Part shown: one piece after another, positions 1 through 64,000 of the stretch
Layout: each line of letters begins with the position of its first letter
Numbering within the stretch: the first letter of the stretch is position 1
Source: an uncultured Clostridia bacterium
GTDB lineage: Bacteria; Bacillota; Clostridia; Christensenellales; CAG-314
Assembly (NCBI GenBank): GCA_947629985.1
Contig: CANRFV010000001.1
Location: 252,407-316,406 of the forward strand
Direction of reading: 5' to 3'
Length of the DNA stretch: 64,000 nt
Position numbers and translations under genes: made by a program
The notes under the pieces: model-generated
What the model saw: only the letters and a program-made list of their open reading frames with translations
Databases searched by the model: none
What the model was told of the DNA's origin: nothing

Positions 1-77
1 TCCTTACAAGATGCAAGAACAAATACAGCGGAAACAATTAAGGCAACTGTAAGCAAAATTGCAAATAGTCTTTTCAT
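1..77 (-). CDS. N-terminus of a putative lipoprotein (partial, continues past window start)
   Basis: Reverse complement of 1-77 reads MKRLFAILLTVALIVSAVFVLASCK: basic N-terminus, hydrophobic core and an L-A-S-C lipobox. Truncated by the window edge, so absent from the ORF track. Confidence 0.5.
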   Translation of the reverse strand, partial: MKRLFAILLTVALIVSAVFVLASCK

Positions 78-130
78 GTTTTTCTCCTTTATAATTTTTT
101 TTACCGACTGTGTCGGTAGAATTAACATAT

Positions 131-1066
131 TTATGCTTTGTGCGCGCTACCCATAATGTTGACAATTTTGTCCGTTACCATTTCTTCTACTGCCGCACGA
201 GCAGGTTCGAGAAATTCTCTGCCCTCGAACTTGGTAGGTTTCAATGCAAACATCTTGCGAAGTTCTCCGAAGTAACAAATACGTATATCGCTACCTACAT
301 TGATCTTGCATACAGACATAGAAGCCGCTTTGCGAAGCATATCTTCGGGAATGCCGATCGCTTCCGGCATCTGACCGCCATAGCTATTGAACGTATCCAA
401 CCTGTCCTTGGGAACGCTGGAAGCGCCGTGCAAAACTATAGGAAACTCGGGTAATTTTGCTGAAATTTCTTCCAATATGTCAAAACGCAGTTGGGGTTTT
501 TGCCCCGGTTTGAATTTATATGCGCCGTGTGCCGTGCCTATTGCAATAGCAAGGCTGTCTATACCTGTGCGATGAACAAACTCAACGGCGTCGTCGGGAT
601 GAGTAAAACTGCCGTACTTGTCATCGACAACTACGTCGTCTTCGATCCCGGCAATGGCGCCCAATTCGCCTTCGACCACGACTCCGCGCTTGTGCGCATA
701 CTCTACGACTTCTCGCGTCATAGCGATATTTGTTTCAAAGTCATACGCAGACGCGTCTATCATTACGGAAGTAAACCCGTTATCAACACACTGTTTGCAC
801 AATTCCACGCTTTTGCCGTGATCAAGATGCAAAGCAATGGGTATGTCGCATTCTTCCGACGCGGCAAGCGCCGCATAACGAACATAAGCGGGATGCATAT
901 ATTTAAGCGCGCCGCCGCTTACGGCAATTATAATCGGCGATTGCGTCTTGACTGCCGCGTTTAGTACGCCTTGCATTATATCTATATTATCCACATTGAA
1001 TGCGCCGACGGCATAGCCTCCGTTGTATGCCTTGCTGAACATTTCTTTTGTGGTTACTAACGCCAT
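131..1066 (-). CDS. fba: Class II fructose-1,6-bisphosphate aldolase
   Basis: 311 aa. Class II FBA signatures include GGYAVGAFNV, LHLDHG, EGELG and IAIGTAHG. GGAGG RBS upstream of the ATG. Confidence 0.95.
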   Translation of the reverse strand: MALVTTKEMFSKAYNGGYAVGAFNVDNIDIMQGVLNAAVKTQSPIIIAVSGGALKYMHPAYVRYAALAASEECDIPIALHLDHGKSVELCKQCVDNGFTSVMIDASAYDFETNIAMTREVVEYAHKRGVVVEGELGAIAGIEDDVVVDDKYGSFTHPDDAVEFVHRTGIDSLAIAIGTAHGAYKFKPGQKPQLRFDILEEISAKLPEFPIVLHGASSVPKDRLDTFNSYGGQMPEAIGIPEDMLRKAASMSVCKINVGSDIRICYFGELRKMFALKPTKFEGREFLEPARAAVEEMVTDKIVNIMGSAHKA

Positions 1067-1107
1067 TTTTTGTCCTCCGAGCGATATATGATTATTCTAT
1101 TTAGACA

Positions 1108-1137
1108 AGCATACCCCCCCCCGAGTGGTTTTGTCAA
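1108..1137 (-). promoter_or_regulatory. Putative sigma-A promoter of fba with a G9 tract in the spacer
   Basis: Minus strand reads TTGACA-AAACCACTC-GGGGGGGGG-TATGCT (18-nt spacer), about 40 nt upstream of the fba ATG. Confidence 0.45.
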
Positions 1138-1200
1138 TATCTTAAACGTATAAAGAAAATTTTTATGAAAAGTTCATTTTTTATTTTATTATTGTGTATA

Positions 1201-1228
1201 AAAAAGAAAACGCGCCTGTCGCGCGTCC
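1201..1228 (-). terminator. Rho-independent terminator after the ABC exporter pair
   Basis: Minus strand reads ACGCGC-GACAG-GCGCGT followed by TTTTCTTTTT. Confidence 0.6.
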
Positions 1229-1317
1229 TTTTGATTGCACCCGACATGCGCATTATTTGGAAACCAAATCAAATAAAAGAGCCCCGCAAAAGCGAGGCAA
1301 CAAATTGTAAAATATAA

Positions 1318-3204
1318 TTACATACCTTTTTGCAGTTGTTCTTTGTTGTACTGCAACGTGTACAATTCGTAATAACGTCCTTTAAGCCGCAGCAATTCGT
1401 GATGGTTGCCTTGTTCGATTATTTCGCCGTCGGACACCACTATTATCTTGTCTGCGTGCTGAATTGTGGACAAACGGTGCGCAACTATCAGCATGGTGCC
1501 GATATTCATCATTTTAGTAAGGCTGTCTTGTATCAGCACTTCGGTTTCGGTATCGATGTTGGCTGTCGCCTCGTCCAAAATCATAACTTCGGGTTTGTGT
1601 ATTATCGTGCGCGCAAAGGACAGTAATTGACGCTGTCCCGCGGAAAAGTTGTTGCCGCGCTCACGCACTTCTTCGTCCAGACCGTGGCTCAACTTGTCGA
1701 TAAACTTGTCGGCATTTACATATTTGCACGCCTGCAATACCTGTTCGTCGCTGAACTCGTCCCGCAACACAATATTACTGCGTATTGTGCCGGCAAACAA
1801 AAATACATCTTGCAACATCTGCCCGAAATGCTTACGCAACGACGAGATTTTGATTTTTTTGATATTTATTCCGTCCAACAAAATTTCGCCTTGCTGAATG
1901 TCGTAATTTCGGCAGAGCAACGACAAAATAGTGGTTTTTCCGCTACCTGTGGCTCCCACAAACGCAACCGTTTCGTTGGCATTGATGTGAAAACTTACGT
2001 CTTTAAGTACCCACTCGCCCGGGTTGTAAGCAAACCACACATTTTTGAATTCGATTTCGCCGCGCACGCTGTCAAGTTCGATTGCGTCCGGCTCGTCCAC
2101 CACGTCGGGTTGAATGTCCATAATGGTAAATATCTTTTCGGCGGAGGCAAATGCCGACTGCAAACGGTGAAACTGCTCGGCAAGGTGCTGTATTGGGTTG
2201 AAAAATTTGCTTATAAACATATAAAACATAATTATCGTTTCACTGCTTATGCTTTGCCCGAACAACGTAATGTTGTCTATATAGCCCTTGCAACCCAAGA
2301 AAAACAAGCACAGAACAGATACGATGTACAGCAAGTATACCATCGGGCGGAATATTCCGAATACAAATATTTGTCCGCGTTGCGCTTGATATAATTTATC
2401 GTTTTTGGCGTTGAATTCGTCCATTTTGCGTTGTTCACGATTGAAAATTTGTATTATTTTCATTCCCGACAAATGCTCGGACAAATAAGTGTTGATGTCG
2501 GTCGTGCCGTTTTTTACCTGTCTGTATGCGCGACGCGAAAACTTGCGGAAAATTACGGTAAACAACACGATAAACGGCACAAAACACAACACCATCAACG
2601 TGAGCATATAGTTGATAAACAACATAGCCACCAACACGCCGATGATCAAAAAGATGTTCTTTACAAGATTTACCAACATTCCCGTAAACATCATCGATAT
2701 CGCGTTGGTATCGTTTGTAACGCGGGTTACCAATTTGCCGACGGGTATTTTGGACAGTTGCGCATGCGACAGGTTTTCGATATGCGTAAACGCGTCTTCG
2801 CGCAAGTGAGAAATTATTTTTTGCCCCGTTTTTTGCAAAATTATCGCCTGAACGTAGGTGCTTATAAGCGACACTACAAGTATGCTTGCATACACCGCAA
2901 CGCGCCACAATACGTCAGAGTACTCAAAAGAGCCGCCTTTTATTATTTCTTCGATATTGCCTATCAGTATGGGCGACAAGATGTCGTAAACAATGGACAG
3001 CAACATAACTGCGCCCACAATTACAAAGTTGAGCCAATACGGCCGCGCATATTTGAGCAAACGTCTCATCAGTTCGCCGTCCTTCATATTGCGGTCGAAG
3101 CCCATCGCTTCCTTTTTGTCTTTTACAAACGCGTAAGCCAAAATAAGCACCGCGCTTACCACGCCCACTATCGCGCCGACGATCAGTAACGGTAAATATT
3201 CCAT
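1318..3204 (-). CDS. ABC exporter, fused permease/ATPase (type I exporter half-transporter)
   Basis: 628 aa with an N-terminal 6-TM region. Walker A GATGSGKTT, signature FSAGQRQL, Walker B VMILDEATANID. Confidence 0.9.
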   Translation of the reverse strand: MEYLPLLIVGAIVGVVSAVLILAYAFVKDKKEAMGFDRNMKDGELMRRLLKYARPYWLNFVIVGAVMLLSIVYDILSPILIGNIEEIIKGGSFEYSDVLWRVAVYASILVVSLISTYVQAIILQKTGQKIISHLREDAFTHIENLSHAQLSKIPVGKLVTRVTNDTNAISMMFTGMLVNLVKNIFLIIGVLVAMLFINYMLTLMVLCFVPFIVLFTVIFRKFSRRAYRQVKNGTTDINTYLSEHLSGMKIIQIFNREQRKMDEFNAKNDKLYQAQRGQIFVFGIFRPMVYLLYIVSVLCLFFLGCKGYIDNITLFGQSISSETIIMFYMFISKFFNPIQHLAEQFHRLQSAFASAEKIFTIMDIQPDVVDEPDAIELDSVRGEIEFKNVWFAYNPGEWVLKDVSFHINANETVAFVGATGSGKTTILSLLCRNYDIQQGEILLDGINIKKIKISSLRKHFGQMLQDVFLFAGTIRSNIVLRDEFSDEQVLQACKYVNADKFIDKLSHGLDEEVRERGNNFSAGQRQLLSFARTIIHKPEVMILDEATANIDTETEVLIQDSLTKMMNIGTMLIVAHRLSTIQHADKIIVVSDGEIIEQGNHHELLRLKGRYYELYTLQYNKEQLQKGM

Positions 3205-3205
3205 A

Positions 3206-4981
3206 TTACAGTCCCTCCTCGTCTTCCAACGTTTGCAAAGCGACCATATTTTGATACTCCTTGCAACGCGACAGCAGTTCTTCGTGCGAACCGACGTCGA
3301 GTATTTTACCGTTGTCGAGATAAATTATTTTGTCAAGCCCTTGCACGGTAGAAATACGATGCGCGATAAAAATAGTTGTTTTACCCGCACGCGCTTGTTT
3401 AAGATTGCTAAGTATTACGCGCTCCGTATCGGTATCCACGGCGGAAACAGAGTCGTCCAAAATAAGTATCGACGCGTCCTTCATCAGGGCACGCGCAATG
3501 GATATACGCTGTTTTTGTCCGCCGGACACAGTTACGCCCCTTTCGCCCAGCACGGTTTGATACGCAGCGGTAAACTTGCTGATATTGTCGTCTATATCCG
3601 ACAGTTGCGCGGCATATTTTACGTCTTCGATGTCGCCGCGGTCGGTTGCAAAAGAGATATTGTTTTCGATCGTGTCGGAAAACAAAAAGTTGTCTTGCGG
3701 AACGTATGCGCAAAAATCACGCAAACTTTTTACGGTAATGTCGTTTACGTCCTTGCCGTCCACAAACACCGTTCCCTTGGGAACGTTGTAACAACGCAAA
3801 ATCAAATCGGCAACGGTTGTTTTGCCCGAACCCGTTTTGCCGACAATGCCGACGTTTTCGCCCGCTTTTACGGTAAACGAAACGTTTTCGAGCGAATCGT
3901 AATCCGCACCGGGATAGCGGAACGTAAGGTTGTCAAAGCGTATGTCGCCTTTTACTTCCGTTACGTCTGTCGCTTCGGGAGCGTCGGTAACGTCTTGTTT
4001 GGCGTCCAACAGATCCGATACGCGTTTGAGCGACGCTTTGCCGCGCGACACCATTTCGATAAGTTCGGTTATTGCCATAATGGGCCATACAACCGAGTTG
4101 AAATAGCCGATAAACTCCATCAGTTGCCCCGCATTGAATGTAGTTTGATAAACCAAAAACGAACCGTAGCCCAAAATGACGCATATTACCGATTCGACAA
4201 ACAAAGTAACGGCAATGTTAAGCAACGTGCTTATGCGAGTGTAGGTAACGTTAGCGTTTTCGTTCTTTTTGTTCAGCCATCTGAACGCAAGCAATTCTTT
4301 AAATTCCTTTACAAACGCTTTAATTACCGCTATTCCGGAAAAACTTTCCTGCGCGAAATCCGACAGATCCGAAAACGCCTGCTGACGAACTTGCCATTTT
4401 AACGTCATATACTTACCGACAAGAACGCTTACTACCAACATAAGCGCCATCGGAATAAGCGACAACAGCGTCATTGTGGAATCCATCTTAAACATTTTAT
4501 ATAGCGACATTCCACCCATAAACAACGCGTCGCAGGTCATCATTATACCGCTGCCGAAACAATCCTGAACCGTTTCCAGATCGTTGGTAAACAGCGACAT
4601 CATATTGCCGATCTTGTTGCGCGAATAAAATTCGCAGGACAAATCCTTGCAATGATCGAACATTTGACGTCTCAGATCACGCTCAACTTTTATTCCCGAA
4701 CCAAACAGACAAATACGCCACAAAAATCTGCCGCTTACTATAACGGCGACAATTATGAACATAGGCTTGCATATATACTGCCACAAAAAGTCCAAATCGA
4801 ACGTTAACAAAGTACCGTCTTGCAATGTTACGGAACCGTCGTTTATGCCGTTGACGACCATGCCGTAAATTTCGGGAATAATCAATTGCGCATAATCTAC
4901 GGCAACAAGCGCTGCGATACCGATAAGTATCATCAGCGCGTATTTCAAATAAAATTTATTGATGTATTTGCCGAAAATCAT
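3206..4981 (-). CDS. ABC exporter, fused permease/ATPase (partner half-transporter)
   Basis: 591 aa. Walker A GKTGSGKTT, signature VSGGQKQR, Walker B ILILDDSVSAVD. Abuts the downstream half-transporter with a 1-nt gap, suggesting a heterodimer. Confidence 0.9.
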   Translation of the reverse strand: MIFGKYINKFYLKYALMILIGIAALVAVDYAQLIIPEIYGMVVNGINDGSVTLQDGTLLTFDLDFLWQYICKPMFIIVAVIVSGRFLWRICLFGSGIKVERDLRRQMFDHCKDLSCEFYSRNKIGNMMSLFTNDLETVQDCFGSGIMMTCDALFMGGMSLYKMFKMDSTMTLLSLIPMALMLVVSVLVGKYMTLKWQVRQQAFSDLSDFAQESFSGIAVIKAFVKEFKELLAFRWLNKKNENANVTYTRISTLLNIAVTLFVESVICVILGYGSFLVYQTTFNAGQLMEFIGYFNSVVWPIMAITELIEMVSRGKASLKRVSDLLDAKQDVTDAPEATDVTEVKGDIRFDNLTFRYPGADYDSLENVSFTVKAGENVGIVGKTGSGKTTVADLILRCYNVPKGTVFVDGKDVNDITVKSLRDFCAYVPQDNFLFSDTIENNISFATDRGDIEDVKYAAQLSDIDDNISKFTAAYQTVLGERGVTVSGGQKQRISIARALMKDASILILDDSVSAVDTDTERVILSNLKQARAGKTTIFIAHRISTVQGLDKIIYLDNGKILDVGSHEELLSRCKEYQNMVALQTLEDEEGL

Positions 4982-5157
4982 TGGTGCCTCTTAAAAGTAA
5001 TAATCGAAAACAGTTTAGCACCAACCGCACAGTCCGTCAACAAAAAATCGAACTAAAACGTATAATAAATTTATTTATCAAATATTACATTCCGAATATA
5101 GATAATTATTATTTAATCTTGGTAATATTGCAAAAAACAGTCGAACTTTAGACTGCG

Positions 5158-5883
5158 TTAGGATAATTTCAATAATTCGATCAAACTTTTCAGCGGCGAA
5201 AAACTGTGCGCGATGTATCTGTACATCATTGTCAATGCGTCTTTAAGAATTTCCAATGTCAAATTTATGTTTTTAAGACGGCTATACGGCATATTTTCCA
5301 CCAAAGTACATGCGCCGACGACCTGTGCGCCGAGCGCAGTGCTTTCTGCCGTGCGACACTCCTTGCACACAAGACCGCCGCGCTGCAAATCGAGATAGAC
5401 CTTGTCGGTAGGACGATCGCACACCACGCAATTGCCGAACTGCAAGCCGAAACCTTCCGTTTTGGTAAATCCCAACAAATAACGCAACACTACCAGCAAC
5501 GGTTCGCAACCGTCGGTCAACGCCTGCAACGCTTTGAGAGTTTGAATAAACAACTGAGATTCCTGTTGCTCTTCTTCGGTGTAATTTACCAAGCACTCGG
5601 CTATTACGCATGCTGCATAATACACGGTTATGTCCTGCCGCAAAGCATAAAAACTTTCTATCTGTTGGCATGTTTTAAGAGTAAAACGGTCGCCGTTTTG
5701 CGCCAACTCGTACTGACCGAAACAAAACTGGTCGGCGGCAAATTTCAATTTTGCACCGCTTTTGCGAATGCCTTTGGCGTGTACCGAAATTTTGCCGTAT
5801 TCCAACGAATACAGCAAAATAAATTTATCGTTTTCCCCATAGTCTGTCGCTTTGAGCATCAGCGCTCTTGTCGTTACGTCCAT
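5158..5883 (-). CDS. recO: DNA repair protein RecO
   Basis: 241 aa with an N-terminal OB-fold-like region and a CxxC...CxxC zinc motif (CVVC...CKEC). Conserved position downstream of era-yqzL. Confidence 0.9.
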   Translation of the reverse strand: MDVTTRALMLKATDYGENDKFILLYSLEYGKISVHAKGIRKSGAKLKFAADQFCFGQYELAQNGDRFTLKTCQQIESFYALRQDITVYYAACVIAECLVNYTEEEQQESQLFIQTLKALQALTDGCEPLLVVLRYLLGFTKTEGFGLQFGNCVVCDRPTDKVYLDLQRGGLVCKECRTAESTALGAQVVGACTLVENMPYSRLKNINLTLEILKDALTMMYRYIAHSFSPLKSLIELLKLS

Positions 5884-5965
5884 CTTGCGTCAATTCTCTG
5901 TAAAATAAGTAATATGCGGGATTACCCGTTTCTTTGAAAAGTTTCCACGCGGTATCTTTGATCAT
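5825..5965 (-). CDS. yqzL: YqzL-family small protein (46 aa, below ORF-track cutoff)
   Basis: Hand translation gives MIKDTAWKLFKETGNPAYYLFYRELTQDGRNDKSADAQSDRLWGKR. GGAGG lies 6 nt upstream of the ATG. The W-K-L-F-x-x-T-G-x-x-x-x-Y-L-x-Y motif and the era/recO position match B. subtilis yqzL. Confidence 0.6.
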   Translation of the reverse strand: MIKDTAWKLFKETGNPAYYLFYRELTQDGRNDKSADAQSDRLWGKR

Positions 5966-6020
5966 AGCAAACCTCCACACGTTAAAGTTTGCGTAATTAA
6001 ACAAGATATATGCAGTAAAC

Positions 6021-6908
6021 TTATTTGCGATTGGTATAGCCCAATTCGTTAAGTACCGACGGATTGTTGCGCCAATCTTCTTTGACTTTTACCCACAACG
6101 TCAAAAAGACGGGGGCTTGAAGCATTTTTTCGATACTTTCACGCGCGTGAGTACCGATATTTTTGATCATTGTGCCGTGTTTGCCCAAAATAATGGGTTT
6201 ATGCGACGCTTTTTCGACCAATACCGTGGCGTCGATGTTCCAGGTATTGCCTTGCAGTTGCATTAAATTTATTTCTACGCCCACGCCGTGAGGAATTTCG
6301 TTTTCGCAAGCGACAAGTACCTTTTCGCGTATTATTTCGCACACGATAAAACGCTGACTTTTGTCGGTTACGTCGTCTTCTTCGAAATACATCTCGGTGC
6401 CGCTAAGATATTTTTTCAACCCCTGTTTAAGTTCTTCTACGCCGCGATTGCGTTTGGCTGATACGCAGTAAACTTCCTTTATGCCGTCTATTGCGTTCAA
6501 TTTTGCCAATTCGGGCATAAGTTTTGCGGGTTGAGTAATATCTGTTTTGGTAACGGCCACAACGACGGGAGCGTCCGATTTGGCATAACGCTGTATTTCG
6601 GCAATTTCGTGCGCGTCTATACCGTCGTGTCCGTCAACGGCGACCAAAATGCAATCGACGTTTTGCACGGCGCTGTTTATACTGCGCAGCATATAATCTC
6701 CGAGAGCGTTTTTGCTATGCAAAAAGCCGGGCGTATCCACAAAAACCATCTGGCTGTCGTCGTCCGTCCATATACCCAAAATATTGTTGCGCGTTGTTTG
6801 CGGTTTGGGCGAGATTATCGAAACTTTTTGTTTTACGAATGAATTGAGCAATGTGGATTTGCCCGCATTGGCTTGTCCCACTATTGCAATAAAACCCGTC
6901 TTGCGCAT
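6021..6908 (-). CDS. era: GTPase Era
   Basis: 295 aa. G1 GQANAGKST, G3 DTPG, G4 TKTD, and a C-terminal KH domain. Confidence 0.95.
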   Translation of the reverse strand: MRKTGFIAIVGQANAGKSTLLNSFVKQKVSIISPKPQTTRNNILGIWTDDDSQMVFVDTPGFLHSKNALGDYMLRSINSAVQNVDCILVAVDGHDGIDAHEIAEIQRYAKSDAPVVVAVTKTDITQPAKLMPELAKLNAIDGIKEVYCVSAKRNRGVEELKQGLKKYLSGTEMYFEEDDVTDKSQRFIVCEIIREKVLVACENEIPHGVGVEINLMQLQGNTWNIDATVLVEKASHKPIILGKHGTMIKNIGTHARESIEKMLQAPVFLTLWVKVKEDWRNNPSVLNELGYTNRK

Positions 6909-6909
6909 A

Positions 6910-7392
6910 CTACTCCCTTGTTATGTGTAATTTGTCCAAAATTGTACTTTGCAATTGCGTCATCTGACGTTCGTCTTGGGGAGAGATATGGTCGTAACCC
7001 AACAAATGCAGTAAACCGTGCAAGGTCAAAAAGCACATTTCTCGGCGCAGACTGTGTCCGTATTCGTCCGCTTGTCTGCGCGCGCGTTCGGCGCATATCA
7101 CAACGTCGCCGATATTCAATTTGCCCGTTGCGGGATTGATATTATCCGCGGGAAAATCGGCAACGTTAAGTATGCCGCGATCGGGGTTGTCTACGGTGGG
7201 AAATGACAATACGTCCGTAACGGAATCGACATTGCGAAACTGTTTGTTAAGGCGGCGTATTTCGTCCTCCGAAACGATCGACACGGACATTTCCAAATCG
7301 CGCCGGGGTTGTCCCAAATATTTAAGCGCGCAGTCAACGGTGCGTTTAAGCGCAAAACGAATAGAACCCGCGTTGGAAAAATATATCGTCAT
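6910..7392 (-). CDS. ybeY: rRNA maturation endoribonuclease YbeY
   Basis: 160 aa from the internal ATG (MTIYFSN). Zinc motif HGLLHLLGYDH. ATGA overlap with the upstream gene. The ORF-track 5' extension to 7614 overlaps pgpH and is arginine-rich junk. Confidence 0.9.
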   Translation of the reverse strand: MTIYFSNAGSIRFALKRTVDCALKYLGQPRRDLEMSVSIVSEDEIRRLNKQFRNVDSVTDVLSFPTVDNPDRGILNVADFPADNINPATGKLNIGDVVICAERARRQADEYGHSLRREMCFLTLHGLLHLLGYDHISPQDERQMTQLQSTILDKLHITRE

Positions 7393-8828
7393 TTGTCCCC
7401 TTCCAAACGGATATCGGGATAAGATATTCTCTTGTGTCTGATACCCGTAAACGTGGTAATAATCGTACTCTTGATGATGTCGATCTCCTTCATCGAAATG
7501 TCGCAATTGGAAAATTGGTCGAATCTCACACGCTCGGCAACAATGTCGTCGACGATTTTTTCTACGTTGTTTTTGTTGCCGCTTGCGCGCAAAGCCGCTT
7601 CCGAAGCGTCGCATATCATCAATATTGCGGATATTTTATTTGTCGGTTTAGGACCGTCGTAGCAATAACCGTCGAAAGGCAGATCGCCGTCGGTATATTT
7701 AAGCGCCTTGAAATAGAAATATTTAATGGGCATTGTGCCGTGGTGCTCTATTATTGCTGCCTGAACTTCCTTGGGCAAATTGTATTCCTTGGCTATGGCA
7801 AGCCCGTTTAGCGTATGATATTTGATCATATTTACGCTCGCTTCCGGCGTCATACTGTCGTGCGGATTTATGCCGGCAAATTGATTTTCCGAAAAGTACG
7901 ACGGGTTTTTCATTTTGCCGATATCGTGATAATACGCGGCGGCGCGCGCCATTACGGCACTTTCGCCTATTGCGGCGGCGCAGGCTTCTACGTAAGTTGC
8001 CACCGTAAGGCTGTGATTGTAAGTACCGGGCGCTTTTTCAAACAAGTCGCGCATAAGTTTGTTGTCGGATGTTGCTATTTCGGAAAATCTGAAAACGGAA
8101 GAAACGTTGAATATCCTTTCGAACAGCGGCACCAAAACAAACATAAGCATAATGCCTATTATACCGCTGGCAAACGAACAGGCGGCCTTTATGCCGTAAA
8201 CCGTCCAGGACCAATTGTCCTCGAACATAAGATAACTGATCGTGGCGCTGGCAACCGATATTATTCCCAGTACAAAGCCCACTACAAGGTAACGCGAACG
8301 GCGGTAATGTTTGCCGAGTACAAACGATACGAATACCGCTTCGATTACGCCGCCGAACAGCAAGTAAAAGAAGTTTTCCGTTGCCAAAGTGGCTTTTGTT
8401 TGCCAATTGATCGCCTGCATAAAGCACAGCATTATTATTACGAAATTTGCAAAAAAGCCGCATTTGCCGGATACTATCAAAGAAAGTATAAGCGCGCACA
8501 GGGCAAAAGGTACAAGGTTGATAGCGTATTCCCACAGTTGCGACAACTGTATTATCATATACGCTATTATCATTGTTGTAAACATCGCCCAAGTTTTGCG
8601 CGTACTTTCCATTACCGCCACATCGGCGAAATATGTGTACAAAGCAAGCGCGCTAAGCAACATAAATATCGTCGCAAGTTGAACGGCAATATGAACCGCT
8701 AAGTTTATATTTTCCATTTGCGACCAATTGGGTAAAATGGTCATCAACGCAAGCAATGCAAACATAGCAACGTAACTTGCTATAATGTACGACCATTTTA
8801 TATTGTTGATTTTTTGTTTTTTTTCCAT
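7389..8828 (-). CDS. pgpH: 7TM-HD membrane phosphohydrolase (PgpH/YqfF-like, likely c-di-AMP phosphodiesterase)
   Basis: 479 aa with a multi-TM N-terminal half and a C-terminal HD domain (YHDIGK, HH). Sits in the phoH-yqfF-ybeY synteny. Confidence 0.8.
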   Translation of the reverse strand: MEKKQKINNIKWSYIIASYVAMFALLALMTILPNWSQMENINLAVHIAVQLATIFMLLSALALYTYFADVAVMESTRKTWAMFTTMIIAYMIIQLSQLWEYAINLVPFALCALILSLIVSGKCGFFANFVIIMLCFMQAINWQTKATLATENFFYLLFGGVIEAVFVSFVLGKHYRRSRYLVVGFVLGIISVASATISYLMFEDNWSWTVYGIKAACSFASGIIGIMLMFVLVPLFERIFNVSSVFRFSEIATSDNKLMRDLFEKAPGTYNHSLTVATYVEACAAAIGESAVMARAAAYYHDIGKMKNPSYFSENQFAGINPHDSMTPEASVNMIKYHTLNGLAIAKEYNLPKEVQAAIIEHHGTMPIKYFYFKALKYTDGDLPFDGYCYDGPKPTNKISAILMICDASEAALRASGNKNNVEKIVDDIVAERVRFDQFSNCDISMKEIDIIKSTIITTFTGIRHKRISYPDIRLEGDK

Positions 8829-9778
8829 TATTTATCCTCTGCTTCGTAAGCCTTGACGATCTTTTGCACCAACGGATGCCGCACAACGTCTCGTTCGCTC
8901 AACCGAATGATGCCGATGTCGTCAATATCTTTAAGTATTCTTATTGCGTGTTTTAATCCCGACGTAAGACCTTTTGGCAAGTCGATTTGCGTAAGATCTC
9001 CCGTAATTACCATTTTACTGTTTTCGCCCAATCTTGTCAAAAACATTTTTATCTGTTCGCGCGTGGTATTTTGCGCTTCGTCCAAAATAACAAACGCATT
9101 TGAAAGAGTGCGGCCTCTCATATATGCCAACGGGGCTATTTCTATTGTGCCGCGTTCCATCATCTTGGCATAAGTTTCGATACCCAGCATTTCCTGCAAC
9201 GCGTCGTACAGAGGACGAAGATACGGATTGACTTTTTCCTGCAAATCGCCCGGTAAAAAGCCCAACTTTTCGCCGGCTTCCACGGCGGGACGCGTCAAAA
9301 TGATCTTTTCGACTTGCTTGGCTTTGATTGCGTTTACCGCAATTGCCACGGCAAGATAGGTTTTGCCCGTACCGGCAGGTCCGACTCCGAAAGTTATCGT
9401 ATTCTTCTTCATCAGATCCACGTACTTCTTTTGTCCGACCGTTTTGCATTTGATCGGTTTACCTTTGCCCGTGATCGCAACGGCTTCGCCCAACAGTTGA
9501 TCCACTTCGTCCAACTTGTCGGCATTGGCGCAATCACAAATGTAATTGACGCGGCCGATATCCAAAATTTCGTCCGTATAAATAAAGGTTTTGAGTTTGT
9601 TTATTACGGCGATGGCTTTGCGAACGTTTTGCTCTTCGCCCAACAAACTGCTTTGCCCGTCCTGCATTACCACTTTTACGTCAAATGCCTGACAAATCGC
9701 CTTGATGTTTTCGTCGAACGGCCCGAACAATTTTACAAGTTCGTCTACCGAATCCACTTCGATTTTTTTGGATATCAA
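8828..9778 (-). CDS. phoH: PhoH-family ATPase
   Basis: 316 aa. Walker A GPAGTGKT and PhoH core motifs. 1-nt TAATG overlap with pgpH. Confidence 0.9.
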   Translation of the reverse strand: MISKKIEVDSVDELVKLFGPFDENIKAICQAFDVKVVMQDGQSSLLGEEQNVRKAIAVINKLKTFIYTDEILDIGRVNYICDCANADKLDEVDQLLGEAVAITGKGKPIKCKTVGQKKYVDLMKKNTITFGVGPAGTGKTYLAVAIAVNAIKAKQVEKIILTRPAVEAGEKLGFLPGDLQEKVNPYLRPLYDALQEMLGIETYAKMMERGTIEIAPLAYMRGRTLSNAFVILDEAQNTTREQIKMFLTRLGENSKMVITGDLTQIDLPKGLTSGLKHAIRILKDIDDIGIIRLSERDVVRHPLVQKIVKAYEAEDK

Positions 9779-9793
9779 GATTGTCCTCCCGAA

Positions 9794-10876
9794 TCATGTA
9801 ATATGTACCGCTCCGTACAGCGTGGCGGTTACTCCGTCCGCGCCGTTGTCATATCGTACGGAGATCACGGCAAAGTCGCAATACGACAATGCCTGTTGGT
9901 ATGCGGCTGTTTGCAATTGCAGTAAACATTCCTGCAGAGAGGCAGGAACAGCCGTTATGCAGGTTTCGCGATATACGTTGCGGCGTATTTCCAAATGAAG
10001 CGGGTACAAGTACCGACTTTGCGTTTGCAACGTGTAACTGTCGAACGGGCATTCTGCGGCATATTCTTTGCCCCAAAGCACTACTCCCGTACACTCAAAC
10101 ACTCTGCCCGTTTCCGAAACTTGCCGCTTGTAACCGTCAAAACGAGCAAAACCACTTGCCGTTATTTGCAATTCGACGTTACCCAGCGCGTACACTTGGT
10201 CGCAAGTGCCGTCGGAATACGTACGCTCGCCTTTGATAAGCACATCGCCCTTTTTTACTCGGTCGCCGACGCTTACCGCTGCGGTGCCCTGTTCGCAAAC
10301 CACGCTTGTTACAGTGCCGTCGCGCGTGGCTACTATGTCCCTGCGCTTGTTCATATCGATAGGCGGGGCGATTTGCTTTTTTTGCACCACATTTACATAA
10401 AGTACGCTACCCGAGCGTTTGACAACGGCATACATAGCGTCCAATTTGCCTGCGATGCTGTTTTCCAGACTGTCGACGTTAAGGCGGGAAATATTGCTGC
10501 CTACCGATATTTTGGCATCGGCAAGAACATTCAATACGTCGTCCGCGGCGTAATCTCCGCTAACTACTATTTTAAGACAAAATTGCGAAGATATTGCAAG
10601 CAGGGCTACGCAAAGGATCATCAATAGCGGTAAAACGCTGTGTTTTTTTGCAAAACGAAGCGCGCCGCTCAACCCCGTGTACCTTATGTTTTCAATATTG
10701 TAGCACTTTTCGCGCAATAATGCAATAGTCTGCTCGGCTTGCCGAGCAGATACGGCGATCGTACACGTCATACCATGCCTTTGCACGCCCCACACGGTGA
10801 TATTTCGGCGACATAACGCGTCCAGCAAATGCCTTAGGTTAAGCCCGCTGAATGTAATTATGCATTTACTGCGCAT
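9794..10876 (-). CDS. yqfD: Sporulation protein YqfD
   Basis: 360 aa with one central TM segment. Length and layout fit YqfD, and it lies immediately downstream of yqfC. Confidence 0.8.
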   Translation of the reverse strand: MRSKCIITFSGLNLRHLLDALCRRNITVWGVQRHGMTCTIAVSARQAEQTIALLREKCYNIENIRYTGLSGALRFAKKHSVLPLLMILCVALLAISSQFCLKIVVSGDYAADDVLNVLADAKISVGSNISRLNVDSLENSIAGKLDAMYAVVKRSGSVLYVNVVQKKQIAPPIDMNKRRDIVATRDGTVTSVVCEQGTAAVSVGDRVKKGDVLIKGERTYSDGTCDQVYALGNVELQITASGFARFDGYKRQVSETGRVFECTGVVLWGKEYAAECPFDSYTLQTQSRYLYPLHLEIRRNVYRETCITAVPASLQECLLQLQTAAYQQALSYCDFAVISVRYDNGADGVTATLYGAVHIT

Positions 10877-11141
10877 AAGTTATCTCCACGCTCCTGATGA
10901 CTCCAACCACAACGGCAAAGCGCTTTTGAAGGCATTTGATAGTCAAATTGTCCCCGCAGACGGCGAGAACGGCGTTTTTAAGCGCAAAAGACACCTTGTC
11001 GGAGCCAAACCCGACAATGCCGCAATGACCTTCCACAACCGCGGTATGACCGCCGAAAACGGAATATTTGTAACTGTTGACCAGCGCAGACAACTCTACG
11101 CCGCAAAGATCCGCAATGCTTTGATTGAAAGAACCGTTCAT
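10866..11141 (-). CDS. yqfC: Sporulation protein YqfC (YabP/YqfC family)
   Basis: 91 aa from the internal ATG (MNGSFNQ). YabP/YqfC-like beta-rich sequence. 11-nt overlap with yqfD. Confidence 0.75.
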   Translation of the reverse strand: MNGSFNQSIADLCGVELSALVNSYKYSVFGGHTAVVEGHCGIVGFGSDKVSFALKNAVLAVCGDNLTIKCLQKRFAVVVGVIRSVEITYAQ

Positions 11142-11530
11142 ATCAATAATATATGAACTTAAATGCGTTTTTTTCAATAACAGACAATGTAGCGTGCGAA
11201 AATTTGCCGTATTGCCAATATTTCGAATTGACAACGGCGCAAAAATGCACCATACGCGAACAACGCCTATGAGATAAGGCATTGCGCGGTAACGGTTCGA
11301 AATAATATGTATGCGCGGGCTATTGCCTGCCCTTTACGGCGGTTTGGCAAAAGTGAGACATAAGCGTCATTGACACGCGAACGGATAAAAATAATACCGC
11401 GCGGGTAAAACGTGTCAAACGCCTACGCTACCGAAACCGCGCTGTAGGCAATACCTTTGCCGCCGTGGAAACGCGTTGGCAAATATCTAAGAGCGCGCGA
11501 AAGGTATAACGCGCTTGTTACGACAAACGG

Positions 11531-11788
11531 TCAAATCAATTGTTCCATAACTTTGGAAAGTTCTTCTATTTTTTCTTTGGCGTCGTCGCCGCTGCTGTTA
11601 AGCACGCAGTTAGCCAAATGCGATTTGAGTATTTCGCGATTGACTTTGGACAAAATTGCCTGACATGCCATTATTTGCACGGAAATATCGATGCAGTAAC
11701 GATTGTCTTCCACCATTTTGATTATTCCGTCCATCTGTCCGCGCGCGGTTTTGAGCAAACGCGTTACTTTTGCTTTGTCGGCTGTCAT
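11531..11788 (-). CDS. csoR: CsoR-family copper-sensing repressor
   Basis: 85 aa. DUF156-type sequence with a Cys...His-x3-Cys ligand pattern (YCIDI ... HLANC). ATGA overlap with the copA stop. Confidence 0.85.
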   Translation of the reverse strand: MTADKAKVTRLLKTARGQMDGIIKMVEDNRYCIDISVQIMACQAILSKVNREILKSHLANCVLNSSGDDAKEKIEELSKVMEQLI

Positions 11789-14295
11789 TGCGATATTACC
11801 TCCGTAACTTTGTAGCCCTGTTTTTCGACTGCTTTGACCAAAACGTCGGCTTTTACCTTGTCCTTTACTTCAACTTGGGCAAGTTTGTCTTGCAAACTTA
11901 CGTTTACGGACAAAACGCCGCGCGTTTTACTCAATGCGTCGCGGACACGTCCCGTGCAGTGATCGCACATCATTCCGTCGATTTTCAAAACGTATTTCAT
12001 TGTATTTGTCTCCTTTACGGTATTTTTTACCGATTTGAAATTTTTCTTTTTGAGCCACTTGGGCTTGTAAAAACGCAAGCGCAACGCGTTTGTTACGACA
12101 AACAGGCTCGACAAACTCATTGCAGCCGCCGCTATCATTGGGTTGAGTTGCAAATTTAACGGTATATACAGCACGCCCGCGGCAAGCGGTATGCCCAATG
12201 CGTTGTAGAAAAACGCCCAAAACAAGTTTTGCTTGATGTTGCGCGTGGTCTTTTTGCTCAAATCTATTGCGTACGCCACGTCGCGCAGATCGTTTTTTAC
12301 CAAAAGCACGTCGGCGCTGTCTATCGCTATATCCGCGCCGCTGCCCACGGCAAAGCCTATGTCCGCGCGAGTCAACGCCGGAGCGTCGTTTATTCCGTCG
12401 CCCACCATTGCGGTTACGCCGTCCGACATAAGTTCGGCAACTTTCTTTTCCTTATCGGCGGGCAATACTTCGGCGTAGAATTCGTCTATGCCCACCGCTT
12501 GGCACACGGCGCGGGCGGATAAGGCGTTGTCGCCCGTAAGCATTACCGAACGGACGCCCAAACTTTTAAGTTGCGAAATCGCCTGTGCCGAAGTGGCTTT
12601 TATTTCGTCGCCGACGCCGATAATTCCCACATATTTGCCGTTGCACGCCACAATAAGACACGTTTGTCCGTCGGCAGCATATTCGTCCGCTTTGGCGGTA
12701 TACGTTTCGGGCAAAACGCCCTGCTCGTCCATAAGACGTTTGTTGCCTATTGCGTAAACGTCGCCGTCAAGTTGAGCAGTCAAACCGCGCCCCGCAACAG
12801 TTTCGATTGCGTCGGGCTCGGCAAAATCGACGCCATTGCCGTTGCAATATTCTACGACAGCCTTGCCCAACGGGTGTTCGCTTTGCCGTTCGATACCGCC
12901 CACCGCCGAAAAGAACTTGCGCTCGTCCCACGACGTTTCAAACCGCACGACCTGCGGTTTACCCAACGTAACGGTGCCCGTTTTGTCCACCACGACTTGC
13001 TTTATTGACGACAGACGTTCGAGAATTTCGCCGTTTTTTACAAGTATGCCGTTTTCGGCGCCTTTGCCCGTTGCCACCATTATCGCTACGGGCGTTGCCA
13101 AACCCAACGCACACGGACACGATATGACCAACACGGAAACGGCAAAATCCAACGCGACGGACAGCGGTTGCCCTACGCACAGCCATATTACCAGCGTTAC
13201 CAACGATATAGACATTACTACGGGAACGAAAACCGCGGATATTTTGTCCGCAAGACGTTGTATGGGCGCTTTGGACGTGCCCGCTTGCTCGACGAGCGTT
13301 ATTATTTTGTTCAGCACGCTATCCTGCCCTACGGTGGTAACTTGCACGCGAACATATCCGCCCACGCACACCGTACCGCCTATTACCGCGCTGTCGATTT
13401 GCTTTTCGACGGGCAGACTTTCGCCGCTGATACTGCTTTCGTCGGCGAAGCAATTGCCGAATACCACCTTGCCGTCGGCGGGAAATGACGCGCCCGCCTT
13501 TACTATAACTATGTCGCCCGCTTTTATCGTTTTGGCGTCAACGGCAATCTCTTGCCCGTCGGAATACAACAGAGCGGTATCGGGCGCAAGTTTGCGCAAC
13601 TTTGCCAAAGCGTCGCCAGTTTTTACCTTGGAACGGCCTTCGAAATATTTGCCCAGATCCACCAACGCCAAAATCATAGACGATGACTCGAAATACAGTT
13701 TGTGAGAATATTGCAAAATAGTGCTTTGATCGGATATGCCCAACGCGTAACTTTCGATAAACATAACCGCAATGGCATAAACTGCGCCCGCCGCCGAACC
13801 GAGAGCGACAAGGGTATCCATATTGGGAGCGCCCTTGAACAAGCGTTTGAACCCAACAATAAAATATCTGCGATTGACAAACCACACCGGCAAGCACAGC
13901 AACAACTGTACCAGAGCAAACGAGAGAGCGTTTTGCCAGCCTTCCAAAAAAGACGGAAGGGGCAAGCCTATCATATGCCCCATAGATACGTACATCAAAA
14001 TTACGCAAAAAACCGCCGAAATTATCAGTTGAGACAGCGATACGGTATTGCTTGCGGGCGCACGCCCCGATTCGGGTTGAGCAGTGCCGCTTACGCTTGC
14101 GCCGTAACCGCTCTTTTTGACGGCGGAAATTATCGCCTTGGCGACGGACGATCCGCCGTCGTATTCGACGATCATGCTGTTGGTAAGCAAACTGACGTTT
14201 ACCGACGTTACTCCCTTTACTTTTTTTACGGCATTTTCAACGTGCGCGGAACATGCCGAACACGTCATTCCCGTTACATCGAATTTTTGTTTCAT
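11785..14295 (-). CDS. copA: Copper-translocating P1B-type ATPase with N- and C-terminal HMA domains
   Basis: 836 aa from ATG 14295 (the ORF-track start at 14313 is GTG). Motifs GMTCSAC (N-terminal HMA), CPC, DKTGT, GDGIND, and a second HMA, GMMCDHC, in the last ~70 aa. Confidence 0.95.
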   Translation of the reverse strand: MKQKFDVTGMTCSACSAHVENAVKKVKGVTSVNVSLLTNSMIVEYDGGSSVAKAIISAVKKSGYGASVSGTAQPESGRAPASNTVSLSQLIISAVFCVILMYVSMGHMIGLPLPSFLEGWQNALSFALVQLLLCLPVWFVNRRYFIVGFKRLFKGAPNMDTLVALGSAAGAVYAIAVMFIESYALGISDQSTILQYSHKLYFESSSMILALVDLGKYFEGRSKVKTGDALAKLRKLAPDTALLYSDGQEIAVDAKTIKAGDIVIVKAGASFPADGKVVFGNCFADESSISGESLPVEKQIDSAVIGGTVCVGGYVRVQVTTVGQDSVLNKIITLVEQAGTSKAPIQRLADKISAVFVPVVMSISLVTLVIWLCVGQPLSVALDFAVSVLVISCPCALGLATPVAIMVATGKGAENGILVKNGEILERLSSIKQVVVDKTGTVTLGKPQVVRFETSWDERKFFSAVGGIERQSEHPLGKAVVEYCNGNGVDFAEPDAIETVAGRGLTAQLDGDVYAIGNKRLMDEQGVLPETYTAKADEYAADGQTCLIVACNGKYVGIIGVGDEIKATSAQAISQLKSLGVRSVMLTGDNALSARAVCQAVGIDEFYAEVLPADKEKKVAELMSDGVTAMVGDGINDAPALTRADIGFAVGSGADIAIDSADVLLVKNDLRDVAYAIDLSKKTTRNIKQNLFWAFFYNALGIPLAAGVLYIPLNLQLNPMIAAAAMSLSSLFVVTNALRLRFYKPKWLKKKNFKSVKNTVKETNTMKYVLKIDGMMCDHCTGRVRDALSKTRGVLSVNVSLQDKLAQVEVKDKVKADVLVKAVEKQGYKVTEVISQ

Positions 14296-14301
14296 TGTTT
14301 G

Positions 14302-14355
14302 CACCACCCCCACAGGGTATAGGTATAGTATACGCCGTTTTGCAATAAATTACAA
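14302..14355 (-). promoter_or_regulatory. copA promoter with candidate CsoR operator
   Basis: Minus strand reads TTGTAA-17 nt-TATACT, then ATACCCTGTGGGGGTGGT. This GC-rich ACCC/GGGT inverted repeat overlaps the start site and RBS, like described CsoR operators. Confidence 0.45.
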
Positions 14356-14545
14356 GCGAAAACAGCATTTTGTCGGTAAAATTTTTGCCGCAATGCAAAT
14401 AAAATCGCCGATTAGCGCACGCGGCATTGCACGCATATACTGCACTGGGCGGAACATTTGCGTAAATGTAAAAACCGGGCAAAAATCTTTCGCAATTTGC
14501 TTGACTGATCGCGGATAAAGATATAAACTTTTCGCGGAATTAAAA

Positions 14546-15700
14546 ATGAGTACGAAAGTTATCGCGCCGCGTAAGGCGCCGCATATAAATTTCAGTTTCA
14601 AACGTCTTGTATGTAAAAATCTTCTGCCGATAATTGCCCTGGCATTGGCGGCGATCACGTGTATTTTTGTCCCGTTTGACCGAAATTATCTCGATTATTT
14701 CGATTTGTCTACGCTTGCCACGTTGTTTTGTACGTTGGCGGTCGTTTCCGCGTTCAAAAACATAAAGTTTTTTACCTGGTTGGCTAAAAAAATCGTTCTT
14801 AAATTCGGAACGTTGCGCAATACCGTTATCGCGTTGGTATTCGTTACCTATTTCGGCTCGATGATAATGGCAAACGACATGGCGCTGATAACCTTTTTGC
14901 CGCTGGGGTACATTGCGCTGGAAAGTTGCGAACGCAAGGACAAAATGCCGCTTGTATTTGTTATGCAAAACGTTGCAGCCAATCTCGGCGGTATGCTTAC
15001 GCCCTTCGGCAACCCGCAAAATATTTACATCTACGGCTATTACGGCTTGGGATTTACGGAATTTTTGAAAATAATGGCTTTGCCCTGCATTGTGGCGCTG
15101 TTGATGATAGTCTGCGTGTGCCTTTGCGTAAAAAACGACGACATAAAACTGTATGCGGAACAGGAAAAACGCCCGTCGGTTTGGCGCAGCGTTGTGTACG
15201 GCATATTGTTTGTGCTGTCGGTGTTGATAGTTTTCGACGTGCTGCCCTGGTACGTAAGTTTGATTGCAGTAGTTGTTGCCCTGCTTGCGCTGGATCGCAA
15301 AGCCTTTGCCAAGGTGGACTACGGTCTGTTGATAACTTTTTGCGCGTTTTTTGTGTTTTCGGGGAATTTGGCGCGCATAGGAGCGATAAGCGAATTGCTG
15401 TCGCAATTTGTTGCGAAAAGCCCCTTGCTTGTTGGCGTTGCAAGTTGTCAATTTATTAGCAACGTGCCTACCGCGGTGTTGCTGTCCAAGTTTACCGACG
15501 ATTACGCCAATTTGCTTGTCGCGGTTAATATCGGCGGATTGGGAACGCCTATCGCGTCGTTGGCAAGCCTTATTACGCTGAACGAATTTCGTAAGCACGA
15601 CAGACAAAACATCAAAAAGTATTTGGGTGTGTTTTTTGCTGTGAATTTCGGCTTTTTGGCGGCGTTGGTTGTCGTTCAGTTGATAGTATCCGCATTTTGA
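14546..15700 (+). CDS. ArsB/NhaD/CitMHS-superfamily anion permease (substrate unknown)
   Basis: 384 aa, about 10-12 TM segments, with the GNPQN motif typical of this superfamily. Confidence 0.7.
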   Translation: MSTKVIAPRKAPHINFSFKRLVCKNLLPIIALALAAITCIFVPFDRNYLDYFDLSTLATLFCTLAVVSAFKNIKFFTWLAKKIVLKFGTLRNTVIALVFVTYFGSMIMANDMALITFLPLGYIALESCERKDKMPLVFVMQNVAANLGGMLTPFGNPQNIYIYGYYGLGFTEFLKIMALPCIVALLMIVCVCLCVKNDDIKLYAEQEKRPSVWRSVVYGILFVLSVLIVFDVLPWYVSLIAVVVALLALDRKAFAKVDYGLLITFCAFFVFSGNLARIGAISELLSQFVAKSPLLVGVASCQFISNVPTAVLLSKFTDDYANLLVAVNIGGLGTPIASLASLITLNEFRKHDRQNIKKYLGVFFAVNFGFLAALVVVQLIVSAF

Positions 15701-15933
15701 CCTGCGCACGTCGGACAGCAGGCAACAAATACATAGGATATGGTAAAGGCGCAACGATTTGCGCCTATAAATTTGCCCTTTTGCGCCGTAAACGCCCGAT
15801 TGCAACGGCAGAAAACGGCAAAATGCGCAATAACCGACGGTAAAGCGCACTACTGCGCGATTTTTGGCGGCATTGGGCGCGTAACCGTCGACAAAACATG
15901 ATTTTTGTGTTACAATAAATCGAGAGGTAAATT

Positions 15934-16971
15934 ATGACAGAAAAACGCAAACACAAATTTAATTGGAAAATATTTTGCATAGTAATTGCAAGCATATTGT
16001 TGGTATATCTGGTAATTGCGCTGCTGCCCCGCCCGCAAAGCGTACAAAGCAATCCGTTTGTTATCGAAAAAGCCGCCAAACCGCTGTTGATTGCGCACGG
16101 CGGCGGCAACAGAGAATTTCCCGATAACACTTTGGAAGCGTGCTACAACGCGTACAGCGTGGACCCCGACGTAATGCTGGAAATGGACGTATCCATTACC
16201 AAGGACGATGTGGTTATTATGTCGCACGACACAACGCTGGATTACCGCACCAATGCCCGCGGAGAGATTGCCAAGTGGACCTACGCCGATTTGGTAGACC
16301 AACGCGTTGATTTCAGTTATCTCAACCGCATAGAAAACGGCGTTGTTGTGGAAGAAATAAAATACACCGATTACCAAGGCAAACAGGTTACTCCGCTTGA
16401 CGTGAATTATCCCCAAGGCGTGCATGCGCGCGACGATGAAATATTCCCCGTAACGCGGCTTGTAGACGTGTTGGAAACTTTCCCCCACAATACGGTAAAC
16501 GTGGAGATCAAGCAAAGCGGCGACACGGGACTCAGAGCGCTTGCCGCAGTAATTAAAATAGTAGAAGATCACGACGCTTTCGACCGCGTGGTGTTGGCGT
16601 CGTTCCACAAAGAAATTTACCAAGAACTTAAACACATAGCCCAAACTACGCATCCCGAACTGCTGTTTTCTCCGCAAAATTCGGGCGTGGCAAAGTTGTT
16701 TGTTACGGGAGCGCTTGCTTTGGACGTATTTTACGGCGAACCCGTTGCGGTATTTCAAATACCTATGAGTTACGAACTTGGCGGAATAAATTTGCACCTT
16801 GACCACAAATGGTTTGTAAAGGCGGCGCACAGGCACAACATTGCCGTACACTATTGGACAATTGACGACGTGGAAGATATGAAATACCTGGTTTCCATCG
16901 GCGCAGACGGCATTATGACCAACCTGCCGCACACGTTAAAACAAGTTTACGACGAGATGTTTGCAAAATAA
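15934..16971 (+). CDS. Membrane-anchored glycerophosphodiester phosphodiesterase
   Basis: 345 aa with an N-terminal TM segment. GDPD motifs HGG..EFPDNT and MSHD. Confidence 0.85.
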   Translation: MTEKRKHKFNWKIFCIVIASILLVYLVIALLPRPQSVQSNPFVIEKAAKPLLIAHGGGNREFPDNTLEACYNAYSVDPDVMLEMDVSITKDDVVIMSHDTTLDYRTNARGEIAKWTYADLVDQRVDFSYLNRIENGVVVEEIKYTDYQGKQVTPLDVNYPQGVHARDDEIFPVTRLVDVLETFPHNTVNVEIKQSGDTGLRALAAVIKIVEDHDAFDRVVLASFHKEIYQELKHIAQTTHPELLFSPQNSGVAKLFVTGALALDVFYGEPVAVFQIPMSYELGGINLHLDHKWFVKAAHRHNIAVHYWTIDDVEDMKYLVSIGADGIMTNLPHTLKQVYDEMFAK

Positions 16972-17150
16972 ACGCGCAAAGAAATGGCAATTTGCGAAAA
17001 CCGCATTGAAAAAGTGTGCGGTACAGCGATAAAATAATAAGATTGCTTGACGAAATAATGTTCATAAATGGAATAATGTTCGTAAATGGAAAAGGAAGGC
17101 GTAAAAACGTCTTCCTTTTCCGTTGCAACTATAAAGCGCTGTTGCCGCTA

Positions 17151-17285
17151 TGGTGCCGGTGATTTGGACAGAACCGACACGTTTTCTCCAACATCGGATT
17201 TTGAGTCCGACGCGTCTGCCCTTAGCCGAGCGAGCAATGCGAGCGAACGCCACGGAGCGTAAGCGTAGTATTCCACCACACCGAT
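17151..17285 (-). pseudogene. tRNA-Leu(CAA)-like copy with 49-nt D-loop insertion and degenerate T-arm
   Basis: Collinear with the intact gene but carries an insertion at 17221-17269. The 5' acceptor strand is ATCGGTG, and the T-arm has diverged to GTCGGTTCTGTCCAAAT. Confidence 0.6.
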
Positions 17286-17320
17286 ATAAAAAAACGCAAG
17301 CCGCTACGACTTGCGTTTTA

Positions 17321-17380
17321 TGGTGCGGTGAGACTTGTCCTTGCAAAGCAAGGTAAGCGAAGTAAAACGGAGCGCTACAT
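17321..17380 (-). ncRNA. Chimeric module + tRNA-Leu 3' fragment ending in CCA, with its own terminator (copy 1)
   Basis: Minus strand reads ATGTAGCGCTCCGTTTTACTTCGCTTACCTTGCTTTGCAAGGACAAGTCTCACCGCACCA. It is followed at 17286-17319 by an AAACGCAAG...CTTGCGTTTTTTT terminator. Expression has not been tested. Confidence 0.35.
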
Positions 17381-17483
17381 TATTTCGGTATCGCACACAC
17401 AAAAATCCAAAGGCAGCAATGGAAAAGGAAGGCGTAAAAACGTCTTCCTTTTCCATTGCAACTACAAAGCGCTGTTGCCGCTA

Positions 17484-17618
17484 TGGTGCTGGTGGTGGGA
17501 CTTGAACCCACACGTTGTCTCCAACATCGGATTTTGAGTCCGACGCGTCTGCCCTTAGCCGAGCGAGCAATGCGAGCGAACGCCACGGAGCGTAAGCGTA
17601 GTATTCCACCACACCGAT
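17484..17618 (-). pseudogene. tRNA-Leu(CAA)-like copy with 49-nt D-loop insertion
   Basis: Identical to the intact tRNA from the D-loop GG to CCA. Insertion at 17554-17602 lies between AAT and GGCAGA. The 5' acceptor strand ATCGGTG mispairs at 3 of 7 positions. Confidence 0.65.
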
Positions 17619-17653
17619 ATAAAAAAACGCAAGCCGCTACGACTTGCGTTTTA

Positions 17654-17713
17654 TGGTGCGGTGAGACTTGTCCTTGCAAAGCAAGGTAAGCGAAGTAAAA
17701 CGGAGCGCTACAT
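17654..17713 (-). ncRNA. Chimeric module + tRNA-Leu 3' fragment ending in CCA, with its own terminator (copy 2)
   Basis: Same sequence as 17321-17380, one repeat unit later. Terminator at 17619-17652. Confidence 0.35.
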
Positions 17714-17816
17714 TATTTCGGTATCGCACACACAAAAATCCAAAGGCAGCAATGGAAAAGGAAGGCGTAAAAACGTCTTCCTTTTCCATTGCAACTACAA
17801 AGCGCTGTTGCCGCTA

Positions 17817-17902
17817 TGGTGCTGGTGGTGGGACTTGAACCCACACGTTGTCTCCAACATCGGATTTTGAGTCCGACGCGTCTGCCATTCCACCACACCA
17901 GC
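17817..17902 (-). tRNA. tRNA-Leu (anticodon CAA), class II, CCA encoded
   Basis: Hand-folded. Acceptor GCTGGTG/CACCAGC; anticodon arm TCGGA-CTCAAAA-TCCGA; long variable arm GTTG-GAGA-CAAC; T-arm GTGGG-TTCAAGT-CCCAC; discriminator A plus CCA. Confidence 0.9.
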
Positions 17903-17915
17903 ACAATGCTTATAT

Positions 17916-17944
17916 AATATATCACAAAAACTCGGTTTTATCAA
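17916..17944 (-). promoter_or_regulatory. tRNA-Leu promoter
   Basis: Minus strand reads TTGATA-17 nt-TGATATATT (extended -10), ending 13 nt before the tRNA 5' end. Confidence 0.55.
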
Positions 17945-17999
17945 CAATTTTACACTCATTTGTAAAAATTTTTTGCTAAATTCATTGCCGCTAAAAATC

Positions 18000-18028
18000 T
18001 TGCGCTTATTGTTGCCGTGTGATATAAT
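18000..18028 (+). promoter_or_regulatory. tRNA-Arg promoter (divergent from the tRNA-Leu promoter)
   Basis: TTGCGC-17 nt-TGATATAAT (extended -10), about 27 nt before the tRNA 5' end. Confidence 0.55.
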
Positions 18029-18054
18029 ATGTACGCAAATTAAATTTCAAATGC

Positions 18055-18130
18055 CTATCCGTAGTCTAATTGGATAAAATTGTGCCCTCCGACGGCATCG
18101 TTTCGGGTTCGAGTCCCGACGGGTAGACCA
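18055..18130 (+). tRNA. tRNA-Arg (anticodon CCG), CCA encoded
   Basis: Hand-folded. Acceptor CTATCCG/CGGGTAG (one G-U pair); anticodon arm GTGCC-CTCCGAC-GGCAT; T-arm TCGGG-TTCGAGT-CCCGA. The D-stem has one C-A mismatch. Confidence 0.8.
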
Positions 18131-18245
18131 TTGTCGTACTACGCCTTGTAGTCGCATCCGAACGGCGCGCCCTTTGCGGCGTGCCTTTTCGTTTGTTCCT
18201 TATGGCTTGTACGCCAATTCGCCTTTCCGCCGTGAGAACGAAATA

Positions 18246-18375
18246 ATGTAGCGCTCCGTTTTACTTCGCTTACCGAGTTTTCTCGGACGAGTCCCGACGG
18301 GTAGACCATTGTCGTACTACGCCTTGTAGTCGCATCCGATCGGCGCGCCTTTTGCGGCGTGCCTTTTCGTTTGTT
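18246..18375 (+). repeat. Module + duplicated 3' end of tRNA-Arg plus trailer and terminator
   Basis: 18246-18288 is ATGTAGCGCTCCGTTTTACTTCGCTTACCGAGTTTTCTCGGAC. 18288-18375 repeats 18110-18197 (T-loop C56 to CCA plus the 67-nt trailer) with 2 substitutions. Confidence 0.85.
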
Positions 18376-18397
18376 TGTTTTGGTAGGGGTGCCACAA

Positions 18398-18439
18398 CAA
18401 AAAAAGCGGCTTTACTGCACCATTTACAGCAAAGCCGCT
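18398..18439 (-). terminator. Rho-independent terminator after the antiporter operon
   Basis: 13-bp stem AGCGGCTTTGCTG/CAGTAAAGCCGCT followed by T7 on the minus strand. Confidence 0.7.
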
Positions 18440-18456
18440 ACACTATTTACGCTATT

Positions 18457-18630
18457 TTACCAATCTTCCGAAATGTCTGTTTTGATATCGGTATAAAATT
18501 CTTTGTATTGTTCCTTGAAACGCGCCGCGCTGTCGCCGTCTTCCGAACGTTGCGCTTCGTCCAAATCCATACCGTCGTCGTCCATAAGTTCCGACCGACG
18601 CATCAAATCGTATGCCGTGGACTTTTTCAT
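18457..18630 (-). CDS. Small acidic hypothetical protein (57 aa), translationally coupled to the antiporter
   Basis: Hand translation gives MKKSTAYDLMRRSELMDDDGMDLDEAQRSEDGDSAARFKEQYKEFYTDIKTDISEDW. ATGA overlap with the antiporter stop, and a terminator follows directly. Confidence 0.45.
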   Translation of the reverse strand: MKKSTAYDLMRRSELMDDDGMDLDEAQRSEDGDSAARFKEQYKEFYTDIKTDISEDW

Positions 18631-20129
18631 TGCTGTGTGCCTTCGGAATCGTCCGTTACGCCGTTTTGCTCGCCGTTCACATTTGCGGCAACTTCGGTAT
18701 CGGCGGTACTTGTTGCGTTTGCGCCGTCTACGGGTGCATTGACGTCCGTACCGACGCCTTCAACTACCGGTACGGCCTTGCCGAAACGCTTGCGATGCAA
18801 CATCTCGGGGGCAATTTCGCCCGCCTTGCCCAGAGCCCACTTGGTAAGCACGGGACCGATCAATTCGTAAATAAGCACGGCGCACATTGTAATTGTAACT
18901 ATATTGGCGCCTACGTGCATCAAAGTGTCGTATAGGCCGGTTCCCGCTACGGCATTAGCCGCATTGGTAAATTCGGTTTTGCACATAGTTGCCATACCTA
19001 TTGCAACGCCCGCCTGCGGAAACAGCGTAATACCGAGATAATTGCGCACCTTTTTGTCGCTCTTGGTAATTGCCGCGCCCGCCATTGTGCCGAAATACTT
19101 GCCCGCGCAACGCAAAACAATGTAAGCGACTATGCACACCATCAACAGCGGCGTTTCGAAGAACATTCTTACGTCGAGTTCCGCGCCGGACAAAATGAAG
19201 AACAGCATAAGCACTACGGGAGTCCAACGGTCGGTACCTTCCATCATCTGCCCCGCTTCCTTACGCATATTTACAAAGGTTGCGCCCGACATCATGCATA
19301 CAAGCAAGTCCGAAAGCGAAAACGATTTGAAATCCGAACCTTCGGGCAACATGCCGAACAGTTCTTTTACAAGTTCACATATTCCCAACGAAAGAAATAC
19401 GCACACTATTGTGGATATTGTACGGTTGTCGCGCGATTTGAAAAAGCGCGGAACAACAGCCAACAAAGCGCCTATACCCACGCCCACAACCAGCGAGCAG
19501 ATAATTTCCAAAATGGGTATTACCGCAATGGACAAAACTGTAATTTTGTTGCCGCTTGCAAGCGACAAGGCAATGGAATTGGAAATTGCAAATACTATCA
19601 AACCTACGGCGTCGTCCAATGCGACAACGGGCAGTAACGTACCCGTAACAACGCCTTTTGCCCTGTACTGCCGCACTACCATCAACGTTGCCGCGGGTGC
19701 TGTTGCGGTTGCAATTGCGCCGAGAATGAGCGCTTCGTACAAAGTCATAACTTGGGGCAAAGCAAAACTTATTGCAATAAGCCCCACGTCTACGCACAGC
19801 GTTGCCGCCAAAGCCTGAAAGAATGTAATGGTAATGGCGCTCTTGCCTATTTCCCTGATGTGGGACAATTTGAATTCCACCCCGATTGAAAAACCGATAA
19901 AGCCCAATGCGACCGTGCTTACTATACTAAGTCCGCCTGCGCCGTTTGCACCGGTAAGAACTTCGTCGCTTATCAACCCCAAGGCGTGCGGCCCGATAAT
20001 AAGACCTACGATCAAATAACCCGTAACGTTGGGCAACCCGATAAGTTTCATCAGTCGGGTACTGAGCAAACCGAAGATCAACGCGATTGCTATTGCAAGC
20101 AGTGATCCGATATATCCGCTGGGAATCAT
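18627..20129 (-). CDS. Cation:proton antiporter (CPA2 / Na+/H+ exchanger family)
   Basis: 500 aa, about 12-13 TM segments typical of Kef/NapA-type exchangers. About 70-aa hydrophilic low-complexity C-terminal tail. Confidence 0.85.
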   Translation of the reverse strand: MIPSGYIGSLLAIAIALIFGLLSTRLMKLIGLPNVTGYLIVGLIIGPHALGLISDEVLTGANGAGGLSIVSTVALGFIGFSIGVEFKLSHIREIGKSAITITFFQALAATLCVDVGLIAISFALPQVMTLYEALILGAIATATAPAATLMVVRQYRAKGVVTGTLLPVVALDDAVGLIVFAISNSIALSLASGNKITVLSIAVIPILEIICSLVVGVGIGALLAVVPRFFKSRDNRTISTIVCVFLSLGICELVKELFGMLPEGSDFKSFSLSDLLVCMMSGATFVNMRKEAGQMMEGTDRWTPVVLMLFFILSGAELDVRMFFETPLLMVCIVAYIVLRCAGKYFGTMAGAAITKSDKKVRNYLGITLFPQAGVAIGMATMCKTEFTNAANAVAGTGLYDTLMHVGANIVTITMCAVLIYELIGPVLTKWALGKAGEIAPEMLHRKRFGKAVPVVEGVGTDVNAPVDGANATSTADTEVAANVNGEQNGVTDDSEGTQQ

Positions 20130-20176
20130 AAATCCAAAACCTTCTTTTTGTGTAAATTTACGTAATGCGCGTTACG

Positions 20177-20217
20177 CAACAAAACTGTGAGACAGCAACA
20201 AATTGTGCCGTCTCACA
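20177..20217 (-). terminator. Terminator-like hairpin inside the antiporter leader
   Basis: Minus strand reads TGTGAGACGGCA-CAATTTGT-TGCTGTCTCACA (12 bp, one G-U pair) followed by GTTTTGTTG. It lies between the predicted promoter and the start codon. Confidence 0.45.
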
Positions 20218-20227
20218 CTACCTGTAC

Positions 20228-20256
20228 ATTTTAGTCCCGATGGCATTTTTTGTCAA
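20228..20256 (-). promoter_or_regulatory. Putative antiporter promoter
   Basis: Minus strand reads TTGACA-17 nt-TAAAAT. Confidence 0.5.
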
Positions 20257-20444
20257 ATGATTTTAGTATAAAATACGCTGCAAGCGCAAATTACGTCCGT
20301 ATTTTGCGGTAACAAAAAGCGTAAGTTTCTATGCCGCGACAGTACCGCGAACCCTACGCGGAAACGGAAAAACGCCGTACGTATGCCGAAATTTACATAC
20401 TGCAAAGCACAAAACCGCGCGTACAAAATACAAACATAATCCCA

Positions 20445-20480
20445 ATAAAAAAAGCGACAAGACGCAAAAGTAATTTGTCG
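20445..20480 (-). terminator. Possible terminator after coaE
   Basis: Minus strand reads CGACAA-14-nt loop-TTGTCG followed by CTTTTTTTATT. Confidence 0.4.
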
Positions 20481-20505
20481 TGCCGCCGCCGAGAAATATT
20501 AAAAA

Positions 20506-21078
20506 TTATTTGTTCAATTGCGCTTCGGCAAGCGCGCGCAACACTTGTTGTTTCAAATCTGCCGTCGAACCGCCGTTGTCGATCAGGCGAGTGTAACGGC
20601 ACGGCGCGGATTGACTGTTCAAAATTTGCCGTACGTTTTGTTCGCTTACGCCGTCGCGTTGGACTACGCGGGAAACGATACTGTCCGACGGGGCGACAAC
20701 TTGCCAAATTTCAGCCCAATCGAATTCAAACGCATTTAATACGGCTATTTCCACAAAAACAACATCGCAGGGCAATTGTTTGACGCGCTGTTGAAGCAGA
20801 CGTTTTACGCGGCCGTAAAATATGCTGCCGTACTTGTCGAGTAACTTGCCGTCGGCAAAAACTTTGTCGCGAATGTATTTGCGATCGAGCGCGCCGTTTA
20901 CAACGCTTTGCTCGCCCAACAACGCGCTGACGCTGCGTATTACATCGGGGTCGGTTGCAACTTGCCGCGCTATTTCGTCGCAATTTACCGTGGCGTAACC
21001 CATTTGCGACAGTATGGACATCACGGCGCTTTTGCCGCTGCCGATAAGCCCCGTTACTGCAATTATTTTACGCTTCAT
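20506..21078 (-). CDS. coaE: Dephospho-CoA kinase
   Basis: 190 aa from the internal ATG (MKRKIIAVTGLIGSGKSAV), with a P-loop. 11-nt overlap with the polA stop, matching the conserved polA-coaE linkage. Confidence 0.85.
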   Translation of the reverse strand: MKRKIIAVTGLIGSGKSAVMSILSQMGYATVNCDEIARQVATDPDVIRSVSALLGEQSVVNGALDRKYIRDKVFADGKLLDKYGSIFYGRVKRLLQQRVKQLPCDVVFVEIAVLNAFEFDWAEIWQVVAPSDSIVSRVVQRDGVSEQNVRQILNSQSAPCRYTRLIDNGGSTADLKQQVLRALAEAQLNK

Positions 21079-23608
21079 ACAGAGTTGCTCCTTCTTCGGT
21101 TTCGACCGTGAGCGGGCATGCAAGCGAAACGGCGTTTTCCATTTGCTCGGTGAGTATCGCCTTTACTGCGTCGGCTTCGTCGGGGTAGCAGTCCACTATC
21201 AATTCGTCGTGAATTTGCAATACGATCTTGCTTTTAAGCCCCGCCTTGCGCATGGCGGAATCCACTTTGAGCATGGCAATTTTCATAATATCCGCGGCGC
21301 TGCCCTGCAACGGCATATTCATTGCCGCACGCTCGCCGAACGAACGCAAATTGTAATTGGACGACTTGATTTCGGGAATTTGTCTGCGCCTGCCCGTAAT
21401 TGTGGTAACGTAACCGTCCTTGCGCGCCTGCTCGACGCAACCGTCAAGATACGCCTTGATTGTGGGAAAACGCGTGAAGTACAGTTGTATATATTCGTGA
21501 GCCTTGCCAAGGCTTAAATTGACGTTTTGCGACAGACCGAAGTCGCTTATTCCGTAAATTATTCCGAAATTTACCGCTTTTGCCATACGACGCATATCGC
21601 TGTTGACCATTTGCGGCGGAATACCCAACAGTTCCGAAGCGACGCGCGCGTGAATATCTTCGCCCGCCTTGAAAGTGTTGAGCATATTGTCGTCCAATGA
21701 AAAGGACGCCAGTAAACGCAATTCTATCTGCGAATAATCCGCGCCGACAAATACTCCGTACTTGGAGCAAAACAATTTGCGGATCTCCTTGCCCTTGTCG
21801 TTGCGAATGGGTATATTTTGCAAATTGGGGTCGCTGCTGCTAAGCCTGCCCGTGGAAGTGAGCGTTTGGTTGAACGTGGTATGCACCACGCTACCGACCA
21901 CTAGCGGTTTTAATCCGTCGAGATAGGTGCTTGCCAACTTGGCATATTGACGATACTCCAAAATTTTGGGCACAACGGGGTGCTTGTCGGATATTTTTTC
22001 CAAAACTTCGTTATCGGTAGAATAGCCTTTTTGCGTTTTTCTTCCGTGCGGCAAACCTAACTTTTCAAACAAAATGCGCGACAGTTGCATTGGACTGTTT
22101 ACGTTGAAAGTTTCGTCCACCAAGTCGTAAATTTCGCGCACCAACGCGTCGGTTTTGTTGTGCATTTCCGCGGACATCTGGTTCAAAAGCGGCACATCCA
22201 CCTTGACGCCTTCCGTTTCCATACGGTAAAGCAGATCGGACAGCGGCAGTTCGATGTCGTAATACAAACTTTCCACGCCGTGTTCGGCAAGTTGATTGTT
22301 TAATTTGTCCGCCAAGGCGTAAATGCCTACGCCGGGCTTTGTATAGCCGTAAGCGGCAAGCAAACTGTCCAGATCCTTGTACGCGCGGTATTCCACAAGA
22401 TATTGCATAAGGCAAACGTCGTACTTTACGCCGTTGAGCGACAAGCCCACGTTGCTTAACATATGCCGCAACAGTTTGCCATCATACACCGCTTTGGGAA
22501 CGTCTGCGCTAAGCAACGGCGACAAAATCGACCACACGGCAGTTTCGTTAAGTTCGTCCAAAAAATTGTTGCTGAGTTGAGCAACGTATTCTACGTTGTT
22601 TTCACACGACAAATGCACCGTTTTGCCGTCGGTATAAAAGGCAAAATACGGCGCTTGTTGCATTTTTTCGACAATTTGACGCAATTGAGACGCGTCGGAA
22701 ACGGCGTTGACCGTAACTTCGACTTCCGAATCGACAGTTGTGGTTTCGTCCGTTTTGTCCCAATCCAAGCGCGCCAAAACCGTCCGAAAATGCAAATCCC
22801 GGAGTATTTCGCGGGCGCTTTCGGTAGCGCATGGCAAGCGACATTCGTCGAAATTCAACTTGATATCCGTGTCGGTTACGATAGTTGCCAATTGTCGGCT
22901 GACGTAAGCCATATCCTTGTCCGCGACCAATTTGTCGTGCAGAGCGCCCGTTTCGTTGTCTACATTGGCATACAAATTGTCTATATCGCCGTACTTGGAA
23001 AGCAACGCCATTGCGGTTTTTTCGCCAACGCCGCGCACTCCCGGGATATTATCCGAAGTGTCGCCGCGCAAAGCCTTGTATTCTATTACCTGCAACGGCG
23101 TAAGTCCGTAATTGGACTGCAACGTTTCGGGGGTGATCACTTCCACATCGGTTACGCCCCTTTTTGTAAGCAGTACGGTAACCGCGTCGGACACGAGTTG
23201 CATCATATCCCTGTCGCCCGAAACAATGTAACTGTAACCGTCGTACGCCTTGCAAACGGTGCCTATTATGTCGTCGGCTTCCACGCCGGGGCTTTCGACG
23301 ATGGTTACGCCCATCGCTTGCAAAAGTTGATGTAAAATGGGCATTTGCGCGGCAAGATCGTCGGGCATACCGTGCCGATTGGCTTTGTATAAGGGGTAAA
23401 TGTCCTTGCGGAAGTTGTGCCCGCGCAAATCGAACGCCACAGCCAACTTGTCGGGAGCGTAATCTTGCAACACCTTGAACAAAATGTTTACAAAACCGTA
23501 CACCGCGTTTACGTTGCGCCCTTGCTCGTCGTTTAGCGGTTTGATAGCAAAATACGCGCGGTTGATTATGCTGTTGCCGTCGATAATCATCAATTTTTGT
23601 TTACTCAT
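21068..23608 (-). CDS. polA: DNA polymerase I
   Basis: 846 aa with an N-terminal 5'-3' exonuclease domain and C-terminal family A polymerase motifs (DYSQIELR, QIHDEL). Confidence 0.95.
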   Translation of the reverse strand: MSKQKLMIIDGNSIINRAYFAIKPLNDEQGRNVNAVYGFVNILFKVLQDYAPDKLAVAFDLRGHNFRKDIYPLYKANRHGMPDDLAAQMPILHQLLQAMGVTIVESPGVEADDIIGTVCKAYDGYSYIVSGDRDMMQLVSDAVTVLLTKRGVTDVEVITPETLQSNYGLTPLQVIEYKALRGDTSDNIPGVRGVGEKTAMALLSKYGDIDNLYANVDNETGALHDKLVADKDMAYVSRQLATIVTDTDIKLNFDECRLPCATESAREILRDLHFRTVLARLDWDKTDETTTVDSEVEVTVNAVSDASQLRQIVEKMQQAPYFAFYTDGKTVHLSCENNVEYVAQLSNNFLDELNETAVWSILSPLLSADVPKAVYDGKLLRHMLSNVGLSLNGVKYDVCLMQYLVEYRAYKDLDSLLAAYGYTKPGVGIYALADKLNNQLAEHGVESLYYDIELPLSDLLYRMETEGVKVDVPLLNQMSAEMHNKTDALVREIYDLVDETFNVNSPMQLSRILFEKLGLPHGRKTQKGYSTDNEVLEKISDKHPVVPKILEYRQYAKLASTYLDGLKPLVVGSVVHTTFNQTLTSTGRLSSSDPNLQNIPIRNDKGKEIRKLFCSKYGVFVGADYSQIELRLLASFSLDDNMLNTFKAGEDIHARVASELLGIPPQMVNSDMRRMAKAVNFGIIYGISDFGLSQNVNLSLGKAHEYIQLYFTRFPTIKAYLDGCVEQARKDGYVTTITGRRRQIPEIKSSNYNLRSFGERAAMNMPLQGSAADIMKIAMLKVDSAMRKAGLKSKIVLQIHDELIVDCYPDEADAVKAILTEQMENAVSLACPLTVETEEGATLYEA

Positions 23609-23820
23609 AGGTTCACCTTGAAGCGTTGTTATGCTTATTGTACACTAAATTGCAAGATTTTACAATTGTATATTATTATTTAGTCTCGGCGGGCGGCAAA
23701 CCTTCAATGCGCCTTGCGGCAAAACGAGCGTTAGAGTTGCCCCCGACGCAATTGCGTTTGAAGCAGGCGCACAAATCAAAACGGACGACCGCTCGTTAAC
23801 ATTAAAATCAAAGCGATATA

Positions 23821-24564
23821 TTAAATAATATCCATTTTGTCAAGCGCGGCAAAAACTTCGCCTATGTTGTCGTTAAAGGACAATTCGGCGCGGCTGTCGG
23901 CAAACGTGGCCGATTTGTTGATTATTACGATGTGCTTGCCTGCAAAAAAGTTTATAAAACTCGCCGCGGGATACACCACCAACGACGTGCCGCCGATAAT
24001 AAGCGTATCGGCTTGGGAAATGGCGTTTATTGCGCCGTCTATCACGTCGCCGTCCAAACTTTCTTCGTATAGCACCACGTCGGGTTTGATCGTGCCGCCG
24101 CAATCGCAATGCGGTACGCCGTTACAGGACAGAATGCGATCCAATCCGTAAAATTTGCCGCAACGCATACAGTAGTTGCGATGAACGTTGCCGTGCAACT
24201 CGTACACCGCTTTGCTGCCCGCAGCCTGATGCAAGCCGTCGATATTTTGCGTAACTACGGCGCGTAATTTGCCTTTTTGCTCCAACTTGGCAACGTATTT
24301 GTGCGCGGCGTTTGGCTTTGCTTCGGGAAACAACATACGCTTGCGGTAAAACTCGTAAAACTCGCGCGTGTGAGTGATGAAGTACCCTTGCGAAACGATC
24401 TCTTCGGGAGACAACCCCGCGCGGGACGAAAACACGCCGCCCTCCGAGCGAAAATCGGGAATGCCGCTTTCGGTGGACACGCCCGCCCCGCCGAAAAACA
24501 CTATATTGTTACTTTCCGCGATAATTTTGGCAAATTTACTTAGTTTGTCGGTATCCATAAGCAC
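23821..24564 (-). CDS. cobB: NAD-dependent protein deacylase (Sir2 family)
   Basis: 247 aa. Motifs GAGVSTESGIPDFR, QNIDGLH, and a zinc ribbon CMRCG...CDCGG. Confidence 0.9.
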   Translation of the reverse strand: MLMDTDKLSKFAKIIAESNNIVFFGGAGVSTESGIPDFRSEGGVFSSRAGLSPEEIVSQGYFITHTREFYEFYRKRMLFPEAKPNAAHKYVAKLEQKGKLRAVVTQNIDGLHQAAGSKAVYELHGNVHRNYCMRCGKFYGLDRILSCNGVPHCDCGGTIKPDVVLYEESLDGDVIDGAINAISQADTLIIGGTSLVVYPAASFINFFAGKHIVIINKSATFADSRAELSFNDNIGEVFAALDKMDII

Positions 24565-24884
24565 ATTTTCTCCGAATTTTTATGCAAATATTATAATGCA
24601 AACCGCCGAATACGTCAATATCGTCCCGGGTAAACCGCGGCAAAATTGCGGCATATGCGCACGGCGCGAAACTTTTACGCGCTGTACCCGACCGTGCGGC
24701 AGAAAAATTGCGCCTGCGCCCGACAAAGGGGCACAAGCGCAATGCTATACAGGTAAAATCATACACGCGCGTTGACTTGGCAAGTAATTTAAGCACAAAT
24801 TATTCGGCAGTGCGCAATAATTTGCAAAACTGCGTTGCGCGCAAGCATTTATATCGGGAATGTGCCGCAAACGGCTATTGCAAA

Positions 24885-27800
24885 CTAAAACGCTTCGTAC
24901 TTGACAACTCCGCCGTACTTTGTTCCGTTTGCAGTATCGCGCTGTTGAGCGGAATAACTGTTGGCGCTGTTGCGATCGTACATATAAAAGTTGAAGTCGT
25001 ACACGCCGGCAGCCAAGGGCAATTTGTCGCCCTGGTGTTGAATATTTACGTCCGAAACCTGTTTGAGAATGTCGATGTTGACATTAAGGTGCATATAATC
25101 GCCCAAAGATGAGTTGAGAGCGTCGATGTCCAACTGCGAATAGTTTCTGCCGCCGCCGTAAAACGCTATTCCGCCGTGAACAAACTGTTTGCCGTCCCGG
25201 TTGATCAGCAAAGCGTCGTACGGTGATTGCGATGCGACATGCTGCAACATCTTGTTGACTTCGAGTTTGAGCCAACCGAGCGCGTTGTCCGACGGAGATT
25301 CAATGAGCGTACTGCTGTCTACAAGCGCAATATCTTTCCAATCGTACAAGCGAACGTCGCCTTGCAAACGCACCACCGACGCAAATGACGTACCGCCCGA
25401 TTGTTGCCATGCGGACGTCATTTTGGCTACGTTTTCGTTTACGCTGCCTTGATATTTTTGTTCGGAGCCGGTGGTCAGCAAATCGCCCGCGAAATTGCTT
25501 TCCACGCCGATAGTAAACAGTCCGCTGGTCTCCAAAACGGAATCTTTTATTGTCAAATCCGTCATAACATAATGGCTGTAAAAGTAACTGTCGTCGTACA
25601 GTTTGCCGTAATTGTTGCTGACGCTTGAGCCTTGCGTAGGATAGGGATTGCCGTTGGCGTCGGTAAGTTGCGGAGCCGCCTGCGAAACACCGTGCGCGCG
25701 CAAAGCGCGATTTGCACCCACTTTTACCAAAAACTCTCTGCCCTGAGAAATAATACAACCCTGTATTACGACGGTTATGCGCTCGTTGTCGCACCCCTTG
25801 TTGTCGGCTATGTCGTTGATAAAGTAATTGTTTCCGTTGCGATTGCCTCCGTAAACGCGCACCACATTGCGCCCGTTGCTTATGCGGCAGTTGATAACCT
25901 GTACGGAAGCGTTGATCTCCAAGGTAGTTCCCACAAGATTGAGATACGACAAATTGTAACCGTCGGAATCGCTCATTTTGTCGTCGCCGCAACCGCGCAG
26001 ATTTACTCCGTACAGTTTGACGCCGTCGGTACGCATCAAAAACGCGCAGTTGTCCTGACCGGCAACACTGGCTATTTCCTGATATTTTACAAAATACAGC
26101 GGGCCCTTGTAGGTATCTATCAACGGCTTGTCCTGACTGTCCCACGCCGCAGTAAAGTATTCGGCATTTACGGTATTGCCGTTGCCGTAAACGTCGTTCT
26201 TGAATTCCATTACGTACGAAACCTTGGCGTTGTCTATGCTCTGTTTGGGATCTTGCTTGTACCACTCGGTATTGTATGTGGATTGCATACGTCCCAACAT
26301 ACTCGCGCGCTCTTGCAACGACAAAACCGCACCATTTGCGTCGGTGCCCAACATTATGTCGTTTAGCAATACCACTTTGTCGCCGGCGGCAGTTGCCTGC
26401 ACAAGTTGGGGCGCGTTGGATACCGCTACGGCGTCGTGTACGACATAAAACGTTACGGACGCACGAGCGTTTCCGCCGAAAGTAGCGGCGCCCTTCCACT
26501 CGGCGGTAAGAGTAAGTTTGCCGCTGCCTTTTGCAACAAAATACCACTTGCCGTCTTCGACAACGATGTCGCCCAACGTTTCGTCGGATATGTAGCAGTT
26601 CAGATTGTCCGCGTCAAACTCGGTTACGGCCGCGCTGCCTACCGTTCGTATATTGAGCAAATACCTGTTTTGCACCTTGTTTTGTCCGTCGTAAACCTTG
26701 CCCGCAACTGTATAATACATCGCCAAATCGTGGGAAGCGCCGAATTCGTCGGGCATAATTATGTTGGTTATACGCGTAACTACCGATACGGTAATTTGTT
26801 TACGCTCGCACAACAGTTCGCCGTCGCGGCGCGCTTCCGCCCACAAAGTAAATTCCGAATTGCGTTTTGCCGTTACCGAACAGGTTTTGCCGTCGGCGCT
26901 TACACTGATCACGTCCCTGTCGGCGCCGTCTACGCCCCACAGGAATGTTACGCCGTCCGCAACTACAACGGGAACGGCGCTGAATTTGGTGGTTACGCCG
27001 TTAAGCACGGATATTTTGCCATCGGTTATGGGACGTTCCGAATTGAGCGCGAAGTCGAAATCGCCGAAACCGAACTCTACCTGCGCCACTGCGTTGCCCG
27101 CCGCAATTTGACCCACAAAACGTTCGCCGTCAAAAGAATCGTTGACGGTAACATCCATAATATATCGGTGGCTGTCTATTTTTTCACGGACGACCGCGGT
27201 TGCGTATTCGCTGGTAAATACGGGTTCGCTGCCGGGAATACGGCGTTCGACATACAAACTGACCGTTTTGGAGTTTTTGTCGAGCAGTACCGACGACGTA
27301 TTAGCCACGCCGTTTACCGTAAGGTCGCAATTGCTCGGCATACTTACGTTAAGCGACACGGTGCGCTCGATGTTTCCGATGGAATCGGGAACGCTTACTT
27401 TAAGTTTAACTTCGCCGCTGAACGGCAACAAAACGGTTTTGCCGCCGAAATCGACGTCGGCTTTGCCTTTGGTTACTTCCACCGAGTAATCCGTAAATGC
27501 GTCGGGCGTGATCGCCGCGCCGAAACCGTAAATGCCCGTGGATAAGTCGGCGGAATAATTGCCGTCCGCGTCCGCCGTAAGCACGTCGGCGCCGTCCTTG
27601 TTAAGGAAAAACCGCAAACCGTAGGGCTGAGTGGAATACACCGATACGTTCAGGCTGTCGGTAAAGCCCTTGTCGTTGCTGGTGGCAACTATCGTTGCGT
27701 TGCCTTCGCTCTTGACGAGCAATTTGCCGTTTGCGTCTACATCGGCAACTTGGGGGTTGTCGCTTGTTAAAGTGTAGCCTTTTTCGGAAGCGTTGTTGGG

Positions 27801-28001
27801 CGCAACTTCGGCGGATACAAAGTGTTCCGCGCGTTCCGCCATATCGATGGCTACCGATTTGGTAATATCGTCGTCAAACTTGACCGTAATGCCGTTTGCC
27901 GAGACGTTTACGCCCAAACTGACCATATTTACGGACGAGAAAATAATAAGCATAAATAACAGCGGCACAACCGCAATAAGCGCAATAACCGTTTTACGCA
28001 T
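24885..28001 (-). CDS. Large secreted or surface protein with Ig-like (Big_2-type) domain and beta-helix-like C-terminal half
   Basis: 1038 aa with an N-terminal TM/signal anchor (MRKTVIALIAVVPLLFMLIIF). Big_2-like segment LTSDNPQVADVDANGKL...ATSNDKGFTD. The rest is repetitive and beta-rich. 1-nt TGATG overlap with the upstream permease. Confidence 0.7.
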   Translation of the reverse strand: MRKTVIALIAVVPLLFMLIIFSSVNMVSLGVNVSANGITVKFDDDITKSVAIDMAERAEHFVSAEVAPNNASEKGYTLTSDNPQVADVDANGKLLVKSEGNATIVATSNDKGFTDSLNVSVYSTQPYGLRFFLNKDGADVLTADADGNYSADLSTGIYGFGAAITPDAFTDYSVEVTKGKADVDFGGKTVLLPFSGEVKLKVSVPDSIGNIERTVSLNVSMPSNCDLTVNGVANTSSVLLDKNSKTVSLYVERRIPGSEPVFTSEYATAVVREKIDSHRYIMDVTVNDSFDGERFVGQIAAGNAVAQVEFGFGDFDFALNSERPITDGKISVLNGVTTKFSAVPVVVADGVTFLWGVDGADRDVISVSADGKTCSVTAKRNSEFTLWAEARRDGELLCERKQITVSVVTRITNIIMPDEFGASHDLAMYYTVAGKVYDGQNKVQNRYLLNIRTVGSAAVTEFDADNLNCYISDETLGDIVVEDGKWYFVAKGSGKLTLTAEWKGAATFGGNARASVTFYVVHDAVAVSNAPQLVQATAAGDKVVLLNDIMLGTDANGAVLSLQERASMLGRMQSTYNTEWYKQDPKQSIDNAKVSYVMEFKNDVYGNGNTVNAEYFTAAWDSQDKPLIDTYKGPLYFVKYQEIASVAGQDNCAFLMRTDGVKLYGVNLRGCGDDKMSDSDGYNLSYLNLVGTTLEINASVQVINCRISNGRNVVRVYGGNRNGNNYFINDIADNKGCDNERITVVIQGCIISQGREFLVKVGANRALRAHGVSQAAPQLTDANGNPYPTQGSSVSNNYGKLYDDSYFYSHYVMTDLTIKDSVLETSGLFTIGVESNFAGDLLTTGSEQKYQGSVNENVAKMTSAWQQSGGTSFASVVRLQGDVRLYDWKDIALVDSSTLIESPSDNALGWLKLEVNKMLQHVASQSPYDALLINRDGKQFVHGGIAFYGGGRNYSQLDIDALNSSLGDYMHLNVNIDILKQVSDVNIQHQGDKLPLAAGVYDFNFYMYDRNSANSYSAQQRDTANGTKYGGVVKYEAF

Positions 28002-29680
28002 CAGATCTCCCCTCCTTCGAATTCGTAATATTTTTTGCCGAGTTTGCCCGTAAGGTAGAAATATGCCGCCACGGCAAACCCTATTGCAAGCGCGCCCGTT
28101 ACAACGTAGGTAATCCAGGACGAAGCGACGTGTTTAAGTTCGGTAAGCACGCGCAACGCCACAACAATACCGCCCACGGCAAACGACGCCAACATACCCG
28201 TTACAATAACGGTGCTTACGGCATTGCCGGATTCCTTTATTTCGCCGTCTTCTTCGGTGGAAAAGCGCGCATGATTGAAGTCGTACCGCGTTGCAACGCA
28301 TACGTTTACAAAGCCGAACAGCGCGCCCACCGCAAATATGAATATTGCGGAATACCACTGCACCATACCCGTTGCGGCAAGCACGACAGCGGATACCAAC
28401 TGCGACAGCACCGCCACAGCCATACTTAAAAATATCTTGGCAAAAAACACCTGTTTGTAACTTAGCGGAAAGGCTTTGACGGTGTAAAACATCTGACCGT
28501 CGCGGCTGACGTTGGTTGCGCAAAAAACATTTGTAAGCGCGCCGAACAACAACGTCAAAAACAGCGCAAGTTCCACATTAACTTGCAAACCGACAAGATT
28601 TTCCACCATAGATGTGCCTACGGTCATACAAAAATACACCATTAACGGCATTATTACCGCAACCGACAAATACGAAAACATATACGACGGGGTGCGGAAA
28701 ATCAACAAAAAGTCCTTTTTTACTATGGACGCAAAAACATTAGACGAAGCGGACATTTTGCCGCGCTTGATGAGATAATTTGCCGTGTCGGCGTTGCGCT
28801 GTTGTAGCGAACGTTGCAAAATAAGGCGAATTATTACCATTGCCAACGCAATGCAAACCGCAAGAGTAGCCGCTATGCCTATGCTTGCAACAGTTATGTT
28901 GCGCGACGTAAGCAGATCCACCAGCCACGCCGCGGGATACAGCACTTTTACTGCGGAAGCGATCGCGGTCATTACGCGCTCGTCAAAGAAATATTTAAGT
29001 TCGTCGCCCAACAACATTTGCTTGACGGCGGACAAAACTATCGAATACAGCCAAAACATAACGCCGAGTACAACCGTTACAAACACAAAGTTGAGTACAA
29101 AGCGCTGTTTCAAAAAGCGTTTTACAAGTTGCACGGGCAAGGCTATAAGCGACGCCAGCGCAATTGTTAACAACGGCAAAATAAAACACAAAATTGCCGT
29201 TACAAGCGCAAAACTCCAACTTTGGGGAGATTTGACGCATAGCGTGATGTTTACGGCAAGCACAGCCACAACGGAAATGAGCAGTTGATAGCCGTAAATG
29301 ATTATCAATTTGGATAAATACAGCGCCTTGGCGTCTACGGGCATTGCGGAAAACAGCCTTACGTCGTCCGCTTCGAATATCTGTCTGTTTATTTGCGAAA
29401 CGGCGCCTACCGTCATAAACAGCACTATTACCGAATACACCACGGTAAGCAACTCGTAGGTACGCGTTGCCACATCGGGCTGACGGTTGGTTTTTACCGC
29501 AAGGTACACGTCGATAAACCTGCCGAAAAACACCGTAAACAACACAACTATACCCACAAGCAACACAACGCCCAGCACAAAGCCCAGCGGATTGAATCTG
29601 CCGCGCCTGTACGGGTAAATTTTTTCCAAAAGGTGCTTTTTTAGCAGAGCGCGCGTTTGAGAAGAGACGTTTTTAGCCAT
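28001..29680 (-). CDS. Multi-spanning ABC-type exporter permease
   Basis: 559 aa from the internal ATG (MAKNVSSQ), with about 12 or more hydrophobic segments. Its start overlaps the ATPase stop (ATGGCTAA). Confidence 0.65.
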   Translation of the reverse strand: MAKNVSSQTRALLKKHLLEKIYPYRRGRFNPLGFVLGVVLLVGIVVLFTVFFGRFIDVYLAVKTNRQPDVATRTYELLTVVYSVIVLFMTVGAVSQINRQIFEADDVRLFSAMPVDAKALYLSKLIIIYGYQLLISVVAVLAVNITLCVKSPQSWSFALVTAILCFILPLLTIALASLIALPVQLVKRFLKQRFVLNFVFVTVVLGVMFWLYSIVLSAVKQMLLGDELKYFFDERVMTAIASAVKVLYPAAWLVDLLTSRNITVASIGIAATLAVCIALAMVIIRLILQRSLQQRNADTANYLIKRGKMSASSNVFASIVKKDFLLIFRTPSYMFSYLSVAVIMPLMVYFCMTVGTSMVENLVGLQVNVELALFLTLLFGALTNVFCATNVSRDGQMFYTVKAFPLSYKQVFFAKIFLSMAVAVLSQLVSAVVLAATGMVQWYSAIFIFAVGALFGFVNVCVATRYDFNHARFSTEEDGEIKESGNAVSTVIVTGMLASFAVGGIVVALRVLTELKHVASSWITYVVTGALAIGFAVAAYFYLTGKLGKKYYEFEGGEI

Positions 29681-30464
29681 TGGGCACGTCCTTTGCGCCG
29701 TTATCTGCGCGTTGTTCGGCTGCCGTGCGTTCGTGCCGTATAAAATATTCTTCAAAGTTGAAGGTGGGGTCGGTCAACATCTTTTCCTTTACGTTAAGCG
29801 TTTCGAGTTGCTGTCCCAAACCCATAATTACAACGCGGTCGCACAGTTGGGCAACTCGGTTGAGCGCGTGCGACGAAAAAATGATACAGTTGCCCTGTTG
29901 AGCGTACTTTATCATAAATTCGCGCACCGCTTCCATTGTGCGTGGGTCCAAACCCGTCAACGGCTCGTCCAATATCCACAATTTGGGACGATGAATAAGC
30001 GAACCCATCATACAGATTTTTTGGCGCATACCGTGCGAATACGAACTGATAAGGTTGTTTATCGCGTCGCCGAGACAAAACACTTCTTCCAACTCTTTAA
30101 GGCGGGCGGCGCGTTCTTCAACGGGCACTTTGTACACCGTTGCCAAAAAACCGATATATTCCATACCCGTCATTTTTACAAATACGGCGTGGTTGTCGGT
30201 TACAAAACCCATATCCGCCTTGGCGGCAAGGGGCTCTTTTTGCACGTCGTGTCCGTTGATGGTAATTGTGCCCTTGTCAAACGGCAACATACCTTCGATA
30301 CACTTGAGCGTTGTGGATTTGCCCGCGCCGTTGTGCCCCAGCAAACCGAAAATTTCGCCCGCGTAGCAACTGAACGATACGTCCTTTATTGCGTAATCGG
30401 CACGTTTGGAATATTTTTTGTACAGTCCTTCTACTTTAAGAACCTGTTGTCTGTCATCACTCAT
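29673..30464 (-). CDS. ABC transporter ATP-binding protein (ABC-2 / drug-exporter type)
   Basis: 263 aa. Walker A GHNGAGKST, signature SYSHGMRQK, Walker B LWILDEPLTGLD. Confidence 0.9.
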   Translation of the reverse strand: MSDDRQQVLKVEGLYKKYSKRADYAIKDVSFSCYAGEIFGLLGHNGAGKSTTLKCIEGMLPFDKGTITINGHDVQKEPLAAKADMGFVTDNHAVFVKMTGMEYIGFLATVYKVPVEERAARLKELEEVFCLGDAINNLISSYSHGMRQKICMMGSLIHRPKLWILDEPLTGLDPRTMEAVREFMIKYAQQGNCIIFSSHALNRVAQLCDRVVIMGLGQQLETLNVKEKMLTDPTFNFEEYFIRHERTAAEQRADNGAKDVPNG

Positions 30465-30476
30465 AATTCAGCGTTT

Positions 30477-30500
30477 GAGAGGCTTCCGCGGAAGCCTCTC
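30477..30500. other. Perfect 24-nt palindrome between a GGAGAG motif and the ABC ATPase start codon
   Basis: GAGAGGCTTC-CGCG-GAAGCCTCTC (10-bp stem), ending 12 nt upstream of the ATG at 30464. Confidence 0.6.
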
Positions 30501-30550
30501 TCCTTTATATATTTTTGTTATAAATATGTGCGTTATTTGGCATATTTTGC

Positions 30551-30586
30551 CAAAATGGGCAAAAGGGCATTGTAAAATAATGCCCT
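30551..30586 (-). terminator. Terminator-like hairpin after the lipoprotein gene
   Basis: Minus strand reads AGGGCATT-ATTTTAC-AATGCCCT followed by TTTGCCCATTTTG. Confidence 0.5.
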
Positions 30587-30608
30587 ATTAACCGAAAAGC
30601 CCGTTTAC

Positions 30609-31172
30609 TCAATACGCAAAAGTCAAAACGATGCTTACGTGCGACTCGCCCGATTCGTAACCGAAAGTCAAGCCCGTAACGTGTTCGGTATCGAAGGTAA
30701 TTTCGATTACAACGTCGCTGTCGGGGGTCTTGATGTCGCTTGCAATTTGCAAAAACTCCTTAATGCTGTTCTTGGGGACGGAGCCCTTGAAGGACGTTTC
30801 GGAAATGACGAAATCGTCATTGAAAAATTCATCTTCGAACTTGAGAGCGTTTACCGTTTCGACGGTTTGCGCCTTGAAAGTCGTTTCCGTTTCCGTATAG
30901 GGGTCGTCGGCGTCCAACGAATTGAGTTTGCTTTCCTTGCTTACCACGTCGTATTCGTCGCCGTTAGCGGTATACGTTTGCTCGCGCTTGTATTGCGTTA
31001 TTTTGTTGTGAGTAATTTCCACGGTTTGGGTTACTGCTGTGGCTTCGCATATCTTGGCGTATGCCGCCTTTAACAAGTCCCATTGAGTAGGCACTTTGTT
31101 TTCTACGCAGCCGCTAAGCACTACCGCCAACGCCGCCACGATACAAACAATCAATATAACTCTCTTTTTCAT
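30609..31172 (-). CDS. Lipoprotein, translationally coupled to the giant surface protein
   Basis: 187 aa. Signal peptide with an L-S-G-C lipobox (AVVLSGCVEN). 1-nt overlap with the stop of the 2353-aa gene. Confidence 0.75.
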   Translation of the reverse strand: MKKRVILIVCIVAALAVVLSGCVENKVPTQWDLLKAAYAKICEATAVTQTVEITHNKITQYKREQTYTANGDEYDVVSKESKLNSLDADDPYTETETTFKAQTVETVNALKFEDEFFNDDFVISETSFKGSVPKNSIKEFLQIASDIKTPDSDVVIEITFDTEHVTGLTFGYESGESHVSIVLTFAY

Positions 31173-34100
31173 TACAGTAAACCTCCTTTACGTGTTGCAA
31201 ATGCCACAGCGGCAAGCGCTTGAAGCGTGCCCAGCGTTACAAACAATCCGCCCAAAGCCGCGTCCGCAATGGTTACGGCTGTTTGTACTGTGCGGTCGTC
31301 GCCGTTTGCAATGGCGTTCCAACCGTCGGTAAGCGTGTAGCCTACTTCTATTTCGTCCATTACGTTAGCCAGCGATTCGCTGCTCAAATCTTGCAAAAGC
31401 GGCTCTATTTGCTGTAACAGACCCTTTATTTGTTTAAGTTGGTCAAAGTCGTCCACCGTCAAATCTTGTACGGATTTGCCTTCGGTAAGAGATTTAAGTT
31501 GCGCAAGCAGTTGAACCAATTCCTCGGTCATACCGTTTTCGTCGGTTACAACAACCGTAAACGTGCGGCTGCCGCTGTAATTTACTTCGTCGATCTCTAC
31601 CGTTACGGTGTATTCGCCGGGGGCGGTAATTGCCGCAATGGGCTTGGTTGCAAGCGGTTCGGTAACGCCGTTAAGCACAACAAAGCCTTGCAAAACAAGT
31701 TCTTCGCCCGTAAGTTGCGCGTTGAGTTTGCCGTTTTCCAATGTTTCGGCGCCGCTTATTCCAAAGTTGGCAGACGCGCTGTTGCTCAAATCCAACTTGG
31801 TTACGGTGTAGGTGCCGTCTACAACGGTTATTGTGTAGTTGCCGCTTTGCTCGCTTGCACTGCCCGTAATTACGTAAGAGCCTGCATTTGCGCCCGTGCT
31901 TGCAAATCCAAATGTTATCAGGTCTGCCAACACGTCGTTGTTTACCAATCTGCCTGACGTTACTGTTGCCGCGCCCAAGTCGTCAAGCGAAATTTCGTTG
32001 CCGTTGTATACGCGTGTGAAATCGGGCAATTTTACGGTAATATGTCTGGGAGATACCGTGTAGGTGCCGTCTACCGTTTGCAATTCGTAGTTGGACAATT
32101 CCGATTCCGGCGTGTCGATATGTACTACTATCGCATAGCCGCCGGTAACCACTGCGCTTGCAGATGTTACATTGCATTGCAACGTTACAAGCAACGCGCT
32201 TTGTTCTATCCAGCCGTCTACGTCGTAAGCGCCTTTCAAATCGGCGGTAGCGTCGCCGTAAACCGAACTAAGGTTGTGCGCGGTTACGGTAAGCGGACGT
32301 TTGGTTATTGTGTACGCGCCTGTGCCGTCGGTAAAGGTAATATCGTAGTTGCCGTCGGCGCATACGCCCTTGATGTTGTAACTGTCAACGCGTACGTTGT
32401 TGCTCTTTTGTTCCAATTCCAACGTGATTTCGGGGCGTTCGCTGCCTACCCATTCGCCATCGGTCTTTTCCCACAAGCCTTGTTGCAAAGTGCCTGCCAA
32501 ACCGTCGTAAACCTTGGTTTGCGGTTTGATCTTTACGGTAAGTTGCAATTGCGTAATTTCGTATTGACCGTCCGCGCCGAATTGAATGGTATAGTTGCTT
32601 GCGGATTGCGTTGCCGCGCCCTTTACGGCATAGGTGCCTACGTTCTTGGACGCATTGTCTATGCTAAGCGTAACAAGGTCATTCAAATTGTCGCCCTTAC
32701 CCAACGTGCTACCTTCCGCAAGGGTTGCGGTAAGTTCGGTGGCTTGGGGTACCGCGCCGTTGTATGCTCTGCTTGTGCTTGGCAGATTTACCGTAATGGC
32801 ACGGGGGTTGATGGTAAGCGTGGCTGTACGCGTTTCTTGGTCGTAGTTGTCGTGGCTGATAGTAGCCGTTATTTCGTACGAGCCGACGTCTCTTGCGCCG
32901 CTAAACGCCTGATCTTGTACCGTATAGGTAATTACCGCGCCTTCGGGTGCGCCCGTAACTTTGATTTCGTGCGTTTCGCCGTCGTAAGTTACGGTGTCGT
33001 TGTTGAACTCAAGGTCCTTAAACGCGGCGTTTGTTACGTTGTACTTACCGTTTACAAAACTTACCTTGTAGTTTTGCGGTTCGGCGTCGGCAAGTTGTAC
33101 GGTTATTGTGTATTCGCCTACTTCCGTTTGAGCGGACAAATCTTGTTCACAAGAGATGGCGATGTGTGTGCGGAATTCCGTTTCTTCGCCGTCCACCACG
33201 CCGTCTACCTTGAAAGTAAGCGCTTTGGGTTGCTCGCCGTAAACCGAACTAAGGTTGTCGGCGGTTACGGTTACTGCCTTTTTGTCGATTTGATACGAGC
33301 CGTCAGTAACTGTAATCTTGTAGTTACGTGCGGCGGCAGTTGCGGTTGCGGTTACGGTGTACGTGCCCACATCCTTGGCGGCGTCGGTTATGCTTATTGT
33401 TATTAGCGTACTCAACTCGTCGCCTGTGCCCAACGTGCTGCCGGAAGCAAGATTTGCTTGTATTGCGCTCGCTTGCGGCACAGCGCCGTTGTAATCGCGC
33501 GTGATAGACTGCAGTTCTACCGTAATGGGGCGTGCGGTTATTTCGTAAGCGTCAGTGCCTACCACTGGGGTAATTGTGTAGTTGGTGTTTTTGTTGCCGC
33601 CTTGGTAATTTACAATTTCCAAATTGTATTTGCCCACATCGCGCGGTTGCTGTCCACTTGCAAATTGAATTGTAAGGTCGAGATGATCCCCGGCGCAAAG
33701 GTCCGGTGCGTCAAACGCAGTTTGATCCAATTTGTCGTTGGTTACCGTATTGCCGTCGTAAACAACAGGTGTCTGTTTTTTGAGAGTTACCGTAATGGGC
33801 TTGGCAGTTACGGACCAATTGAATCTGTGCGTGTCGGTGTACACGCCGTTATCCAAGAAGTAGCCGTTTTCAAGGGTTATCGTAACGGTGTAATTGCCCA
33901 CGTTTTGCACCGAGTCTACGCTTGCGCTAACGGTTGCGTTTTCGATTCCCGAGAAATATTTTTCGAACAGACCTACGAGTTCTTCTGCGGTAAAATTAGC
34001 GCCCTTGTATACCAATGAGCCGATGCTTTCGGGTATGTCAAAAATATCTTTCGTTTCGGAGTAACCGCAACCCAATTCGCTGCAATAGCGCGTGGCATGT

Positions 34101-37100
34101 GCAACAGTGCTGCCACCGGGCGTGCCGTCGCCGTCTTGGCGAGTCCAATCCAAAGTGTGTTGAGAGTGCTCCAACTTCCAAGCGCCGCTAAGCCCTTCGG
34201 CGGCTGCCGTTGTTTCCCCCTGAAGTGAGTGTTTTCCACTTTCATGCTTGCCCGTTACCGTCTCTTTTTGGAATTCGATTCCGGGCAGGGTAAACGTGTC
34301 GCCGTCGCCTGCCTTATATGTAGAAACATATGTCTTGCCTTCTTTAAGCGGAGCAAGAGTATTGTGTACTTTGTCCCAAATGTGCGCTTCAAGCGTATAC
34401 TTGGTGTAGTTGCAGGAGTATTCGGTAGAAACGCCGTCGAACAGAGCGCTGTCTTGCAACGTTACGCCTGTACCGACAATGATCTTAGCAGTACCTGTTG
34501 TGTCGGTCGTTTGCACTGTGCCCAAAAACGTTGCACCATCTTGAATATTAAGCGTGCCGTTGACGATAAGGCTTGCATAGGGTTTGTACGATTGTTCAGG
34601 TCCTGTGCCTGCATTCTTAAGTTGGTCGCCCGTGGGATAGGTACGCTTGGCAACTTGGGGATCGGCAAAACTGTCATAAATGTGCAGTCCCGCACCGCCG
34701 CGCACATTGAGAGTAGCGCCGCTGTCAACGGTAAGTACAGAACCCGGCATTGCCTTGTAGGGATAGAGAATGTCGAACGCACCGCTCTTCAACGTGATAT
34801 CGTAGTTGTACGGAATGGAGAAATAAACCTTTTGGGTGTTTATTCCGAGCGGGAATTGCATATAACCGGCATAGGCATTGCCCGAAATTTCAATCGTTGT
34901 CTTGCCTACGTCCTGCACGTTGTTGCCGCTGCCCATATCGGGACGAGCGTGTTCATCATCATAGACGATATGTGCAGACGCGTTAAAGTTAAGAATTATT
35001 AGCGCGGCGTTTTCAAAATAGTCCATGCCTTCTTTGTTCTCTTTGACAAAGGAAATGAAGGGCGTATCAATGGTTGTAATGCTATCCCAGAAAAAGAGAC
35101 TTGCATGTCCCCACAGTTCGGCGCCGTGATGAATGGTAAAGCCGCCCTTGTTTTGCACGTTGACCATAGCGTACATCTTGAAGGGAGTAACGCCGGCAGT
35201 GAATGAAGCCTCCGTGTTTGTGCCGCCATTGTAGTCGTTGATCATAAAGGGCTGTGTAAGTCTGCCGCCCGACTGTACGTCGATACTGCCTTCGCCCGTT
35301 ACGCGACCGTAGACATCGAGATGTCCGCCCGATCCGACGGTAACCGTGGTATCTTCGCCTTGCAAAACAAGTTTCGAATAGTAGCCTGAAGTGTGTCCCT
35401 GAGCACCGACCTGAGATGGGTAATGAATGACGCCGCCGACAATAAGATTGCCTTCGATTATATTTGCGCCGGTAAGCGTAACGGTATAAACAGGGTCTTT
35501 GTAAATGCCGTCCGAAGCCCAGGAAACGCGCTCCTGCGCAGTTGCTTCCGTACCCATTGCATAATAGTCGCCCGCACGGTTGAAAGGAATTATGAGATTG
35601 ACGCCTGCGGGAACAGTGATGGCTGTTTCCAAGTCAACATTGTCTACCACAATAACATCTTTGTCGCTTCCATTGTCCGCGTCGTTCAATGCATTGTTAA
35701 TATCCGCCGGCGCGTAGAATTTACCACCATTACGCACGACATAAGTACCCGCCTTGTCGATAACGGCAATAATTTTTGTATAGCCCGTTCCCACGGTATA
35801 ATTATACTCTTGATCGTATGACACAAAGCGCGCGTTATCATAATCCCATTCAATGTCTCCGTCTTGAACCGTTTCCGGAGATTCGGCTTTTTGCGCCGCG
35901 CTCTCCTTGAGAGTTCCCGACACGGCTTTCCAACCATAGAAAGAGTCAGTTGCCTGTGGATATGCCGCGAATGTAAGTCTTGTGCCTGCATCAATCGGAC
36001 CATTATGGGCATCTACTCCGCCCTGTTTTACGGTGATATCAGACTTGTTTCCGCTTTCACCAGCCGTGTTTTGAACATCCCAATCAACATAGGCAGAACC
36101 GGAGAAGAAGGCTACATTGCGCACTGACATGCAGGCGTAACTACTGTTTGCTTTATTGCCTATTGCGTGAGCAATGTAGATGCTTGTATCGTCATTATCT
36201 CCCTTTCCGGTAATAGAAATTGTAACCTTATACCAATAGTTTTTCTCATCTACTTGTTCAGCATTAAAAGTTTTTGGCGCTATAAGATTACTGGCAGACG
36301 TCGAAAGACCCCAACCGAGATTTGTAGCAATACTTGACTTAAATCCTTTTACGCCCCAATCGGCATTCGTATATTTTTCATCGTTTGCACGCCAACCACT
36401 TGTATATGAAGTATCCGTGGGAATAGGAGAATCCATGCGGTATGCTGCATAACTGTATTTTGCTTTTGTATCGTCTGTATCCGCACCTGTAATACCGTAT
36501 CCATCAATATGGAATTCAAACGTAAAGGAACCGTTTCCTTTCACAGTAAATCCCAGTTGCGAAATAACGGGAGCCGCCAATGTGCGGTTCGGTTGATAAG
36601 AAATACCTGAAGAAAAGGCAAAACTACCATCGCCGTTGCCTGCGGGGTCAAAATACCAAGGATATTGTTGATCGTTAGTTACTGTAATTTCTTTTGAAAT
36701 GGGAGAAACAATCGAATCAAGCCCATCATTACCGCCATCCAATTTGATATATACATTGAAAGTAAATTGCTCTTCGACATAATATTCTTCCCCATAGCTA
36801 TAAGTAATAACAACCGCTTGGTTTTCAGTGATATCATTCAAAGAAAATCCCGTTTTTCCTGTCAATGTTTCACTAGCTACGTCTTTCCCATTTGAAGTTA
36901 TAGTGATGGTATTTGTAACAGAGTCGTAGTGATCAATCGTAACTAACAGATTGTTCTTTTTCCCATAAGGAAACTCGACTCTGCTTTTATTTGAGATTGT
37001 TTCTTCATCTTGTGCCACGCTGTCTACAGACTTTGTTATTGAAACTTTGGGTGGAATGGCAATTTCTTGAAGTATAAAGCGTATACTGCCTTCGGAGTAC

Positions 37101-38233
37101 GCATCTTTATCAGGTTCAGCAATTTTGCCATCTGCGTCGAATTTGACCAAAGTTGAATTACCACCAGATAATGCGTGAACATTATGAGTACCACCCGAAT
37201 GAACACCGGTCATTTGTTCTGGGACTAGCGTGGAATTTATTTGTTCATGCGGTTTTACCGCAAAAGCAACAGGCAAACCGACAGGAACGGTAGCGTATGC
37301 TCCACCGTCCACGTTTTCCAATTTGATACCATTTTCGATAATAAAATCCGCTTGTTTAGCCAATGTACTCAAAATGCCCGGAAGGTAATAAGCGTCGCCA
37401 AGCCGTTCATCCCACTTTACCGACGCTTGCGTAGTTTGATATTCTGATTCATTTTTCAGCGCAACTTTACTAAGTGTAAATTCAAGTGCAGTCGGTATTG
37501 CAGAACTAGTTGAACCGCTACGAGAATCCATTGGCGTTTGAAAAATTATTTCGACCCTGTGATACTTGTTTTTGATTGTACGAAAAATCAAATTTGTCTG
37601 AACTTCAGGACCAGAAAAAGATGTATCCAGATATTTTACTCCGTCAACCAAAACACTTAAGTTACCATAATAATACCCTTCTGTGGTAACAGAAAATTTA
37701 TAATCAAAGGTAAACCACTTTTCTCCCACAAATTCAAAACAAATAGGAATATCTTGCTTTGAAGTAAAATTATAGCTATCGGCACTCTTAATCGTATAAG
37801 TGCCCGCTTCTCCGTCTACCGTCCAACCTTCGGCTGTTGTTGTTATTTTGTCTCCGTCATTTTTGAAAAACCTTGCATGCAGGGTTGTGGATTCGGTAGG
37901 CATGGTATAAGAATAGGTCGCTTCGTACGAAAGCGGGGTATTCTCGTCCGTTAAATACCAATATGCAAAAACGTAACCTTCGGTAGGTTGTGCCGTAAGT
38001 TGCACTGCCGAATTTTGTTCGACGCTCTCTTCTACTGAAGCGCCGCCGCCCTGTGCAGTTTTGCCATTGACGGTAGCACTGCCGCCCTCGTCTGCGAACA
38101 ATGTGAGAGTTGCGGTCTCTGCCGCTACTGCTTGATCCTGCACAATTGCGAACAGCCCCACTGTTGCCAACGACAACACGAGTACCGCACACAACACTAT
38201 GAGCGTGATCTTCCAATGTTTTGTCCTTGTCAT
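31172..38233 (-). CDS. Giant (2353 aa) repeat-rich cell-surface protein / putative adhesin
   Basis: One uninterrupted ORF. It has an N-terminal signal/TM segment and two InlB-B-repeat-like segments (GYVFAYWY, DSFYGWKA). About 9-10 tandem units of ~90 aa resemble YDG/MBG repeats (VG.Y.I ... NY.I ... Y.IT.+.ITV). A coiled segment and a C-terminal TM helix plus RK tail follow, with no LPXTG. Confidence 0.85.
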   Translation of the reverse strand: MTRTKHWKITLIVLCAVLVLSLATVGLFAIVQDQAVAAETATLTLFADEGGSATVNGKTAQGGGASVEESVEQNSAVQLTAQPTEGYVFAYWYLTDENTPLSYEATYSYTMPTESTTLHARFFKNDGDKITTTAEGWTVDGEAGTYTIKSADSYNFTSKQDIPICFEFVGEKWFTFDYKFSVTTEGYYYGNLSVLVDGVKYLDTSFSGPEVQTNLIFRTIKNKYHRVEIIFQTPMDSRSGSTSSAIPTALEFTLSKVALKNESEYQTTQASVKWDERLGDAYYLPGILSTLAKQADFIIENGIKLENVDGGAYATVPVGLPVAFAVKPHEQINSTLVPEQMTGVHSGGTHNVHALSGGNSTLVKFDADGKIAEPDKDAYSEGSIRFILQEIAIPPKVSITKSVDSVAQDEETISNKSRVEFPYGKKNNLLVTIDHYDSVTNTITITSNGKDVASETLTGKTGFSLNDITENQAVVITYSYGEEYYVEEQFTFNVYIKLDGGNDGLDSIVSPISKEITVTNDQQYPWYFDPAGNGDGSFAFSSGISYQPNRTLAAPVISQLGFTVKGNGSFTFEFHIDGYGITGADTDDTKAKYSYAAYRMDSPIPTDTSYTSGWRANDEKYTNADWGVKGFKSSIATNLGWGLSTSASNLIAPKTFNAEQVDEKNYWYKVTISITGKGDNDDTSIYIAHAIGNKANSSYACMSVRNVAFFSGSAYVDWDVQNTAGESGNKSDITVKQGGVDAHNGPIDAGTRLTFAAYPQATDSFYGWKAVSGTLKESAAQKAESPETVQDGDIEWDYDNARFVSYDQEYNYTVGTGYTKIIAVIDKAGTYVVRNGGKFYAPADINNALNDADNGSDKDVIVVDNVDLETAITVPAGVNLIIPFNRAGDYYAMGTEATAQERVSWASDGIYKDPVYTVTLTGANIIEGNLIVGGVIHYPSQVGAQGHTSGYYSKLVLQGEDTTVTVGSGGHLDVYGRVTGEGSIDVQSGGRLTQPFMINDYNGGTNTEASFTAGVTPFKMYAMVNVQNKGGFTIHHGAELWGHASLFFWDSITTIDTPFISFVKENKEGMDYFENAALIILNFNASAHIVYDDEHARPDMGSGNNVQDVGKTTIEISGNAYAGYMQFPLGINTQKVYFSIPYNYDITLKSGAFDILYPYKAMPGSVLTVDSGATLNVRGGAGLHIYDSFADPQVAKRTYPTGDQLKNAGTGPEQSYKPYASLIVNGTLNIQDGATFLGTVQTTDTTGTAKIIVGTGVTLQDSALFDGVSTEYSCNYTKYTLEAHIWDKVHNTLAPLKEGKTYVSTYKAGDGDTFTLPGIEFQKETVTGKHESGKHSLQGETTAAAEGLSGAWKLEHSQHTLDWTRQDGDGTPGGSTVAHATRYCSELGCGYSETKDIFDIPESIGSLVYKGANFTAEELVGLFEKYFSGIENATVSASVDSVQNVGNYTVTITLENGYFLDNGVYTDTHRFNWSVTAKPITVTLKKQTPVVYDGNTVTNDKLDQTAFDAPDLCAGDHLDLTIQFASGQQPRDVGKYNLEIVNYQGGNKNTNYTITPVVGTDAYEITARPITVELQSITRDYNGAVPQASAIQANLASGSTLGTGDELSTLITISITDAAKDVGTYTVTATATAAARNYKITVTDGSYQIDKKAVTVTADNLSSVYGEQPKALTFKVDGVVDGEETEFRTHIAISCEQDLSAQTEVGEYTITVQLADAEPQNYKVSFVNGKYNVTNAAFKDLEFNNDTVTYDGETHEIKVTGAPEGAVITYTVQDQAFSGARDVGSYEITATISHDNYDQETRTATLTINPRAITVNLPSTSRAYNGAVPQATELTATLAEGSTLGKGDNLNDLVTLSIDNASKNVGTYAVKGAATQSASNYTIQFGADGQYEITQLQLTVKIKPQTKVYDGLAGTLQQGLWEKTDGEWVGSERPEITLELEQKSNNVRVDSYNIKGVCADGNYDITFTDGTGAYTITKRPLTVTAHNLSSVYGDATADLKGAYDVDGWIEQSALLVTLQCNVTSASAVVTGGYAIVVHIDTPESELSNYELQTVDGTYTVSPRHITVKLPDFTRVYNGNEISLDDLGAATVTSGRLVNNDVLADLITFGFASTGANAGSYVITGSASEQSGNYTITVVDGTYTVTKLDLSNSASANFGISGAETLENGKLNAQLTGEELVLQGFVVLNGVTEPLATKPIAAITAPGEYTVTVEIDEVNYSGSRTFTVVVTDENGMTEELVQLLAQLKSLTEGKSVQDLTVDDFDQLKQIKGLLQQIEPLLQDLSSESLANVMDEIEVGYTLTDGWNAIANGDDRTVQTAVTIADAALGGLFVTLGTLQALAAVAFATRKGGLL

Positions 38234-38355
38234 AATTTCTCCTCTTTTATCTACATTTGTTTAGTTGCTATTTTGTTGAACGTATGCGCGTTTTTTGTCA
38301 AAAAAAGCCTTTTTTGACGAAAAATGGCATAAAATTAAGATAATATATCAAACTT

Positions 38356-38386
38356 ATAATACCCCCCCCCCGAAGCGATATGTCAA
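38356..38386 (-). promoter_or_regulatory. Putative promoter of the giant gene with a G10 tract in the spacer
   Basis: Minus strand reads TTGACA-TATCGCTTC-GGGGGGGGGG-TATTAT (19-nt spacer), about 120 nt upstream of the ATG. Confidence 0.5.
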
Positions 38387-38649
38387 GCAAGTAAAAGTAA
38401 ATTTTAGGTAAACTGAAAAATATTTTGCAAATATCATTATTGAAAATAACCTTGAAAAACGACTTGAAACGACAATTTTAGGCAAAAATCCCGCCGCTAC
38501 GCACGCGGAAAAGTCTGCCGAAAGTGTACGTCAACGTTGCCGGTGTGATTAGCGTACCGTCGGGCGGCGCCAATGTCGGGGCGGTTACGTGTAAAATGTA
38601 CAGCGCTGCGGGGCAACAACATTACACCGCCGCGTGCGCGGAAAACAAC

Positions 38650-38690
38650 AAAAAAACGCGCCTGTACCCGACAACGGGCGCAAGCGCGTT
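38650..38690 (-). terminator. Rho-independent terminator after alaS
   Basis: Minus strand reads AACGCGC...GCGCGTT, enclosing GCCCG-TTGT-CGGG(T)(A)C, followed by TTTTTTTG. Confidence 0.6.
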
Positions 38691-38730
38691 AATTTATTGT
38701 TATTGTAATAAATAATATAAAATACTATTA

Positions 38731-40521
38731 CTATTTGCTGTGCAACTCCGCCTTGATACGGCGCACACCGCTGCCGGACGACTGCTCCTTGGTGATGACG
38801 AAATGTCCCAACTCGCCCGTGCTGTTGGCGTGCGGTCCGCCGCAAATTTCCTTGCTGAAATTGCCCATTGTGTACACCTTGACGACTTGACCGTATTTGT
38901 CGCCGAACAGACCGATAGCGCCCGTTTTACGCGCGTCGTCGAGCGGCATTTCTTCGCAAGTGATGGGCAGGTCGCTTTCGATTGCCCAATTGACAAGGCG
39001 CTCGGTTTCGGCAATTTCGTCCGCCGTCATAGGGCGACCGAAACTGAAATCGAAACGCAGGCGTTCGGTGGTGATGTTGCTGCCCTTTTGCTTTACTTCG
39101 TCGCCCAATACCCTGCGCAAAGCCGCTTGCAACAGGTGGGTTGCCGTGTGCAGGCGGGTTATTTCGACGCCGCCGCCTTCTGCCATGCCGCCCTTGAAGC
39201 GTTGCTCGCTGCCCGCGTGAGACTTTGCCTGATGTTCGGCAAACTTTTGGCGAAAGCCTTCTACGTCTACTTGGTAGCCGTTTTCCGCGGCGAGTTCTAC
39301 CGTCATTTCCACGGGGAAGCCGAACGTATCGTACAATTTGAACGCGGTGCCGCCAGGGACTACATTGCCGGGTATGTGAGAGATTACTTTGAAAAATTCC
39401 TTTTCGCCGGCGACAAGAGTTTTGCTGAACTTTTCTTCTTCCTTGACCAATTCGTCCACTATCTTGGCGCGGTTGTCGGTAAGTTCGGGGTAGACATCCT
39501 TGTAGACGTCTACGTACACTTGCGCAATTTGCACAATCGAGCCCTTGGGCATATCAAGCGAATTTGCCATACGCACGGCGCGGCGAATAAGCCTGCGCAA
39601 CACGTAGCCTTGGTCTACATTGCTGGGCACTACGCCTACGGGATCGCCCAACAAAAAGGTTGCGGTACGTACGTGATCGGCAATTATGCGCATAGCGCGG
39701 GTGGTTTTGGCGTCGGCGCCGTAGTTTTTGCCCGAAAGTTGCTGTATTGTTTGCAGGGCGCGCTCGAACAGGTCGATATCGTAAACCGACTTGTAACCGT
39801 TCAGCACGCACACGGTGCGCTCTAAGCCCATGCCCGTATCGACATTTTTTTGCACCAGTGGCAAATAGGTGCCGTCCGCCTGACGGTTGAATTGCATAAA
39901 GACGTTATTCCATATTTCAAGATACTTGCCGCAATCGCAGGACGGGTCGCAATGCTCGCCGCAGGCGGGTTTGCCCGTATCCCAAAAGATTTCGGTATCG
40001 GGGCCGCAAGGACCCGTTGTGCCGGCTATCCACCAATTGTTCTTTTTGGGAAGGTAATATATGCGATCGGCGGGTATGCCGCACTGCTGCCACGTTTGCG
40101 CCGAATCTTCGTCGCGCGGAGCGTCGTCGTCGCCGGCAAATACCGTTACCGACAGGCGGTTGACGTCCAACCCGAGATAGGCGGGATCGGTAAGGAATTG
40201 GTAACTCCACTGTATGGATTGACGGTTGAAATAGTCGCCCAACGACCAATTGCCCAACATTTCGAAGAAGGTAAGGTGGCTGTCGTCGCCCACTTCTTCG
40301 ATATCGCCCGTGCGGACGCACTTTTGCACGTCGGTAAGGCGCGTGCCGCAGGGGTGCTTTTGCCCCATAAGGTAGGGAATAAGCGGATGCATACCTGCCG
40401 TTGTAAACAGTACGGACGGATCGTTTTCCGGAATGAGACTTGCCGATTGTATTACGGCGTGCCCGCGTTGCTTAAAAAAATCGAGATATTTTTCTCGTAA
40501 AAACTGCGATGTAATTTTCAT
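38731..40521 (-). CDS. alaS: Alanine--tRNA ligase, compact form (596 aa)
   Basis: Starts at MKITSQFLREKYLDFF with a GAGG RBS. Class II AlaRS N-terminal motifs (FTTAGM, FFEMLGNWSLGDYF). Editing-site motifs HTATHLL and CGGPH. It ends right after the editing core. Confidence 0.9.
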   Translation of the reverse strand: MKITSQFLREKYLDFFKQRGHAVIQSASLIPENDPSVLFTTAGMHPLIPYLMGQKHPCGTRLTDVQKCVRTGDIEEVGDDSHLTFFEMLGNWSLGDYFNRQSIQWSYQFLTDPAYLGLDVNRLSVTVFAGDDDAPRDEDSAQTWQQCGIPADRIYYLPKKNNWWIAGTTGPCGPDTEIFWDTGKPACGEHCDPSCDCGKYLEIWNNVFMQFNRQADGTYLPLVQKNVDTGMGLERTVCVLNGYKSVYDIDLFERALQTIQQLSGKNYGADAKTTRAMRIIADHVRTATFLLGDPVGVVPSNVDQGYVLRRLIRRAVRMANSLDMPKGSIVQIAQVYVDVYKDVYPELTDNRAKIVDELVKEEEKFSKTLVAGEKEFFKVISHIPGNVVPGGTAFKLYDTFGFPVEMTVELAAENGYQVDVEGFRQKFAEHQAKSHAGSEQRFKGGMAEGGGVEITRLHTATHLLQAALRRVLGDEVKQKGSNITTERLRFDFSFGRPMTADEIAETERLVNWAIESDLPITCEEMPLDDARKTGAIGLFGDKYGQVVKVYTMGNFSKEICGGPHANSTGELGHFVITKEQSSGSGVRRIKAELHSK

Positions 40522-40621
40522 AAAACCTCTTTCGCGTAAGCGTTTAATATTTTGTGCAATTGTAAAGACCAACGGCGCACAACGGGCGCAATCGGTCTTG
40601 CTTTACGTAATTATTGCGAAT

Positions 40622-41509
40622 CTAAGACTGTTCTTTAAGGCGTTTGGCTTTGGCTATTACCGAATAAACGAAGAACAGCCAATAATACAGCGGTATTGCC
40701 CATATTGCCCAACCAACGGCGCCGTACGACAAAGTGAATACCGAAGCGATAGCCTTGCCTACGGAACTGCTTACCGTAACCAACGAAAATACGGTAAACA
40801 ACGCCACTATTACCGTTGATATTATTGCCATAGTGCAAAAATACCAATTGCATTGGCGCGAACGTCTTAGTACAGCCAAGCGGACGATACACACAACAAG
40901 GTGAGCAAACGCCGTTATTACAAATATGGCGACAAGCACGCCGAGAATAATATCTCCCACGCCGCCCGCTTGCATACCGAAAATTTGCCTACACAAGTAA
41001 ACAAGCACGTCTGCGCCGTACAGGCTGACGCCGTTGCCGCTTGCAATGCCGCCGTCGAATACGGGGCGCATTGTTACCGTGCCTATATGCGCGGGCATTA
41101 CTATATAGTAAGCGCACAACAGCAACAGCACAAGCGCAATTGCCGCAAACACTCTGCCGCCGCGGTAATCGTAAATGCTTTGTCTGCGCGGCTGATTGGC
41201 AACATCGGCGTTGTTGGGCGCTTTTTGCTGCAAGGTTACAAACGAATATCCGCATACGCAAACGCTGTCTTCGGCGTTGACTTCTCTGCCGCACTTGGGA
41301 CACAGTTTGGTTGCGGGTGCAACTTTTAACGGAGCGCCGCAATTACGGCAAAAATTTGCCATCGGATTGTTGCGCGTGTGGCATTTGTGGCACAGCACGG
41401 GCTCTTCGGGAACCTTTAACTGTATGCCGCAACGCGAACAATACTTGGCGTTGAGCGCATTGGAGTTGCCGCAACGCGTACAGATATTGAAACTGTTGGA
41501 ACTGTTCAT
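40622..41509 (-). CDS. Membrane protein with three N-terminal zinc ribbons
   Basis: 295 aa from the internal ATG (MNSSNSFNICTRCGN) with a GGAG RBS. Three CxxC-N10-12-CxxC units are followed by about 5-6 TM helices. Confidence 0.7.
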   Translation of the reverse strand: MNSSNSFNICTRCGNSNALNAKYCSRCGIQLKVPEEPVLCHKCHTRNNPMANFCRNCGAPLKVAPATKLCPKCGREVNAEDSVCVCGYSFVTLQQKAPNNADVANQPRRQSIYDYRGGRVFAAIALVLLLLCAYYIVMPAHIGTVTMRPVFDGGIASGNGVSLYGADVLVYLCRQIFGMQAGGVGDIILGVLVAIFVITAFAHLVVCIVRLAVLRRSRQCNWYFCTMAIISTVIVALFTVFSLVTVSSSVGKAIASVFTLSYGAVGWAIWAIPLYYWLFFVYSVIAKAKRLKEQS

Positions 41510-41520
41510 TGCAGATCTCC

Positions 41521-42345
41521 TTACTTGGTACGTTTTTGCCCGCAATTGGAGCAAAAAATATCTTCCTTGCTGTTGGCATGCTCGCATACGGGGCATACCC
41601 ATTTTTCGATAGAATCGGGCTCGACGCCGTCAAACGAATAGCGGCATTTGGTGCAAAAGGCGTTTTCGGCGGGATTTTCCGTGCCGCAAACGGGACAATA
41701 CTTTTTGGGAATTTCGATTTCCAACTTTAAGCCGCATTGCACGCAAAACGCTTCGTCGGGATTGTTGAGCGCGCCGCAATTGGGACAAATTATCTTTTTG
41801 CCCGCGGCGTTTTCCAAAAAAGCCTGTTTTACGGTAAGATCGCCGAGATTTTGACTTTCGTGTATTACCTGCAACTCTTCCGTTTCGGCGTCTACCAACG
41901 AACAGTAGCAATACGCGCAATAAATTGCGTCCAAAGTGTTTAGCCTGCCGCAGTGCGGACATATTTTGCGCTGAACTATGCGATGATCGTGCAAACTTGA
42001 CACCGCCGTGCCGCATTTGTCGCAAAAAATGGACGTTATGGGCACTATTGCGCCGCAATGGGGACATTTGGCTGTTTCGGACGGTATGGAAATTACGCTG
42101 CCGCCGTATATATCGGAATTTTCTTCGCGCAAATTGACGGGGCTGGGAACATACCCTTCGCCGTCGTTAGCGTCGTCGCCAAGCGCACCGCCGCAATTGA
42201 CGCAGTGCTTGAATGCCCTGTCGTTTACAGTGCCGCAATGCGGACAAACCACTTCTTCCTGCATTATAAAAACATCGTTACCGCAGTTACAACAAAACAA
42301 CGAATCGTTGGAATTGAGTTCTCCGCAGTTTTTGCAAATTTTCAT
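41521..42345 (-). CDS. Soluble protein made of seven tandem zinc ribbons
   Basis: 274 aa with 14 CxxC motifs (CKNC, CNC, CPHC, CVNC, CPHC, CDKC, CPHC, CAYC, CPNC, CVQC, CPVC, CTKC, CPVC, CSNC). No TM segment. Confidence 0.75.
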   Translation of the reverse strand: MKICKNCGELNSNDSLFCCNCGNDVFIMQEEVVCPHCGTVNDRAFKHCVNCGGALGDDANDGEGYVPSPVNLREENSDIYGGSVISIPSETAKCPHCGAIVPITSIFCDKCGTAVSSLHDHRIVQRKICPHCGRLNTLDAIYCAYCYCSLVDAETEELQVIHESQNLGDLTVKQAFLENAAGKKIICPNCGALNNPDEAFCVQCGLKLEIEIPKKYCPVCGTENPAENAFCTKCRYSFDGVEPDSIEKWVCPVCEHANSKEDIFCSNCGQKRTK

Positions 42346-42417
42346 ACCGTTACCTTTGTGCCCCGAAAATTACTGTTTTTTACTATACACCAAAACGGCG
42401 ACTTTGTCAACGTGTGG

Positions 42418-44058
42418 CTAAATTGCGGGATTGAAACCGTCCTTTAAGTTGACTATCTCGTTGAATACCAAATTGCCGTCGGCGCTGTCGCGATCCAACA
42501 CGTAGTACCCCACGCGCATAAACTGAAATTTGTCTTCCACCTGCGCGGAAAGCAAACTCGGCTCTGCCTTGGCGGTTACTACTTGCAAACTGTTTGCATT
42601 GAAACGCAAATTGAAATCGGTTACGCCGTCCTGCACGTCGGTAAGCAAACTTTGCAATTTGCGCACGGTGATATCTATGCAATCGGCGGCGTTTACCCAC
42701 TGAATTACGCCTTTTACTTTTACTCCGCTGGTATCTTCGCCCGACTTGGAATTGGGCACGATTGAACAAATCAACTGTTTGACGGTGCCGTCGTCGTTAA
42801 GCGCCACGTCGTCGCAATGCAATATATACGCGCCTTTGAGCCGCACATAGCCGTCGGGTTTGAGACGGTGATATTTGGGCGGCGGAACCAAGGCAAAATC
42901 CGCACGGTCGATGTAAATGCGGTTGGAAAACGTTACGTTGCGATAGGTTACGTTGTCCGCATTGGGATTGTTTTCGACGGACAATTGCTCGCTGCCGTTG
43001 TAATTTGTTATTGTTACGGGAAGCGGATCGAACACTGCCATTACTCGGTTGGCGGTACGGTTGAGTTCGTCGCGCACGCAGGACTGCAAATACGACTCCT
43101 GCACTTCGCTGTTGGCTTTGCTTACGCCTATTCGCTCGCAAAAATCGCGTAATGCCGCCGCCGGATAACCGCGCCTGCGCAAACCCGAAAGCGTGGGCAT
43201 GCGCGGATCGTCCCAGCCCATTACCTTGCCTTCGTCAACCAACTTTTTGAGATAACGCTTGGACATTATTGTGTTGGTAATGTTTAGACGGGCAAATTCT
43301 ATCTGCTGAGGACGCGGTTGGGGAAATTCGCACTCGCGCACTACCCAATCGTACAGCGGACGATGATCTTCGAACTCTAAGGTGCAAATAGAGTGCGTTA
43401 TGCCTTCGTGCGCGTCCTCGATGGGGTGGGCGAAATCGTACATAGGATAAATGCACCATTTGTCGCCCGTGTTGTGGTGAGTGGCGTGCAACACGCGGTA
43501 AATAACAGGGTCGCGCATATTGAGATTGGGCGACGCCATATCTATTTTTGCGCGCAAAACTTTGCTGCCGTCGGGATAAACGCCGTTTCGCATTTGGTAG
43601 AACAATTGCAGGTTTTCGCTGACGGAACGGTTGCGATAGGGACTTTCGACGCCGGGTTCGGTCAATGTTCCGCGGCGTTCGCGTATTTCGTCGGCGCTTT
43701 CGTCGCTGACGTACGCCAAACCCTTGTTGATGAGTTTTACCGCGCAATCGAACATCACGTCGAAATAGTCGCTGGCAAACAGCAACTTGTCCCAAGTAAA
43801 GCCCAGCCAGGTTATATCGCGCTTGATGCTTTCGACATACTCCTGATCTTCCTTGCTGGGGTTGGTGTCGTCAAAGCGCAGATTGCACTTGCCGTTGTAT
43901 TTGTTTTTTATTCCGAAATTTATGCACAGACTTTTGGCGTGCCCGATGTGCAAATAGCCGTTGGGCTCCGGCGGAAAGCGCGTGCATACCTGCGTTACTT
44001 TGCCGCTTGCCAGATCGCTGTCTATTATATCTTCGATGAAATTTTTGAATTCGCTCAT
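42418..44058 (-). CDS. glnS: Glutamine--tRNA ligase
   Basis: 546 aa. Class I HIGH motif (PEPNGYLHIGH) and a KMSKS-like motif (IMSKR). Confidence 0.95.
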   Translation of the reverse strand: MSEFKNFIEDIIDSDLASGKVTQVCTRFPPEPNGYLHIGHAKSLCINFGIKNKYNGKCNLRFDDTNPSKEDQEYVESIKRDITWLGFTWDKLLFASDYFDVMFDCAVKLINKGLAYVSDESADEIRERRGTLTEPGVESPYRNRSVSENLQLFYQMRNGVYPDGSKVLRAKIDMASPNLNMRDPVIYRVLHATHHNTGDKWCIYPMYDFAHPIEDAHEGITHSICTLEFEDHRPLYDWVVRECEFPQPRPQQIEFARLNITNTIMSKRYLKKLVDEGKVMGWDDPRMPTLSGLRRRGYPAAALRDFCERIGVSKANSEVQESYLQSCVRDELNRTANRVMAVFDPLPVTITNYNGSEQLSVENNPNADNVTYRNVTFSNRIYIDRADFALVPPPKYHRLKPDGYVRLKGAYILHCDDVALNDDGTVKQLICSIVPNSKSGEDTSGVKVKGVIQWVNAADCIDITVRKLQSLLTDVQDGVTDFNLRFNANSLQVVTAKAEPSLLSAQVEDKFQFMRVGYYVLDRDSADGNLVFNEIVNLKDGFNPAI

Positions 44059-44096
44059 ATTATTTTGTACGGGCGTGCGCCCGTTGCTCCGATAAT

Positions 44097-45626
44097 TTAT
44101 TTTTGCTCGCCGTTTTCGCCGATAAACGCGCCTTCTTCGGCGGACTCGCCCGTGTATTCAACGGGGGCAAATTCCGTTTCGGGCGGTTGCTGTTCGGACT
44201 GAGTTTGCGCGGCGGGAATAATGTTGCCGTGCATGGCAATGTAGTCTTCGTCCGCAAAACGCACGGTTTTGCCCAGCCACCTTAGGTTGATACTGCCCGT
44301 TTCGCCGTTGCGGTGCTTGGCGATGATAAGGCTGAACTTGGGCTCGCCGCCCTGCGTGTTGGTGTCCTTGTGGATAAACAAAACGATGTCCGCGTCCTGC
44401 TCGATGGCGCCGGATTCGCGCAAGTCGGACAAAACGGGCTCGCTGCCGCCGCCTTCCTTACCCTTTATGTTGCGGATCTCGGCGTCGCGCTTTAACTGCG
44501 AAAGGGCGATTACGGGAATGTTCAATTCCTTTGCCAACAATTTGAGCGCGCGGGATATGGACGCGACTTCCTGCTGGCGGCCTTCGTTGCGGGCGTTGTC
44601 GCTGCCCGACATCAACTGAATGTAGTCGATAACTACCAGATCCAAACCGTGCTGCGCCTTTAATCTGCGGCACTGCGAAGCGATTTCGGACGGCTTGATG
44701 TTGGCATAATCGTTGCCGTACAGGCGCATAGAAGAACAGATGGTCTCCTGCGCAAGACGCAACTTGGCAAGGTCGCCCGTGCCGCCGGGCAAATTGCCGC
44801 TTTTGATATATTCCAACGGAACGGTGGACATACTGGAAAGCAAACGCTCGATAAGTTGCTGATTGGACATTTCCAGACTGAACACCGCAACCGTTTTGCC
44901 CGTTTTTGCCACGTGTTCGACGATGTTCATTGCCAACGCCGATTTGCCTACGCCGGGACGCGCCGCAAGCACGATGAGTTCGCCGCCGTGCAAACCGTTG
45001 GTCATACGGTCAAACCGCGTAAAGCCCGTGGATATGCCGCGGAACTTGTCGGGATCGACAAAACGTTGGTTTATTTCCCACAACGCTTTTGCCGTGTCCT
45101 CCGACAGCGACACCAGCCCGCCGTTACTGCCGCCCTGAGACAATTTGAATATCTCTTCTTCGGCAAAAGTTATTGCGTCTTCCGCGCTTGCCAAACTGTA
45201 AGCCTTTTGCGTAACTTCGCTGCAAATGCGAATAAGTTGGCGCATCTTGGACGCGCGCAAAACAATTGCAAGATATTCGCCGTAATTGGCTGTGCCCGGC
45301 AAAAAGTCGTTGAGCCGAGTTATGTATTCGACGTCGCCGACCTTGTCCAAATCGCCGCTACGCCGCAAATAGTCGATAACCGAAGCGATATTTACCGTAT
45401 CGGCGACATTTTCGTCCCCGGATTTGTGCGTATAGGACGAAATTTCTTTCATTGCGGAAAATATTATCGCGTGATTGCGCTGGTAAAAATCTTCCGGCGA
45501 AAGCGCGGCTATGATTTCCGCCTGAAACGCCGCGTCGCGTAAAATACAGCACAAAATACTTTGTTCCGCTTCGACGCTGTTGGGCATTGTAATTGCCGTA
45601 ATTTTTTCTTCTTTTTTTGCCGGCAT
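44097..45626 (-). CDS. dnaB: Replicative DNA helicase (DnaB family) with acidic C-terminal tail
   Basis: 509 aa. Walker A ARPGVGKSA and DnaB N-terminal domain motifs. About 50 extra Glu/Gln-rich residues after the RecA-like core. Confidence 0.95.
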   Translation of the reverse strand: MPAKKEEKITAITMPNSVEAEQSILCCILRDAAFQAEIIAALSPEDFYQRNHAIIFSAMKEISSYTHKSGDENVADTVNIASVIDYLRRSGDLDKVGDVEYITRLNDFLPGTANYGEYLAIVLRASKMRQLIRICSEVTQKAYSLASAEDAITFAEEEIFKLSQGGSNGGLVSLSEDTAKALWEINQRFVDPDKFRGISTGFTRFDRMTNGLHGGELIVLAARPGVGKSALAMNIVEHVAKTGKTVAVFSLEMSNQQLIERLLSSMSTVPLEYIKSGNLPGGTGDLAKLRLAQETICSSMRLYGNDYANIKPSEIASQCRRLKAQHGLDLVVIDYIQLMSGSDNARNEGRQQEVASISRALKLLAKELNIPVIALSQLKRDAEIRNIKGKEGGGSEPVLSDLRESGAIEQDADIVLFIHKDTNTQGGEPKFSLIIAKHRNGETGSINLRWLGKTVRFADEDYIAMHGNIIPAAQTQSEQQPPETEFAPVEYTGESAEEGAFIGENGEQK

Positions 45627-45740
45627 AGTATCTCCTTTTGTGGCAGGTAGGCTTTGCGCGCCGTTTCAGACGGCGTTTGGCGGCGAAAATTGCGTTATTA
45701 AAGCAACAAACGCGCCGCAACGCATACCATAGGTATTTTA

Positions 45741-45769
45741 ATTATACTAAATATTGCCGTATAAATCAA
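45741..45769 (-). promoter_or_regulatory. Putative dnaB operon promoter
   Basis: Minus strand reads TTGATT-17 nt-TATAAT, about 115 nt upstream of the dnaB ATG. Confidence 0.5.
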
Positions 45770-46214
45770 TAAAATAAAAACAAAAGTTTACTAATTTGTA
45801 ATGGGTTTGTTAAAAATTTGGGCGGACATGCCGACAAGACGAGTTGTGAGCGGTCTGGCAAAAACGGCAATTACGTGTTTTACGGCGGTTTTGTGCCGCA
45901 ACCGCGTAAAAGTATTTGAAAAAACAAACAAATTTGCAAAAAAGTTTAATTATACTTTGCGCACAAAGGCGCGCTTGTGTACCGCAAGATGTAAAGGCAA
46001 TGACATTTACCCGCAAGCGGACGCTCGAAAAACTTACGCAACCGCGCGTGACGGGCGAAAACGGGTAGGGCATGTTGCCCTGTCGCCACAAACTCCGTGC
46101 CGCAATACCGCGAGTTGCGTAGGCGAGAGAGTTGCACAATCAAAGGTAAGGTTCATACGGCGCGCAACGTCCACCGCGAATAGCGAGTGCGAGCGAGTTG
46201 CGCGGACGTTATCG

Positions 46215-47447
46215 TTACGGCAACAGGTCGTTTTCGCGCGGCAATGTTCCGCGCGCCACCACCATATCCACGCGTTTGTATTTATTGGCGCGAATGAGCA
46301 ACGTTTTTACCAATTTGCCGTCGGCGTAATAATTGAGATAGGACTTGCTTTCCACGCCGTCCGAACCGGGCGTTATTATCTGCGTTTGGTCGGCGTACAC
46401 AAGTTGGGGATATTTGACGGGGTCGTTTACCACCACCGTTTGAAATTTGTCGCGTTTTTCGCTGCTTACACGCTCGACAAAATATTTGTTGGGCTTGCCG
46501 TAAATATCGAAACGCACAACTCCGTCGTAAACGTGCGCGGCAATGTACACGGGAAATTCGGAGTCGTTTGTAAAGGTCAAGTCGGCGGCGCCGTAACTTA
46601 CCATTGCGTCGAACCCCGCCTTTACGTAGGACGATACCAGCGAGTGAGCGACCGCTTGGGGCAAAAACTCCGCCAACAACAATGCGTTGTACAACGTTGT
46701 GGATACCTGACACACTCCGCCGCCCACGCCGTCGGCGTAATTGCCGTTGAGTATTACTTTGGCGTTTTTGTAGCCCGTTTGCAACGTGCGCTCGCCCACC
46801 GTATCGTTAAACGAAAACGTTTGACCCGCCTGTACCGTTGTGCCGTTAATCGAGGCTACGGCTTTGCGAATGTTGTACGTTCTGTTGGCGTTGGCCGCGT
46901 TAAACGACGTGGAAAAGGACGCTTTGAGTACGGTATTTTGCTTCAATTGCCGCACTGTTACAGCCTGATCCGTTACGACGGGCAAATTGATATTGATGGT
47001 TTTGCCGCGCGAAGTAAGCGCAGTTTCGAACAGTTTTCGCACGTCGATATGCACGCCGTTTTGTTCGCGTTCGTACTCGAAGCCCTTTGCCGAAAAGTTG
47101 ACGCGGGCGTCCCGACGCGTTTGCTCGACATATTCGAAATGCCTTACAACGGACATAAAATCGGGCAAAATATAGTTGCAAATTGCGTCAAAAGGCAACC
47201 CCATCTGCAATAATCGGCAATATAAGTGCATTTTTTGCCGCGCGCCCGAATAAAACTCTCGCTGCTCAGCCTGATCGGCGCAGGCGGAAATTTTGTCGCT
47301 TAGGCGATACGAGCAAACGTCGCCGTCGTACACCGCGTCGAACCGAACGTCCCACGGACAAAGCGTTTGCGCGCTTGCCTGCGCATATACAAAAACGCTC
47401 GCCAACATTGCGAGCGTAATTACGGTAAAAATAAACTTTTTTGTCAT
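46215..47447 (-). CDS. VanW-family protein with C-terminal G5-like domain
   Basis: 410 aa with an N-terminal signal peptide and the VanW motif GGGVCQVSTTLYNA. ATGA overlap with the upstream PHP gene. Confidence 0.85.
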   Translation of the reverse strand: MTKKFIFTVITLAMLASVFVYAQASAQTLCPWDVRFDAVYDGDVCSYRLSDKISACADQAEQREFYSGARQKMHLYCRLLQMGLPFDAICNYILPDFMSVVRHFEYVEQTRRDARVNFSAKGFEYEREQNGVHIDVRKLFETALTSRGKTININLPVVTDQAVTVRQLKQNTVLKASFSTSFNAANANRTYNIRKAVASINGTTVQAGQTFSFNDTVGERTLQTGYKNAKVILNGNYADGVGGGVCQVSTTLYNALLLAEFLPQAVAHSLVSSYVKAGFDAMVSYGAADLTFTNDSEFPVYIAAHVYDGVVRFDIYGKPNKYFVERVSSEKRDKFQTVVVNDPVKYPQLVYADQTQIITPGSDGVESKSYLNYYADGKLVKTLLIRANKYKRVDMVVARGTLPRENDLLP

Positions 47448-48253
47448 ATTCCCAATATAATCCGAGTGTATGCCGTGGGCGAAAAACTTTTTGCGCCGAG
47501 TTCCACGCCGTGCGTGTAATCGTGAAAATCGCTGCCGCCGGTTACGATAAGTTTGTATTTTTTTGCCATTTTGGTGTAAAACTTACGCTCGGTACTATTG
47601 TGTGTAAAATAGTTCGCTTCGATACCACCCAGACCGGACAGAACAAGCGGTTTGAGAAATTTTTCAAATTCCACGGGATTTAAGCGCAGTTGCTTGGGAT
47701 GCGCCAGCACGGGAATACCGCCGAAACGCAATGTAAAACGTATGGCTTCGACGGGGGTAAGTCGGCGCGTATTTACAAAGCAGGATTTGCCCGTACCCAA
47801 ATACTTGTCGAACGCTTCCGGCACGTCTTTGCAATAGCCGAGTCGCACCATTTCGCGAGCAATGACCGCGCGACCGACCGAACCGTTGGCACGCAAGGCG
47901 TCCAGATCCACCGCCATTCCGAGTTGATTGAGTTTTTCGACAATCTTGGCGTTGCGAACATCGCGAAATTGCGCTATTACCTGCATTTCCTGTGTAAATT
48001 CGGGCGCAGTTACGTCGATATTGTACGCCAAAATGTGTACGTCCTGCCCCGCAACCGCCGAAAGTTCGGCTCCGACGACAAATTTCATCCCCACCTGTCG
48101 GGCATATTTTTGCGCGCGTATACTGCCGCCGAACGTGTCGTGATCGGTAATGGATATGCAGTTGAGACCGCGATTTTTTGCCATGTCAACTATTTCTTCG
48201 GGGCTGAAAATGCCGTCCGAACAGTTGCTGTGTATGTGTAAGTCGCATTTCAT
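47444..48253 (-). CDS. PHP-domain phosphoesterase (TrpH/YciV-like)
   Basis: 269 aa from the internal ATG (MKCDLHIHSNCSDG). PHP histidine motifs HIHS and DHD. Confidence 0.85.
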   Translation of the reverse strand: MKCDLHIHSNCSDGIFSPEEIVDMAKNRGLNCISITDHDTFGGSIRAQKYARQVGMKFVVGAELSAVAGQDVHILAYNIDVTAPEFTQEMQVIAQFRDVRNAKIVEKLNQLGMAVDLDALRANGSVGRAVIAREMVRLGYCKDVPEAFDKYLGTGKSCFVNTRRLTPVEAIRFTLRFGGIPVLAHPKQLRLNPVEFEKFLKPLVLSGLGGIEANYFTHNSTERKFYTKMAKKYKLIVTGGSDFHDYTHGVELGAKSFSPTAYTRIILGI

Positions 48254-48367
48254 ACCGAAACTATACCAAATTTTGCCGATGTTGTCAACCGTGCGCGTTT
48301 GCGCGGGTGGCAGCCATTTTACGCGCGGCGGCTTACGCGGCAATACAAACGCTGCGCGGTGATTGCG

Positions 48368-48403
48368 CAAAAAAAGGCTATTGCAAATTTGCGGCAATAG
48401 CCT
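48368..48403 (-). terminator. Rho-independent terminator after udk
   Basis: Minus strand reads AGGCTATTGC-9-nt loop-GCAATAGCCT followed by T7. Confidence 0.7.
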
Positions 48404-48465
48404 GTTTGTACGGCGTATCGAGCGCCGTTGTGAGTTGAATTTGGGGGGGGCAAATTAAGCAAACG

Positions 48466-49089
48466 TTACTCCGCGGTTGCGGCAAGACGTTTGCGTATGC
48501 CGTCGATTATCATAGAAATTGCTATCTCGTTGTGTCCGCCCTGCGGTATGATAAGGTCGGCTTTGGCTTTGGACGGTTCCACAAATTGCTCGTGCATGGG
48601 CTTTACGGTGCCGAGATATTGGTCGATTACCGACTGCATACTTCTGCCGCGCTCGTTTACGTCGCGACTGAGACGGCGAATAAACCGCACGTCGGCGTCG
48701 GCGTCTACAAACAGTTTGATGTCGCACAGTTTGCACAGCGTGGCGTCGGTATAAATAAGTATGCCTTCGACGATAATTATACGCGCGCTTTGCGTGCGCT
48801 GCCACTCGCTGTTGCGACGATATTCGGCAAAGTCGTACGTGGGGTGCATTATTGCGTTGCCGTCCTTTAAGCGGCGCACGTGTTCGATGAGCAATGCCGT
48901 GTCGAGCGAATCGGGGTGGTCGTAATTGAGTTTGCTGCGCTGTTCGAAAGTAAGTTCGTCGTGCGGCTTGTAATAGTAATCGTGAGAAAGCATTACGGCG
49001 TCGCTGCCGAACGCATCGAAAAGTTTTTGCGCTACCGTTGTTTTGCCCGACGCAGTGCCGCCGGCGATACCTATAACAATTCTGTCCAT
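48466..49089 (-). CDS. udk: Uridine kinase
   Basis: 207 aa. P-loop GGTASGKTT and Udk core motifs. Confidence 0.95.
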   Translation of the reverse strand: MDRIVIGIAGGTASGKTTVAQKLFDAFGSDAVMLSHDYYYKPHDELTFEQRSKLNYDHPDSLDTALLIEHVRRLKDGNAIMHPTYDFAEYRRNSEWQRTQSARIIIVEGILIYTDATLCKLCDIKLFVDADADVRFIRRLSRDVNERGRSMQSVIDQYLGTVKPMHEQFVEPSKAKADLIIPQGGHNEIAISMIIDGIRKRLAATAE

Positions 49090-49303
49090 TTGTACACCTC
49101 GGCATAATTGTAACAGACCGGAACGCGTATTGTCAAACTATTGCGGGGCGGCGTGCGCGCAATAGGAAAAAAATCGTAAAAAAAGCCGTAACGTTACGTC
49201 AATATTGCGCAAATAGCCGCAAAAAAGCGTGCAAGCGCAAATTTACGCAGTGCGACAGCGCCGGCTACGAGCAATAAATATTGCGCGGATTGCGTAATTG
49301 CAG

Positions 49304-49332
49304 TTGACAAATGCGAAATAAAGTTTTATACT
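49304..49332 (+). promoter_or_regulatory. tRNA-Gln promoter
   Basis: TTGACA-17 nt-TATACT, ending 11 nt before the tRNA 5' end. Confidence 0.6.
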
Positions 49333-49343
49333 ATCAATGATAT

Positions 49344-49418
49344 TGGGGTATCGCCAAGCGGTAAGGCAACGGATTCTGACTCCGTCATCCGCAGGTTCAA
49401 ATCCTGCTACCCTAGCCA
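49344..49418 (+). tRNA. tRNA-Gln (anticodon CTG), CCA encoded
   Basis: Hand-folded. Acceptor TGGGGTA/TACCCTA with U1-A72; anticodon arm ACGGA-TTCTGAC-TCCGT; T-arm GCAGG-TTCAAAT-CCTGC; discriminator G plus CCA. Confidence 0.9.
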
Positions 49419-49536
49419 AGCGGGCAACTGCGCTTTTGGTTGCAACGGAAAGGAAGCACTTTTGGGTGCTCCCTTTTCCTTTGCTGTCCTTTTGCTTGTT
49501 GCCCTTTTCTGTCGTGTAGACAGGACAGTTTGAATT

Positions 49537-49684
49537 ATGTAGCACTCCACTGCGTTTCGTTTACCTTGCGCTTCGCTTAGGACAAATCCTGCTACCCTAG
49601 CCAAGCGGGCAACTGCGCTTTTGGTTGCAACGGAAAGGAAGCACTTTTCAGTGCTCCCTTTTCCTTTGCTGTCCTTTTGCTTGT
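49537..49684 (+). repeat. Module + duplicated 3' end of tRNA-Gln plus trailer (copy 2)
   Basis: 49537-49583 is ATGTAGCACTCCACTGCGTTTCGTTTACCTTGCGCTTCGCTTAGGAC. 49583-49684 repeats 49398-49499 (T-loop C56 to CCA plus the two trailer hairpins). Confidence 0.85.
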
Positions 49685-49826
49685 ACACCATATAAGTCAA
49701 TATCATAACTTGCGGGGCCCCCAATAAGACGTAGCGCAGCAGTCTTGTTGGGGAGAGGAGCAACCGCCCGACAGCGGTACCGTCTGCGCTTGCACAGGCG
49801 AGGCTGTCATAGCGCGAGTTGCGACG

Positions 49827-49953
49827 ATGTAGCACTCCACTGCGTTTCGTTTACCTTGCGCTTCGCTTAGGACAAATCCTGCTACCCTAGCCAAGCGGGC
49901 AACTGCGCTTTTGGTTGCAACGGAAAGGAAGCACTTTTCAGTGCTTCCTTTTC
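49827..49953 (+). repeat. Module + duplicated 3' end of tRNA-Gln plus trailer (copy 3)
   Basis: Same module at 49827-49873. 49873-49953 again repeats the tRNA-Gln 3' end and trailer. Confidence 0.85.
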
Positions 49954-49988
49954 GTTTATATTGAACTATATTGTACTATATTACAAAT

Positions 49989-50612
49989 TTAATCGGGGTC
50001 GCATACGTCGCCGAAAGTGCGAATTACGACGTTTACCGTATCGTAGCCGTAACCGCGGTACAACAAATAACGTTGAAGTTTTTGCAATGTTTTGACGTCT
50101 GCCGTTTTGCCGCGCATATACTTTTGCGCAAGGGCGCTTGCGTTGTTGAGCGCTTGGTCGCCGTCCATTTGCGAATATTCGTCGGCGCGCGTTACGGATA
50201 TGCCCTTGCCGATAAGTTCCTGCCTTATTCGGCGCGAACCTTTTGTGGCGCTGTTTTGGCGGGCGTACATCTGGGCGTACGCGTCGTCGTCGAGATAGCG
50301 CAACTGTTTCAGACGGTCGATGGCGTAATCCACTGTCTGCGCGGTATATCCTTTGCGCGTGAGATAATCGCGCATTTGCTTGCAGGTTTTGCTTGCGCGA
50401 GACAAATAATCGATTGCGCGCTGCAAAGCCATCGAACGTTCGCTATCCGCAATTGCCTGCTGCAATTTGGCTGCGGATACGTCCTGTCCTATCTTCAAAC
50501 CCAACTTCATTACCGTTACCATTTCCAGAGCAAAAGCGTACTCGCCATCCACGTATATGTTGGCGCGGGTCTTGTTGTTTTTTTGAATTTGCATATCGGT
50601 AATTTTGGGCAT
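49989..50612 (-). CDS. recX: RecA regulator RecX
   Basis: 207 aa from the internal ATG (MPKITDMQ). Three-repeat helical RecX pattern (ALQRAIDYLS, YLTRKGY, LRYLDD..YA). Confidence 0.8.
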   Translation of the reverse strand: MPKITDMQIQKNNKTRANIYVDGEYAFALEMVTVMKLGLKIGQDVSAAKLQQAIADSERSMALQRAIDYLSRASKTCKQMRDYLTRKGYTAQTVDYAIDRLKQLRYLDDDAYAQMYARQNSATKGSRRIRQELIGKGISVTRADEYSQMDGDQALNNASALAQKYMRGKTADVKTLQKLQRYLLYRGYGYDTVNVVIRTFGDVCDPD

Positions 50613-50727
50613 AGGTATCCTTTGTTGCGGCATCGCGCAACGGTACGCGCTGACGTGTGAAAAAGCCGTACTTGCTGATACGGCTATTATAACACATCGC
50701 AAAACAAAATTCAACCGAGAGCGGCAT

Positions 50728-51108
50728 TTAACTGCGCAAACGATGATATTTGTCTACCGCTTGCGAATACTTGGACGCCAATTTGGACAAGTAGGTTTGC
50801 TTTTCGGCGGGAGACAAACCCGCCATATATTCCTTGTCCGCAAGGCGCATAATGGGGTCGCTTACAAGTTCATCGCTGTCCAACATAGCTTCCACCTTGG
50901 CGTAAAACTCCTGTTCTTCGCAAAAACCGTCGTAATCGTAAATGCGACGCTGTAATTTACGGCGTTCTTCTTCGCCGACTTTGCGGCTGTTTAGCCCCAT
51001 TGTGGCGGCAACTTGCTTTTCGGTTTGTATATCGCTCTTGGCTTGCTCCCAAAAGCCGCTCTTCATGCGCTCCTTGGCACGCTTGGCGTATTCTTTGAAC
51101 GTAGACAT
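50728..51108 (-). CDS. Hypothetical protein (126 aa, charged/helical)
   Basis: Internal ATG (MSTFKEYAKRAK) preceded by GGAGG. No family recognised. Confidence 0.5.
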   Translation of the reverse strand: MSTFKEYAKRAKERMKSGFWEQAKSDIQTEKQVAATMGLNSRKVGEEERRKLQRRIYDYDGFCEEQEFYAKVEAMLDSDELVSDPIMRLADKEYMAGLSPAEKQTYLSKLASKYSQAVDKYHRLRS

Positions 51109-51214
51109 TCGTCCCTCCGCAAACAATTGTATATTTTGTCGAAAACTTGTCATAAAAAACAAACTGCTTACCGTATCGTGGTAAGCAGTCTTCTTTGGTG
51201 TTGTCTGTTAAAAC

Positions 51215-51391
51215 TCAGGTTCTGTTGCGTTTACGTGCCGCTTCGGCTTTCTTTTTACGTCTTACGCTGGGTTTTTCGTATTGTTCCTTCTTGCGAAGGT
51301 CGCCAATGATACCGTCGCGGGCGCAACGTCTTTTGAAACGGCGCAGTGCGCTGTCCAACGTTTCATTTTCGCCAACTTTGATGGTTGCCAT
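51215..51391 (-). CDS. rpsU: 30S ribosomal protein S21
   Basis: 58 aa: [28 protein letters not shown]... with a basic tail. The ORF-track 5' extension was rejected. Confidence 0.9.
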
Positions 51392-51500
51392 GTTTTTTCG
51401 CCTCCTTTCCGTATCAGTGGTTAATTTGAATGCTTGTATATTATCGCACATAAAAGCGCCGATGTCAATTGTTTGACGGCAACAGAGTGCAAATAAAATA

Positions 51501-51905
51501 TTATTTGAGCGCCAATTTGTCGCATACCGATTGCAAATCGATATCGCGTTTGCCGCTTAGCGGCCACATTTCAAGTCCGTCGCCGTTTTTGCGCGGTATT
51601 ATGTGAAAATGCAAATGGAAAACGCTTTGCTCCGCCGCTTTGCCGCTGGCGTTAAACACGTTTACCCCGTCGAATCCGCAATCGTTTACGTAGTGATTGC
51701 TTATTGTTTTGACTGCGTTTATTACCGCGGCAAGACTGTCGGGATCGCAATCCAACACGTTTACGCAATGCCGCTTGGGAATTACCAACGTGTGCCCGTA
51801 GGCGTCGCACGCGATATCCAAAAAGGCGTACACTTTGTCGTCCTCGTAAATTTTATATGACGGAATTGCGCCGTCGATTATTTTACAGAAAATGCAGTCG
51901 TCCAT
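51501..51905 (-). CDS. HIT-family nucleotide hydrolase
   Basis: 134 aa with the histidine triad HLHFHIIPR. Confidence 0.9.
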
Positions 51906-51929
51906 AGTCGTTTCTCCTTGTTGAGTTTT

Positions 51930-53189
51930 TTATTTGTTGTTGTCGCCGCAAAATACCGCGCCGCTTGCGCCGTCCGAATAGGGACGCTTGATTTGCACGT
52001 TGCAAATTGCGCCTTCGGACGCTTTGCCCGTAAAATACACGCGCAAATACTGCGGAGTGTAACCTTCCCAATAGCCGTCGCGCTTGCGTTCGCACAACAC
52101 GGGTTGCACCGTTCCGCACAAACCGCGTGCAAAATTTTGCTTTAATTGCGCCTTTACCAGCCCCAAAGAGTGCGCGCGCTGCAATTTTACGGTTGCGTCT
52201 ACGTCCTGCCAACCGTATGCCGCGGTACCTTCGCGCGGGGAATAGGGAAATACGTGTACATCGGCAAAGCCCACTTGTTTTACAAAACGGCACGTTTGCG
52301 CAAATTCGTCGTCGGTTTCGCCGCAAAAGCCCACTATTATGTCGGTAGTTATTGCCGCGTCCGGAAAGACATTGCGAATTTTTTGCACGGCGCCGAGATA
52401 TTGCTCGGTAGTATACTTGCGATTCATTCGTTTGAGCACGCTGTTGCAACCGCTTTGCAACGACAAGTGAAAATGCGGGCAGAAATTTATCTTTTTGAGA
52501 CTGTCGAGCAACTCGTCGGTAATTACGCGCGCTTCCAAACTGCCCAGACGTATACGCGTTTGCACGCCGCAAAGCGCATCGAACAGTTGCGGAAGGCTCT
52601 CGCCCGTATCGGCGCCGAATTGCGATATATCTATGCCGATAAGTACCGTTTCGGCACTGCCGGCTTGCCTTACTTCGTCAACTACGTCCGCAATTTTACG
52701 GCTGCGGCTACGCCCGCGCAAATACGGCACGATACAATAACTGCAAAAGTTGTTGCAACCGTCCTGTATTTTGACAAAAGCGCGCGTGCGCGACTGTGCC
52801 GAAATGCCCGATTCCGCGTAGACGGAAGGCAATTCTTCCACGTCTACGCCCGTAACGCCGCTTTCAACCGCATTGACGATGGCGGTTTTGTCCGCAACGC
52901 CCTTGATAAACGTTACATTGGCTATATCGGCAAATTGAGCGCTGTTTTTTTGCGCGGCGCAACCCACGACAAGCACCTTGCAATCGGCGTTGAGCGCGCG
53001 TGCGCGCGCCACAAGTTGACGGGATTTCTTTTCCGCTTCGGCGGTAACGGCGCAGGTGTTGAGAATAAACACGTCCGCCTTATTCAGACCGTGAAACGCC
53101 GTGTGCCCCGCCTGTTGCAAACGGGATATTATTTGTCCGCTTTCGTAAAGGTTGGTTTTGCAACCCAAAGTAAATACCGAAACGACCAT
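51930..53189 (-). CDS. mtaB: Radical-SAM methylthiotransferase, MtaB (YqeV)-like
   Basis: 419 aa from the internal ATG (MVVSVFTLGCKTN). CxxxCxxC radical SAM motif (CNNFCSYC). Conserved position after prmA. Confidence 0.8.
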   Translation of the reverse strand: MVVSVFTLGCKTNLYESGQIISRLQQAGHTAFHGLNKADVFILNTCAVTAEAEKKSRQLVARARALNADCKVLVVGCAAQKNSAQFADIANVTFIKGVADKTAIVNAVESGVTGVDVEELPSVYAESGISAQSRTRAFVKIQDGCNNFCSYCIVPYLRGRSRSRKIADVVDEVRQAGSAETVLIGIDISQFGADTGESLPQLFDALCGVQTRIRLGSLEARVITDELLDSLKKINFCPHFHLSLQSGCNSVLKRMNRKYTTEQYLGAVQKIRNVFPDAAITTDIIVGFCGETDDEFAQTCRFVKQVGFADVHVFPYSPREGTAAYGWQDVDATVKLQRAHSLGLVKAQLKQNFARGLCGTVQPVLCERKRDGYWEGYTPQYLRVYFTGKASEGAICNVQIKRPYSDGASGAVFCGDNNK

Positions 53190-53196
53190 ATACGAC

Positions 53197-54096
53197 CTAC
53201 CTTGCGCGCAGCAACATGGCGCGCCACTCGCCCTTGGCGGACGTATGCAACACATCGAATACGTCGCCGTACAGTTGCGTTACCTGCTGCAACTTGACGT
53301 CCAATATGCCCGACAGCACTACCGTCGTGCCGCTGTGTACTACGGACGATATTTCGCCGTGCAACAACTGCAATATGTCGGCGGTAAGGTTGGCAAATAC
53401 CACGTCGAACTTGCCCGAAACTTGTTGTGTAAGATCGCCCGTTACTATATTGCAACGCTCCGACAATCCGTTGATTTGCGCGTTGTGCGCGGCAATTTCG
53501 GTCGCCTGTCGATCGACATCTACCAATACTGCCCTTTTGGCGCCCAACAACAGCGAGCCGAGACCGAGTATGCCGCTGCCGCAACCAACGTCCAATACCG
53601 AACAGCCGTCGAGATCGATTTGCTCGGCATAATCGATACACATAGACGTAGTTTCGTGCTGACCCGTGCCGAACGCAATGCCCGTATCCAACAGCAAGAC
53701 CTTCTTGTCAGTTGTAACGCTTTGCCACTCCGGGCAAATTACCAACTTGTCCGTTTCGATGGGGCGAAAAGTTTGTTTCCAAGTGTCTACCCAAGCGTTG
53801 CCGTCTACGGTGTTTACCGTAATTTTCAGACTGCCCGCGTCGCTGAGCGTTGCAAAACGCGCGCGTAAAAAATCGAGAACACGCGGAGTGTCCTCTAAAT
53901 TGCAGTAACCTTTGACAATAACTTCGTCCGCGTACCTGCTGTCGGCGATGTCGTCCTTGTAATCCCAACTTGCGTTATTGTAAAGGTCGTTTTTGTCATA
54001 AATACTAACGCCGTCCATACAAACCTCCTGTACGAAGTAAGCCACTACTTCCGACATACCGGACGTTGTATAAACGGCAATTTCGCTGAATTCCAT
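53197..54096 (-). CDS. prmA: Ribosomal protein L11 methyltransferase
   Basis: 299 aa. SAM-binding motif VLDVGCGSGIL and a PrmA N-terminal domain. Confidence 0.9.
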   Translation of the reverse strand: MEFSEIAVYTTSGMSEVVAYFVQEVCMDGVSIYDKNDLYNNASWDYKDDIADSRYADEVIVKGYCNLEDTPRVLDFLRARFATLSDAGSLKITVNTVDGNAWVDTWKQTFRPIETDKLVICPEWQSVTTDKKVLLLDTGIAFGTGQHETTSMCIDYAEQIDLDGCSVLDVGCGSGILGLGSLLLGAKRAVLVDVDRQATEIAAHNAQINGLSERCNIVTGDLTQQVSGKFDVVFANLTADILQLLHGEISSVVHSGTTVVLSGILDVKLQQVTQLYGDVFDVLHTSAKGEWRAMLLRAR

Positions 54097-54105
54097 TGTT
54101 ATACC

Positions 54106-54429
54106 TTATTTTATAAGAATATCGATCAATTTTTTCGCATTTTCCCATTCGCGCCTGTTAATTTCGTACAAAGCGCGACCTTTTTCGGTTATTGTATAGT
54201 ATTTGCGCGTGGCGCCGACGTTTTCGCCCCAATAACCCTTGATGCACTCCATATCCTCCAACCTGTGGTATGCCGAGTACAGACTTTGCTCGTTGGGTAC
54301 ATATAGGTTATTTGTCTTTTTTGTAATAAATTTGCGAATCTCATTGCCGTACTTGGTACCGCTCAATAACGCCGATAAAACAAACGTATCGATGTGCCCG
54401 CGAAGTAAGTCGCTGGATATAACTTTCAT
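54106..54429 (-). CDS. PadR-family transcriptional regulator
   Basis: 107 aa from the internal ATG (MKVISSDLLRGHIDTFVL) with a GGAGA RBS. Winged-helix PadR pattern (YGNEI...Y..L..LE..G.I). Confidence 0.8.
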   Translation of the reverse strand: MKVISSDLLRGHIDTFVLSALLSGTKYGNEIRKFITKKTNNLYVPNEQSLYSAYHRLEDMECIKGYWGENVGATRKYYTITEKGRALYEINRREWENAKKLIDILIK

Positions 54430-54990
54430 TATCTGCTCTCCGTTACTATGTCTGTAATATAGGTTAGCATTTATCGACAAATTTGTAAAGCGACAAAAGG
54501 GCATTTTTGAAAAAATAATTTATGAATTTTTTTTTCGCAAATATGAAACACTATGAAACATTTTACGACAAAATGCGACGATAAAACAAAATGGTAAAAT
54601 TAACCACTTTTGACGTATTTTTGCGGTAATTTTGCAATAAAACGCGCAAATTCGGTTAAAAAAGCGACGTTTTTTAGGTCAATTTAACCATTTGTTATAC
54701 TTATATCGCATATACCGACCAATTATGTTATGTTGCGCCGTAACGCAAAAAACAGACACTTTTTTCACAACTTGCAAAGGGCGCACCAACCCGTGCAAGT
54801 GTGTAAAAAGGCGCGCGCAGTTAAAGGTTTGCACATACGCCCGCATACTCCGCAAAAAGCCGTACAAGCGCGCAAAAAGGTGCCGCTAAGTACGGAGCAA
54901 AAAATTACGCCGCGGCTGCAAAAAGGCGCGCGCGGCGATTGAAATAATATTTATGAGCGGATGTAAACGCGATAACGCGAACAGAACCGA

Positions 54991-56124
54991 CTATTTGTTG
55001 TAAATTTTGGCTATCTCGTCGAGATACGCCTTGCGTTTGGCATAATTTTTTATCGAGCAGTCGCGTTCGAATTCTTCCAAAACCTTTTTTTGACTGCGCG
55101 TAACGCCGCGCGGCACTTCGACGCTGATCGTAACAAACAAGTCGCCCGTTACTCCGCGCGCGGTTTTGATACCTTTGCCGCGGAAACGCAACGTTTCGTT
55201 GTTGTTGGTGCCTTCGGCAAGATTGTGAATAAACACTCCGTCGGGAGCGGGGATTTCGATCTGACCGCCGCACACAGCCGTGGAAAAACTGACGGGAACG
55301 GTTACGTACAAATCGAGATTGTCGCGCTTGAACAGCGTACTCGGGCGCACGGATATTTCCAACAGCAAATTGCCGTTGCGACCGTTGCCGCGCGGAGCGT
55401 TGCCTTCGCCCGCAAGTTGAAGCACGGCGCCGTTTTCCACGCCGGCGGGAATGGACACGTTGATAACTTTGTTTTTGTTTACTACGCCTTTGCCGCCGCA
55501 CACTTTGCAACTTTCGGTTACTATCTTGCCCGTGCCGCCGCACTTGTCGCATGCGCCCACGGTGATCTGCTGACCGAAAATGGTATTTTGCACGCGGCGC
55601 ACTTGTCCGCTGCCGCCGCACTTGTCGCACGTTTTGAGATGAGCGTCGTCCTTGGCGCCCGTGCCGTTACAGGCGGTACACTTTTCCACGCGGGTAAAGT
55701 TAACGGGCTTTTTGCAACCCAAGATCGACTCCATAAACGTAAGTTGAATTGTGTAGGTTATATCGCTGCCCACCGAACTTTGCGACGAACGGCGGCGCGA
55801 CGACGAGCGAAAACCGAACGCGTCGCTGAACATATCGAAAATATCGTCGAAACCCGTTGCCGTAAAGCCGCTGCCCTGAAAGGGATTGTAGCCGCTTGCG
55901 CCGCCCATATCCATTTCGCCGCGGTCGTATTTGCCGCGCTTGTCGGGATCGCCCACTACCGAATACGCTTCGTTTATTTCCTTGAACTTTTCGGCGGCGG
56001 CATTGTCGCCGGGGTGCAAATCGGGGTGGTATTGCTTGGCAAGTTTGCGGTAGGCGGATTTTATTTCGTCCTGCGAAGCGCTTTTGCTTACGCCGAGTAT
56101 TTTGTAATAATCTTTTACTGGCAT
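54991..56124 (-). CDS. dnaJ: Chaperone DnaJ
   Basis: 377 aa with a J-domain HPD motif, a G/F region and four CxxCxGxG zinc motifs. Confidence 0.95.
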   Translation of the reverse strand: MPVKDYYKILGVSKSASQDEIKSAYRKLAKQYHPDLHPGDNAAAEKFKEINEAYSVVGDPDKRGKYDRGEMDMGGASGYNPFQGSGFTATGFDDIFDMFSDAFGFRSSSRRRSSQSSVGSDITYTIQLTFMESILGCKKPVNFTRVEKCTACNGTGAKDDAHLKTCDKCGGSGQVRRVQNTIFGQQITVGACDKCGGTGKIVTESCKVCGGKGVVNKNKVINVSIPAGVENGAVLQLAGEGNAPRGNGRNGNLLLEISVRPSTLFKRDNLDLYVTVPVSFSTAVCGGQIEIPAPDGVFIHNLAEGTNNNETLRFRGKGIKTARGVTGDLFVTISVEVPRGVTRSQKKVLEEFERDCSIKNYAKRKAYLDEIAKIYNK

Positions 56125-56233
56125 TGTTACCTCTATACGACAACGAAAAGTCTTGTGTTAAACATAAGACTTTACGTTGGTCGCGTTTAGTATAAATGTG
56201 TGTGCGGTCAAACCGCAACGGTATGCGCCGAAA

Positions 56234-58084
<1,851 letters not shown>

Positions 58085-58111
58085 TTACCGAAATGATCGG
58101 TTAGTTTTGTT

Positions 58112-58702
58112 TTAAGCGCCTACTATTACTTCGGCATAGCGCAAAATTTTGTCGCCGATTACGTAACCCTTTTTGTATACGTCCACAACGATGTCTTTTT
58201 TGTCCTCGCCGCAGTCTGTTTTGGAAAGGGCGTTCATGCGTTTGCAATCGAAGGGCTGCCCCATTACGTCCATTTCTTCCACGCCGCACTGCTTTAATAT
58301 GTCGGTAAATTGGTTGTACACCATAACAAACGCTTTGAGATTGTCGTCTGTAAGGTGCTGTTTGGCACGTTCGAAATCGTCGCACACGGCAATAAACTTG
58401 GCAAGAACCGTTTGCGCGCCTTCGGCTTTGGACTGCTCGGCGCTGAAACTCATGCGGCGTTTGTAACTTTCGAAATCGCTCTTCATTGCCACAAGTTGAT
58501 TGAGATACGTATCCGATTTGTCTGCCGAACTTTGCAGACGGTTGCAAGTCTTTTGCAATTTGGCGTTTTGCTCGGTCAAGCGCTCCACTTCGGCGATAAG
58601 TTTTTCGTTTTCTTCGGTGAGCGCCTTTTCCAATTCCGTCTGTTCAACTTGCGCGGATTGCTGTTGCTGTTCATGTTCGGCGGGTTGTTTGTCTTTTTTC
58701 AT
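58112..58702 (-). CDS. grpE: Nucleotide exchange factor GrpE
   Basis: 196 aa with a coiled N-terminus and a GrpE C-terminal beta domain. ATGA-type overlap with hrcA. Confidence 0.9.
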   Translation of the reverse strand: MKKDKQPAEHEQQQQSAQVEQTELEKALTEENEKLIAEVERLTEQNAKLQKTCNRLQSSADKSDTYLNQLVAMKSDFESYKRRMSFSAEQSKAEGAQTVLAKFIAVCDDFERAKQHLTDDNLKAFVMVYNQFTDILKQCGVEEMDVMGQPFDCKRMNALSKTDCGEDKKDIVVDVYKKGYVIGDKILRYAEVIVGA

Positions 58703-59730
58703 TTAATCTCCTTACTATCCACAAGATCGATAATTATTTCGCTTATTTTGTCCAATACGGACAAAACCTTTTTGTAATTCATTCGCACGGGACCGATGAC
58801 GCCAATCGCTCCGCTGACGTTTTCGCCCAGACTTACGCGAGTGGTTACAACCGCGCAACCTTCGGGAGCGTTTTCGTCTGCGCCGATCTTTACCGTTACG
58901 CTGCCGTCCGCACCGCCGTCGTTGGTAAGAATACGCGCGATCGTTTCCTTGTTTTCTACCTGTTCCAAAAATTTTTGCGCGTTGCCGGCGTCGGAATACT
59001 CGCTGTGCTGCAAAATTTTGCTTTCGCCGTACATTTCCACGTCCATACCGTTCATCAACGAAACCTTTTTGAGAACGTCGATTATTTTTTTGAACAGGGC
59101 GTTGTATTGGTAAAATTCGTCGTTTACCAACGCAAAGGGGTAATCGAAATTGATAAATTCGCTTACGTGCTTGCCGCGGAATATCTTGTTGAGCCAATGC
59201 TCGGCGCGGGCGATCATATTGCCGTCAAATCCGTCGGGAATGTCCACCATTCCGTCCTTTAATACACGCGCGTCGGTTACAATTACCACAAGCAACTTGC
59301 CGTTGGACAAATCCAACAACTTGATCGCCGTGATGGTATCGGACATATCTTCCTTTACCGCAACCGAAGTGTAGTTGGTTATTTCGGCAATTATGTGCGT
59401 TACCGCCGTCATTACGTCTTCGAGCGACGTGATCTTGCGCGAAAAATATTCTTCGATAAGATCCGCTTCCGCCGTGGTAAGGTTGCTTTCGTACATAAGT
59501 TCGTTTACGTAAAAGCGAAACGCCTTTTCCGACGGTATGCGCCCCGCCGACACATGCGGCTGAATGAGATAGCCCATACTTTCCAATGTGGACAACTCGT
59601 TGCGTATGGTTGCGGACGAACAGTCGGACAGATATTCCTGCTGGATATCTTTGCTGCTTACCGGCGTGGGATTGTCGATATAACTGTCTACTACGGCGCA
59701 CAGTATTTTTTTCTTTCTGTCAGACAACAT
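58699..59730 (-). CDS. hrcA: Heat-inducible repressor HrcA
   Basis: 343 aa with an N-terminal winged helix (SSATIRNEL..LE..GYL.QPH.SAGR.P). Confidence 0.9.
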   Translation of the reverse strand: MLSDRKKKILCAVVDSYIDNPTPVSSKDIQQEYLSDCSSATIRNELSTLESMGYLIQPHVSAGRIPSEKAFRFYVNELMYESNLTTAEADLIEEYFSRKITSLEDVMTAVTHIIAEITNYTSVAVKEDMSDTITAIKLLDLSNGKLLVVIVTDARVLKDGMVDIPDGFDGNMIARAEHWLNKIFRGKHVSEFINFDYPFALVNDEFYQYNALFKKIIDVLKKVSLMNGMDVEMYGESKILQHSEYSDAGNAQKFLEQVENKETIARILTNDGGADGSVTVKIGADENAPEGCAVVTTRVSLGENVSGAIGVIGPVRMNYKKVLSVLDKISEIIIDLVDSKEIK

Positions 59731-59765
59731 AGTGTTTTACCGTTATCACAAAAAATATTTGAGTG

Positions 59766-59792
59766 TTAGCACTCGCAACGCAAGACTGCTAA
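59766..59792 (-). promoter_or_regulatory. CIRCE operator (HrcA binding site)
   Basis: Minus strand reads TTAGCAGTC-N9-GAGTGCTAA, 36 nt upstream of the hrcA ATG. It differs at 1 position from the consensus TTAGCACTC-N9-GAGTGCTAA. Confidence 0.85.
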
Positions 59793-60003
59793 TTTCTGCT
59801 AACAATATACTACTATATGCACCGTTTGTCAATAAAATATTCGCATTTTTTTGCAAATTTTGTAAAAATTTTTTTGTTTTGATAAAATTTGCCGTGCGTA
59901 AGGGCGACTGCGCGCAAAACCAAACGCTGCAAAACAACAGGTTACGACATTGTTGACCGCAGCGTCAAATTACGGTATAATTAACAGGTACGGGAGAAAA
60001 ACG

Positions 60004-60588
60004 ATGTTTGAAGAATTACAAATTACGCAATACAACAAATTACTTGCCGACAAGGCGCCTACGCCCGGCGGGGGCAGCGCGTTGGCTGTAATCGGCGCAA
60101 TTGCCTGCTCGTTGGTGCAAATGACGCTGAATATAACGATAGAAAAAACCGCCGACGAAGAAACGACGCGCTACTTGCGGGAAGAATACACGGCGTTTGT
60201 GCGCGCGCAGAAGGCGTTGTACAGGCTGTCCGACGACGACGCGGCGGCATTCGACGGCATTGTAACGTGTCTCAAAATGCCCAAAGGCACGCCGGAAGAA
60301 CAAAAAACACGGCAAAGCGAATTGCAAAAGCGTTACCATCGCGCGGCTCTTGTGCCGTTGGACGTAATGGCCGTGTGCAAAGACGCATTGCGAAGATGCA
60401 AATTGCGCGTAATGCCGCATTTAAGCAAATATGTTGCGTCCGACAGCACCATTGCCGCCGATTTGTTTAATACGGTTATACGCAACAGCGCCGAAAACGT
60501 GTACGCCAACACTTGCCGCATAAACGATAGCGCACTGCGGGCAAATTTGGAAGAACAGTGCCGCAAATTGACGGAAGAAATCTGTTGA
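60004..60588 (+). CDS. Cyclodeaminase/cyclohydrolase-family protein (FTCD C-terminal-like)
   Basis: 194 aa from the internal ATG (MFEELQITQ) with a GGGAG RBS. The motif PTPGGGSALA is typical of this family. Confidence 0.75.
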   Translation: MFEELQITQYNKLLADKAPTPGGGSALAVIGAIACSLVQMTLNITIEKTADEETTRYLREEYTAFVRAQKALYRLSDDDAAAFDGIVTCLKMPKGTPEEQKTRQSELQKRYHRAALVPLDVMAVCKDALRRCKLRVMPHLSKYVASDSTIAADLFNTVIRNSAENVYANTCRINDSALRANLEEQCRKLTEEIC

Positions 60589-60863
60589 CGCCGCCGTAAC
60601 CGCGCGTATAAGGCGTACGCTTTGCGCTCGTTGGAACAATCGCTCGCGACGTATTTGTTCGCCGACAGTTACAAAGTACAACACGGGGCTGCACAACCGT
60701 TGCGTAAGGCTGCTGTTTGCGATAACCGCTTTTACACGCAACACGGCACACAATCAATAAAGAATATCAATAACCAATATATAAAAAACATAATTATCAA
60801 CCTATATATACAGGCGCGCGTAAAAGCGCGCTTTTGTAAATTTGCAATTACACCGCTCGGCAA

Positions 60864-60901
60864 CAAAAAAACTCTCGGACGCAACGCCCGAGAGTTTTTT
60901 A
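60864..60901. terminator. Bidirectional terminator between convergent genes
   Basis: A7-ACTCTCGG-9-nt loop-CCGAGAGT-T6, with A/T runs on both sides. Confidence 0.7.
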
Positions 60902-61031
60902 TTGAAAGTCATTATAATTTACGCACGACAACATGCCTTATACAAATCGACAAAGGCAAGTAAAACGTGGGGAAAAGTGCGTAAACTACGCCTGTTTGCA
61001 GATTAAGCCCGTACGGCGCGCGTTTGCAGCG

Positions 61032-62549
61032 TTATTTTGCGGAGACGTCCGTTTGTTCGGCATCCGACTGTTGCTCGCAAACGGCGTCGGAAAGTTCGGC
61101 GGAAACTATGGGCGTTTCGTCCACCACATCGGCGCTTATTTCGGCAAGTTTTGCCGCGCGGAAAGCCTTGTTGCTGCGCTTGACAAAATACGTGGGAACA
61201 AACATCAATGCCGAAACCACCGCCGCAAACAAAAACAGTTCAAACGGATAAACGGGATCGCCCGTGTTGTAGCCTACGTCCTGCGGAATGGGAAAATATC
61301 CCGCTTGATCGACGGGCGCAAATACGCCTTCGCCTGTGCTTACAAATTCGCCCACTTTCGGTCCGAAACCGTTGATGATTATCGGGCAAAAAATGCTTGC
61401 GATGATCATAGGCAAGGTTACGAATATTATTATTCGCACGCCCTGAAAACAACCCGCCTTTTCCGCAGGGGTATAGTCGCGCGCGGTGGCGTTGAACAAA
61501 CCGGCGGCAAGCAGCGACGCGCTTTCGACCAGCGTTCCGCCCGCGATGAACAGTATGTACACGGCGGTCATATTGTTGCCGACGAATTTAATCATATACA
61601 CCAACAATCCGCCCAACACGCCCGCCGCCGCAACGGGGTAAAAGAATTTGTCTTTACCGAACTTGTCCATTACCTTGCCGCCCACTACCGCCATTACAGC
61701 CGAAAGCAAAATTACCGCGGCAAGCGGAATTACAAATTTGTCGCCGAAACCCAACGTGTATTGCAATATCATTATCATATAGGGTTGCCACAACTGCATT
61801 GCAAGCCCGCTGAGCATCATACCGATAAGGCAAATGTAGATCATTTTGTGCTTTTTGATACTGCTCGGGCGAAAACCGTAAACTACTTCGGACATATACC
61901 TGCCCGACTTGTCGGGGCGTAAGTTGGGGCTGTCCTTTAATAAAAACAAGCCCGCAACGCCGGCAAAAGCGGTCATTCCGCCCAAAATAATGAAGAACAA
62001 CGACCAATTGCCCTGTTGAGTAAGCCCGTCAAAGCCCACAAAAATAATCATAAGCGCGGCAACAGGCATAATGGACAAGATAATGTCCACAAAGCCGCGG
62101 TTGGTAATATCGGTTACGTCGGTAACCCAAGACGAAAACGCCGCGTCGTTGGAGATAGAACCGAACACCGTCATTACGCAGTCCATAATTACAAATATAA
62201 TCACGGCGCTTACAATATCTTGTTCGGAGTAATGTTCGTTGCCGAACAGCGCAAAACTTGCCGTTACCAAGCCCCATATTATGTAGCCCCAGGCAATAAA
62301 CACTTTGCGCTTGCCCAAACGGTCGGACAGCACGCCGCCGAAAATTGTTACCAATGCCGCAACGATAGCGCTTGCGGCGACCGTCGCGCTGGTTGCCCAA
62401 CCGTCCGCGGTAATTTGCTTTTGAATATATGTGGAAAAGTACATATTTTCCACCATCCAGGCAAGTTGCCCCATCAGACCGAATATCACAATGGACAGCC
62501 ACACGCTTGCGCCGAGTTTGTTGGATTTTTTTATTACAGATTCTGCCAT
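61032..62549 (-). CDS. MFS transporter (sugar/GPH-like), 505 aa
   Basis: Internal ATG (MAESVIKKSNK) with a GGAGAA RBS. About 12 TM segments and an acidic C-terminal tail. Confidence 0.8.
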   Translation of the reverse strand: MAESVIKKSNKLGASVWLSIVIFGLMGQLAWMVENMYFSTYIQKQITADGWATSATVAASAIVAALVTIFGGVLSDRLGKRKVFIAWGYIIWGLVTASFALFGNEHYSEQDIVSAVIIFVIMDCVMTVFGSISNDAAFSSWVTDVTDITNRGFVDIILSIMPVAALMIIFVGFDGLTQQGNWSLFFIILGGMTAFAGVAGLFLLKDSPNLRPDKSGRYMSEVVYGFRPSSIKKHKMIYICLIGMMLSGLAMQLWQPYMIMILQYTLGFGDKFVIPLAAVILLSAVMAVVGGKVMDKFGKDKFFYPVAAAGVLGGLLVYMIKFVGNNMTAVYILFIAGGTLVESASLLAAGLFNATARDYTPAEKAGCFQGVRIIIFVTLPMIIASIFCPIIINGFGPKVGEFVSTGEGVFAPVDQAGYFPIPQDVGYNTGDPVYPFELFLFAAVVSALMFVPTYFVKRSNKAFRAAKLAEISADVVDETPIVSAELSDAVCEQQSDAEQTDVSAK

Positions 62550-62716
62550 ATTTTCTCCGTTGTGCGTACGCCCGAATACAACGGTAAACAAACGCCGCAA
62601 TTTTACAATGCGGTTGTCTGCCACTGCGCAAACAACCGCACATTATTTGTTATTAAATTACTTTGCGGTAGTGGCGCGATAAATAAAGCGCAAAAATGCC
62701 GCAAATTGCCGCAAAA

Positions 62717-64000
62717 TTACTTGCAAAGTTCTTCCAATTGGCTGAGAGTGTCGGCAAACGACTTGGCAACGATGTCGAACGGCTCCTTGGAAGTAAGGTC
62801 TACGCCGGCAACTTTAAGTTCCGATACAGGGTCGGTCGAACCGCCGAGCGAAAGGAACTTTTTGTAATTTTCCACTGCGGGGGCGCCTTCGTTGAGAATT
62901 TTTTCCGCTATGCACACCGCAGAGATGATGCCCGTTGCATACTTGTAAACGTAAAACGCGCGGTAAAAATGCGGAATACGCGCCCATTCGTACTTGATTT
63001 CGTCGTTGTGATTGACTGCCTCGCCGTAATACATTTTGTTTAGTTCGAGATACTTTTGGCACATAACTTCCGCGGTAAGGGGCTGGCCGCTTTCCACAAG
63101 GGCGTGCGATATTTGTTCGAACTCGGCAAACATTGCCTGACGATACATTGTGGTACGCAACATATCCAGATAGTATTGCAACAGATATTTCTTGACGTTT
63201 ACGTCCTGCTCGGTTGCAAGCAAGTATTTAAGCAACAGCACTTCGTTACAGGTGGAAGCCACTTCGGCAACAAAGATCTTGTAACCTTCCTTGGCAAAGG
63301 GTTGCGCCTTGCTGCTGTAATAGGTGTGCATAGAGTGTCCCATTTCGTGCGCGATGGTAAAGATGTCGTGCGTGGTCTTTTGGTAATTAAGCAACATATA
63401 GGGGTGTACGCCCGACACGCCGCTGGAATACGCGCCGCTGCGCTTGGTGGGCGTTTCGTGTACGTCTATCCAACGTTCGTTAAAAGCGCGGCGCACAACG
63501 CTGAGATAATCTTCGCCCAAGGGAGCAAGCCCTTTAAGCACCAATTGGCACGCTTCTTCGTACTCGCAAGAAATGTCCGCGTCCTCGAAAATGGGCACGT
63601 ACAAATCGTACATATTGAGAGTTTGCACGCCCAACAACTTTTTGCGAAGGGCAATATATCTGTGCAACGGCTCGAAAGTGCTGTGCATGCAGTTGATAAG
63701 ATTGTCGTAAACAGCCTTGTCTACCTGTTCGTAAAACAGCGCGCGTTCCATTGCGCTGCCGAAATTTTTTACCTTGGCAAAATAGCAATCCGCCTTGACG
63801 CTGCCTTCATACAGCCCTGCCAAGGTGTTGATCTTTTCGATATATGCCTTGTAGTAGGTTTCGAAAGCCAATTTGCGCACTGCCTGATCCTTGTGTTGCA
63901 AACACATCGAATAGGTGCCGTGCCCCAATTGCACTTCCTTGCCGTCTACGGTTATTTTGTCAAACTTGATGTCGCCGCTGTCCAGACGGTTGAACACTTC
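62717..64000 (-). CDS. pepF: Oligoendopeptidase F (M3B family), N-terminus beyond window end
   Basis: More than 426 aa. HEMGH zinc motif plus a downstream E ligand region. The ORF is open to the window edge. Confidence 0.9.
   Translation of the reverse strand, partial: EVFNRLDSGDIKFDKITVDGKEVQLGHGTYSMCLQHKDQAVRKLAFETYYKAYIEKINTLAGLYEGSVKADCYFAKVKNFGSAMERALFYEQVDKAVYDNLINCMHSTFEPLHRYIALRKKLLGVQTLNMYDLYVPIFEDADISCEYEEACQLVLKGLAPLGEDYLSVVRRAFNERWIDVHETPTKRSGAYSSGVSGVHPYMLLNYQKTTHDIFTIAHEMGHSMHTYYSSKAQPFAKEGYKIFVAEVASTCNEVLLLKYLLATEQDVNVKKYLLQYYLDMLRTTMYRQAMFAEFEQISHALVESGQPLTAEVMCQKYLELNKMYYGEAVNHNDEIKYEWARIPHFYRAFYVYKYATGIISAVCIAEKILNEGAPAVENYKKFLSLGGSTDPVSELKVAGVDLTSKEPFDIVAKSFADTLSQLEELCK

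Follow-up and report, generated by a model that had tools for sequence, protein, structure and literature searches.

The locus examined here lies in a window of 64,000 nt taken from a short-read metagenome-assembled genome (MAG; 157 contigs, 3.3% contamination) and consists of a tandem array built around tRNA-Leu(CAA) (17085-17886; period 333, 2.4 copies and 97% matches according to TRF). This call confirms the exact 333-bp period given in a preliminary description of the region, and the coordinates and collinearity assigned there to the array, the intact gene and the two distal copies proved correct to the base (Table 1). Outside the array, an ORF that ends near 16971 is a putative glycerophosphodiester phosphodiesterase-like gene. 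tRNA-Leu(CAA) is called intact at only one place in the array, by both ARAGORN and Rfam, and the only predicted promoter-like site of the array stands directly upstream of it. The middle and outer copies that follow are interrupted in the D-loop, exactly between ..GGTGGAAT and GGCAGA.. in each case, by one and the same 49-nt string, as had been noted (ACTACGCTTACGCTCCGTGGCGTTCGCTCGCATTGCTCGCTCGGCTAAG in tRNA sense; module B hereafter), and each is accompanied by a copy of a second module, A. We consider it likely that the locus comprises a single expressed tRNA-Leu(CAA) gene with two dead copies behind it, and that three separate DNA-level processes have shaped it.

Table 1. Features of the tRNA-Leu(CAA) array and its flank, in window positions
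Feature	Position	Strand	Remarks
tRNA-Leu positions 18-76, outer copy, ..CACCGGCACCA	17151-17220	-	T-arm and acceptor strand decayed
Module B, 49-nt insert, outer copy	17221-17269	-	identical to middle copy
Module A, copy 1	17314-17417	-	core 17338-17380
tRNA-Leu positions 18-76, middle copy	17484-17553	-	100% identical to intact gene
36-nt stretch identical in all three copies	17518-17553	-	putative unequal-crossover site, from the spread of 12 differences
Module B, 49-nt insert, middle copy	17554-17602	-	identical to outer copy
5' piece of disrupted tRNA-Leu copy, ATCGGTGTGGTGGAAT, positions 1-17	17603-17618	-	second copy 17270-17285
Terminator 2	17621-17652	-	second copy 17288-17319
Module A, copy 2	17647-17750	-	core ATGTAGCGCTCC...hairpin...GGA at 17671-17713; nhmmer; R1 68 bits
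Displaced, decayed old tRNA-Leu 3' end, CAAGTCTCACCGCACCA, C56 to CCA	17654-17670	-	second copy 17321-17337
Trailer 1 (initial part of A cassette), bearing a long hairpin	17754-17816	-	repeats at 17421-17483 and 17088-17150
Intact tRNA-Leu(CAA), class II, CCA encoded	17817-17902	-	ARAGORN; Rfam RF00005, 58.1 bits
Promoter-like site TTGATA-17-TATATT with TG	17916-17944	-	directly upstream of intact gene
Divergent tRNA-Arg(CCG)	18055-18130	+	syntenic across genus
A cassette of tRNA-Arg(CCG)	18201-18311		3' of tRNA-Arg(CCG); duplicated 3' end from about 18288

Condition of the disrupted tRNA-Leu copies

The earlier view of the distal copies as disrupted, non-functional genes is borne out by several features. 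No promoter-like site of their own was found for them in the array, and the start of each lies directly behind a predicted intrinsic terminator. Both have the ATCGGTG previously reported as their 5' acceptor strand, and in the middle copy two mismatches would interrupt the acceptor stem (ATCGGTG vs CACCAGC). The decay ascribed to the outer T-arm is real as well: of the 12 differences that separate the outer copy from the middle one, 10 fall in the T-arm and the 3' acceptor strand. Damage to the orthologous B-disrupted copies varies between relatives: that of G018, which at this locus is the closest relative, is cut within the T-loop at GGGTT, that of G008 is without positions 1-7 and that of G004 without the anticodon arm, and in five species the site is empty. 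In silico removal of the 49-nt insert makes both distal copies detectable again as tRNA-Leu(CAA). Judged from their sequence, the two are pseudogenes. At the other loci examined, an intact gene likewise stands beside the B-interrupted copy. In G008 and G007 the intact gene has a trailer that resembles terminator 2 by eye, though unscored; terminator 2 is thus probably the Leu gene's ancestral trailer.

The B and A module families

Module B belongs to a family of 40-55-nt, non-coding sequences with the ends ACT...CTRAG and the internal order ACT, small hairpin, GTGGCGTTCGC, variable hairpin, GCTCGGCTRAG. The strict pattern is found in 35 of the 47 genomes (species) of the genus, with zero control matches, and the family extends to other gut Clostridia, including the cultured Pumilibacter (the 5' core is present 14-16 times per genome). 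B follows a simple target rule: it lies just after WAT and usually before a purine, the 5' flank ending in GAAT, AAAT, TAAT, CTAT, GTAT or TTAT (about 40 copies). Insertion is clean, without target duplication, and the two flanks, once joined, give exactly the uninterrupted sequence in the Leu, Met, Thr-like and Arg copies; this also applies to one copy inside module A, at GAAAT^AACGTAGC. B is seen in tRNA loops as well as in other (non-tRNA) hairpins and in repeats; relative to the tRNA, it is antisense in the copies at Arg(ACG), Met and Ser(TGA). The proposal that the element is joined to tRNA sequence at a GG does not hold as a rule, since B also occurs at tRNA positions 5/6, 8/9 and 34/35 and in non-tRNA hairpins.

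Because of this clean insertion after WAT, in either orientation and at varied sites, we interpret B as a DNA-level micro-element rather than an intron, and it is by all appearances a discrete DNA element. Of its distinct central segments, 28 of 51 form a stem of 4 bp or more, with many different sequences, and the mean central stem measures 3.9 bp vs 2.5 in shuffles (maximum 3.1, 1000 shuffles); the copy at the Leu locus belongs to a subfamily without the central hairpin. Such a hairpin, conserved in structure, suggests that B passes through a single-stranded DNA intermediate. We infer from its distribution that B is mobile. No pair of filled and empty sites was caught within one species, and no full-length gene-carrying form was seen among about 70 inspected copies. 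An autonomous long form was also sought through unpaired 5' or 3' halves, which were not found in the source genome or among 20 Pumilibacter sites. Reverse-transcriptase stops at modified bases were ruled out as the origin of the junction positions, because these track the DNA motif WAT^R on either strand and not modification sites. Taken together, B looks like a widespread, previously undescribed family of tiny hairpin-bearing insertion elements.

Module A forms part of a structured cassette of about 185 nt, made of a new C56-to-CCA segment, a structured trailer and the module itself. Its covariance model (R1) matches 42 of the 47 genus genomes and none of 117 other genera of the order. The cassette accompanies 13 or more tRNA species and bears the 3' end that matches each of them, and the A core begins a constant 115-125 nt past the CCA in at least 13 tRNA species. 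In a structure test, 91% of cells were paired vs 77% in shuffles (slid controls, at most 58%), and 78 cells had changes on both sides vs 23 in shuffles. At the junction, GGGA|C56, T54-T55 are replaced by A, and the C56-to-CCA copies behind each A module constitute direct repeats of the tRNA 3' end that bound the units. The displaced old 3' end of the Leu gene reads CAAGTCCCAACACCGGCACCA in the G018 orthologue, and an unrelated simple terminator follows the displaced fragment in most A loci. Neither module has a match in Rfam (whole window at gathering thresholds; 17000-18400 at E up to 10; 49300-50200 at E up to 1). Several origins of A were considered and set aside. A degenerate 5' tRNA part is one of them: only the 8-mer TGTAGCGC is common to A and tRNA-Pro D-arms, and this was judged to be chance. 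A phage parent of the A unit found no match in a phage collection or among viral contigs. The end of an inovirus-like prophage, present in the tRNA-Met of G010 together with a T-loop-targeting tyrosine integrase, was ruled out, as this prophage has different arm repeats (TGTGTGTCAAA) and keeps GGTT at its junction.

The 49-nt insert had been regarded as a member of the same family as the T-loop module (module A here), but A and B are separate elements, B having its own ends, its own target rule and a wider distribution. The alignment of the insert with the module at the Gln locus, on which that idea was based, stands weakly above chance in pairwise comparison (z about 3, p about 0.005) and fails from consensus to consensus (p about 0.11). 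The nhmmer profile of module A does not pick up the B insert in a genome-wide search, and it finds nothing in a direct comparison with a 96-nt excerpt, a sequence that is perhaps too short for nhmmer. Sequence homology between A and B thus appears weak and statistically insecure; what they have in common is an architecture of conserved single-stranded blocks around a variable hairpin.

The searches for TnpB, for Y1 transposases and for neighbouring integrases found no enzyme for B or A. The one clear match to TnpB (PF07282) is in the source genome, and a further 5 of the 47 genomes give weak ones. As this partner is essentially absent from the genus, we rejected a guide-RNA role, whether for a TnpB/Cas12-like guide with a co-resident nuclease gene or for the A scaffold as a reRNA-like guide whose 3' segment matches the tRNA end. 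Y1 transposases (PF01797) are encoded in 20 of the 47 genomes vs 35 for B, many B carriers being without one, and the resident 714-bp IS200-like copies have ends unrelated to B; mobilisation by IS200/IS605 was rejected on these grounds and retained as the closest analogy. Neither the array nor any other A unit inspected contains an integrase or recombinase or has one alongside.

Origin of the tandem repeat

Amplification of a disrupted unit had been left unexplained in the preliminary description. The differences between copies follow the pattern expected of one unequal crossover between the intact gene and a downstream disrupted copy. Identity is 100% between the intact gene and the middle copy over 17754-17886, and likewise between the middle and outer copies over 236 nt; all 12 differences between the latter two are confined to 17455-17517, where the middle copy has the intact-gene version. 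The middle copy combines parts of both neighbours in a mosaic such as unequal homologous recombination would leave; the switch lies inside shared sequence, and the differences all fall on one side of the 36-nt stretch. G018 has the same architecture with a single unit. The tandem repeat therefore looks like the product of one recent unequal crossover. As to the order of events, B would have inserted after WAT into the D-loop of a downstream duplicate of tRNA-Leu(CAA), which would require a trans-acting enzyme; the genus-specific A cassette would then have entered the live gene at the T-loop and taken the place of its 3' end, pushing the old 3' end and the old terminator downstream; and the 333-bp interval would finally have been duplicated when the live gene recombined unequally with the disrupted copy, or replication slipped between them, within 17518-17553.

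A site-specific origin of the stack would dispense with homologous exchange: the B-interrupted Leu copy would be the attP-like site of a small, gene-less, circular element of the cis-mobilisable kind (CIME-like), with B and A as arm modules of such elements, and the live gene would have undergone repeated integrase-mediated integration. Tandem cassette stacks do exist at many tRNAs (three at Pro(GGG), two at Gln, six 87-bp units at Arg(ACG) and five at Ser(TGA)), and the intact Leu gene and the B copy of G016 are separated by a 3.8-kb restriction-modification island. T-loop-targeting tyrosine integrases occur in the genus, as seen in the G010 prophage, and the source genome has 15 tyrosine-recombinase matches; Williams is said to have described the T-loop sublocation of tyrosine integrases in 2002. 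We nevertheless regard this origin as unlikely, given that the differences between copies are exactly those which one homologous exchange predicts, that clean entry into non-tRNA hairpins, repeats and module A is not expected of an att arm, and that double-stranded arm sites are not expected to have covarying hairpins. The true integrase event in G010, with GGTT preserved, also contrasts with the GGGA|C56 junction of A. An assembly artefact would account for the array differently, with a single real disrupted copy and a middle copy created as a false path by strain heterogeneity or repeat resolution. The middle copy is wholly identical to sequence elsewhere in the array (its left 236 nt to the outer copy, its right 133 nt to the intact gene), so a strain mixture could mimic it. 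The fragmentation and contamination of the MAG and the single unit of G018 are compatible with this, as is the fact that several contigs of the source assembly end in or beside A or B modules, repeats which may thus contribute to contig breaks in MAG assembly. However, joining B (end at 17554) to an intact-type T-arm (first discriminating base at 17517) requires reads with both, so that at least one type of molecule with this combination exists, and like arrays are found at other tRNAs and in other genomes; we hold an artefact to be quite improbable.

Least credible to us is a role at the RNA level, in which the 49-nt segment would be removed or tolerated, and the distal copies would yield functional tRNA-Leu or a tRNA-like RNA and represent a new bacterial class of introns or intervening sequences. 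The structure of B is conserved with compensatory changes, the middle copy has an undamaged tRNA sequence from G18 through CCA, and a variable-arm insert in relatives also shows a compensatory change (TTCGTC/GACGAA vs TTCGCC/GGCGAA). Such a role is nonetheless highly improbable in view of the antisense copies of B and those in non-tRNA DNA, of distal copies that lie behind terminators without a promoter and whose acceptor stem is mismatched, of the incompatible truncations among relatives, and of a live tRNA-Leu(CAA) that is uninterrupted by B in 11 of 11 genomes inspected. The initial judgement that the insert is not an intron is upheld both by the two orientations of B relative to the tRNA and by an Rfam search in which, at E up to 10, no family of introns or ribozymes was matched. 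Group I tRNA introns of bacteria occupy the anticodon loop, exceed 200 nt and have a P1-P9 core, whereas this insert has 49 nt and lies in the D-loop. An archaeal-type bulge-helix-bulge intron would have a fixed sense within a transcribed, functional gene, which does not agree with antisense copies, promoterless hosts and a live gene free of B.

Significance and comparison with known systems

Our preferred reading remains one live gene followed by relics produced at the DNA level. As a tentative generalization, Christensenellales-like gut Clostridia may carry undescribed, gene-less micro-elements that target hairpin loops, chiefly those of tRNA genes, B inserting precisely after WAT and A swapping in a matching 3' end and trailer at the T-loop, both being moved, through an intermediate of single-stranded DNA or of RNA, by an enzyme that has so far escaped classification as a transposase or recombinase. 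If so, the tRNA genes of these bacteria would be continually re-tailed and duplicated, with spare copies being inactivated. Loci of this kind should be annotated as one live tRNA gene plus relics, not as intron-containing or split bacterial tRNAs. To our knowledge, B is among the smallest apparently mobile elements; it combines a simple target rule with conserved single-stranded motifs, and its presence in the cultured Pumilibacter muris and P. intestinalis makes mechanism and enzyme open to experiment. P. muris CLA-AA-M08, for one, carries tRNA-Met copies interrupted by B. The A cassette has strong structural covariation, yet acts like DNA that replaces 3' ends at more than 12 tRNA species in one genus, a combination that is explained neither by classical integrase att sites nor by known RNA families.

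A disrupted tRNA copy whose function is supplied by a second, intact isoacceptor copy is reminiscent of tRNA-dependent lysogeny, in which a phage integrase disrupts the resident tRNA and the phage itself supplies the replacement (Guerrero-Bustamante and Hatfull 2024, PMC10865867); the Leu locus, however, has neither phage nor integrase, and what interrupts the copy there is a 49-nt element. Disrupted tRNA genes of archaea, with introns at non-canonical positions and tRNA fragments from mobile elements (Sugahara et al. 2012, PMC3293823), resemble the locus in their short inserts in D-, T- or anticodon loops, their scattered fragments and recombination with mobile DNA. Those inserts reside in functional genes and are spliced by EndA via a bulge-helix-bulge, whereas B has a bacterial host, occurs in both orientations and was encountered in redundant or partial copies alone. 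Accretion of integrative elements and CIMEs, as well as tycheposons (bioRxiv 10.1101/2020.12.28.424599), shares with the Leu locus direct repeats of the tRNA 3' end from the T-loop, gene-less units stacked behind an intact tRNA gene and islands at the same site in relatives. Direct 3'-end repeats thus bound the units here as in CIME-like accretion, but no associated tyrosine or serine recombinase was found in the array or the A units inspected. The A cassette further differs from these elements in its fixed length, its RNA-like covariation, its range of tRNA species with matching 3' ends and its T54-T55 to A replacement, with no GGTT-containing common core.

For B, the nearest counterparts are the IS200/IS605-derived palindrome-associated transposable elements (PATEs) and the REP/REPIN sequences, which are moved by Y1 HUH transposases. 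No cognate Y1 transposase with matching element ends was found for B. In IS608-type ends the hairpin itself is recognised by the transposase, whereas in B the hairpin sequence is free to vary and the single-stranded linkers are conserved; the subterminal hairpin expected of PATEs and MITEs is present in 28 of 51 B variants, is not conserved in sequence and is absent from the Leu-locus copy. At 40-55 nt, B is apparently smaller than any PATE known to us. The resemblance lies in very small, non-coding units with internal hairpins, without target-site duplication or clear terminal inverted repeats, inserted directly 3' of a short conserved motif (WAT for B) in an orientation set by the target strand, and in targets that are often hairpin loops, consistent with single-stranded DNA.

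Architecture and origin of the tRNA-Leu(CAA) array

The 49-nt D-loop insert of the tRNA-Leu(CAA) array and the T-loop module, referred to here as modules B and A respectively, each represent an undescribed family of structured elements; both families are lineage-wide, gene-less and centred on tRNA genes. The observation holds, and all the coordinates given for the array in the preliminary description were correct. Read in tRNA sense, a promoter-like site is followed by the intact gene, trailer 1 with a long hairpin, a spacer, module A (ATGTAGCGCTCC..TTCGCTTACC, hairpin TTGCTTTGCAAGG, then A), a decayed tRNA-Leu 3' end (C56 to CCA) and a second terminator; then come ATCGGTGTGGTGGAAT, the 49-nt insert, and GGCAGA with the remaining tRNA up to CCA, after which trailer 1 recurs and the unit repeats.

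Positions of the features in the window and of related loci (C2, C5, C7 and C142, contigs of the source genome, a MAG; G008, G010 and G016, genomes of relatives in the genus)
Feature	Position	Strand	Remarks
18-bp tandem repeat	17054-17091		AATAATGTTCATAAATGG, 2.1 copies; adjoins outer end of array
Tandem array	17085-17886		333-bp period, 2.4 copies, 97% matches (Tandem Repeats Finder)
Outer disrupted copy	17151-17285	-	
Insert in outer copy	17221-17269		
Terminator before outer copy	17319-17291		intrinsic, with T-run
Middle disrupted copy	17484-17618	-	
Insert in middle copy	17554-17602		same sequence as in outer copy
Terminator before middle copy	17652-17624		intrinsic, with T-run
Intact tRNA-Leu(CAA)	17817-17902	-	class II, sole intact one of array (ARAGORN and Rfam)
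Promoter-like site	17944-17916	-	only one on tRNA strand; upstream of intact gene
tRNA-Arg(CCG)	18055-18130		divergent to Leu gene (ARAGORN and Rfam)
A cassette of tRNA-Arg(CCG)	18131-18375		trailer, module A (18201-18311), duplicated C56-to-CCA, trailer's first ~68 nt again
Two A cassettes after tRNA-Gln(CTG)	49344-49960		unequal length
Recurring Gln(CTG) extension	C7:300-440; C5:135700-135900		
tRNA-Arg(ACG) units	C2:105400-106400		
Partial tRNA-Ile(GAT) copies	C142:2040-2340, 2560-2700		
Leu island, G016	G016:C20:69800-74600		locus L043
Leu island, G008	G008:C10:24000-31000		locus L044
Prophage, G010	G010:C22:12000-24732		locus L081

In silico removal of the insert is sufficient for both distal copies to be detected again as tRNA-Leu(CAA). 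They were rightly described at the outset as disrupted genes: neither has a promoter of its own, a terminator directly precedes each, and in the middle copy the 5' strand ATCGGTG would mispair with its 3' strand at 1:72 and 3:70. Both are to all appearance dead.

The Leu(CAA)/Arg(CCG) gene pair keeps its synteny across the genus, and the live Leu(CAA) gene is uninterrupted in 11 of 11 genomes. Downstream of it, the site is empty in five species (a terminator, then genes); G018 has the architecture of the source genome, with its B copy cut at T-loop GGGTT, and the B copy of G008 lacks positions 1-7 and has a second insert, with two hairpins, in its variable arm. Three copies with a replaced anticodon arm are found in G004, and in G011 copies flank the live gene, one upstream and two downstream. 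A 3.8-kb island separates the live gene from the B copy in G016; its two ORFs are a candidate restriction-modification pair (translations read by eye). In G008, genes for a fucosidase and for a protein of 1077 aa, whose match to NPHP3_N (NTPase) is weak and below threshold, lie downstream of Leu(CAA), and at the island terminus an A core is joined to a tRNA-Arg(CCG) 3' fragment, inverted relative to the Arg gene. The site is an island hot spot in these two genomes.

The amplification of a disrupted unit had been called unexplained; the mosaic of differences between the Leu copies now offers an account. From G18 to the end of trailer 1, the intact gene shows 100% identity to the middle copy (17754-17886 versus 17421-17553), as does the middle copy to the outer one across 236 nt (17518-17753 versus 17185-17420). 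Of the middle-outer differences, 12 of 12 fall within 17455-17517, a stretch in which the middle copy agrees with the intact gene. Such a mosaic would be expected from a single unequal exchange that involved the live gene and the downstream disrupted copy, placed by the differences inside their common 36-nt segment (17518-17553); the 333-bp period would be the distance separating the two homologous segments. This applies to the tandem as assembled in a short-read MAG, in which a second strain with a gene-converted disrupted copy could give the same assembly path, but even then some molecule has to carry B joined to a T-arm of the intact type.

Module A and the tRNA 3' end

Searches with an nhmmer profile and with a covariance model recovered 17-18 copies of module A in the source genome; the order's 117 other genera had no match, as against 42 of the 47 genus genomes. 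In ~25 of 30 sampled loci, the core begins at a constant 115-125 nt past the CCA of an intact tRNA, namely Met, Leu(AAG), Leu(CAA), Gln, Ser(CGA), Ser(TGA), Glu(CTC), Pro(CGG), Pro(GGG), Thr(CGT), Ile, Arg(CCG) or Val(TAC), and each core is followed by 'A' and a copy of the same tRNA's own C56-to-CCA segment. The whole unit, ~185 nt, is structured: bases directly 3' of CCA pair with bases ~80 nt downstream in a helix, P1 (for example GGCGAC/GTCGCC, GGGCAAC/GTTGCCC, GGGCGGAC/GTCCGCCC, GCAGGC/GCCTGC), which encloses a long hairpin, and a variable hairpin stands at the end of A. Across 24 units, 91% of cells are paired versus 77% in shuffles and at most 58% in slid controls, and both sides changed in 78 cells versus 23. 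An unrelated simple terminator comes next after the displaced 3' fragment in most loci, so that the unit, made up of a new 3' end, a structured trailer and module A, looks like a cassette substituted for the native 3' end at T55/C56. The displaced fragment and terminator 2 of the Leu locus resemble, by eye, intact-gene trailers in two relatives (G008, G007).

The Arg(CCG) cassette and the neighbouring Leu array have an identical A core despite their divergent genes. The second Gln(CTG) cassette has a different upstream extension of ~130 nt (GGGGCCCCCAATAAGACGTAGCGCAGCAGTCTTGTTGGGG...), which looks structured, has no Rfam match and recurs elsewhere in the source genome. A third module type, ~30 nt (GTGCAACATTGGCGACGCAGTCGTCAAATAA), replaces the anticodon loop in the partial tRNA-Ile(GAT) copies.

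Module B and its insertion sites

We assign the 49-nt insert to a family of its own, with the consensus ACT, small hairpin, (C)GTGGCGTTCGC, variable hairpin and GCTCGGCT(A/G)AG. A stem of 4-7 bp is closed in 28 of 51 distinct central segments, by many different sequences (mean 3.9 bp versus 2.5 in shuffles; maximum 3.1, 1000 shuffles); the Leu-array copy belongs to a subfamily with a direct repeat of TTCGCTC instead of the hairpin. A strict pattern (GTGGCGTTCGC-N4-30-CTCGGCTRAG) occurs in 35 of 47 genus genomes, with zero control matches, and at no fewer than 117 loci of the species-representative collection. Among the matches listed are Christensenellaceae-labelled MAGs, Ca. Protoclostridium and the cultured Pumilibacter muris and P. 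intestinalis; Pumilibacter genomes each hold 14-16 copies of the 5' core versus 1-3 control matches.

In the source genome, relatives of the insert interrupt copies or fragments of Leu(CAG), Leu(TAA) and a Thr-like fragment, and are found within the Met anticodon, in five Ser(TGA) units and between positions 5 and 6 of Arg(ACG) in six tandem units of 87 bp. These last flank tRNA-Arg(ACG), each consisting of promoter, GCGCC, B in antisense and tRNA positions 6-26. Another full-length Arg(ACG) copy there, the second, carries B and a 41-nt hairpin-bearing insert replacing T-loop TTCGA.

Sites of module B insertion (^)
Host	Site
Leu	GGTGGAAT^GGCAGA
Met, antisense	GGGTTAT^GAGCCC
	CTACTAT^GGCTCAG
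Arg, antisense	GAGCTAAT^GGCGC
Otherwise normal A module (G049)	GTCCGAAAT^AACGTAGCG
Loop of non-tRNA hairpin (Ca. Protoclostridium)	CCTCTCCTGAT^GGTTAGGAGAGG
Mostly within another repeat (Pumilibacter)	CTCGCAAT^GACA

The flanks rejoin exactly to uninterrupted sequence, with neither duplication nor deletion; the 5' flank ends in WAT, a purine is usually next, the site is often a hairpin loop, and B may be sense or antisense to the tRNA. On the evidence of sequence, B behaves like inserted DNA and not like an intron. A new intron class is unsupported because no intron could lie antisense in the gene that hosts it, and the antisense copies and non-tRNA targets bear out the initial view that the insert is no intron. 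In P. muris and P. intestinalis (loci L292-L311), most B copies lie inside an abundant repeat (..GGGATTGC-hairpin-CTCGCAAT^GACA.., partner GTCATTGCGAGG) that looks like a separate MITE-like family.

The preliminary description had placed insert and T-loop module in the same element family, which is not supported. What the two have in common is confined to GCTCC and TTCGCT blocks (pairwise z ~3; consensus versus consensus p ~0.11), and we thus treat A and B as alike in architecture but without demonstrated homology.

Mobility and known systems

No integrase, transposase or reverse transcriptase was found in or beside the Leu array, TnpB is essentially absent from the 47 genus genomes, and there was no match in Rfam, the phage collection or viral contigs. 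Y1 transposases occur in 20 of these 47 genomes, the ends of their 714-bp IS copies being unrelated to B. A genuine integrase event is seen in G010, where an ~11.5-kb inovirus-like prophage (tyrosine integrase, Bro-N, Cro/C1 repressor, Zot-like ATPase, G2P-like Rep) occupies the tRNA-Met T-loop, between the tRNA and the resident A unit and upstream of the latter. Unlike the A junction, its junction keeps GGTTCAAATCC, and the prophage has arm repeats TGTGTGTCAAA at both ends. For B, the closest working analogy would be the HUH 'peel and paste' single-stranded-DNA chemistry of IS200/IS605 and REP/RAYT, a likeness short of family membership, because B combines precise insertion adjoining a short motif, absence of target duplication, hairpins of conserved structure and a preference for hairpin-loop targets.

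Follow-up and report, generated by a model that had tools for sequence, protein, structure and literature searches.

The module that recurs five times beside tRNA genes in the window (the whole stretch of DNA analysed, 64 kb) belongs, as the conserved right arm, to a cassette of ~170–190 bp without genes, termed X, which lies on the 3′ side of tRNA genes. The host group of X is one clade of uncultured gut Clostridia. tRNA genes are classic landing sites of mobile islands, and the displaced tRNA fragments are usually read as passive scars; here, the DNA beside the scar was a tiny, recurrent, structured unit that serves at least 15 tRNA species. The reading preferred here, which is held tentatively, is that X is a cargo-less, non-autonomous integrative cassette with a crossover in the T-loop, moved in trans, whose arms would act in folded form.

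Anatomy of X at the Leu, Arg, and Gln loci

The pattern ATGTAGCRCTCC-N7-TTCGYTTACC occurred exactly five times in the window, against 0.01 copies expected by chance, and a covariance model recovered the same five copies and no further ones. The five module sites of the first-pass annotation were thus borne out, but the ~45-nt module described there was only the core of a unit of ~170–190 nt. The only intact tRNAs in the window, confirmed by ARAGORN and Rfam, were Leu-CAA, Arg-CCG, and Gln-CTG. Each module was followed by a hairpin, the sequence GG-A|C56, and a tRNA 3′ end, and the T-loop junction described at first as common to the Leu, Arg, and Gln sites was present at all five.

In the direction of the tRNA, X was composed of the tRNA C56-CCA, trailerX, an inverted copy, a leader, the module, hairpin III, and GGA, followed by the displaced C56-CCA. 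The trailerX (~100–115 nt) was semi-conserved, started directly behind the CCA of the intact tRNA, was closed by a long-range stem that covaried, and provided the tRNA with a terminator. The inverted copy comprised 8–12 nt of the T-stem/acceptor 3′ strand of the tRNA, and the leader was (T)CGAAAT-RAY. The inverted target copy, leader, module, hairpin III, and GGA together are referred to as the 73–85-nt core. No ORF was found inside any X unit.

The Leu locus consisted of three tandem 333-nt units (repeat 96%), each containing a tRNA-like sequence, a trailer, a module, a fragment, and a terminator. Units 2 and 3 were pseudo-tRNAs with a second module of 49 nt (module B) in the D-loop. The features are listed below, with module coordinates from the pattern search.

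17085..17150, minus strand: partial trailerX closing the Leu array
17151..17283, minus strand: pseudo-tRNA-Leu no. 3, with module B at 17221-17269; T-arm and 3′ end decayed (...TCACCGGCACCA)
17291..17319, minus strand: plain terminator, Leu copy 2
17321..17337, minus strand: degenerate tRNA-Leu 3′ fragment, copy 2
17330..17387, minus strand: A block, Leu copy 2, found by pattern and covariance model; module 17352-17380
17388..17483, minus strand: trailerX, Leu unit 2 (333-nt repeat, 96%)
17484..17616, minus strand: pseudo-tRNA-Leu no. 2; damaged 5′ acceptor strand; Rfam tRNA 26.6 bits, sub-threshold
17554-17602, minus strand: module B in pseudo-tRNA-Leu no. 2, in the D-loop ahead of G18G19
17624..17652, minus strand: plain intrinsic terminator, Leu copy 1, equal to the terminator right behind tRNA-Leu in L029
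17654..17670, minus strand: degenerate tRNA-Leu 3′ fragment, copy 1, C56 to CCA with a 3-nt deletion
17663..17720, minus strand: A block, Leu copy 1; leader CGAAATAAT, module 17685-17713, hairpin III CCTTGCTTTGCAAGG, GGA-CAAGTC; covariance model 74.3 bits
17721..17816, minus strand: trailerX, Leu unit 1, directly after CCA; terminator-like A/U-flanked hairpin inside
17817..17902, minus strand: intact tRNA-Leu(CAA), head of the array; ARAGORN; Rfam tRNA 58.1 bits

The intact tRNA-Leu(CAA) was preceded by a sigma-70-like promoter (17944-17916). The final ~22 nt of the unit 1 trailerX, including GTGTGTGCG (17725-17733), lay within a 100%-conserved block. Both Leu fragments (17654-17670 and 17321-17337) were degenerate (CAAGTCTCACCGCACCA versus CAAGTCCCACCACCAGCACCA) and were followed by their own terminators, as first annotated. 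The parental trailer seen behind the Arg and Gln fragments was likewise confirmed, with duplicated trailers of 105 nt (91% identity) and 131 nt, respectively. The tRNA-Arg and tRNA-Gln genes were located on the strand opposite to almost all window genes, and the orientation of X followed the tRNA there too.

18055..18130, plus strand: intact tRNA-Arg(CCG); ARAGORN, Rfam
18131..18238, plus strand: trailerX, Arg locus; long-range stem GTCGTAC/GTACGCC; terminator-like hairpin 18164-18185
18227-18235, plus strand: inverted partial copy of the tRNA-Arg 3′ strand, CCGCCGTGA, inside the Arg trailerX
18239..18295, plus strand: A block, Arg; leader, module 18246-18274, hairpin III CCGAGTTTTCTCGG (18273-18286), A-CGAGTCCC; covariance model 79.5 bits
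18288..18308, plus strand: tRNA-Arg 3′ fragment, C56 to CCA, identical to the resident gene
18309..18383, plus strand: second trailerX, Arg, partial, 91% identical to the first; terminator-like hairpin 18342-18363
49344..49418, plus strand: intact tRNA-Gln(CTG); ARAGORN, Rfam; promoter 49304-49332
49419..49529, plus strand: trailerX, Gln locus; long-range stem GGGCAAC/GTTGCCC; hairpin 49455-49470
49514-49525, plus strand: inverted copy of the tRNA-Gln 3′ strand, GTGTAGACAGGA, inside the Gln trailerX
49530..49590, plus strand: A block, Gln copy 1; module 49537-49565; R15:Y31 pair in its A/T variant
49583..49603, plus strand: tRNA-Gln 3′ fragment, copy 1, identical to the resident tRNA end
49604..49684, plus strand: partial trailerX, Gln copy 2
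49685..49819, plus strand: unrelated ~135-nt insert, replacing inverted copy and leader; ends ...GCGACGAT
49820..49880, plus strand: A block, Gln copy 2; module 49827-49855
49873..49893, plus strand: tRNA-Gln 3′ fragment, copy 2, identical to the resident tRNA end
49894..49953, plus strand: partial trailerX, Gln copy 3, extending through the terminator-like hairpin

A promoter scan of the window loci found no sigma-70-like promoter ahead of the module. Terminator-like hairpins were located on both sides of the module, with U-tracts between the tRNA and the module. The leader motif AATAAT was ruled out as a -10 promoter element, as it was accompanied by no -35 element, was not conserved, and was not detected by the scan. 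A start-stop ORF (ATG-TAG) in the leader was also ruled out, since the leader also occurred as GACGTAG or AACGTAG.

Distribution of X among related genomes

When 489 kb of DNA from related MAGs and metagenomes was scanned with the covariance model, 83 X copies were identified. An intact tRNA on the same strand was located ≤700 nt upstream in 46 of the 51 copies with readable context. The fragment matched the last 21 nt of the neighbouring tRNA with ≤3 mismatches in 34 of 46 copies. The junction GG(G)A|C56 was nearly invariant across the family, and the tRNA identity at the junction began at C56, inside the T-loop, in all copies. X was hosted by 15 tRNA species. The initial proposal that hosts are singleton C34 isoacceptors failed, as the family hosts included Ile-GAT, Ala-GGC, Val-GAC/CAC, Ser-TGA, Leu-TAA/TAG, and Met-CAT. 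The REP/MITE-like repeat, another of the initial readings, was rejected in its general form: strict module copies were few (3–5 per MAG) and all tRNA-linked, conserved terminal inverted repeats were lacking, and the duplication was not of fixed length (21 to 131 nt).

The 21-nt C56-CCA segment was exactly duplicated at many single-copy loci (L004, L016, L018, L019, L022, and L026); elsewhere the duplicated length, trailer included, was 21, about 50, 105, or 131 nt. Arrays were formed by the 333-nt Leu units of the window, by 226-nt units at Pro, and by six tRNA-Glu fragments in L021. Truncated or interrupted X copies and secondary insertions occurred among relatives, and the acceptor part and CCA of the fragment were decayed in many copies with an intact core. 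Insertion/deletion polymorphism was observed. In the related species L029, an empty site was found, in which tRNA-Leu-CAA was directly followed by the terminator that trails the module-fused fragment in the window. L026 contained tRNA-Arg with a trailer and without the module. In L058, two Ala loci were joined by a deletion, as unequal crossing-over would produce. The N7 type of the module sorted by genome and not by tRNA, which ruled out the N7 loop as a code for the anticodon or the tRNA identity. Module B was found in D-loops and anticodon loops of pseudo-tRNAs, and also within the module leader in L021, and an insert of ~57 nt was present in the pseudo-T-loop of L015, L017, and L036.

No recombinase was found among the 38 window ORFs scanned, consistent with the early remark that the window contains no integrase or transposase, and none of the 83 X copies contained or adjoined a recombinase gene. 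Just past the tRNA-Glu array in L021, outside the X units, there was an ORF fragment of a tyrosine integrase. In L040, a large-serine-recombinase island was inserted between the tRNA and trailerX, and L023 and L014 shared its junction type. The right junction of these islands was a pseudo 3′ end, GGTTCG-N18-CCACCA. A large-serine-recombinase att site at the module junction was rejected, because the +5-bp spacing rule fitted the L014, L023, and L040 islands and not the module. The serine-recombinase islands are separate, later arrivals than X.

Searches of genome, metagenome, viral, phage, and plasmid sequences (exact patterns, collected loci) found no larger element that carries cargo and has the module at its end. 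BLAST against phages and plasmids with the trailer plus module gave no matches; in IMG/VR, the exact pattern gave 0 matches and a relaxed pattern gave 7, all rejected as chance by the covariance model. When the three window loci were searched against Rfam 15 at the gathering threshold and at E<10, only tRNAs were returned, with no ribozyme, rtT, tmRNA, or transposon-RNA; the best non-tRNA scores were about 20 bits against thresholds of 40–110. Literature searches found no described equivalent of X.

Covariation and conservation of the core

When whole units were aligned and folded with MAFFT and RNAalifold, almost no consensus structure was obtained, because indels misalign the stems; own-versus-other duplex tests were used instead. 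In these tests, the long-range stem of trailerX showed compensatory changes (p=2e-5), and the inverted copy paired with its own fragment in preference to unrelated fragments (p=5e-6). In 39 distinct copies of hairpin III, 90.4% of the cells were paired compared with 75% in shuffles (0 of 500 reached this value), the covariation score was 0.434 compared with 0.173, and slid controls were 29–52% paired compared with 90%. The early observation that the hairpin 5′ of the junction changes its sequence and keeps its pairing held statistically across these 39 copies. The N7 mini-helix, the R15:Y31 pair, and hairpin III covaried. The fold stability of the module and module B did not differ from that of shuffled sequence (z about 0), which ruled out the module as a stable hairpin and limited the structural support to short covarying helices. 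A hammerhead-like three-way junction was rejected, as there was neither a CUGAUGA core nor an Rfam match.

Wobble pairs were asymmetric overall, with 16 G-T and 3 A-C. The trailer stem contributed G-T and A-C pairs at 6:1 and hairpin III at about 9:2, and N7 added one G-T. This asymmetry favours folding of the tRNA-sense strand. No such asymmetry was seen where the inverted copy pairs with the fragment (8 versus 11).

When the window was compared with L032, another species, the 73-nt core was 100% identical and trailerX was about 65% identical. A 74-nt core was identical at two tRNA-Ala loci (Ala-GGC and Ala-CGC), at which the trailers and fragments differed, and the same inverted copy served the two different Ala fragments. 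This conservation between species looks more like purifying selection than like a scar, and the core, conserved like tRNA itself, appears to be under selection. X units are not passive scars, given their fixed cargo-less architecture, covarying helices, and conserved core. Among the three readings first offered, the attR-type or CIME-like one fitted best, but not in its passive form. The second of them, expressed tRNA-3′-half mimics, may still apply: the missing promoter and the upstream terminator-like hairpins speak against it, and the wobble asymmetry toward the tRNA-sense strand speaks for it.

Integrative and alternative readings of X

In the preferred integrative reading, X would enter by site-specific recombination with a crossover in the T-loop at position 55/56, as in tRNA-targeting integrative islands. 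The gene would retain a working 3′ end, supplied as a copy borne by the element, and would acquire a terminator. The second C56-CCA and the old terminator would be displaced downstream as the module-fused, attR-like fragment, free to decay as at Leu. Arrays would grow by new insertions at the intact gene and by unequal crossing-over between the 21-nt repeats. The recombinase would be supplied in trans, and the arm may be recognised in folded form, as single-stranded DNA, because the helices covary and the 73–74-nt core is strictly conserved. This reading is the best fit because it accommodates the intact tRNA with a displaced fragment from C56, the empty site, the arrays, the decay, and the recombinase-bearing sibling loci. 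Also in its favour are the missing promoter ahead of the module and the junctions of module B, which lie in anticodon loops and D-loops. T-loop and anticodon-loop crossover sublocations of tyrosine integrases were reportedly described by Williams in 2002, the anticodon loop being the other canonical sublocation in tRNA-integrating elements. Among the site-specific integrative units known, X would be about the smallest if it is mobile, and it would offer a handle on tRNA-target switching. Published parallels exist: an island that enters a tRNA gene restores that gene and leaves a displaced fragment behind (PMC4383910), and successive integrations push older elements outward, leaving partial tRNAs (10.1101/2020.12.28.424599).

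Several features count against the integrative reading, among them the lack of a recombinase gene at the 83 copies, the lack of a cargo-bearing parent in the searches, and a core conservation that resembles purifying selection. Recombination would be awkward with a double-stranded circle of 100–190 bp. Classical integrase elements each use a single tRNA; near-identical cores at 15 tRNA species with local 3′ ends would instead need re-specification of the fragment. If the overlap region is the 7-nt T-loop, an identity that begins at C56 and leaves out the first part of the loop is unusual. Ordinary attP arms have nothing like the inverted copy, the long-range trailer stem, or the covarying hairpins.

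X was compared with known systems. Like tRNA-integrated islands, prophages, and ICEs (Islander-type attL/attR), it combines an intact tRNA, inserted DNA that brings a terminator, a direct copy of the 3′ end, identity from within the T-loop, downstream stacking of units, and decay of old fragments. Unlike them, it is about 170–190 bp long, has no integrase and no cargo, uses one arm for 15 tRNA species, contains covarying helices and an inverted target copy, shows gene-like core conservation, and has no match in phage, plasmid, or viral collections. CIMEs (cis-mobilizable elements) have attL and attR but lack genes for recombination or transfer; those described are kilobases long and derive by decay from a specific ICE. 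X resembles CIMEs and cargo-only satellites in being gene-less, in its att-like repeats at a tRNA gene, and in a recombinase presumably acting in trans, whereas its fixed, attP-sized, structured architecture recurs across genomes. An autonomous parent sharing its att arms, as expected of a CIME, was not found: the searches recovered no larger module-bearing element. The large-serine-recombinase islands occupy the same loci with a pseudo 3′ end at the right junction, but they are kilobase-scale, carry the recombinase gene, cross over near the CCA, and lack the module. Integron attC and the CTX-phi attP(+) hairpin are folded single-stranded recombination sites; as in these, structure in X is kept while stem sequence varies, and its inverted target-like pair ~70–90 nt apart could rebuild a target-mimicking duplex. 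In contrast to them, X has a conserved centre with variable stems, no R/L box consensus, and no IntI- or Xer-type partner among the loci searched, and its folding as DNA would be by analogy. The IS200/IS605 PATE, REP/RAYT (GTAG head), and IS110 bridge-RNA analogies were rejected as misfits in end structure, copy number, or target layout.

Alternatively, X could be a structured non-coding RNA of the 3′ external spacer of the tRNA operon, read through from the tRNA promoter, a reading that is judged unlikely. The 5′ end would arise from tRNA 3′ processing and the 3′ end from the tRNA-like stem of inverted copy and fragment plus NCCA, with the module as the predicted functional core and a binding site for a protein or a second RNA. 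The two stem-closed domains with compensatory changes (the long-range trailer stem, and the inverted copy with its own fragment), the covarying N7 mini-helix, R15:Y31 pair, and hairpin III, the wobble asymmetry toward the tRNA-sense strand, and the identity of the core between species with diverged flanks agree with an RNA. The orientation of X is always that of the tRNA, even at Arg and Gln, which argues against a lagging-strand single-stranded DNA effect. A precedent exists in the E. coli tyrT operon, in which 178-bp repeats each end in the last ~19 nt of tRNA-Tyr. Its rtT RNA is mentioned in a recent study (10.1101/2024.07.17.603846). The tyrT repeats are likewise tandem units behind a tRNA ending in its 3′ end, and release of RNA by tRNA processing may occur in both; X has no sequence or Rfam similarity to them, and they occupy one locus of one lineage instead of many tRNA identities, without a shared module. 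However, an RNA is opposed by the U-tract terminator-like hairpins between tRNA and module, the empty promoter scan ahead of the module, the shuffle-like stability of the module and module B, the symmetric wobble pairs in the inverted copy/fragment stem, and the lack of an Rfam match. Many copies with an intact core have a decayed fragment acceptor part and CCA, and in L014, L023, and L040 islands separate X from the promoter of the tRNA. An RNA role alone would also leave the local-tRNA identity of the 3′ part unexplained and would still require a mechanism of mobility or duplication. If an RNA, X would represent a new tRNA-operon RNA family in abundant uncultured gut Clostridia.

A transposable reading is considered rather improbable. 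X or its 73–85-nt core would be a non-autonomous element that inserts into tRNA-like hairpin loops of single-stranded DNA and either copies the 21 nt of target that run from C56 through the end of the gene or spreads by conversion between trailer-plus-fragment scaffolds already present. Casposases and CRISPR integrases duplicate a measured target segment. The exact 21-nt duplications at the six loci named above, the fragment that is always the local tRNA end despite identical cores (Ala-GGC versus Ala-CGC), the clustering of N7 types by genome expected from within-genome spread, and the small modules in tRNA-like hairpin loops (module B, also in the L021 leader, and the ~57-nt insert) speak for it. 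A generic transposon would not be expected to carry a tRNA-specific inverted copy, however, and X lacks both a transposase and terminal inverted repeats; the length of the duplication differs where the trailer is duplicated too, and one inverted copy is found with two different Ala fragments. Plain local tRNA duplication and decay, with the module as an accidental shared sequence, is very improbable. The tandem 333-nt duplication of whole Leu units, the pseudo-tRNAs, and the unequal crossing-over evident in the arrays and in the L058 deletion are what it would produce. It is contradicted by an architecture of module, leader, junction, and trailer that dozens of genomes and 15 tRNA species share, by the invariant C56 junction and covarying helices, and by a core far more conserved than its flanks. 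A broader reading, possible but doubtful, is that the core is the cis-acting heart of an undescribed cargo-less tRNA-gene element. It would act folded and single-stranded, either as DNA or as tRNA-operon RNA matured by the tRNA 3′-end machinery, would be under selection, and would retarget via the local 3′ end and a matching inverted copy, with module B playing the same part at D-loops and anticodon loops.

Whether element or RNA, X matters for annotation: in MAGs it gives rise to pseudo-tRNAs and tandem repeats and causes contigs to break, and its presence flags hot spots at which recombinase-bearing islands insert.

Module copies and tRNA genes in the window

The pattern ATGTAGCRCTCC-N7-TTCGYTTACC, in which N7 is a variable 7-nt stretch, occurred in five exact copies in the window against 0.01 expected by chance, confirming all five module sites reported in the first-pass annotation. 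At every copy, as described there, the module was followed by a hairpin (hairpin III), ...GG-A and a tRNA 3′ end from C56 to CCA, hereafter the fragment. Only three intact tRNA genes were detected by ARAGORN and Rfam, with the identities anticipated from the sequence:

17817–17902, minus strand, intact tRNA-Leu-CAA
18055–18130, plus strand, intact tRNA-Arg-CCG
49344–49418, plus strand, intact tRNA-Gln-CTG

The Arg and Gln fragments had the same sequence as the resident tRNA ends, and the parental trailer was repeated after them (105 nt at 91% identity and 131 nt, respectively). Both Leu fragments were degenerate (CAAGTCTCACCGCACCA) and each ended in its own terminator; the trailers and terminators are arranged as first described. 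The Leu locus was composed of three 333-nt units in tandem. A sigma-70-like promoter was absent before the module at all window copies, and the promoters of these loci lay upstream of the intact tRNAs only. Terminator-like hairpins were located within trailerX, the semi-conserved DNA directly after the tRNA CCA, and after the Leu fragments.

In gene content the window is ordinary core chromosome, with aldolase, Era, PhoH, YqfD, PolA, AlaRS, a GlnRS-type synthetase, DnaB, RecX and HrcA-GrpE-DnaK-DnaJ. The 38 window ORFs scanned included no recombinase, consistent with the earlier remark that the window holds no integrase or transposase. Nearly all long ORFs were on the minus strand, and tRNA-Arg and tRNA-Gln, which lie on the plus strand, apparently run head-on against most genes. 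The acceptor pair of tRNA-Arg(CCG) was C1-G72. A 2353-aa ORF (31172–38233, minus strand) had little or no Pfam annotation, which was also sparse or absent in the nearby large ORFs at 24885–28001 (Big_2 domain) and 28001–29755. In tRNA-Gln arrays, GC-rich, possibly structured inserts of ~135–330 nt separated a partial trailer from the module that follows it (window 49685–49819; related locus L028, 1700–2060).

Layout, spread and turnover of the family

Searching one genome per species gave 37 loci, of which ~33 were in gut MAGs of uncultured Clostridia or Oscillospiraceae (rabbit, human, ruminant, chicken) and the others were at chance level; a metagenome scan added 23 loci. Every real copy shared one layout, in which the intact tRNA was followed directly at CCA by trailerX (~100–115 nt), 8–12 nt complementary to the tRNA T-stem/acceptor 3′ strand, a short spacer, the leader (T)CGAAAT-RAY, the module, hairpin III, GG(G)A, and C56 to CCA of the same tRNA. 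A covariance model of the module, built on 39 distinct copies, gave 83 strong matches in 489 kb of related MAG and metagenome DNA, and, within the window, nothing beyond the five copies already known. The first-pass annotation had proposed such a search with tRNA linkage as the score, and the linkage was borne out: an intact same-strand tRNA lay ≤700 nt upstream in 46 of the 51 matches with readable upstream context. The linked copies represented 15 host tRNA species, including Ile-GAT, Ala-GGC, Val-GAC, Ser-TGA, Met-CAT and Leu-TAA/TAG, so the suggestion that hosts are singleton C34 isoacceptors did not hold generally. The fragment matched the host tRNA end with ≤3 mismatches over the next 21 nt in 34 of the 46; the remainder were indel-shifted, truncated, decayed or interrupted. 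Similar sequences were found neither in Rfam, nor in phage or plasmid records, nor in IMG/VR. The finding is real and non-random, and the five copies in the window belong to a family that spans the lineage and had not been catalogued before.

Module copies were often at contig ends, which suggests that the repeats break short-read assemblies. Two module-bearing MAGs (among L031, L008 and L035) are titled Corallococcus sp., and NCBI taxonomy places Candidatus Fimimonas under Myxococcaceae; this placement is probably a naming or binning artefact, since the sequences and neighbours of these loci look clostridial.

Loci lacking the module were observed in related genomes. At L029, the terminator that follows the module-fused fragment in the window stood directly after tRNA-Leu-CAA, and at L026 the tRNA-Arg trailer was present through its hairpin and the module was absent. 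Compared with occupied loci, these arrangements amount to insertion/deletion polymorphism. A trailer without module was also seen at the tRNA-Ala locus L006. Truncated and interrupted modules occurred among the loci, tRNA-Pro loci carried 226-nt arrays, and the tRNA-Glu locus L021 carried six fragments with two module types. The arrays of trailer and module at tRNA-Pro(CGG) (L056, 14700–14977; L057, 14450–14961; L060, 34–541) had a fragment shortened to ~12 nt (CGAATCCCGTCA). The tRNA-Glu(CTC) loci (L019, 284–700; L021, 3097–4232; L037) had a different ~97-nt unit, composed of a terminator, TTGGTGAC (complementary to the tRNA end GTCACCAA) and a tRNA 3′-end copy identical from T55/C56, with up to three repeats interleaved with module units. 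At L058 (7667–7930; compared with L038 and L039), tRNA-Ala(CGC) was followed by the trailer, module and fragment proper to tRNA-Ala(GGC), the sole clear case of a fragment mismatching its adjacent tRNA; it represents a deletion fusing two adjacent Ala loci exactly at the CCA end.

When the window was compared with L032, the tRNA was 85/86 identical, trailerX ~65% identical with indels and the terminator ~85% identical, and the distal fragment had diverged, whereas a 73-nt block that begins 22 nt before the leader and ends at GGACAAGTC was 100% identical. In one metagenome contig, a 74-nt core was identical at tRNA-Ala-GGC and tRNA-Ala-CGC, with locus-specific trailers and fragments. The N7 type and the R:Y variant clustered by genome, not by tRNA.

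Pairing within the unit

Three small covarying helices lay inside the conserved block. The first two and last two bases of N7 paired (G-C or A-T at position 1, C-G or T-A at position 2), the module R:Y pair was G-C in 36 copies and A-T in 3, and hairpin III covaried at positions 3 to 5 (own-versus-cross control, p=1e-8), in agreement with the early observation that this hairpin changes sequence and keeps its pairing. Orthologous Ala-GGC copies showed a clean double change (CCCGC...GCGGG versus CCCAC...GTGGG). Paired cells of the three helices amounted to 90.4% versus 75% in shuffles, none of 500 of which reached 90.4%, and to 29–52% when the 3′ partners were slid along the alignment.

In addition, the 39 nt upstream of the leader were more complementary to the unit's own fragment than to unrelated ones (mean duplex −12.1 versus −8.8 kcal/mol; p=5e-6), for example GGGAGCGGTAGG with CCTACCGCCCCC and GAGATGGG with CCCATCTC. 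This strand resembled the complement of the tRNA 3′ strand more than it did the tRNA's real 5′ strands (e.g. L018). A long-range trailer stem joined the first nucleotides after CCA to a segment ~95 nt further on, and many of its variants were compensatory (p=2e-5). Across the trailer stem, hairpin III and N7 there were 16 wobble pairs to 3 A-C mismatches, versus 8:11 in the inverted-copy/fragment stem, which is modest evidence that the tRNA-sense strand is the folding one. The isolated module and module B, a second small module, folded no better than shuffles, and the conserved part of the unit is therefore mainly sequence, not stem.

The trailers of many tRNA species were homologous (...GGCGAC...GTCGCAACAGAAAAG-hairpin-CTTTTC...GCTTGTCGCC) when window trailers 18131–18238, 49419–49529 and 17721–17816 were compared with 26 from related loci; the covarying stem that closes them started 2–4 nt after CCA.

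Islands and recombinases at related loci, proposed readings of the unit, and a second module

Islands and recombinase ORFs were found at related loci:

L040, 2260–6870, 4.6-kb island between tRNA-Val and trailerX with a large serine recombinase (ORF 2668–4305, minus strand) and a surface protein
L023, 1–1490, and L014, 1–2810, island stretches
L021, 1959–2708, plus strand, 249-aa integrase-like ORF (Phage_int_SAM_3 and Phage_integrase domains) in AT-rich DNA

The three islands were AT-rich and placed exactly between the tRNA CCA and trailerX. The left junction of the L040 island was an inverted TCGAACC; its right junction, GGTTCG-N18-CCACCA, was 5 bp longer than the N13 of a real tRNA, a difference reminiscent of the attP/attB spacing rule for serine integrases. 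The junction type was shared by L023 and L014 (consensus GGTTCG-N18-CC(A/G)CCA) with different cargo, a toxin-like pair (M78 peptidase and DUF4411/PIN protein) or two D12 methyltransferases. The L021 ORF, a tyrosine-integrase fragment, lay ~400 nt past the last of the six tRNA-Glu fragments. It follows that these loci, where both recombinase classes are present, are active hot spots of integration.

In how it works, the unit most resembles a miniature integrative element of tRNA genes. Like tRNA-integrated elements, as defined in PMC4383910, it comprises an intact gene, then inserted DNA that brings a terminator, then a displaced direct copy of the 3′ end that is identical from within the T-loop onwards. 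Because this layout fits the definition, we rate highest, while holding it tentatively, that the unit may be an integrative cassette of attP size that carries no cargo and is moved in trans; in it, the module would serve as the essential right arm, and the fragment fused to it would be an attR-type copy. Successive integrations are known to stack at a tRNA gene (10.1101/2020.12.28.424599). Unlike tRNA-integrated elements, however, the unit had no linked recombinase and no parent element was found; unlike ordinary attP arms, it has an inverted target copy and covarying helices. One conserved arm also served 15 tRNA species with the local 3′ end each time, and conservation of the core looks like purifying selection.

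All these gaps in the cassette reading support its main rival, in which the tRNA operon would yield a structured RNA with a tRNA-like end as its maturation site, comparable in principle with E. coli rtT. The internal terminators, missing promoter and decaying CCA ends, and the spreading mechanism still needed, count against this rival, which is rather unlikely. A loop-targeting, target-duplicating mini-transposon would account for the local fragments and within-genome similarity and leaves the tRNA-specific inverted copy unaccounted for; it is less probable still. A cassette or RNA that is under selection, folds as a single strand and retargets among tRNAs would be more unusual, and is rather unlikely. 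Plain duplication and decay as sole cause was excluded by core conservation relative to the flanks, covariation, and recurrence at 15 tRNA species.

Module B (45–50 nt, core GGCGTTCGCT...CGCTCGGCTRAG) shared GCTCC...TTCGCT with the first module. Seven of its eight copies in 518 kb were within loops of tRNA-like sequences:

Window 17554–17602 and 17221–17269, minus strand, D-loop of pseudo-tRNA-Leu, before G18G19 (also L032, L026)
L008 and L011 (two copies), anticodon loop of pseudo-tRNA-Met
L007, anticodon loop of pseudo-tRNA-Thr

A B-like sequence also adjoined a tRNA-Ala fragment starting in the anticodon loop. Insertion was typically after ...AAT, the window and L032 copies were 47/49 identical, and in L021 module B was also present inside the leader that belongs to a first-type module. 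Extra inserts of ~31–57 nt were located in the pseudo-T-loop, with GGGA(C/T) on one side and the T-stem 3′ strand on the other (L015, 221–340; L017, 2–120; L036, 540–660; L037, 40–128), one of them containing module-B-like sequence in reverse orientation.

Follow-up and report, generated by a model that had tools for sequence, protein, structure and literature searches.

The closest described systems to the locus reported here are promoters in which a homopolymer lies in or next to the −35/−10 spacer. In Mycoplasma hyorhinis, a poly-A tract in this spacer turns the vlp surface lipoprotein genes on and off. At the Helicobacter pylori gene sabA, the tract lies beside, not within, the core promoter spacer. 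This poly-T tract, a promoter-proximal homopolymer, has been described as a ‘rheostat’ that gives graded expression of the adhesin (PMC4081817). At Neisseria meningitidis porA, the length of the spacer sets transcription in steps, from high through medium to none (PMC7864442). In Treponema pallidum, a poly-G tract between the −35 and −10 elements of tp0126 makes transcription optimal at a spacing of 17 nt, which is also the optimum for the poly-G tract of porA, and at tprE/G/J/L tracts of up to 8 G are permissive while longer ones are not, lengths of 7 to 11 coexisting in vivo (PMC7864442). Invertons have been described in gut Bacteroidales and Clostridia as giving commensals stochastic on/off control of their surface structures (PMC8748976, PMC11892184).

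We analysed a 64-kb stretch of DNA (64,000 nucleotides, here called the window) from an uncultured gut Clostridia bacterium, in which a G10 tract lies upstream of a gene for a giant surface protein. Read directly on the minus strand, the order is TTGACA (38386–38381), TATCGCTTC (38380–38372), G10 (38371–38362) and TATTAT (38361–38356). A preliminary description of this DNA had the strand, the coordinates and the arrangement right; its claim that the G10 tract exactly occupies the −35/−10 spacer of a near-consensus promoter agrees with the sequence, where the hexamers match the consensus at 6/6 and 5/6 positions and the spacer is 19 nt long (9 nt plus G10). The features of the locus are as follows.

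38640–38700, minus strand: GC-rich hairpin followed by a T7 run, the likely terminator of alaS, by direct reading
38381–38386, minus strand: −35 hexamer TTGACA, 6/6 against the consensus, by direct reading and pattern match
38372–38380, minus strand: non-G part of the spacer, TATCGCTTC, 9 nt, by direct reading
38362–38371, minus strand: G10 homopolymer (C10 on the plus strand), the proposed hypermutable element, by direct reading and run count
38356–38361, minus strand: −10 hexamer TATTAT, 5/6 against the consensus, abutting the G tract without a gap
38234–38349, minus strand: 5′ UTR of about 116 nt (predicted start) with an A/U-rich hairpin and the ribosome-binding site AGAGGAG
38291–38305 and 38310–38324, minus strand: the two arms of the 5′ UTR hairpin
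31172–38233, minus strand: gene for the giant surface protein, 2353 aa, by ORF and domain matches
30609–31172, minus strand: gene for a 187-aa lipoprotein (lipobox LSGC), its start overlapping the stop of the giant gene
29673–30464, minus strand: ABC ATPase gene, probably co-transcribed
28001–29680, minus strand: gene for a permease-like protein with 13 TM segments, probably co-transcribed
24885–28001, minus strand: gene for a 1038-aa Big_2 surface protein, probably co-transcribed

The ATG of the giant gene, with AGAGGAG just 5′ of it, lies 122 nt past the end of the −10 hexamer. The tract itself is non-coding, being located 129–138 nt upstream of this ATG (at 38233) and spanned by no ORF on the gene strand. 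Since alaS ends upstream in a GC hairpin and a T7 run, the giant gene needs a promoter of its own, and the terminator likely isolates it from transcription coming from upstream; a simple terminator scan made no call at 38640–38700, where the loop exceeds the limit of that scan. A promoter-like site of lower quality, TTGCAA-18-TAAAAT (38430–38401), is found 45 nt upstream of the giant-gene promoter and could be a source of giant-gene transcription independent of the tract. The hairpin in the 5′ UTR (MFE −18 kcal/mol, z = −2.07) is marginally stabler than shuffled sequences.

The giant protein begins with a hydrophobic signal or TM segment, carries one divergent InlB B-repeat-like domain and at least five MBG domains, and ends in a C-terminal TM anchor. 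The target had been called a 2353-aa adhesin-like protein, and the signal peptide, the MBG/InlB repeats and the C-terminal anchor found here bear this out. Judging by their common strand and tight spacing, the genes at 24885–31172 (minus strand) are probably co-transcribed with the giant gene. Only two relatives turned up in a protein search with the first 600 aa of the giant protein as query. The closest relative of the N-terminus, and the only close one found, has 79% identity (P0001); the relative on contig L130 begins within the gene, so that its promoter is not covered. A search of metagenome contigs with the N-terminal 500 aa gave a single match, weak and irrelevant. The gene family is rare outside rabbit-gut-like samples in ENA and Logan.

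We give a probability of about 0.72 to the best reading of the giant-gene tract, a slipped-strand promoter switch of the porA/tp0126 type. The promoter would be of the sigma-A (sigma-70-type) class, its spacer made up of 9 fixed nt and a G homopolymer that abuts the −10 hexamer. Slipped-strand mispairing at replication would add or remove G residues; a 17-nt spacer (G8) would be optimal, an 18-nt spacer (G9) would reduce transcription, and a 19-nt spacer (G10) would be poor or off. The outcome would be heritable, reversible and stepwise variation in transcription of the giant MBG protein, and the downstream lipoprotein, ABC and Big_2 genes would probably vary with it. Frequent slippage within populations, a transcription start set by these hexamers and an activity that depends on tract length are the parts of the scheme that we infer. 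In its G10 state the promoter in the window would presumably be low or off, and on this reading the giant surface protein would be mostly low or off (G10/G9), a state that would plausibly suit a costly, immunogenic protein of 2353 aa. The parts of the phase-variable reading that can be tested in sequence all hold, and the promoter stands as a well-supported candidate.

The resemblance to porA is close, both being surface-protein genes with a G homopolymer in the spacer of a sigma-70-type promoter. However, porA belongs to a Gram-negative pathogen, whereas here the tract abuts the −10 hexamer after a fixed 9-nt segment; moreover, the porA optimum is the longer tract (G11), whereas the optimum proposed here is G8. 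T. pallidum is a spirochaete in which the tprL tract overlaps the −10 region, whereas the tract described here lies in the spacer and its host is a spore-former-like gut Clostridia. The sporulation genes YabP and YqfD are found in syntenic contigs and indicate a member of the Clostridia, and the nearest named relatives are the rabbit-gut MAGs GCA_947601445.1 and GCA_947625185.1. Treponema MAGs are themselves among the matches listed in the architecture scan described below. With vlp the locus shares the homopolymer in the promoter spacer, and tandem paralogous lipoprotein genes with tracts of their own also occur in one of the stretches of that scan (L109); unlike the present tract, that of vlp is poly-A, not poly-G, and its host belongs to the Mollicutes. 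The sabA tract differs in working through the geometry of the DNA relative to upstream elements. Invertons are alike in biological role and unlike in mechanism, since there a site-specific recombinase works on inverted repeats to either side of the promoter. The mechanism proposed here is already established; what goes beyond the textbook is the fixed layout of N9 and Gn abutting the −10 hexamer, the use of this layout upstream of a conserved aldolase/sugar-ABC operon, and its breadth in uncultured gut lineages.

The aldolase operon carries the second copy of the layout in the window, one that the preliminary description had overlooked.

1108–1137, minus strand: sister promoter, TTGACA (1137–1132), AAACCACTC, G9 (1122–1114) and TATGCT (1113–1108), with a spacer of 18 nt
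131–1066, minus strand: class II ketose-bisphosphate aldolase gene, 41 nt downstream of the sister promoter

Common to both promoters are the −35 hexamer, nine non-G bases, a G run and a −10 hexamer without a gap, and each of the two TTGACA-N9-G8+ copies in the window is suitably spaced from a downstream gene that has a good ribosome-binding site. The encoded aldolase clears only the generic ‘ketose-bisphosphate aldolase’ threshold. Because genes for a 413-aa lipoprotein (lipobox LASC), a fused permease and a MalK-like ATPase follow 3′ of the aldolase in longer related contigs, we take it to head a sugar-uptake/catabolism operon. With the design also present upstream of an aldolase/sugar-transport operon, the putative switch is therefore not specific to adhesins. 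Such an operon is an odd target for classical on/off antigenic variation, and ‘volume control’ or a purely structural role fits it equally.

Relatives at different distances retain the tract at both genes. In the 79%-identical orthologue of the giant gene (contig L129), the promoter reads TTGACA-ATTCAGAT-G8-TATCAT with a spacer of 16 nt, about 100 nt before the ATG; its flanks are unrelated in sequence to those in the window, and the G8 tract is kept. Three further lineages keep the tract upstream of the aldolase gene, where the following promoters were found.

Aldolase of 94% identity: AAACCCCAC-G9-TATGCT, spacer 18 nt
Aldolase of 87% identity: AAACCCCAC-G10-TATCTT, spacer 19 nt
Aldolase of 89% identity (L132/L133): AACAGTC-G8TGG-TATCCT, spacer 18 nt
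Aldolase of 89% identity (L134, the same protein as in L132/L133): AACAGTC-G10-TATCCT, spacer 17 nt

That the tract is kept while its length and surroundings drift is what one would expect if selection acted on mutability or on the G-richness of the spacer itself. As an observation in its own right, L132 (9953–9963) and L133 encode an aldolase identical to that of L134 (1528–1537) and have an interrupted tract, G8-T-GG, in place of the pure G10; such an interruption should make the tract more stable.

The ordinary spacer in this lineage is 17 nt, a length found in 15 of the 25 TTGACA/T...TAnnnT matches that the window and three related 21-kb loci contain, and shared by the clear promoters of tRNA-Gln (49304) and of a PHP gene (48288). 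Since the canonical spacer is 17 nt, G10 is 2 nt too long, and G8 therefore gives canonical spacing in both N9 promoters. The spacers observed were 16, 18 and 19 nt at the giant gene and 17, 18 and 19 nt at the aldolase promoter, and they straddle the 17-nt optimum. The suggestion that loss of one or two G residues would bring the spacer to an optimal 17–18 nt is consistent with this norm, G8 and G9 corresponding to 17 and 18 nt.

The design also recurs far outside this lineage. Scanning one genome per GTDB species for TTGACA-N(3-15)-G≥9-TATNNT, we found at least 122 sites in at least 120 stretches. The variable N gap served as an internal control, since chance matches are expected to be flat over gap lengths; among the 122 matches listed, the non-G part of the spacer was 9 nt in 49, 8 nt in 11 and 10 nt in 17. 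The −10 hexamer was TATAAT in 56 of the 122 matches listed, against about 1 in 16 expected. The total spacer was 18 or 19 nt in 63 of them, a peak that is partly ascertainment, because the pattern required at least nine G. For the same reason G8 sites, the presumed ON state, fall outside the class counts; within the N9 class, the matches listed comprise 21 G9 and 20 G10 sites. The species of the window is not among the matches listed.

The hosts of the matches listed are overwhelmingly gut or host-associated. Uncultured hosts include Bacilli, Clostridia, Christensenellaceae, Oscillospiraceae, Lachnospiraceae, Borkfalkia, Saccharibacteria, Treponema, Selenomonadales and Mucispirillum, and the isolates are Anaerocaecibacter muris (431x), Streptococcus infantis, S. 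pneumoniae, Streptobacillus notomytis and a Helicobacter species. Among the matches listed, 77 of the 103 downstream proteins (75%) have a hydrophobic N-terminus of the signal, lipoprotein or TM type. Such an N-terminus is found in 153 of 525 other genes at the same loci (p = 7e-18) and in 8 of 30 genes behind G-free consensus promoters (p = 3e-6). Pfam matches downstream include the BspA-type LRR, the Listeria-Bacteroides repeat, Big_2, DUF6273, pilin N-methyl and four ABC ATPases. The same loci contain more G-tract promoters, with imperfect −35 boxes. We consider it possible, at a little under even odds, that TTGACA, about 9 nt, G8-10 and TATAAT form a widespread promoter class that is the main simple-sequence ‘phasome’ of many uncultured gut lineages. 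These would comprise gut Bacillota (Christensenellales-like Clostridia, Oscillospiraceae and RF39-like Bacilli), Saccharibacteria and gut spirochaetes, and the targets would be surface proteins and lipoproteins, with the conserved aldolase/sugar-uptake operon added in the lineage of the window. Our reserve about this wider claim stems from the literature: keyword searches did not find the design described in gut Firmicutes, and such searches cannot prove the absence of a prior description.

Several of the scanned stretches hold observations of their own. In Streptobacillus notomytis (L109, 3085–4945), two tandem paralogous genes for small lipoproteins each lie behind a G-tract promoter of their own (G10 and G11), and their 5′ UTRs are almost identical, an arrangement that resembles the multi-gene variable lipoprotein families of mycoplasmas. 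In Streptococcus pneumoniae (L025, 1468–1497), TTGACA-N9-G9-TATACT lies upstream of a gene for a 604-aa protein with a PspA/PspC-like signal peptide (MNKKKMILTSLASVAILGAGFVASQP...), a possible case of a homopolymer-controlled surface-protein promoter in a well-studied pathogen. One Oscillospiraceae contig carries two near-identical copies of TTGACA-CGACAAGAC-G10-TATAAT about 35 kb apart (L024, 3958–3988, and L082, 396–426), with no obvious ORF within 400 nt downstream; a repeated non-coding RNA or a mobile element may be under their control. A Rubritalea MAG (L014) has seven G/C runs of 7–13 nt in 8 kb, most of them outside a promoter context. Two of these lie within a repeated motif, TTTCAATGTGCTGTGGGCC-A-Gn-CACAGTGGTTCATGCGGG; this poly-G element of a Verrucomicrobia genome is of another kind.

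The regularity of the arrangement can also be read differently: the G tract might be a fixed structural element of the promoter, acting through rigidity or twist of the spacer, sensitivity to supercoiling or the G at −14 of an extended −10, with the length differences being neutral noise or error. The tract always abuts the −10 hexamer and in the modal class starts 9 nt past the −35; at least four lineages retain it in front of an aldolase operon, which is metabolic, and the listed spacers cluster at 18–19 nt, not at 17 nt, a sign, perhaps, that G-rich spacers have another optimum. We nevertheless regard this explanation as unlikely. If the length were a structural optimum, it should be fixed, but it differs among lineages (G8–G10, spacers of 16–19 nt) as well as among near-identical assemblies, as described below. 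Long G runs (8 nt or more) are inherently unstable, so that keeping one carries a mutational cost unless changes in its length can be tolerated or are of use. The bias towards surface proteins, too, is the signature of contingency loci.

To compare tract lengths within the species, we retrieved same-species contigs from ENA and Logan assemblies by exact-protein look-up. Over about 97 kb of pairwise alignment against the window there were 2 SNPs and 4 indels, and all four indels fell within three G/C tracts. At the giant gene, the window and ERZ27249609 (L006/L136) both carry G10 and ERZ27249348 (L007) carries G9, the sole indel across 7.8 kb of this locus; only three independent assemblies cover the promoter (two G10, one G9), and contig L137 ends about 100 nt before the tract. 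The aldolase tract is G8 in 8 assemblies (two at ~14.7x coverage) and G9 in 6. For the P0004 strain, G8 is found there in each of three assemblies (two at ~14.7x), and L002, L003 and L004 agree on G9. A/T runs of 7–9 nt in the compared regions (about 16, including a T9) showed no length difference. The Logan contig L150 starts exactly within the aldolase tract, a break of the kind that heterogeneity produces in an assembly graph. A comparison of tract length among strains, which the preliminary description had called for, yields G10 against G9 among near-identical assemblies and G8 in the 79%-identical orthologue. Since G8 dominates the better-covered assemblies, the aldolase operon would on this reading be mostly ON.

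Illumina indel errors increase in long G runs. Most of the assemblies that differ in length have only 2.7–5x coverage, and some of their G8, G9 and G10 calls could be homopolymer errors. The length differences might accordingly be errors of sequencing or assembly altogether, with a tract that is real but stable, in which case the gene would be driven by a poor promoter with a 19-nt spacer or by another promoter. This appears more doubtful still than a structural role. The calls agree within groups (G8 in the three P0004 assemblies; G9 in L002, L003 and L004), MAGs of related species from NCBI also show different lengths, and the T9 run and the A/T runs of 7–8 nt are free of differences. Nor would errors explain the conservation of the tract in diverged promoters or the architecture of the whole class, which includes isolate genomes. 

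Long G/C runs are clear outliers in the window. Runs of 4 nt number 131 and runs of 5 nt 16, lengths of 6 and 7 nt are absent, and beyond these come only three runs, one each of 8, 9 and 10 nt (on the plus strand, C9 at 1114–1122, C10 at 38362–38371 and G8 at 48443–48450). Extrapolating the decay of this spectrum gives about 0.01 expected runs of at least 9 nt, so the figure of about 0.4 offered earlier for chance runs of this length was too generous. G8 positions number 6, against a mean of 0.58 in dinucleotide-preserving shuffles, and TTGACA-N9-G8 occurs twice in the window against 0.00 in such shuffles.

The third of these runs stands apart from the other two.

48443–48450, plus strand: third tract, G8 on the plus strand (C8 on the udk sense strand), with no recognisable promoter around it

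It lies 16 nt past the udk stop codon, 5′ of the udk terminator hairpin, is kept in a 97%-identical strain (L140), and is C8 in the window but C9 in a DRR855147 contig (L141). A reading of this tract as a plus-strand promoter, TTGTGA-N9-G8-CAAATT, was rejected, as the spacing is not kept in the diverged strain L140. A tract that is conserved and variable in length without a promoter indicates that G tracts may have other roles in this genome, but the idea that the hexamers at the giant gene are coincidental and the tract there serves as a protein-binding site, a recombination hotspot or is a two-colour poly-G artefact is very improbable, given two occurrences of TTGACA-N9-G8 against 0.00 expected, both before genes with good ribosome-binding sites, the sharp spacing peak and TATAAT enrichment among the 122 matches listed, and the unique sequence around the tract in assemblies from at least three projects.

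Other candidate explanations were rejected outright. An inverton is contradicted by the lack of inverted repeats flanking the promoter: within 37800–38900, such repeats occur only as the 5′ UTR hairpin and an intragenic palindrome. For a riboswitch, T-box or other leader RNA there was no Rfam match in the 5′ region, and only three tRNAs pass the gathering threshold window-wide. Translational (frameshift) phase variation by a simple-sequence repeat does not apply to a tract outside the coding sequence, and a single G run is incapable of forming an intramolecular G-quadruplex. Finally, a two-colour poly-G artefact does not fit a tract that is internal, has unique flanks, appears in assemblies of several projects and is conserved in related species.

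The phase-variation literature that we found on gut commensals deals almost entirely with invertons, and homopolymer-spacer switches are described mainly in Neisseria, Treponema, Mycoplasma and Helicobacter pathogens. The present locus, its sister promoter and the 122 listed sites indicate that the same trick is used in uncultured gut Firmicutes and other host-associated lineages, its indicated targets being giant adhesin-like proteins, lipoproteins and at least one sugar-utilisation operon. If this is true, gut commensals use homopolymer switches beside invertons, including for metabolic bet-hedging. The consensus sequences of MAGs would then conceal a layer of expression heterogeneity, and homopolymer ‘errors’ at such sites would be worth keeping rather than polishing out. 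The pattern of at least eight G abutting the −10 hexamer and starting 9 nt past the −35 can be used to nominate variable surface antigens in uncultured bacteria.

Some further features of the window were noted in passing. The promoter of the PHP-domain gene (48253–48293, minus strand) matches the consensus, TTGACA-17-TATAGT, with TG at −15/−14. The ATG of this gene (MKCDLHIH...) likely starts 6 nt past the −10 hexamer, which suggests a leaderless mRNA, and the long ORF that begins with TTG (47444–48397) is probably over-extended. The tRNA-Gln gene (49344–49418) is followed by dispersed direct repeats of about 85–130 nt with 95–98% identity, located at 49398–49499, 49537–49684 and 49827–49957 (region 49344–49960). 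The repeats appear to contain the 3′ end of the tRNA, several Logan contigs stop there, and they may be remnants of repeated integration sites. The alaS gene (38731–40521, minus strand) encodes a short AlaRS of 596 aa (NCBIfam PRK01584, 920 bits) that is without the C-terminal domain of the usual bacterial enzyme of about 870 aa.

Follow-up and report, generated by a model that had tools for sequence, protein, structure and literature searches.

A gene-less cassette behind tRNA genes of a genus of gut Clostridia forms a tandem array at tRNA-Gln(CUG)

The tRNA-Gln(CUG) locus

We analysed a window of 64,000 nucleotides from the genome of an uncultured Clostridia bacterium. The interval between recX and udk encodes an intact tRNA-Gln(CUG), and the last 21 nucleotides of this gene, from C56 to A76, occur at 49398, 49583 and 49873, each time followed by the same trailer. 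A preliminary description of this DNA, made from the letters alone, had reported this triple repeat and a 47-nt module ahead of copies 2 and 3; its coordinates were correct, and the module corresponds to an identical core at 49537-49582 and 49827-49872. The triple repeat consists of 2.5 units, in tandem, of a non-coding cassette of about 165 nt, which we call E. The order of its parts is a trailer (T), a segment V, a conserved core M of about 50 nt and a direct copy of nt 56-76 of the local tRNA. Unit 1 (49419-49582) is the canonical cassette. The features of the locus are given below with the evidence for each; R1 is a covariance model of E.

49304..49332, plus strand: promoter-like site of tRNA-Gln (TTGACA-17-TATACT), 11/12 consensus positions
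49344..49418, plus strand: tRNA-Gln(CUG), intact, CCA encoded (ARAGORN; Rfam 61 bits)
49398..49418, plus strand: DR1, tRNA nt C56-A76, copy 1 of the 21-nt direct repeat, within the tRNA (exact mapping)
49419..49506, plus strand: trailer T of unit 1 (fold -37.5 kcal/mol, z = -3.9; covariation)
49422-49428 pairing with 49498-49504, plus strand: helix P1 of unit 1 (fold and covariation)
49442-49484, plus strand: long hairpin 2 of unit 1 (an alternative small hairpin is also present in the trailer)
49507..49536, plus strand: segment V of unit 1 (complementarity to the cognate tRNA)
49516-49525, plus strand: antisense stretch of V, GTAG(A)CAGGA, then TTTGAATT (against tRNA-Gln nt ~60-68)
49537..49582, plus strand: core M of unit 1 (ATGTAGCACTCC...CGTTTAC, a short hairpin and GGA), the 47-nt module mentioned above
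49583..49603, plus strand: DR2, second copy of tRNA nt 56-76 (exact mapping)
49604..49684, plus strand: trailer T of unit 2, broken after GCTTGT, without the 3' strand of P1 and without V (model R1)
49685..49826, plus strand: X, a nested 142-nt hairpin-rich repeat in place of the 3' strand of P1 and V of unit 2 (fold -55.6 kcal/mol, z = -3.1)
49827..49872, plus strand: core M of unit 2, identical to that of unit 1 (exact mapping)
49873..49893, plus strand: DR3, third copy of tRNA nt 56-76 (exact mapping)
49894..49965, plus strand: truncated third trailer with a T-rich tail (fold -32.2 kcal/mol, z = -6.0)

The units are very similar to each other. From C56 to the end of the trailer, copies 1 and 2 are identical at 100/102 positions, copies 1 and 3 at 81/85 and copies 2 and 3 at 83/85. 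Outside X, units 1 and 2 are 98-100% identical and have a direct repeat of 102 nt in common. The core M matched twice, where shuffled sequences gave an expectation of 0. A repeat finder returned the array as a 131-nt family at 49352, 49537 and 49827, with spacings of 185 and 290. These spacings are unequal because the 142-nt X sits inside unit 2, whose trailer is matched by R1 at 49612-49684 (model positions 10-83). The earlier view that this is not a simple tandem duplication was right in its outcome, and the nested insert is the reason. Copies related to X lie directly ahead of M elsewhere in this genome (contig positions C7:300-442 and C5:~136000) and in another species (G018, locus L222), and one is inverted in G065. 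Nested inserts in other E units are found at the border of V and M or within M. Unit 2 of the Gln array would have taken up X later, and unit 3 would have been truncated after hairpin 2.

The folding energies bear out both hairpins of the trailer that had been described. The third trailer forms a perfect 17-bp hairpin at 49917-49956, followed by TTTTCGTTTATATT, and abuts the 3' end of recX, which is on the minus strand. By eye, this hairpin of -32 kcal/mol and its tail fit the pattern of a terminator. A terminator scan of units 1 and 2 flagged only the inner stem, with the tail CCCTTTTCCT. Unit 3, cut after hairpin 2, is probably the effective terminator of the Gln locus. A promoter scan of the locus found no site comparable to that of tRNA-Gln upstream of units 2 and 3.

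An independent public assembly (L061) reproduces the whole recX-udk interval base for base, and a second one (L062) matches through unit 2, up to the end of its contig, which makes a mis-assembly of the array unlikely. Of the public contigs that encode the same Udk protein, those of two assemblies do not differ from the window and four break off where the repeat begins, one of them from a strain that is 98% identical.

Parts and structure of the cassette

E starts at the first base after the CCA of the tRNA gene. Its trailer comprises an outer helix (P1), the small alternative hairpin and the long hairpin 2. The two strands of P1 covary, being GGGCAAC/GTTGCCC in Gln, GGGCGGAC/GTCCGCCC in Pro and GAGCGGC/GCCGCTC in Val. 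Across 43 distinct sequences of T, in an alignment that had been fitted to the covariance model, 93.9% of the cells were paired and 17/22 pairs had changes on both sides. None of 500 shuffles was as good, and slid registers came nowhere near. One pair is G-U in 25 sequences, which identifies the sense strand as the strand that folds. More than 20 loci have the same conserved sequence at the base of the stem of hairpin 2 (GCAACGGAAAGG / CCTTTTCCATTGC), and a second covarying helix encloses this base. The tail of hairpin 2 is only moderately T-rich in full units, and runs of T occur in trailer-only and truncated copies. Because a T-rich tail follows it in these copies, the trailer most likely also terminates the tRNA transcript. 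The preliminary description had proposed a dedicated signal for termination or processing; in part this stands, as a probable terminator function of covarying hairpins on the sense strand with a T-rich tail in some copies.

The core M reads (C)GAAAT-AAYGTAGCGCTCC ... CGCTTAC, followed by a short covarying hairpin and by GA. Its motifs are nearly invariant across the genus, where udk is only 66-77% identical.

The segment V is a degenerate reverse complement of tRNA nt ~60-68, i.e. of the 3' strand of the T stem and the first acceptor bases. Examples are GATGACAGGA at Leu-CAG of G008, CATAGGGGA at Glu of G003 and GACAGTAGGA at Val-CAC of G018. The local complementarity of V averaged 7.3 with the cognate tRNA against 5.9 with non-cognate ones (p = 2e-5). 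Position by position, V matched nt 60-68 in 68-82% of the cognate comparisons and in 34-54% of the non-cognate ones (p = 3e-7). It also tracks variants of the same tRNA between species (Glu). Since V complements the cognate tRNA, M is flanked in E by two arms that correspond to the target, one antisense and one sense. The antisense arm is only ~9 nt long and is degenerate in many copies.

These two arms could in principle pair. At the Gln locus, the V-M-repeat part of unit 1 folds no better than shuffled sequence (z = -1.0) and the pairing of V is not in the minimum-energy fold, so the idea of a folded site has no thermodynamic support at this locus. A strand test of this half of the cassette, by G-T versus A-C mismatches, slightly favoured the top strand for the terminal hairpin (6 vs 1). 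In the GTAGCG/CRCTTAC stem of M, the C-A mismatches read from the alignment would be wobbles on the bottom strand. The folding energy of whole units did not differ between sense and antisense. In the alignments, E shows no conservation over its first 3-5 nt, no complementarity between its two ends and no terminal inverted repeats.

We then asked databases and the literature for similar structures. At gathering thresholds Rfam returned only tRNA matches, and a sensitive scan of 49300-50000 gave only the tRNA below E = 0.6. A self-cleaving ribozyme was considered and rejected, with no Rfam match and no core motifs visible. A full-text literature search retrieved no description of such cassettes at tRNA ends. 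The layout of E, in which the tRNA 3' end is present in both antisense and sense orientation, was thus found neither in Rfam nor in the searchable literature.

Distribution of the cassette

We compared the sequences downstream of all 46 tRNA genes of this genome and delimited the parts of E from alignments. E lies directly after the CCA at 10/33 ends of tRNA operons, and plain terminators are found at the other 23/33. Hence, the trailer does not follow most tRNA operons, as a generic family of terminators would. The tRNAs bearing E in this genome are Leu-CAA, Arg-CCG, Gln-CUG, Ser-UGA, Pro-CGG, Pro-GGG, Met, Val-UAC, Ala-GGC and Ile-GAU. In the window, the copies beyond the Gln locus are:

17665..17817, minus strand: E directly after tRNA-Leu(CAA) (model match)
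17332-17484, minus strand: second E copy of the Leu locus, in a 333-bp tandem array (model match)
18129..18293, plus strand: E directly after tRNA-Arg(CCG); behind it come nt 56-76 of tRNA-Arg once more and a partial trailer (model match)

The trailers of the Gln and Leu loci, reported before as a shared element, are identical at 69/93 aligned positions; their alignment scores 37.5, and shuffled sequences score -5.9 +/- 4.2. They are homologous, because both are the T part of E. The suggestion that trailer and module belong to one repeat or mobile unit is also upheld as far as the unit is concerned: they are the two halves of one cassette of ~165 nt, found as a unit after the CCA of many tRNAs.

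The model R1 has 32 matches in this genome. Of 36 other genomes sampled from the genus, 35 have between 1 and 28 copies each and one is without E. Outside the genus there was one weak match among 24 other families of the order and no match in 299 further genomes of the class (178 genera). The genus consists of uncultured gut Clostridia, and the matching records come from animal and human guts.

The position of E relative to the tRNA is precise. At 30 fetched loci E starts 0-2 nt after the CCA of a tRNA on the same strand (Ser, Val, Glu, Ala, Gln, Thr, Met or Leu), and its 3' end equals the last 20 nt of the local tRNA, mostly exactly and with 1-3 substitutions in some cases. Altogether, E has spread within a lineage to 12 or more tRNA types, with arms matching the local tRNA. 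Some downstream repeats are non-cognate (Pro-CGG and Val-UAC units) and need a secondary explanation, namely recombination between E copies. In a tree of the copies, E groups by species subclade and not by tRNA type, which implies that the copies within a lineage share recent ancestry or exchange sequence.

Copies resembling T also lie away from tRNA genes in this genome (e.g. at C4:11766, C3:167625 and C5:134309), so the trailer is not strictly tRNA-specific. These copies, like the antisense tRNA match in the cassette and the truncation of the third Gln copy, are absent from the preliminary description.

Filled and empty sites at tRNA-Gln(CUG)

The gene for tRNA-Gln(CUG) is nearly identical across the genus, and the sequence downstream of it differs. 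A plain terminator follows it in seven of the 22 species read (G017, G036, G026, G023, G030, G021 and G066), and a terminator made of the trailer only in G022, G063, G032, G010 and G068. In G031 and G020 a truncated E is followed by foreign DNA. One E was found by sequence in G065, G018, G013 and G006, and in further species by the spacing of the repeats. G002 has an E, a second E with a nested insert of 317 nt and a partial trailer, the same architecture as in this window. At least three perfect tandem units are present in G067 (period 189 nt) and in G069 (period 214 nt). The copy number at this gene is thus not invariant across species and ranges from 0 to at least 3.

These comparisons include one clean pair of a filled and an empty site. 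The filled site of G013 reads tRNA-Gln, E, a 20-nt copy of the tRNA end and then TTTTGAGT. At the empty site the 3' end of the tRNA abuts TTTTGAGTGCATT, both in G017 and at the displaced tRNA copy of G013. The existence of filled and empty sites indicates that E is a discrete insertion of DNA.

Genes, recombinases and islands near the cassette

We found no credible ORF within the array (49419-49965) and, across 50 loci, no gene recurring beside E. The only recurrent neighbour protein at these loci is an integrase confined to tRNA-Gln loci that lack E; it adjoins tRNA-Gln(CUG) in G017, G026, G023 and G021. Islands of 6-8 kb occupy the same tRNA in G013 and G031. The islands at tRNA-Gln have an identity block extending from the anticodon stem to 8 nt past the CCA, and they are without M. 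Partial R1 matches with trailer and V only, when opened, were all cassettes with small nested inserts, and none was the end of an island. The right end of an IS200/IS605-TnpB element with its guide was considered as a candidate and rejected: tnpB is absent, the whole unit measures ~165 nt, and it is on the left side that the tRNA is restored.

Which enzyme could mobilise E? A reverse transcriptase (PF00078) is encoded in 7/47 genomes of the genus and missing from 5/7 genomes with at least 16 E copies, and we detected no association between its presence and E copy number. All genomes of the genus encode an XerS-like recombinase. An extra XerC/D-like gene, below the NCBIfam cut-offs for Xer, is present in 12/37 genomes, including 6/7 of those with at least 16 E copies. 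The mean copy number of E is 13.9 in genomes with this gene and 5.6 in those without it (p = 0.004, with phylogeny ignored), and several E-rich genomes are devoid of it. This gene, which lies at C5:3929-4879 in the present genome, is a candidate for the recombinase of E, and only a lead; the XerS-like gene is a further candidate. A search of this genome for dif-like sites with three known dif consensus sequences gave no convincing match at up to 7 mismatches.

Origin of the array and alternative explanations

We consider it fairly probable that the Gln repeat is an array of genus-specific, gene-less E inserts that are mobilised in trans by a site-specific recombinase at the T loop. An insertion mobilised in trans at the level of DNA is favoured because E has no gene in cis, the islands differ from it, and reverse transcriptases are rare and unrelated to its copy number. 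Mobility would thus probably be provided in trans, possibly on a folded strand. The recombinase would act at the T loop of the tRNA, at the junction of nt 55/56. The V-M-repeat part may fold, with V pairing to the repeat and re-creating the target duplex, by analogy with the folded attachment sites discussed below. The cassette's own nt 56-76 and trailer would restore the 3' end of the tRNA and supply a terminator, and each insertion would leave a fresh copy of the target behind. Given fresh targets and direct repeats of at least 100 nt, arrays of E can grow by re-insertion or by unequal crossing-over, and the Gln array may have grown by either re-insertion into the regenerated target or unequal crossing-over. 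The end of the repeat at A76 can be explained without an RNA intermediate, since the distance from C56 to A76 is 21 nt in all tRNAs. Several points speak against this explanation: E has neither a conserved 5' terminus nor terminal inverted repeats, V is degenerate in many copies, the V-M-repeat part of unit 1 has no significant fold, some downstream repeats are non-cognate, and recombination at a core of identity does not by itself account for the rewriting of the arms for a new tRNA. In a bolder version, E would be a new kind of cassette that hijacks a recombinase and has a rewritable address. On a folded single strand, V and nt 56-76 would re-create the duplex of T arm and acceptor of the targeted tRNA gene, an Xer-like or other tyrosine recombinase of the host would insert the cassette at the T loop, and the arms would be re-templated on the move to a new tRNA. 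We put this forward tentatively and regard it as somewhat doubtful.

Several other explanations have to be weighed against insertion mobilised in trans. E could primarily be an RNA device, i.e. a structured 3' trailer and terminator. Read-through would then produce a small RNA in which V pairs with the tRNA-like end as a mimic of an NCCA minihelix. A role in the processing or quality control of tRNAs, or as a decoy, would lead the host to retain this RNA, and E would spread by recombination and not by transposition. Such a role suits the sense-strand folding of T, with its strong covariation and conserved G-U pairs, and the resemblance of trailer-only and truncated copies to real terminators. 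It also suits the service of the whole array by one promoter, and the near-invariance of the motifs of M in spite of an identity of 66-77% in udk suggests constraint. However, E is dispensable, as plain terminators replace it in 7/22 species at tRNA-Gln(CUG) and at 23/33 operon ends in this genome, and one genome of the genus lacks any E. The downstream repeat and V have drifted or been replaced in many copies, and nested inserts split M or delete V in units that are nevertheless kept. The V-M-repeat part has no significant fold at the Gln locus, and perfect tandem units imply recent amplification at the level of DNA. All in all, we find it unlikely that E is primarily such a device. It is also improbable, in our opinion, that the units are ordinary att scars, i.e. 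miniature attL-attR remnants (similar to CIMEs) of integrase islands at the T loop that became tandem by accretion. Their layout, with an intact tRNA, an element and a displaced copy of the 3' end, is that of integrative elements of the T-loop class, and tRNA-Gln(CUG) does host classical islands in this genus. Yet these islands use a different identity block and are without M, integrase genes occur only at loci without E, and we found no element in which genes lie between a T end and an M end. Moreover, the independent decay of islands would not give one conserved 165-nt sequence with matching arms at 12 or more tRNA types.

The exact junction at the CCA raises the question of whether E is a retro-copy, with a reverse transcriptase copying E RNA and switching to the 3' end of a mature tRNA, or being primed by it. 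This would explain a copy that stops in the T loop, a left junction that is the mature 3' end in every tRNA type and a repeat that looks like a 3' tRNA fragment. There is a precedent in the retroplasmids of Neurospora, which incorporated tRNAs by template switching. The fixed distance of 21 nt between C56 and A76 accounts for the coincidence with the CCA without RNA, and PF00078 is found in only 7/47 genomes, is absent from 5/7 E-rich ones and is unrelated to copy number, so that we give a retro-copy hardly any credence. Finally, the array could result from nothing but the local tandem duplication and decay of the 3' region of tRNA-Gln, with no dedicated element. Direct repeats of at least 100 nt ease unequal crossing-over, units 1 and 2 hardly differ outside X (98-100% identity), and local duplication is a likely contributor to the growth of the array. 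As a full explanation it is very unlikely and is contradicted by the presence of E, with the same M and clean insertion boundaries, behind many unrelated tRNA genes in 35 species.

Implications

The genes of tRNAs are classic landing sites of mobile DNA. To our knowledge, each known element that targets them has its own integrase and is bound to a single tRNA. The cassette described here, of 165 nt and without genes, fills the same position behind a dozen tRNAs, and the local target is present in it in both sense and antisense. Should this address truly direct insertion, E would represent a compact and retargetable integration signal, and a new means for small repeats to shape tRNA loci (arrays, pseudo-tRNAs and rearrangements). 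On a more conservative reading, about one-third of the tRNA operons of the genus (10/33 as counted in this genome) end in a shared covarying terminator structure, and E cassettes fragment metagenome assemblies at tRNA genes. Repeats of tRNA ends in this genus should then not be taken for the borders of genomic islands.

Comparison with known systems

E has traits of several known systems. Like the Rho-independent terminators of tRNA operons, it has a long stem on the sense strand with a T-rich 3' side, hairpin 2. Unlike theirs, this stem has a base whose sequence is conserved across more than 20 loci and which lies within a second covarying helix. With MITEs, Correia, RUP, BOX and REP/BIME sequences it shares being small, multi-copy, non-coding, rich in hairpins, restricted to a lineage and possibly a terminator. 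In contrast to these repeats, E is strictly placed and oriented after the CCA of a tRNA, and its 21-nt target copy changes with the tRNA. It is not a MITE: terminal inverted repeats are absent, and in place of a short target-site duplication (2-10 bp) there is a flanking repeat of 21 nt.

The attP(+) of the CTX phage, used by XerCD (IMEX elements), and the attC sites of integrons are folded single-strand attachment sites. E resembles them in its two copies of the target, one inverted and one direct, with a spacer of ~50-90 nt between them, in a structure that is more conserved than the sequence and in encoding no recombinase of its own. In both cases a usable target would be regenerated by integration, so that arrays form. 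The differences are that the target of E is a tRNA gene and not dif or attI, that the stem between V and the repeat is short and often imperfect, and that no clear strand-specific signal was seen for M. The likeness to the two inverted dif-like sites of CTX and to attC is accordingly to be read as an analogy.

A similar layout is found among the islands, prophages and ICEs that use tyrosine integrases at the T loop of tRNA genes, and the gene-less CIMEs, which form tandem arrays by accretion (Williams 2002; ICESt1/ICESt3). As in these elements, the tRNA at E loci is intact and a copy of its 3' end, starting from the T loop, is displaced. Both form arrays with three or more copies of the repeat, and the presence of both varies between relatives. 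Unlike T-loop islands, E measures ~165 nt and has no integrase inside or nearby, and a single sequence family serves 12 or more tRNA types with matching arms. Its repeat ends exactly at A76, and an antisense copy of the target lies inside. The islands at the same tRNA in this genus also differ from it in their identity block. E lacks the integrase that defines an integrative element of tRNA genes, but in its position, its displaced target copy and its arrays it works like a miniature one.

Possible exchange between cassettes at different tRNA loci

The cassette, a gene-less unit of about 165 nt that follows the CCA of a tRNA and ends in a copy of tRNA nt 56-76, is found in several other states in this genome:

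window 18129-18375: behind tRNA-Arg(CCG), one cassette, then its 21-nt repeat, then a partial second trailer
contig C2:192219-192386: cassette behind tRNA-Pro(CGG), ending in a non-cognate, Val-UAC-like 3'-end copy
contig C4:81625-81802: cassette behind tRNA-Val(UAC), ending in a non-cognate, Val-GAC-like 3'-end copy

The non-cognate ends at the Pro(CGG) and Val(UAC) loci suggest that cassette copies at different loci recombined in the past. The '1.5-unit' state of tRNA-Arg(CCG) in the window is also that of tRNA-Gln in another genome of the genus (G018).

Relatives of the cassette core within tRNA sequences

Inserts of one family also lie within tRNA sequences:

window 17088-17902, minus strand: 333-bp tandem array behind tRNA-Leu(CAA)
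contig C2:105500-106300, outside the window: 87-nt tandem array around tRNA-Arg(ACG)
contig C2:~265040: pseudo-tRNA-Met with an insert of the same family in its anticodon loop

Every distal unit of the Leu(CAA) array has a second, 5'-truncated copy of tRNA-Leu, whose D loop is interrupted by 49 nt flanked by AAT and GGCAGA. This insert is related to core M, the conserved part (about 50 nt) of the cassette, with which it has ACGCTCCGT...TTCGC in common. In the 87-nt Arg(ACG) unit a leader precedes tRNA nt 1-7, and a 42-nt insert separates these from tRNA nt 8-27. This insert and that of the Leu D loop are members of one family, but here the orientation is reversed, the insert sitting at AAT^GGC on the other strand. 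The same region also has a full second copy of tRNA-Arg carrying two inserts, one at position 7/8 and one in the T loop.

Islands and a tyrosine recombinase

Behind tRNA-Gln(CUG), two genomes of the genus, G031 (locus L093) and G013 (L094), have islands of 6-8 kb. Their boundary is a displaced tRNA 3' half beginning in the anticodon stem, followed by the plain terminator that G017 has at this locus. Among the genes carried by the G031 island is a radical-SAM gene cluster; the G013 island has, among others, a HipA/HipB-like pair and a type I restriction fragment. In neither island was an integrase ORF of at least 90 aa seen. One chromosomal recombinase was found outside the window:

contig C5:3929-4879: XerC/D-like tyrosine recombinase, 316 aa

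This gene adjoins lysS and greA, its product scores below the NCBIfam XerC/XerD cut-offs, and only about one in four genomes of the genus has it. At tRNA-Leu(CAG) of G008, G002 and G019, this gene lies upstream in divergent orientation.

A repeat family nested in a Gln cassette

The second cassette behind tRNA-Gln(CUG) in G002 is itself interrupted:

locus L095 (G002) 415-730: 317-nt insert within the second Gln cassette
C2:2633-2724, C3:105148-105238, C4:143338-143466 and others: copies, in this genome, of a folded sequence from that insert

The sequence in question, about 130 nt long, GC-rich and strongly folded, has at least 15 dispersed copies in this genome and makes up a further family of small repeats in this lineage.
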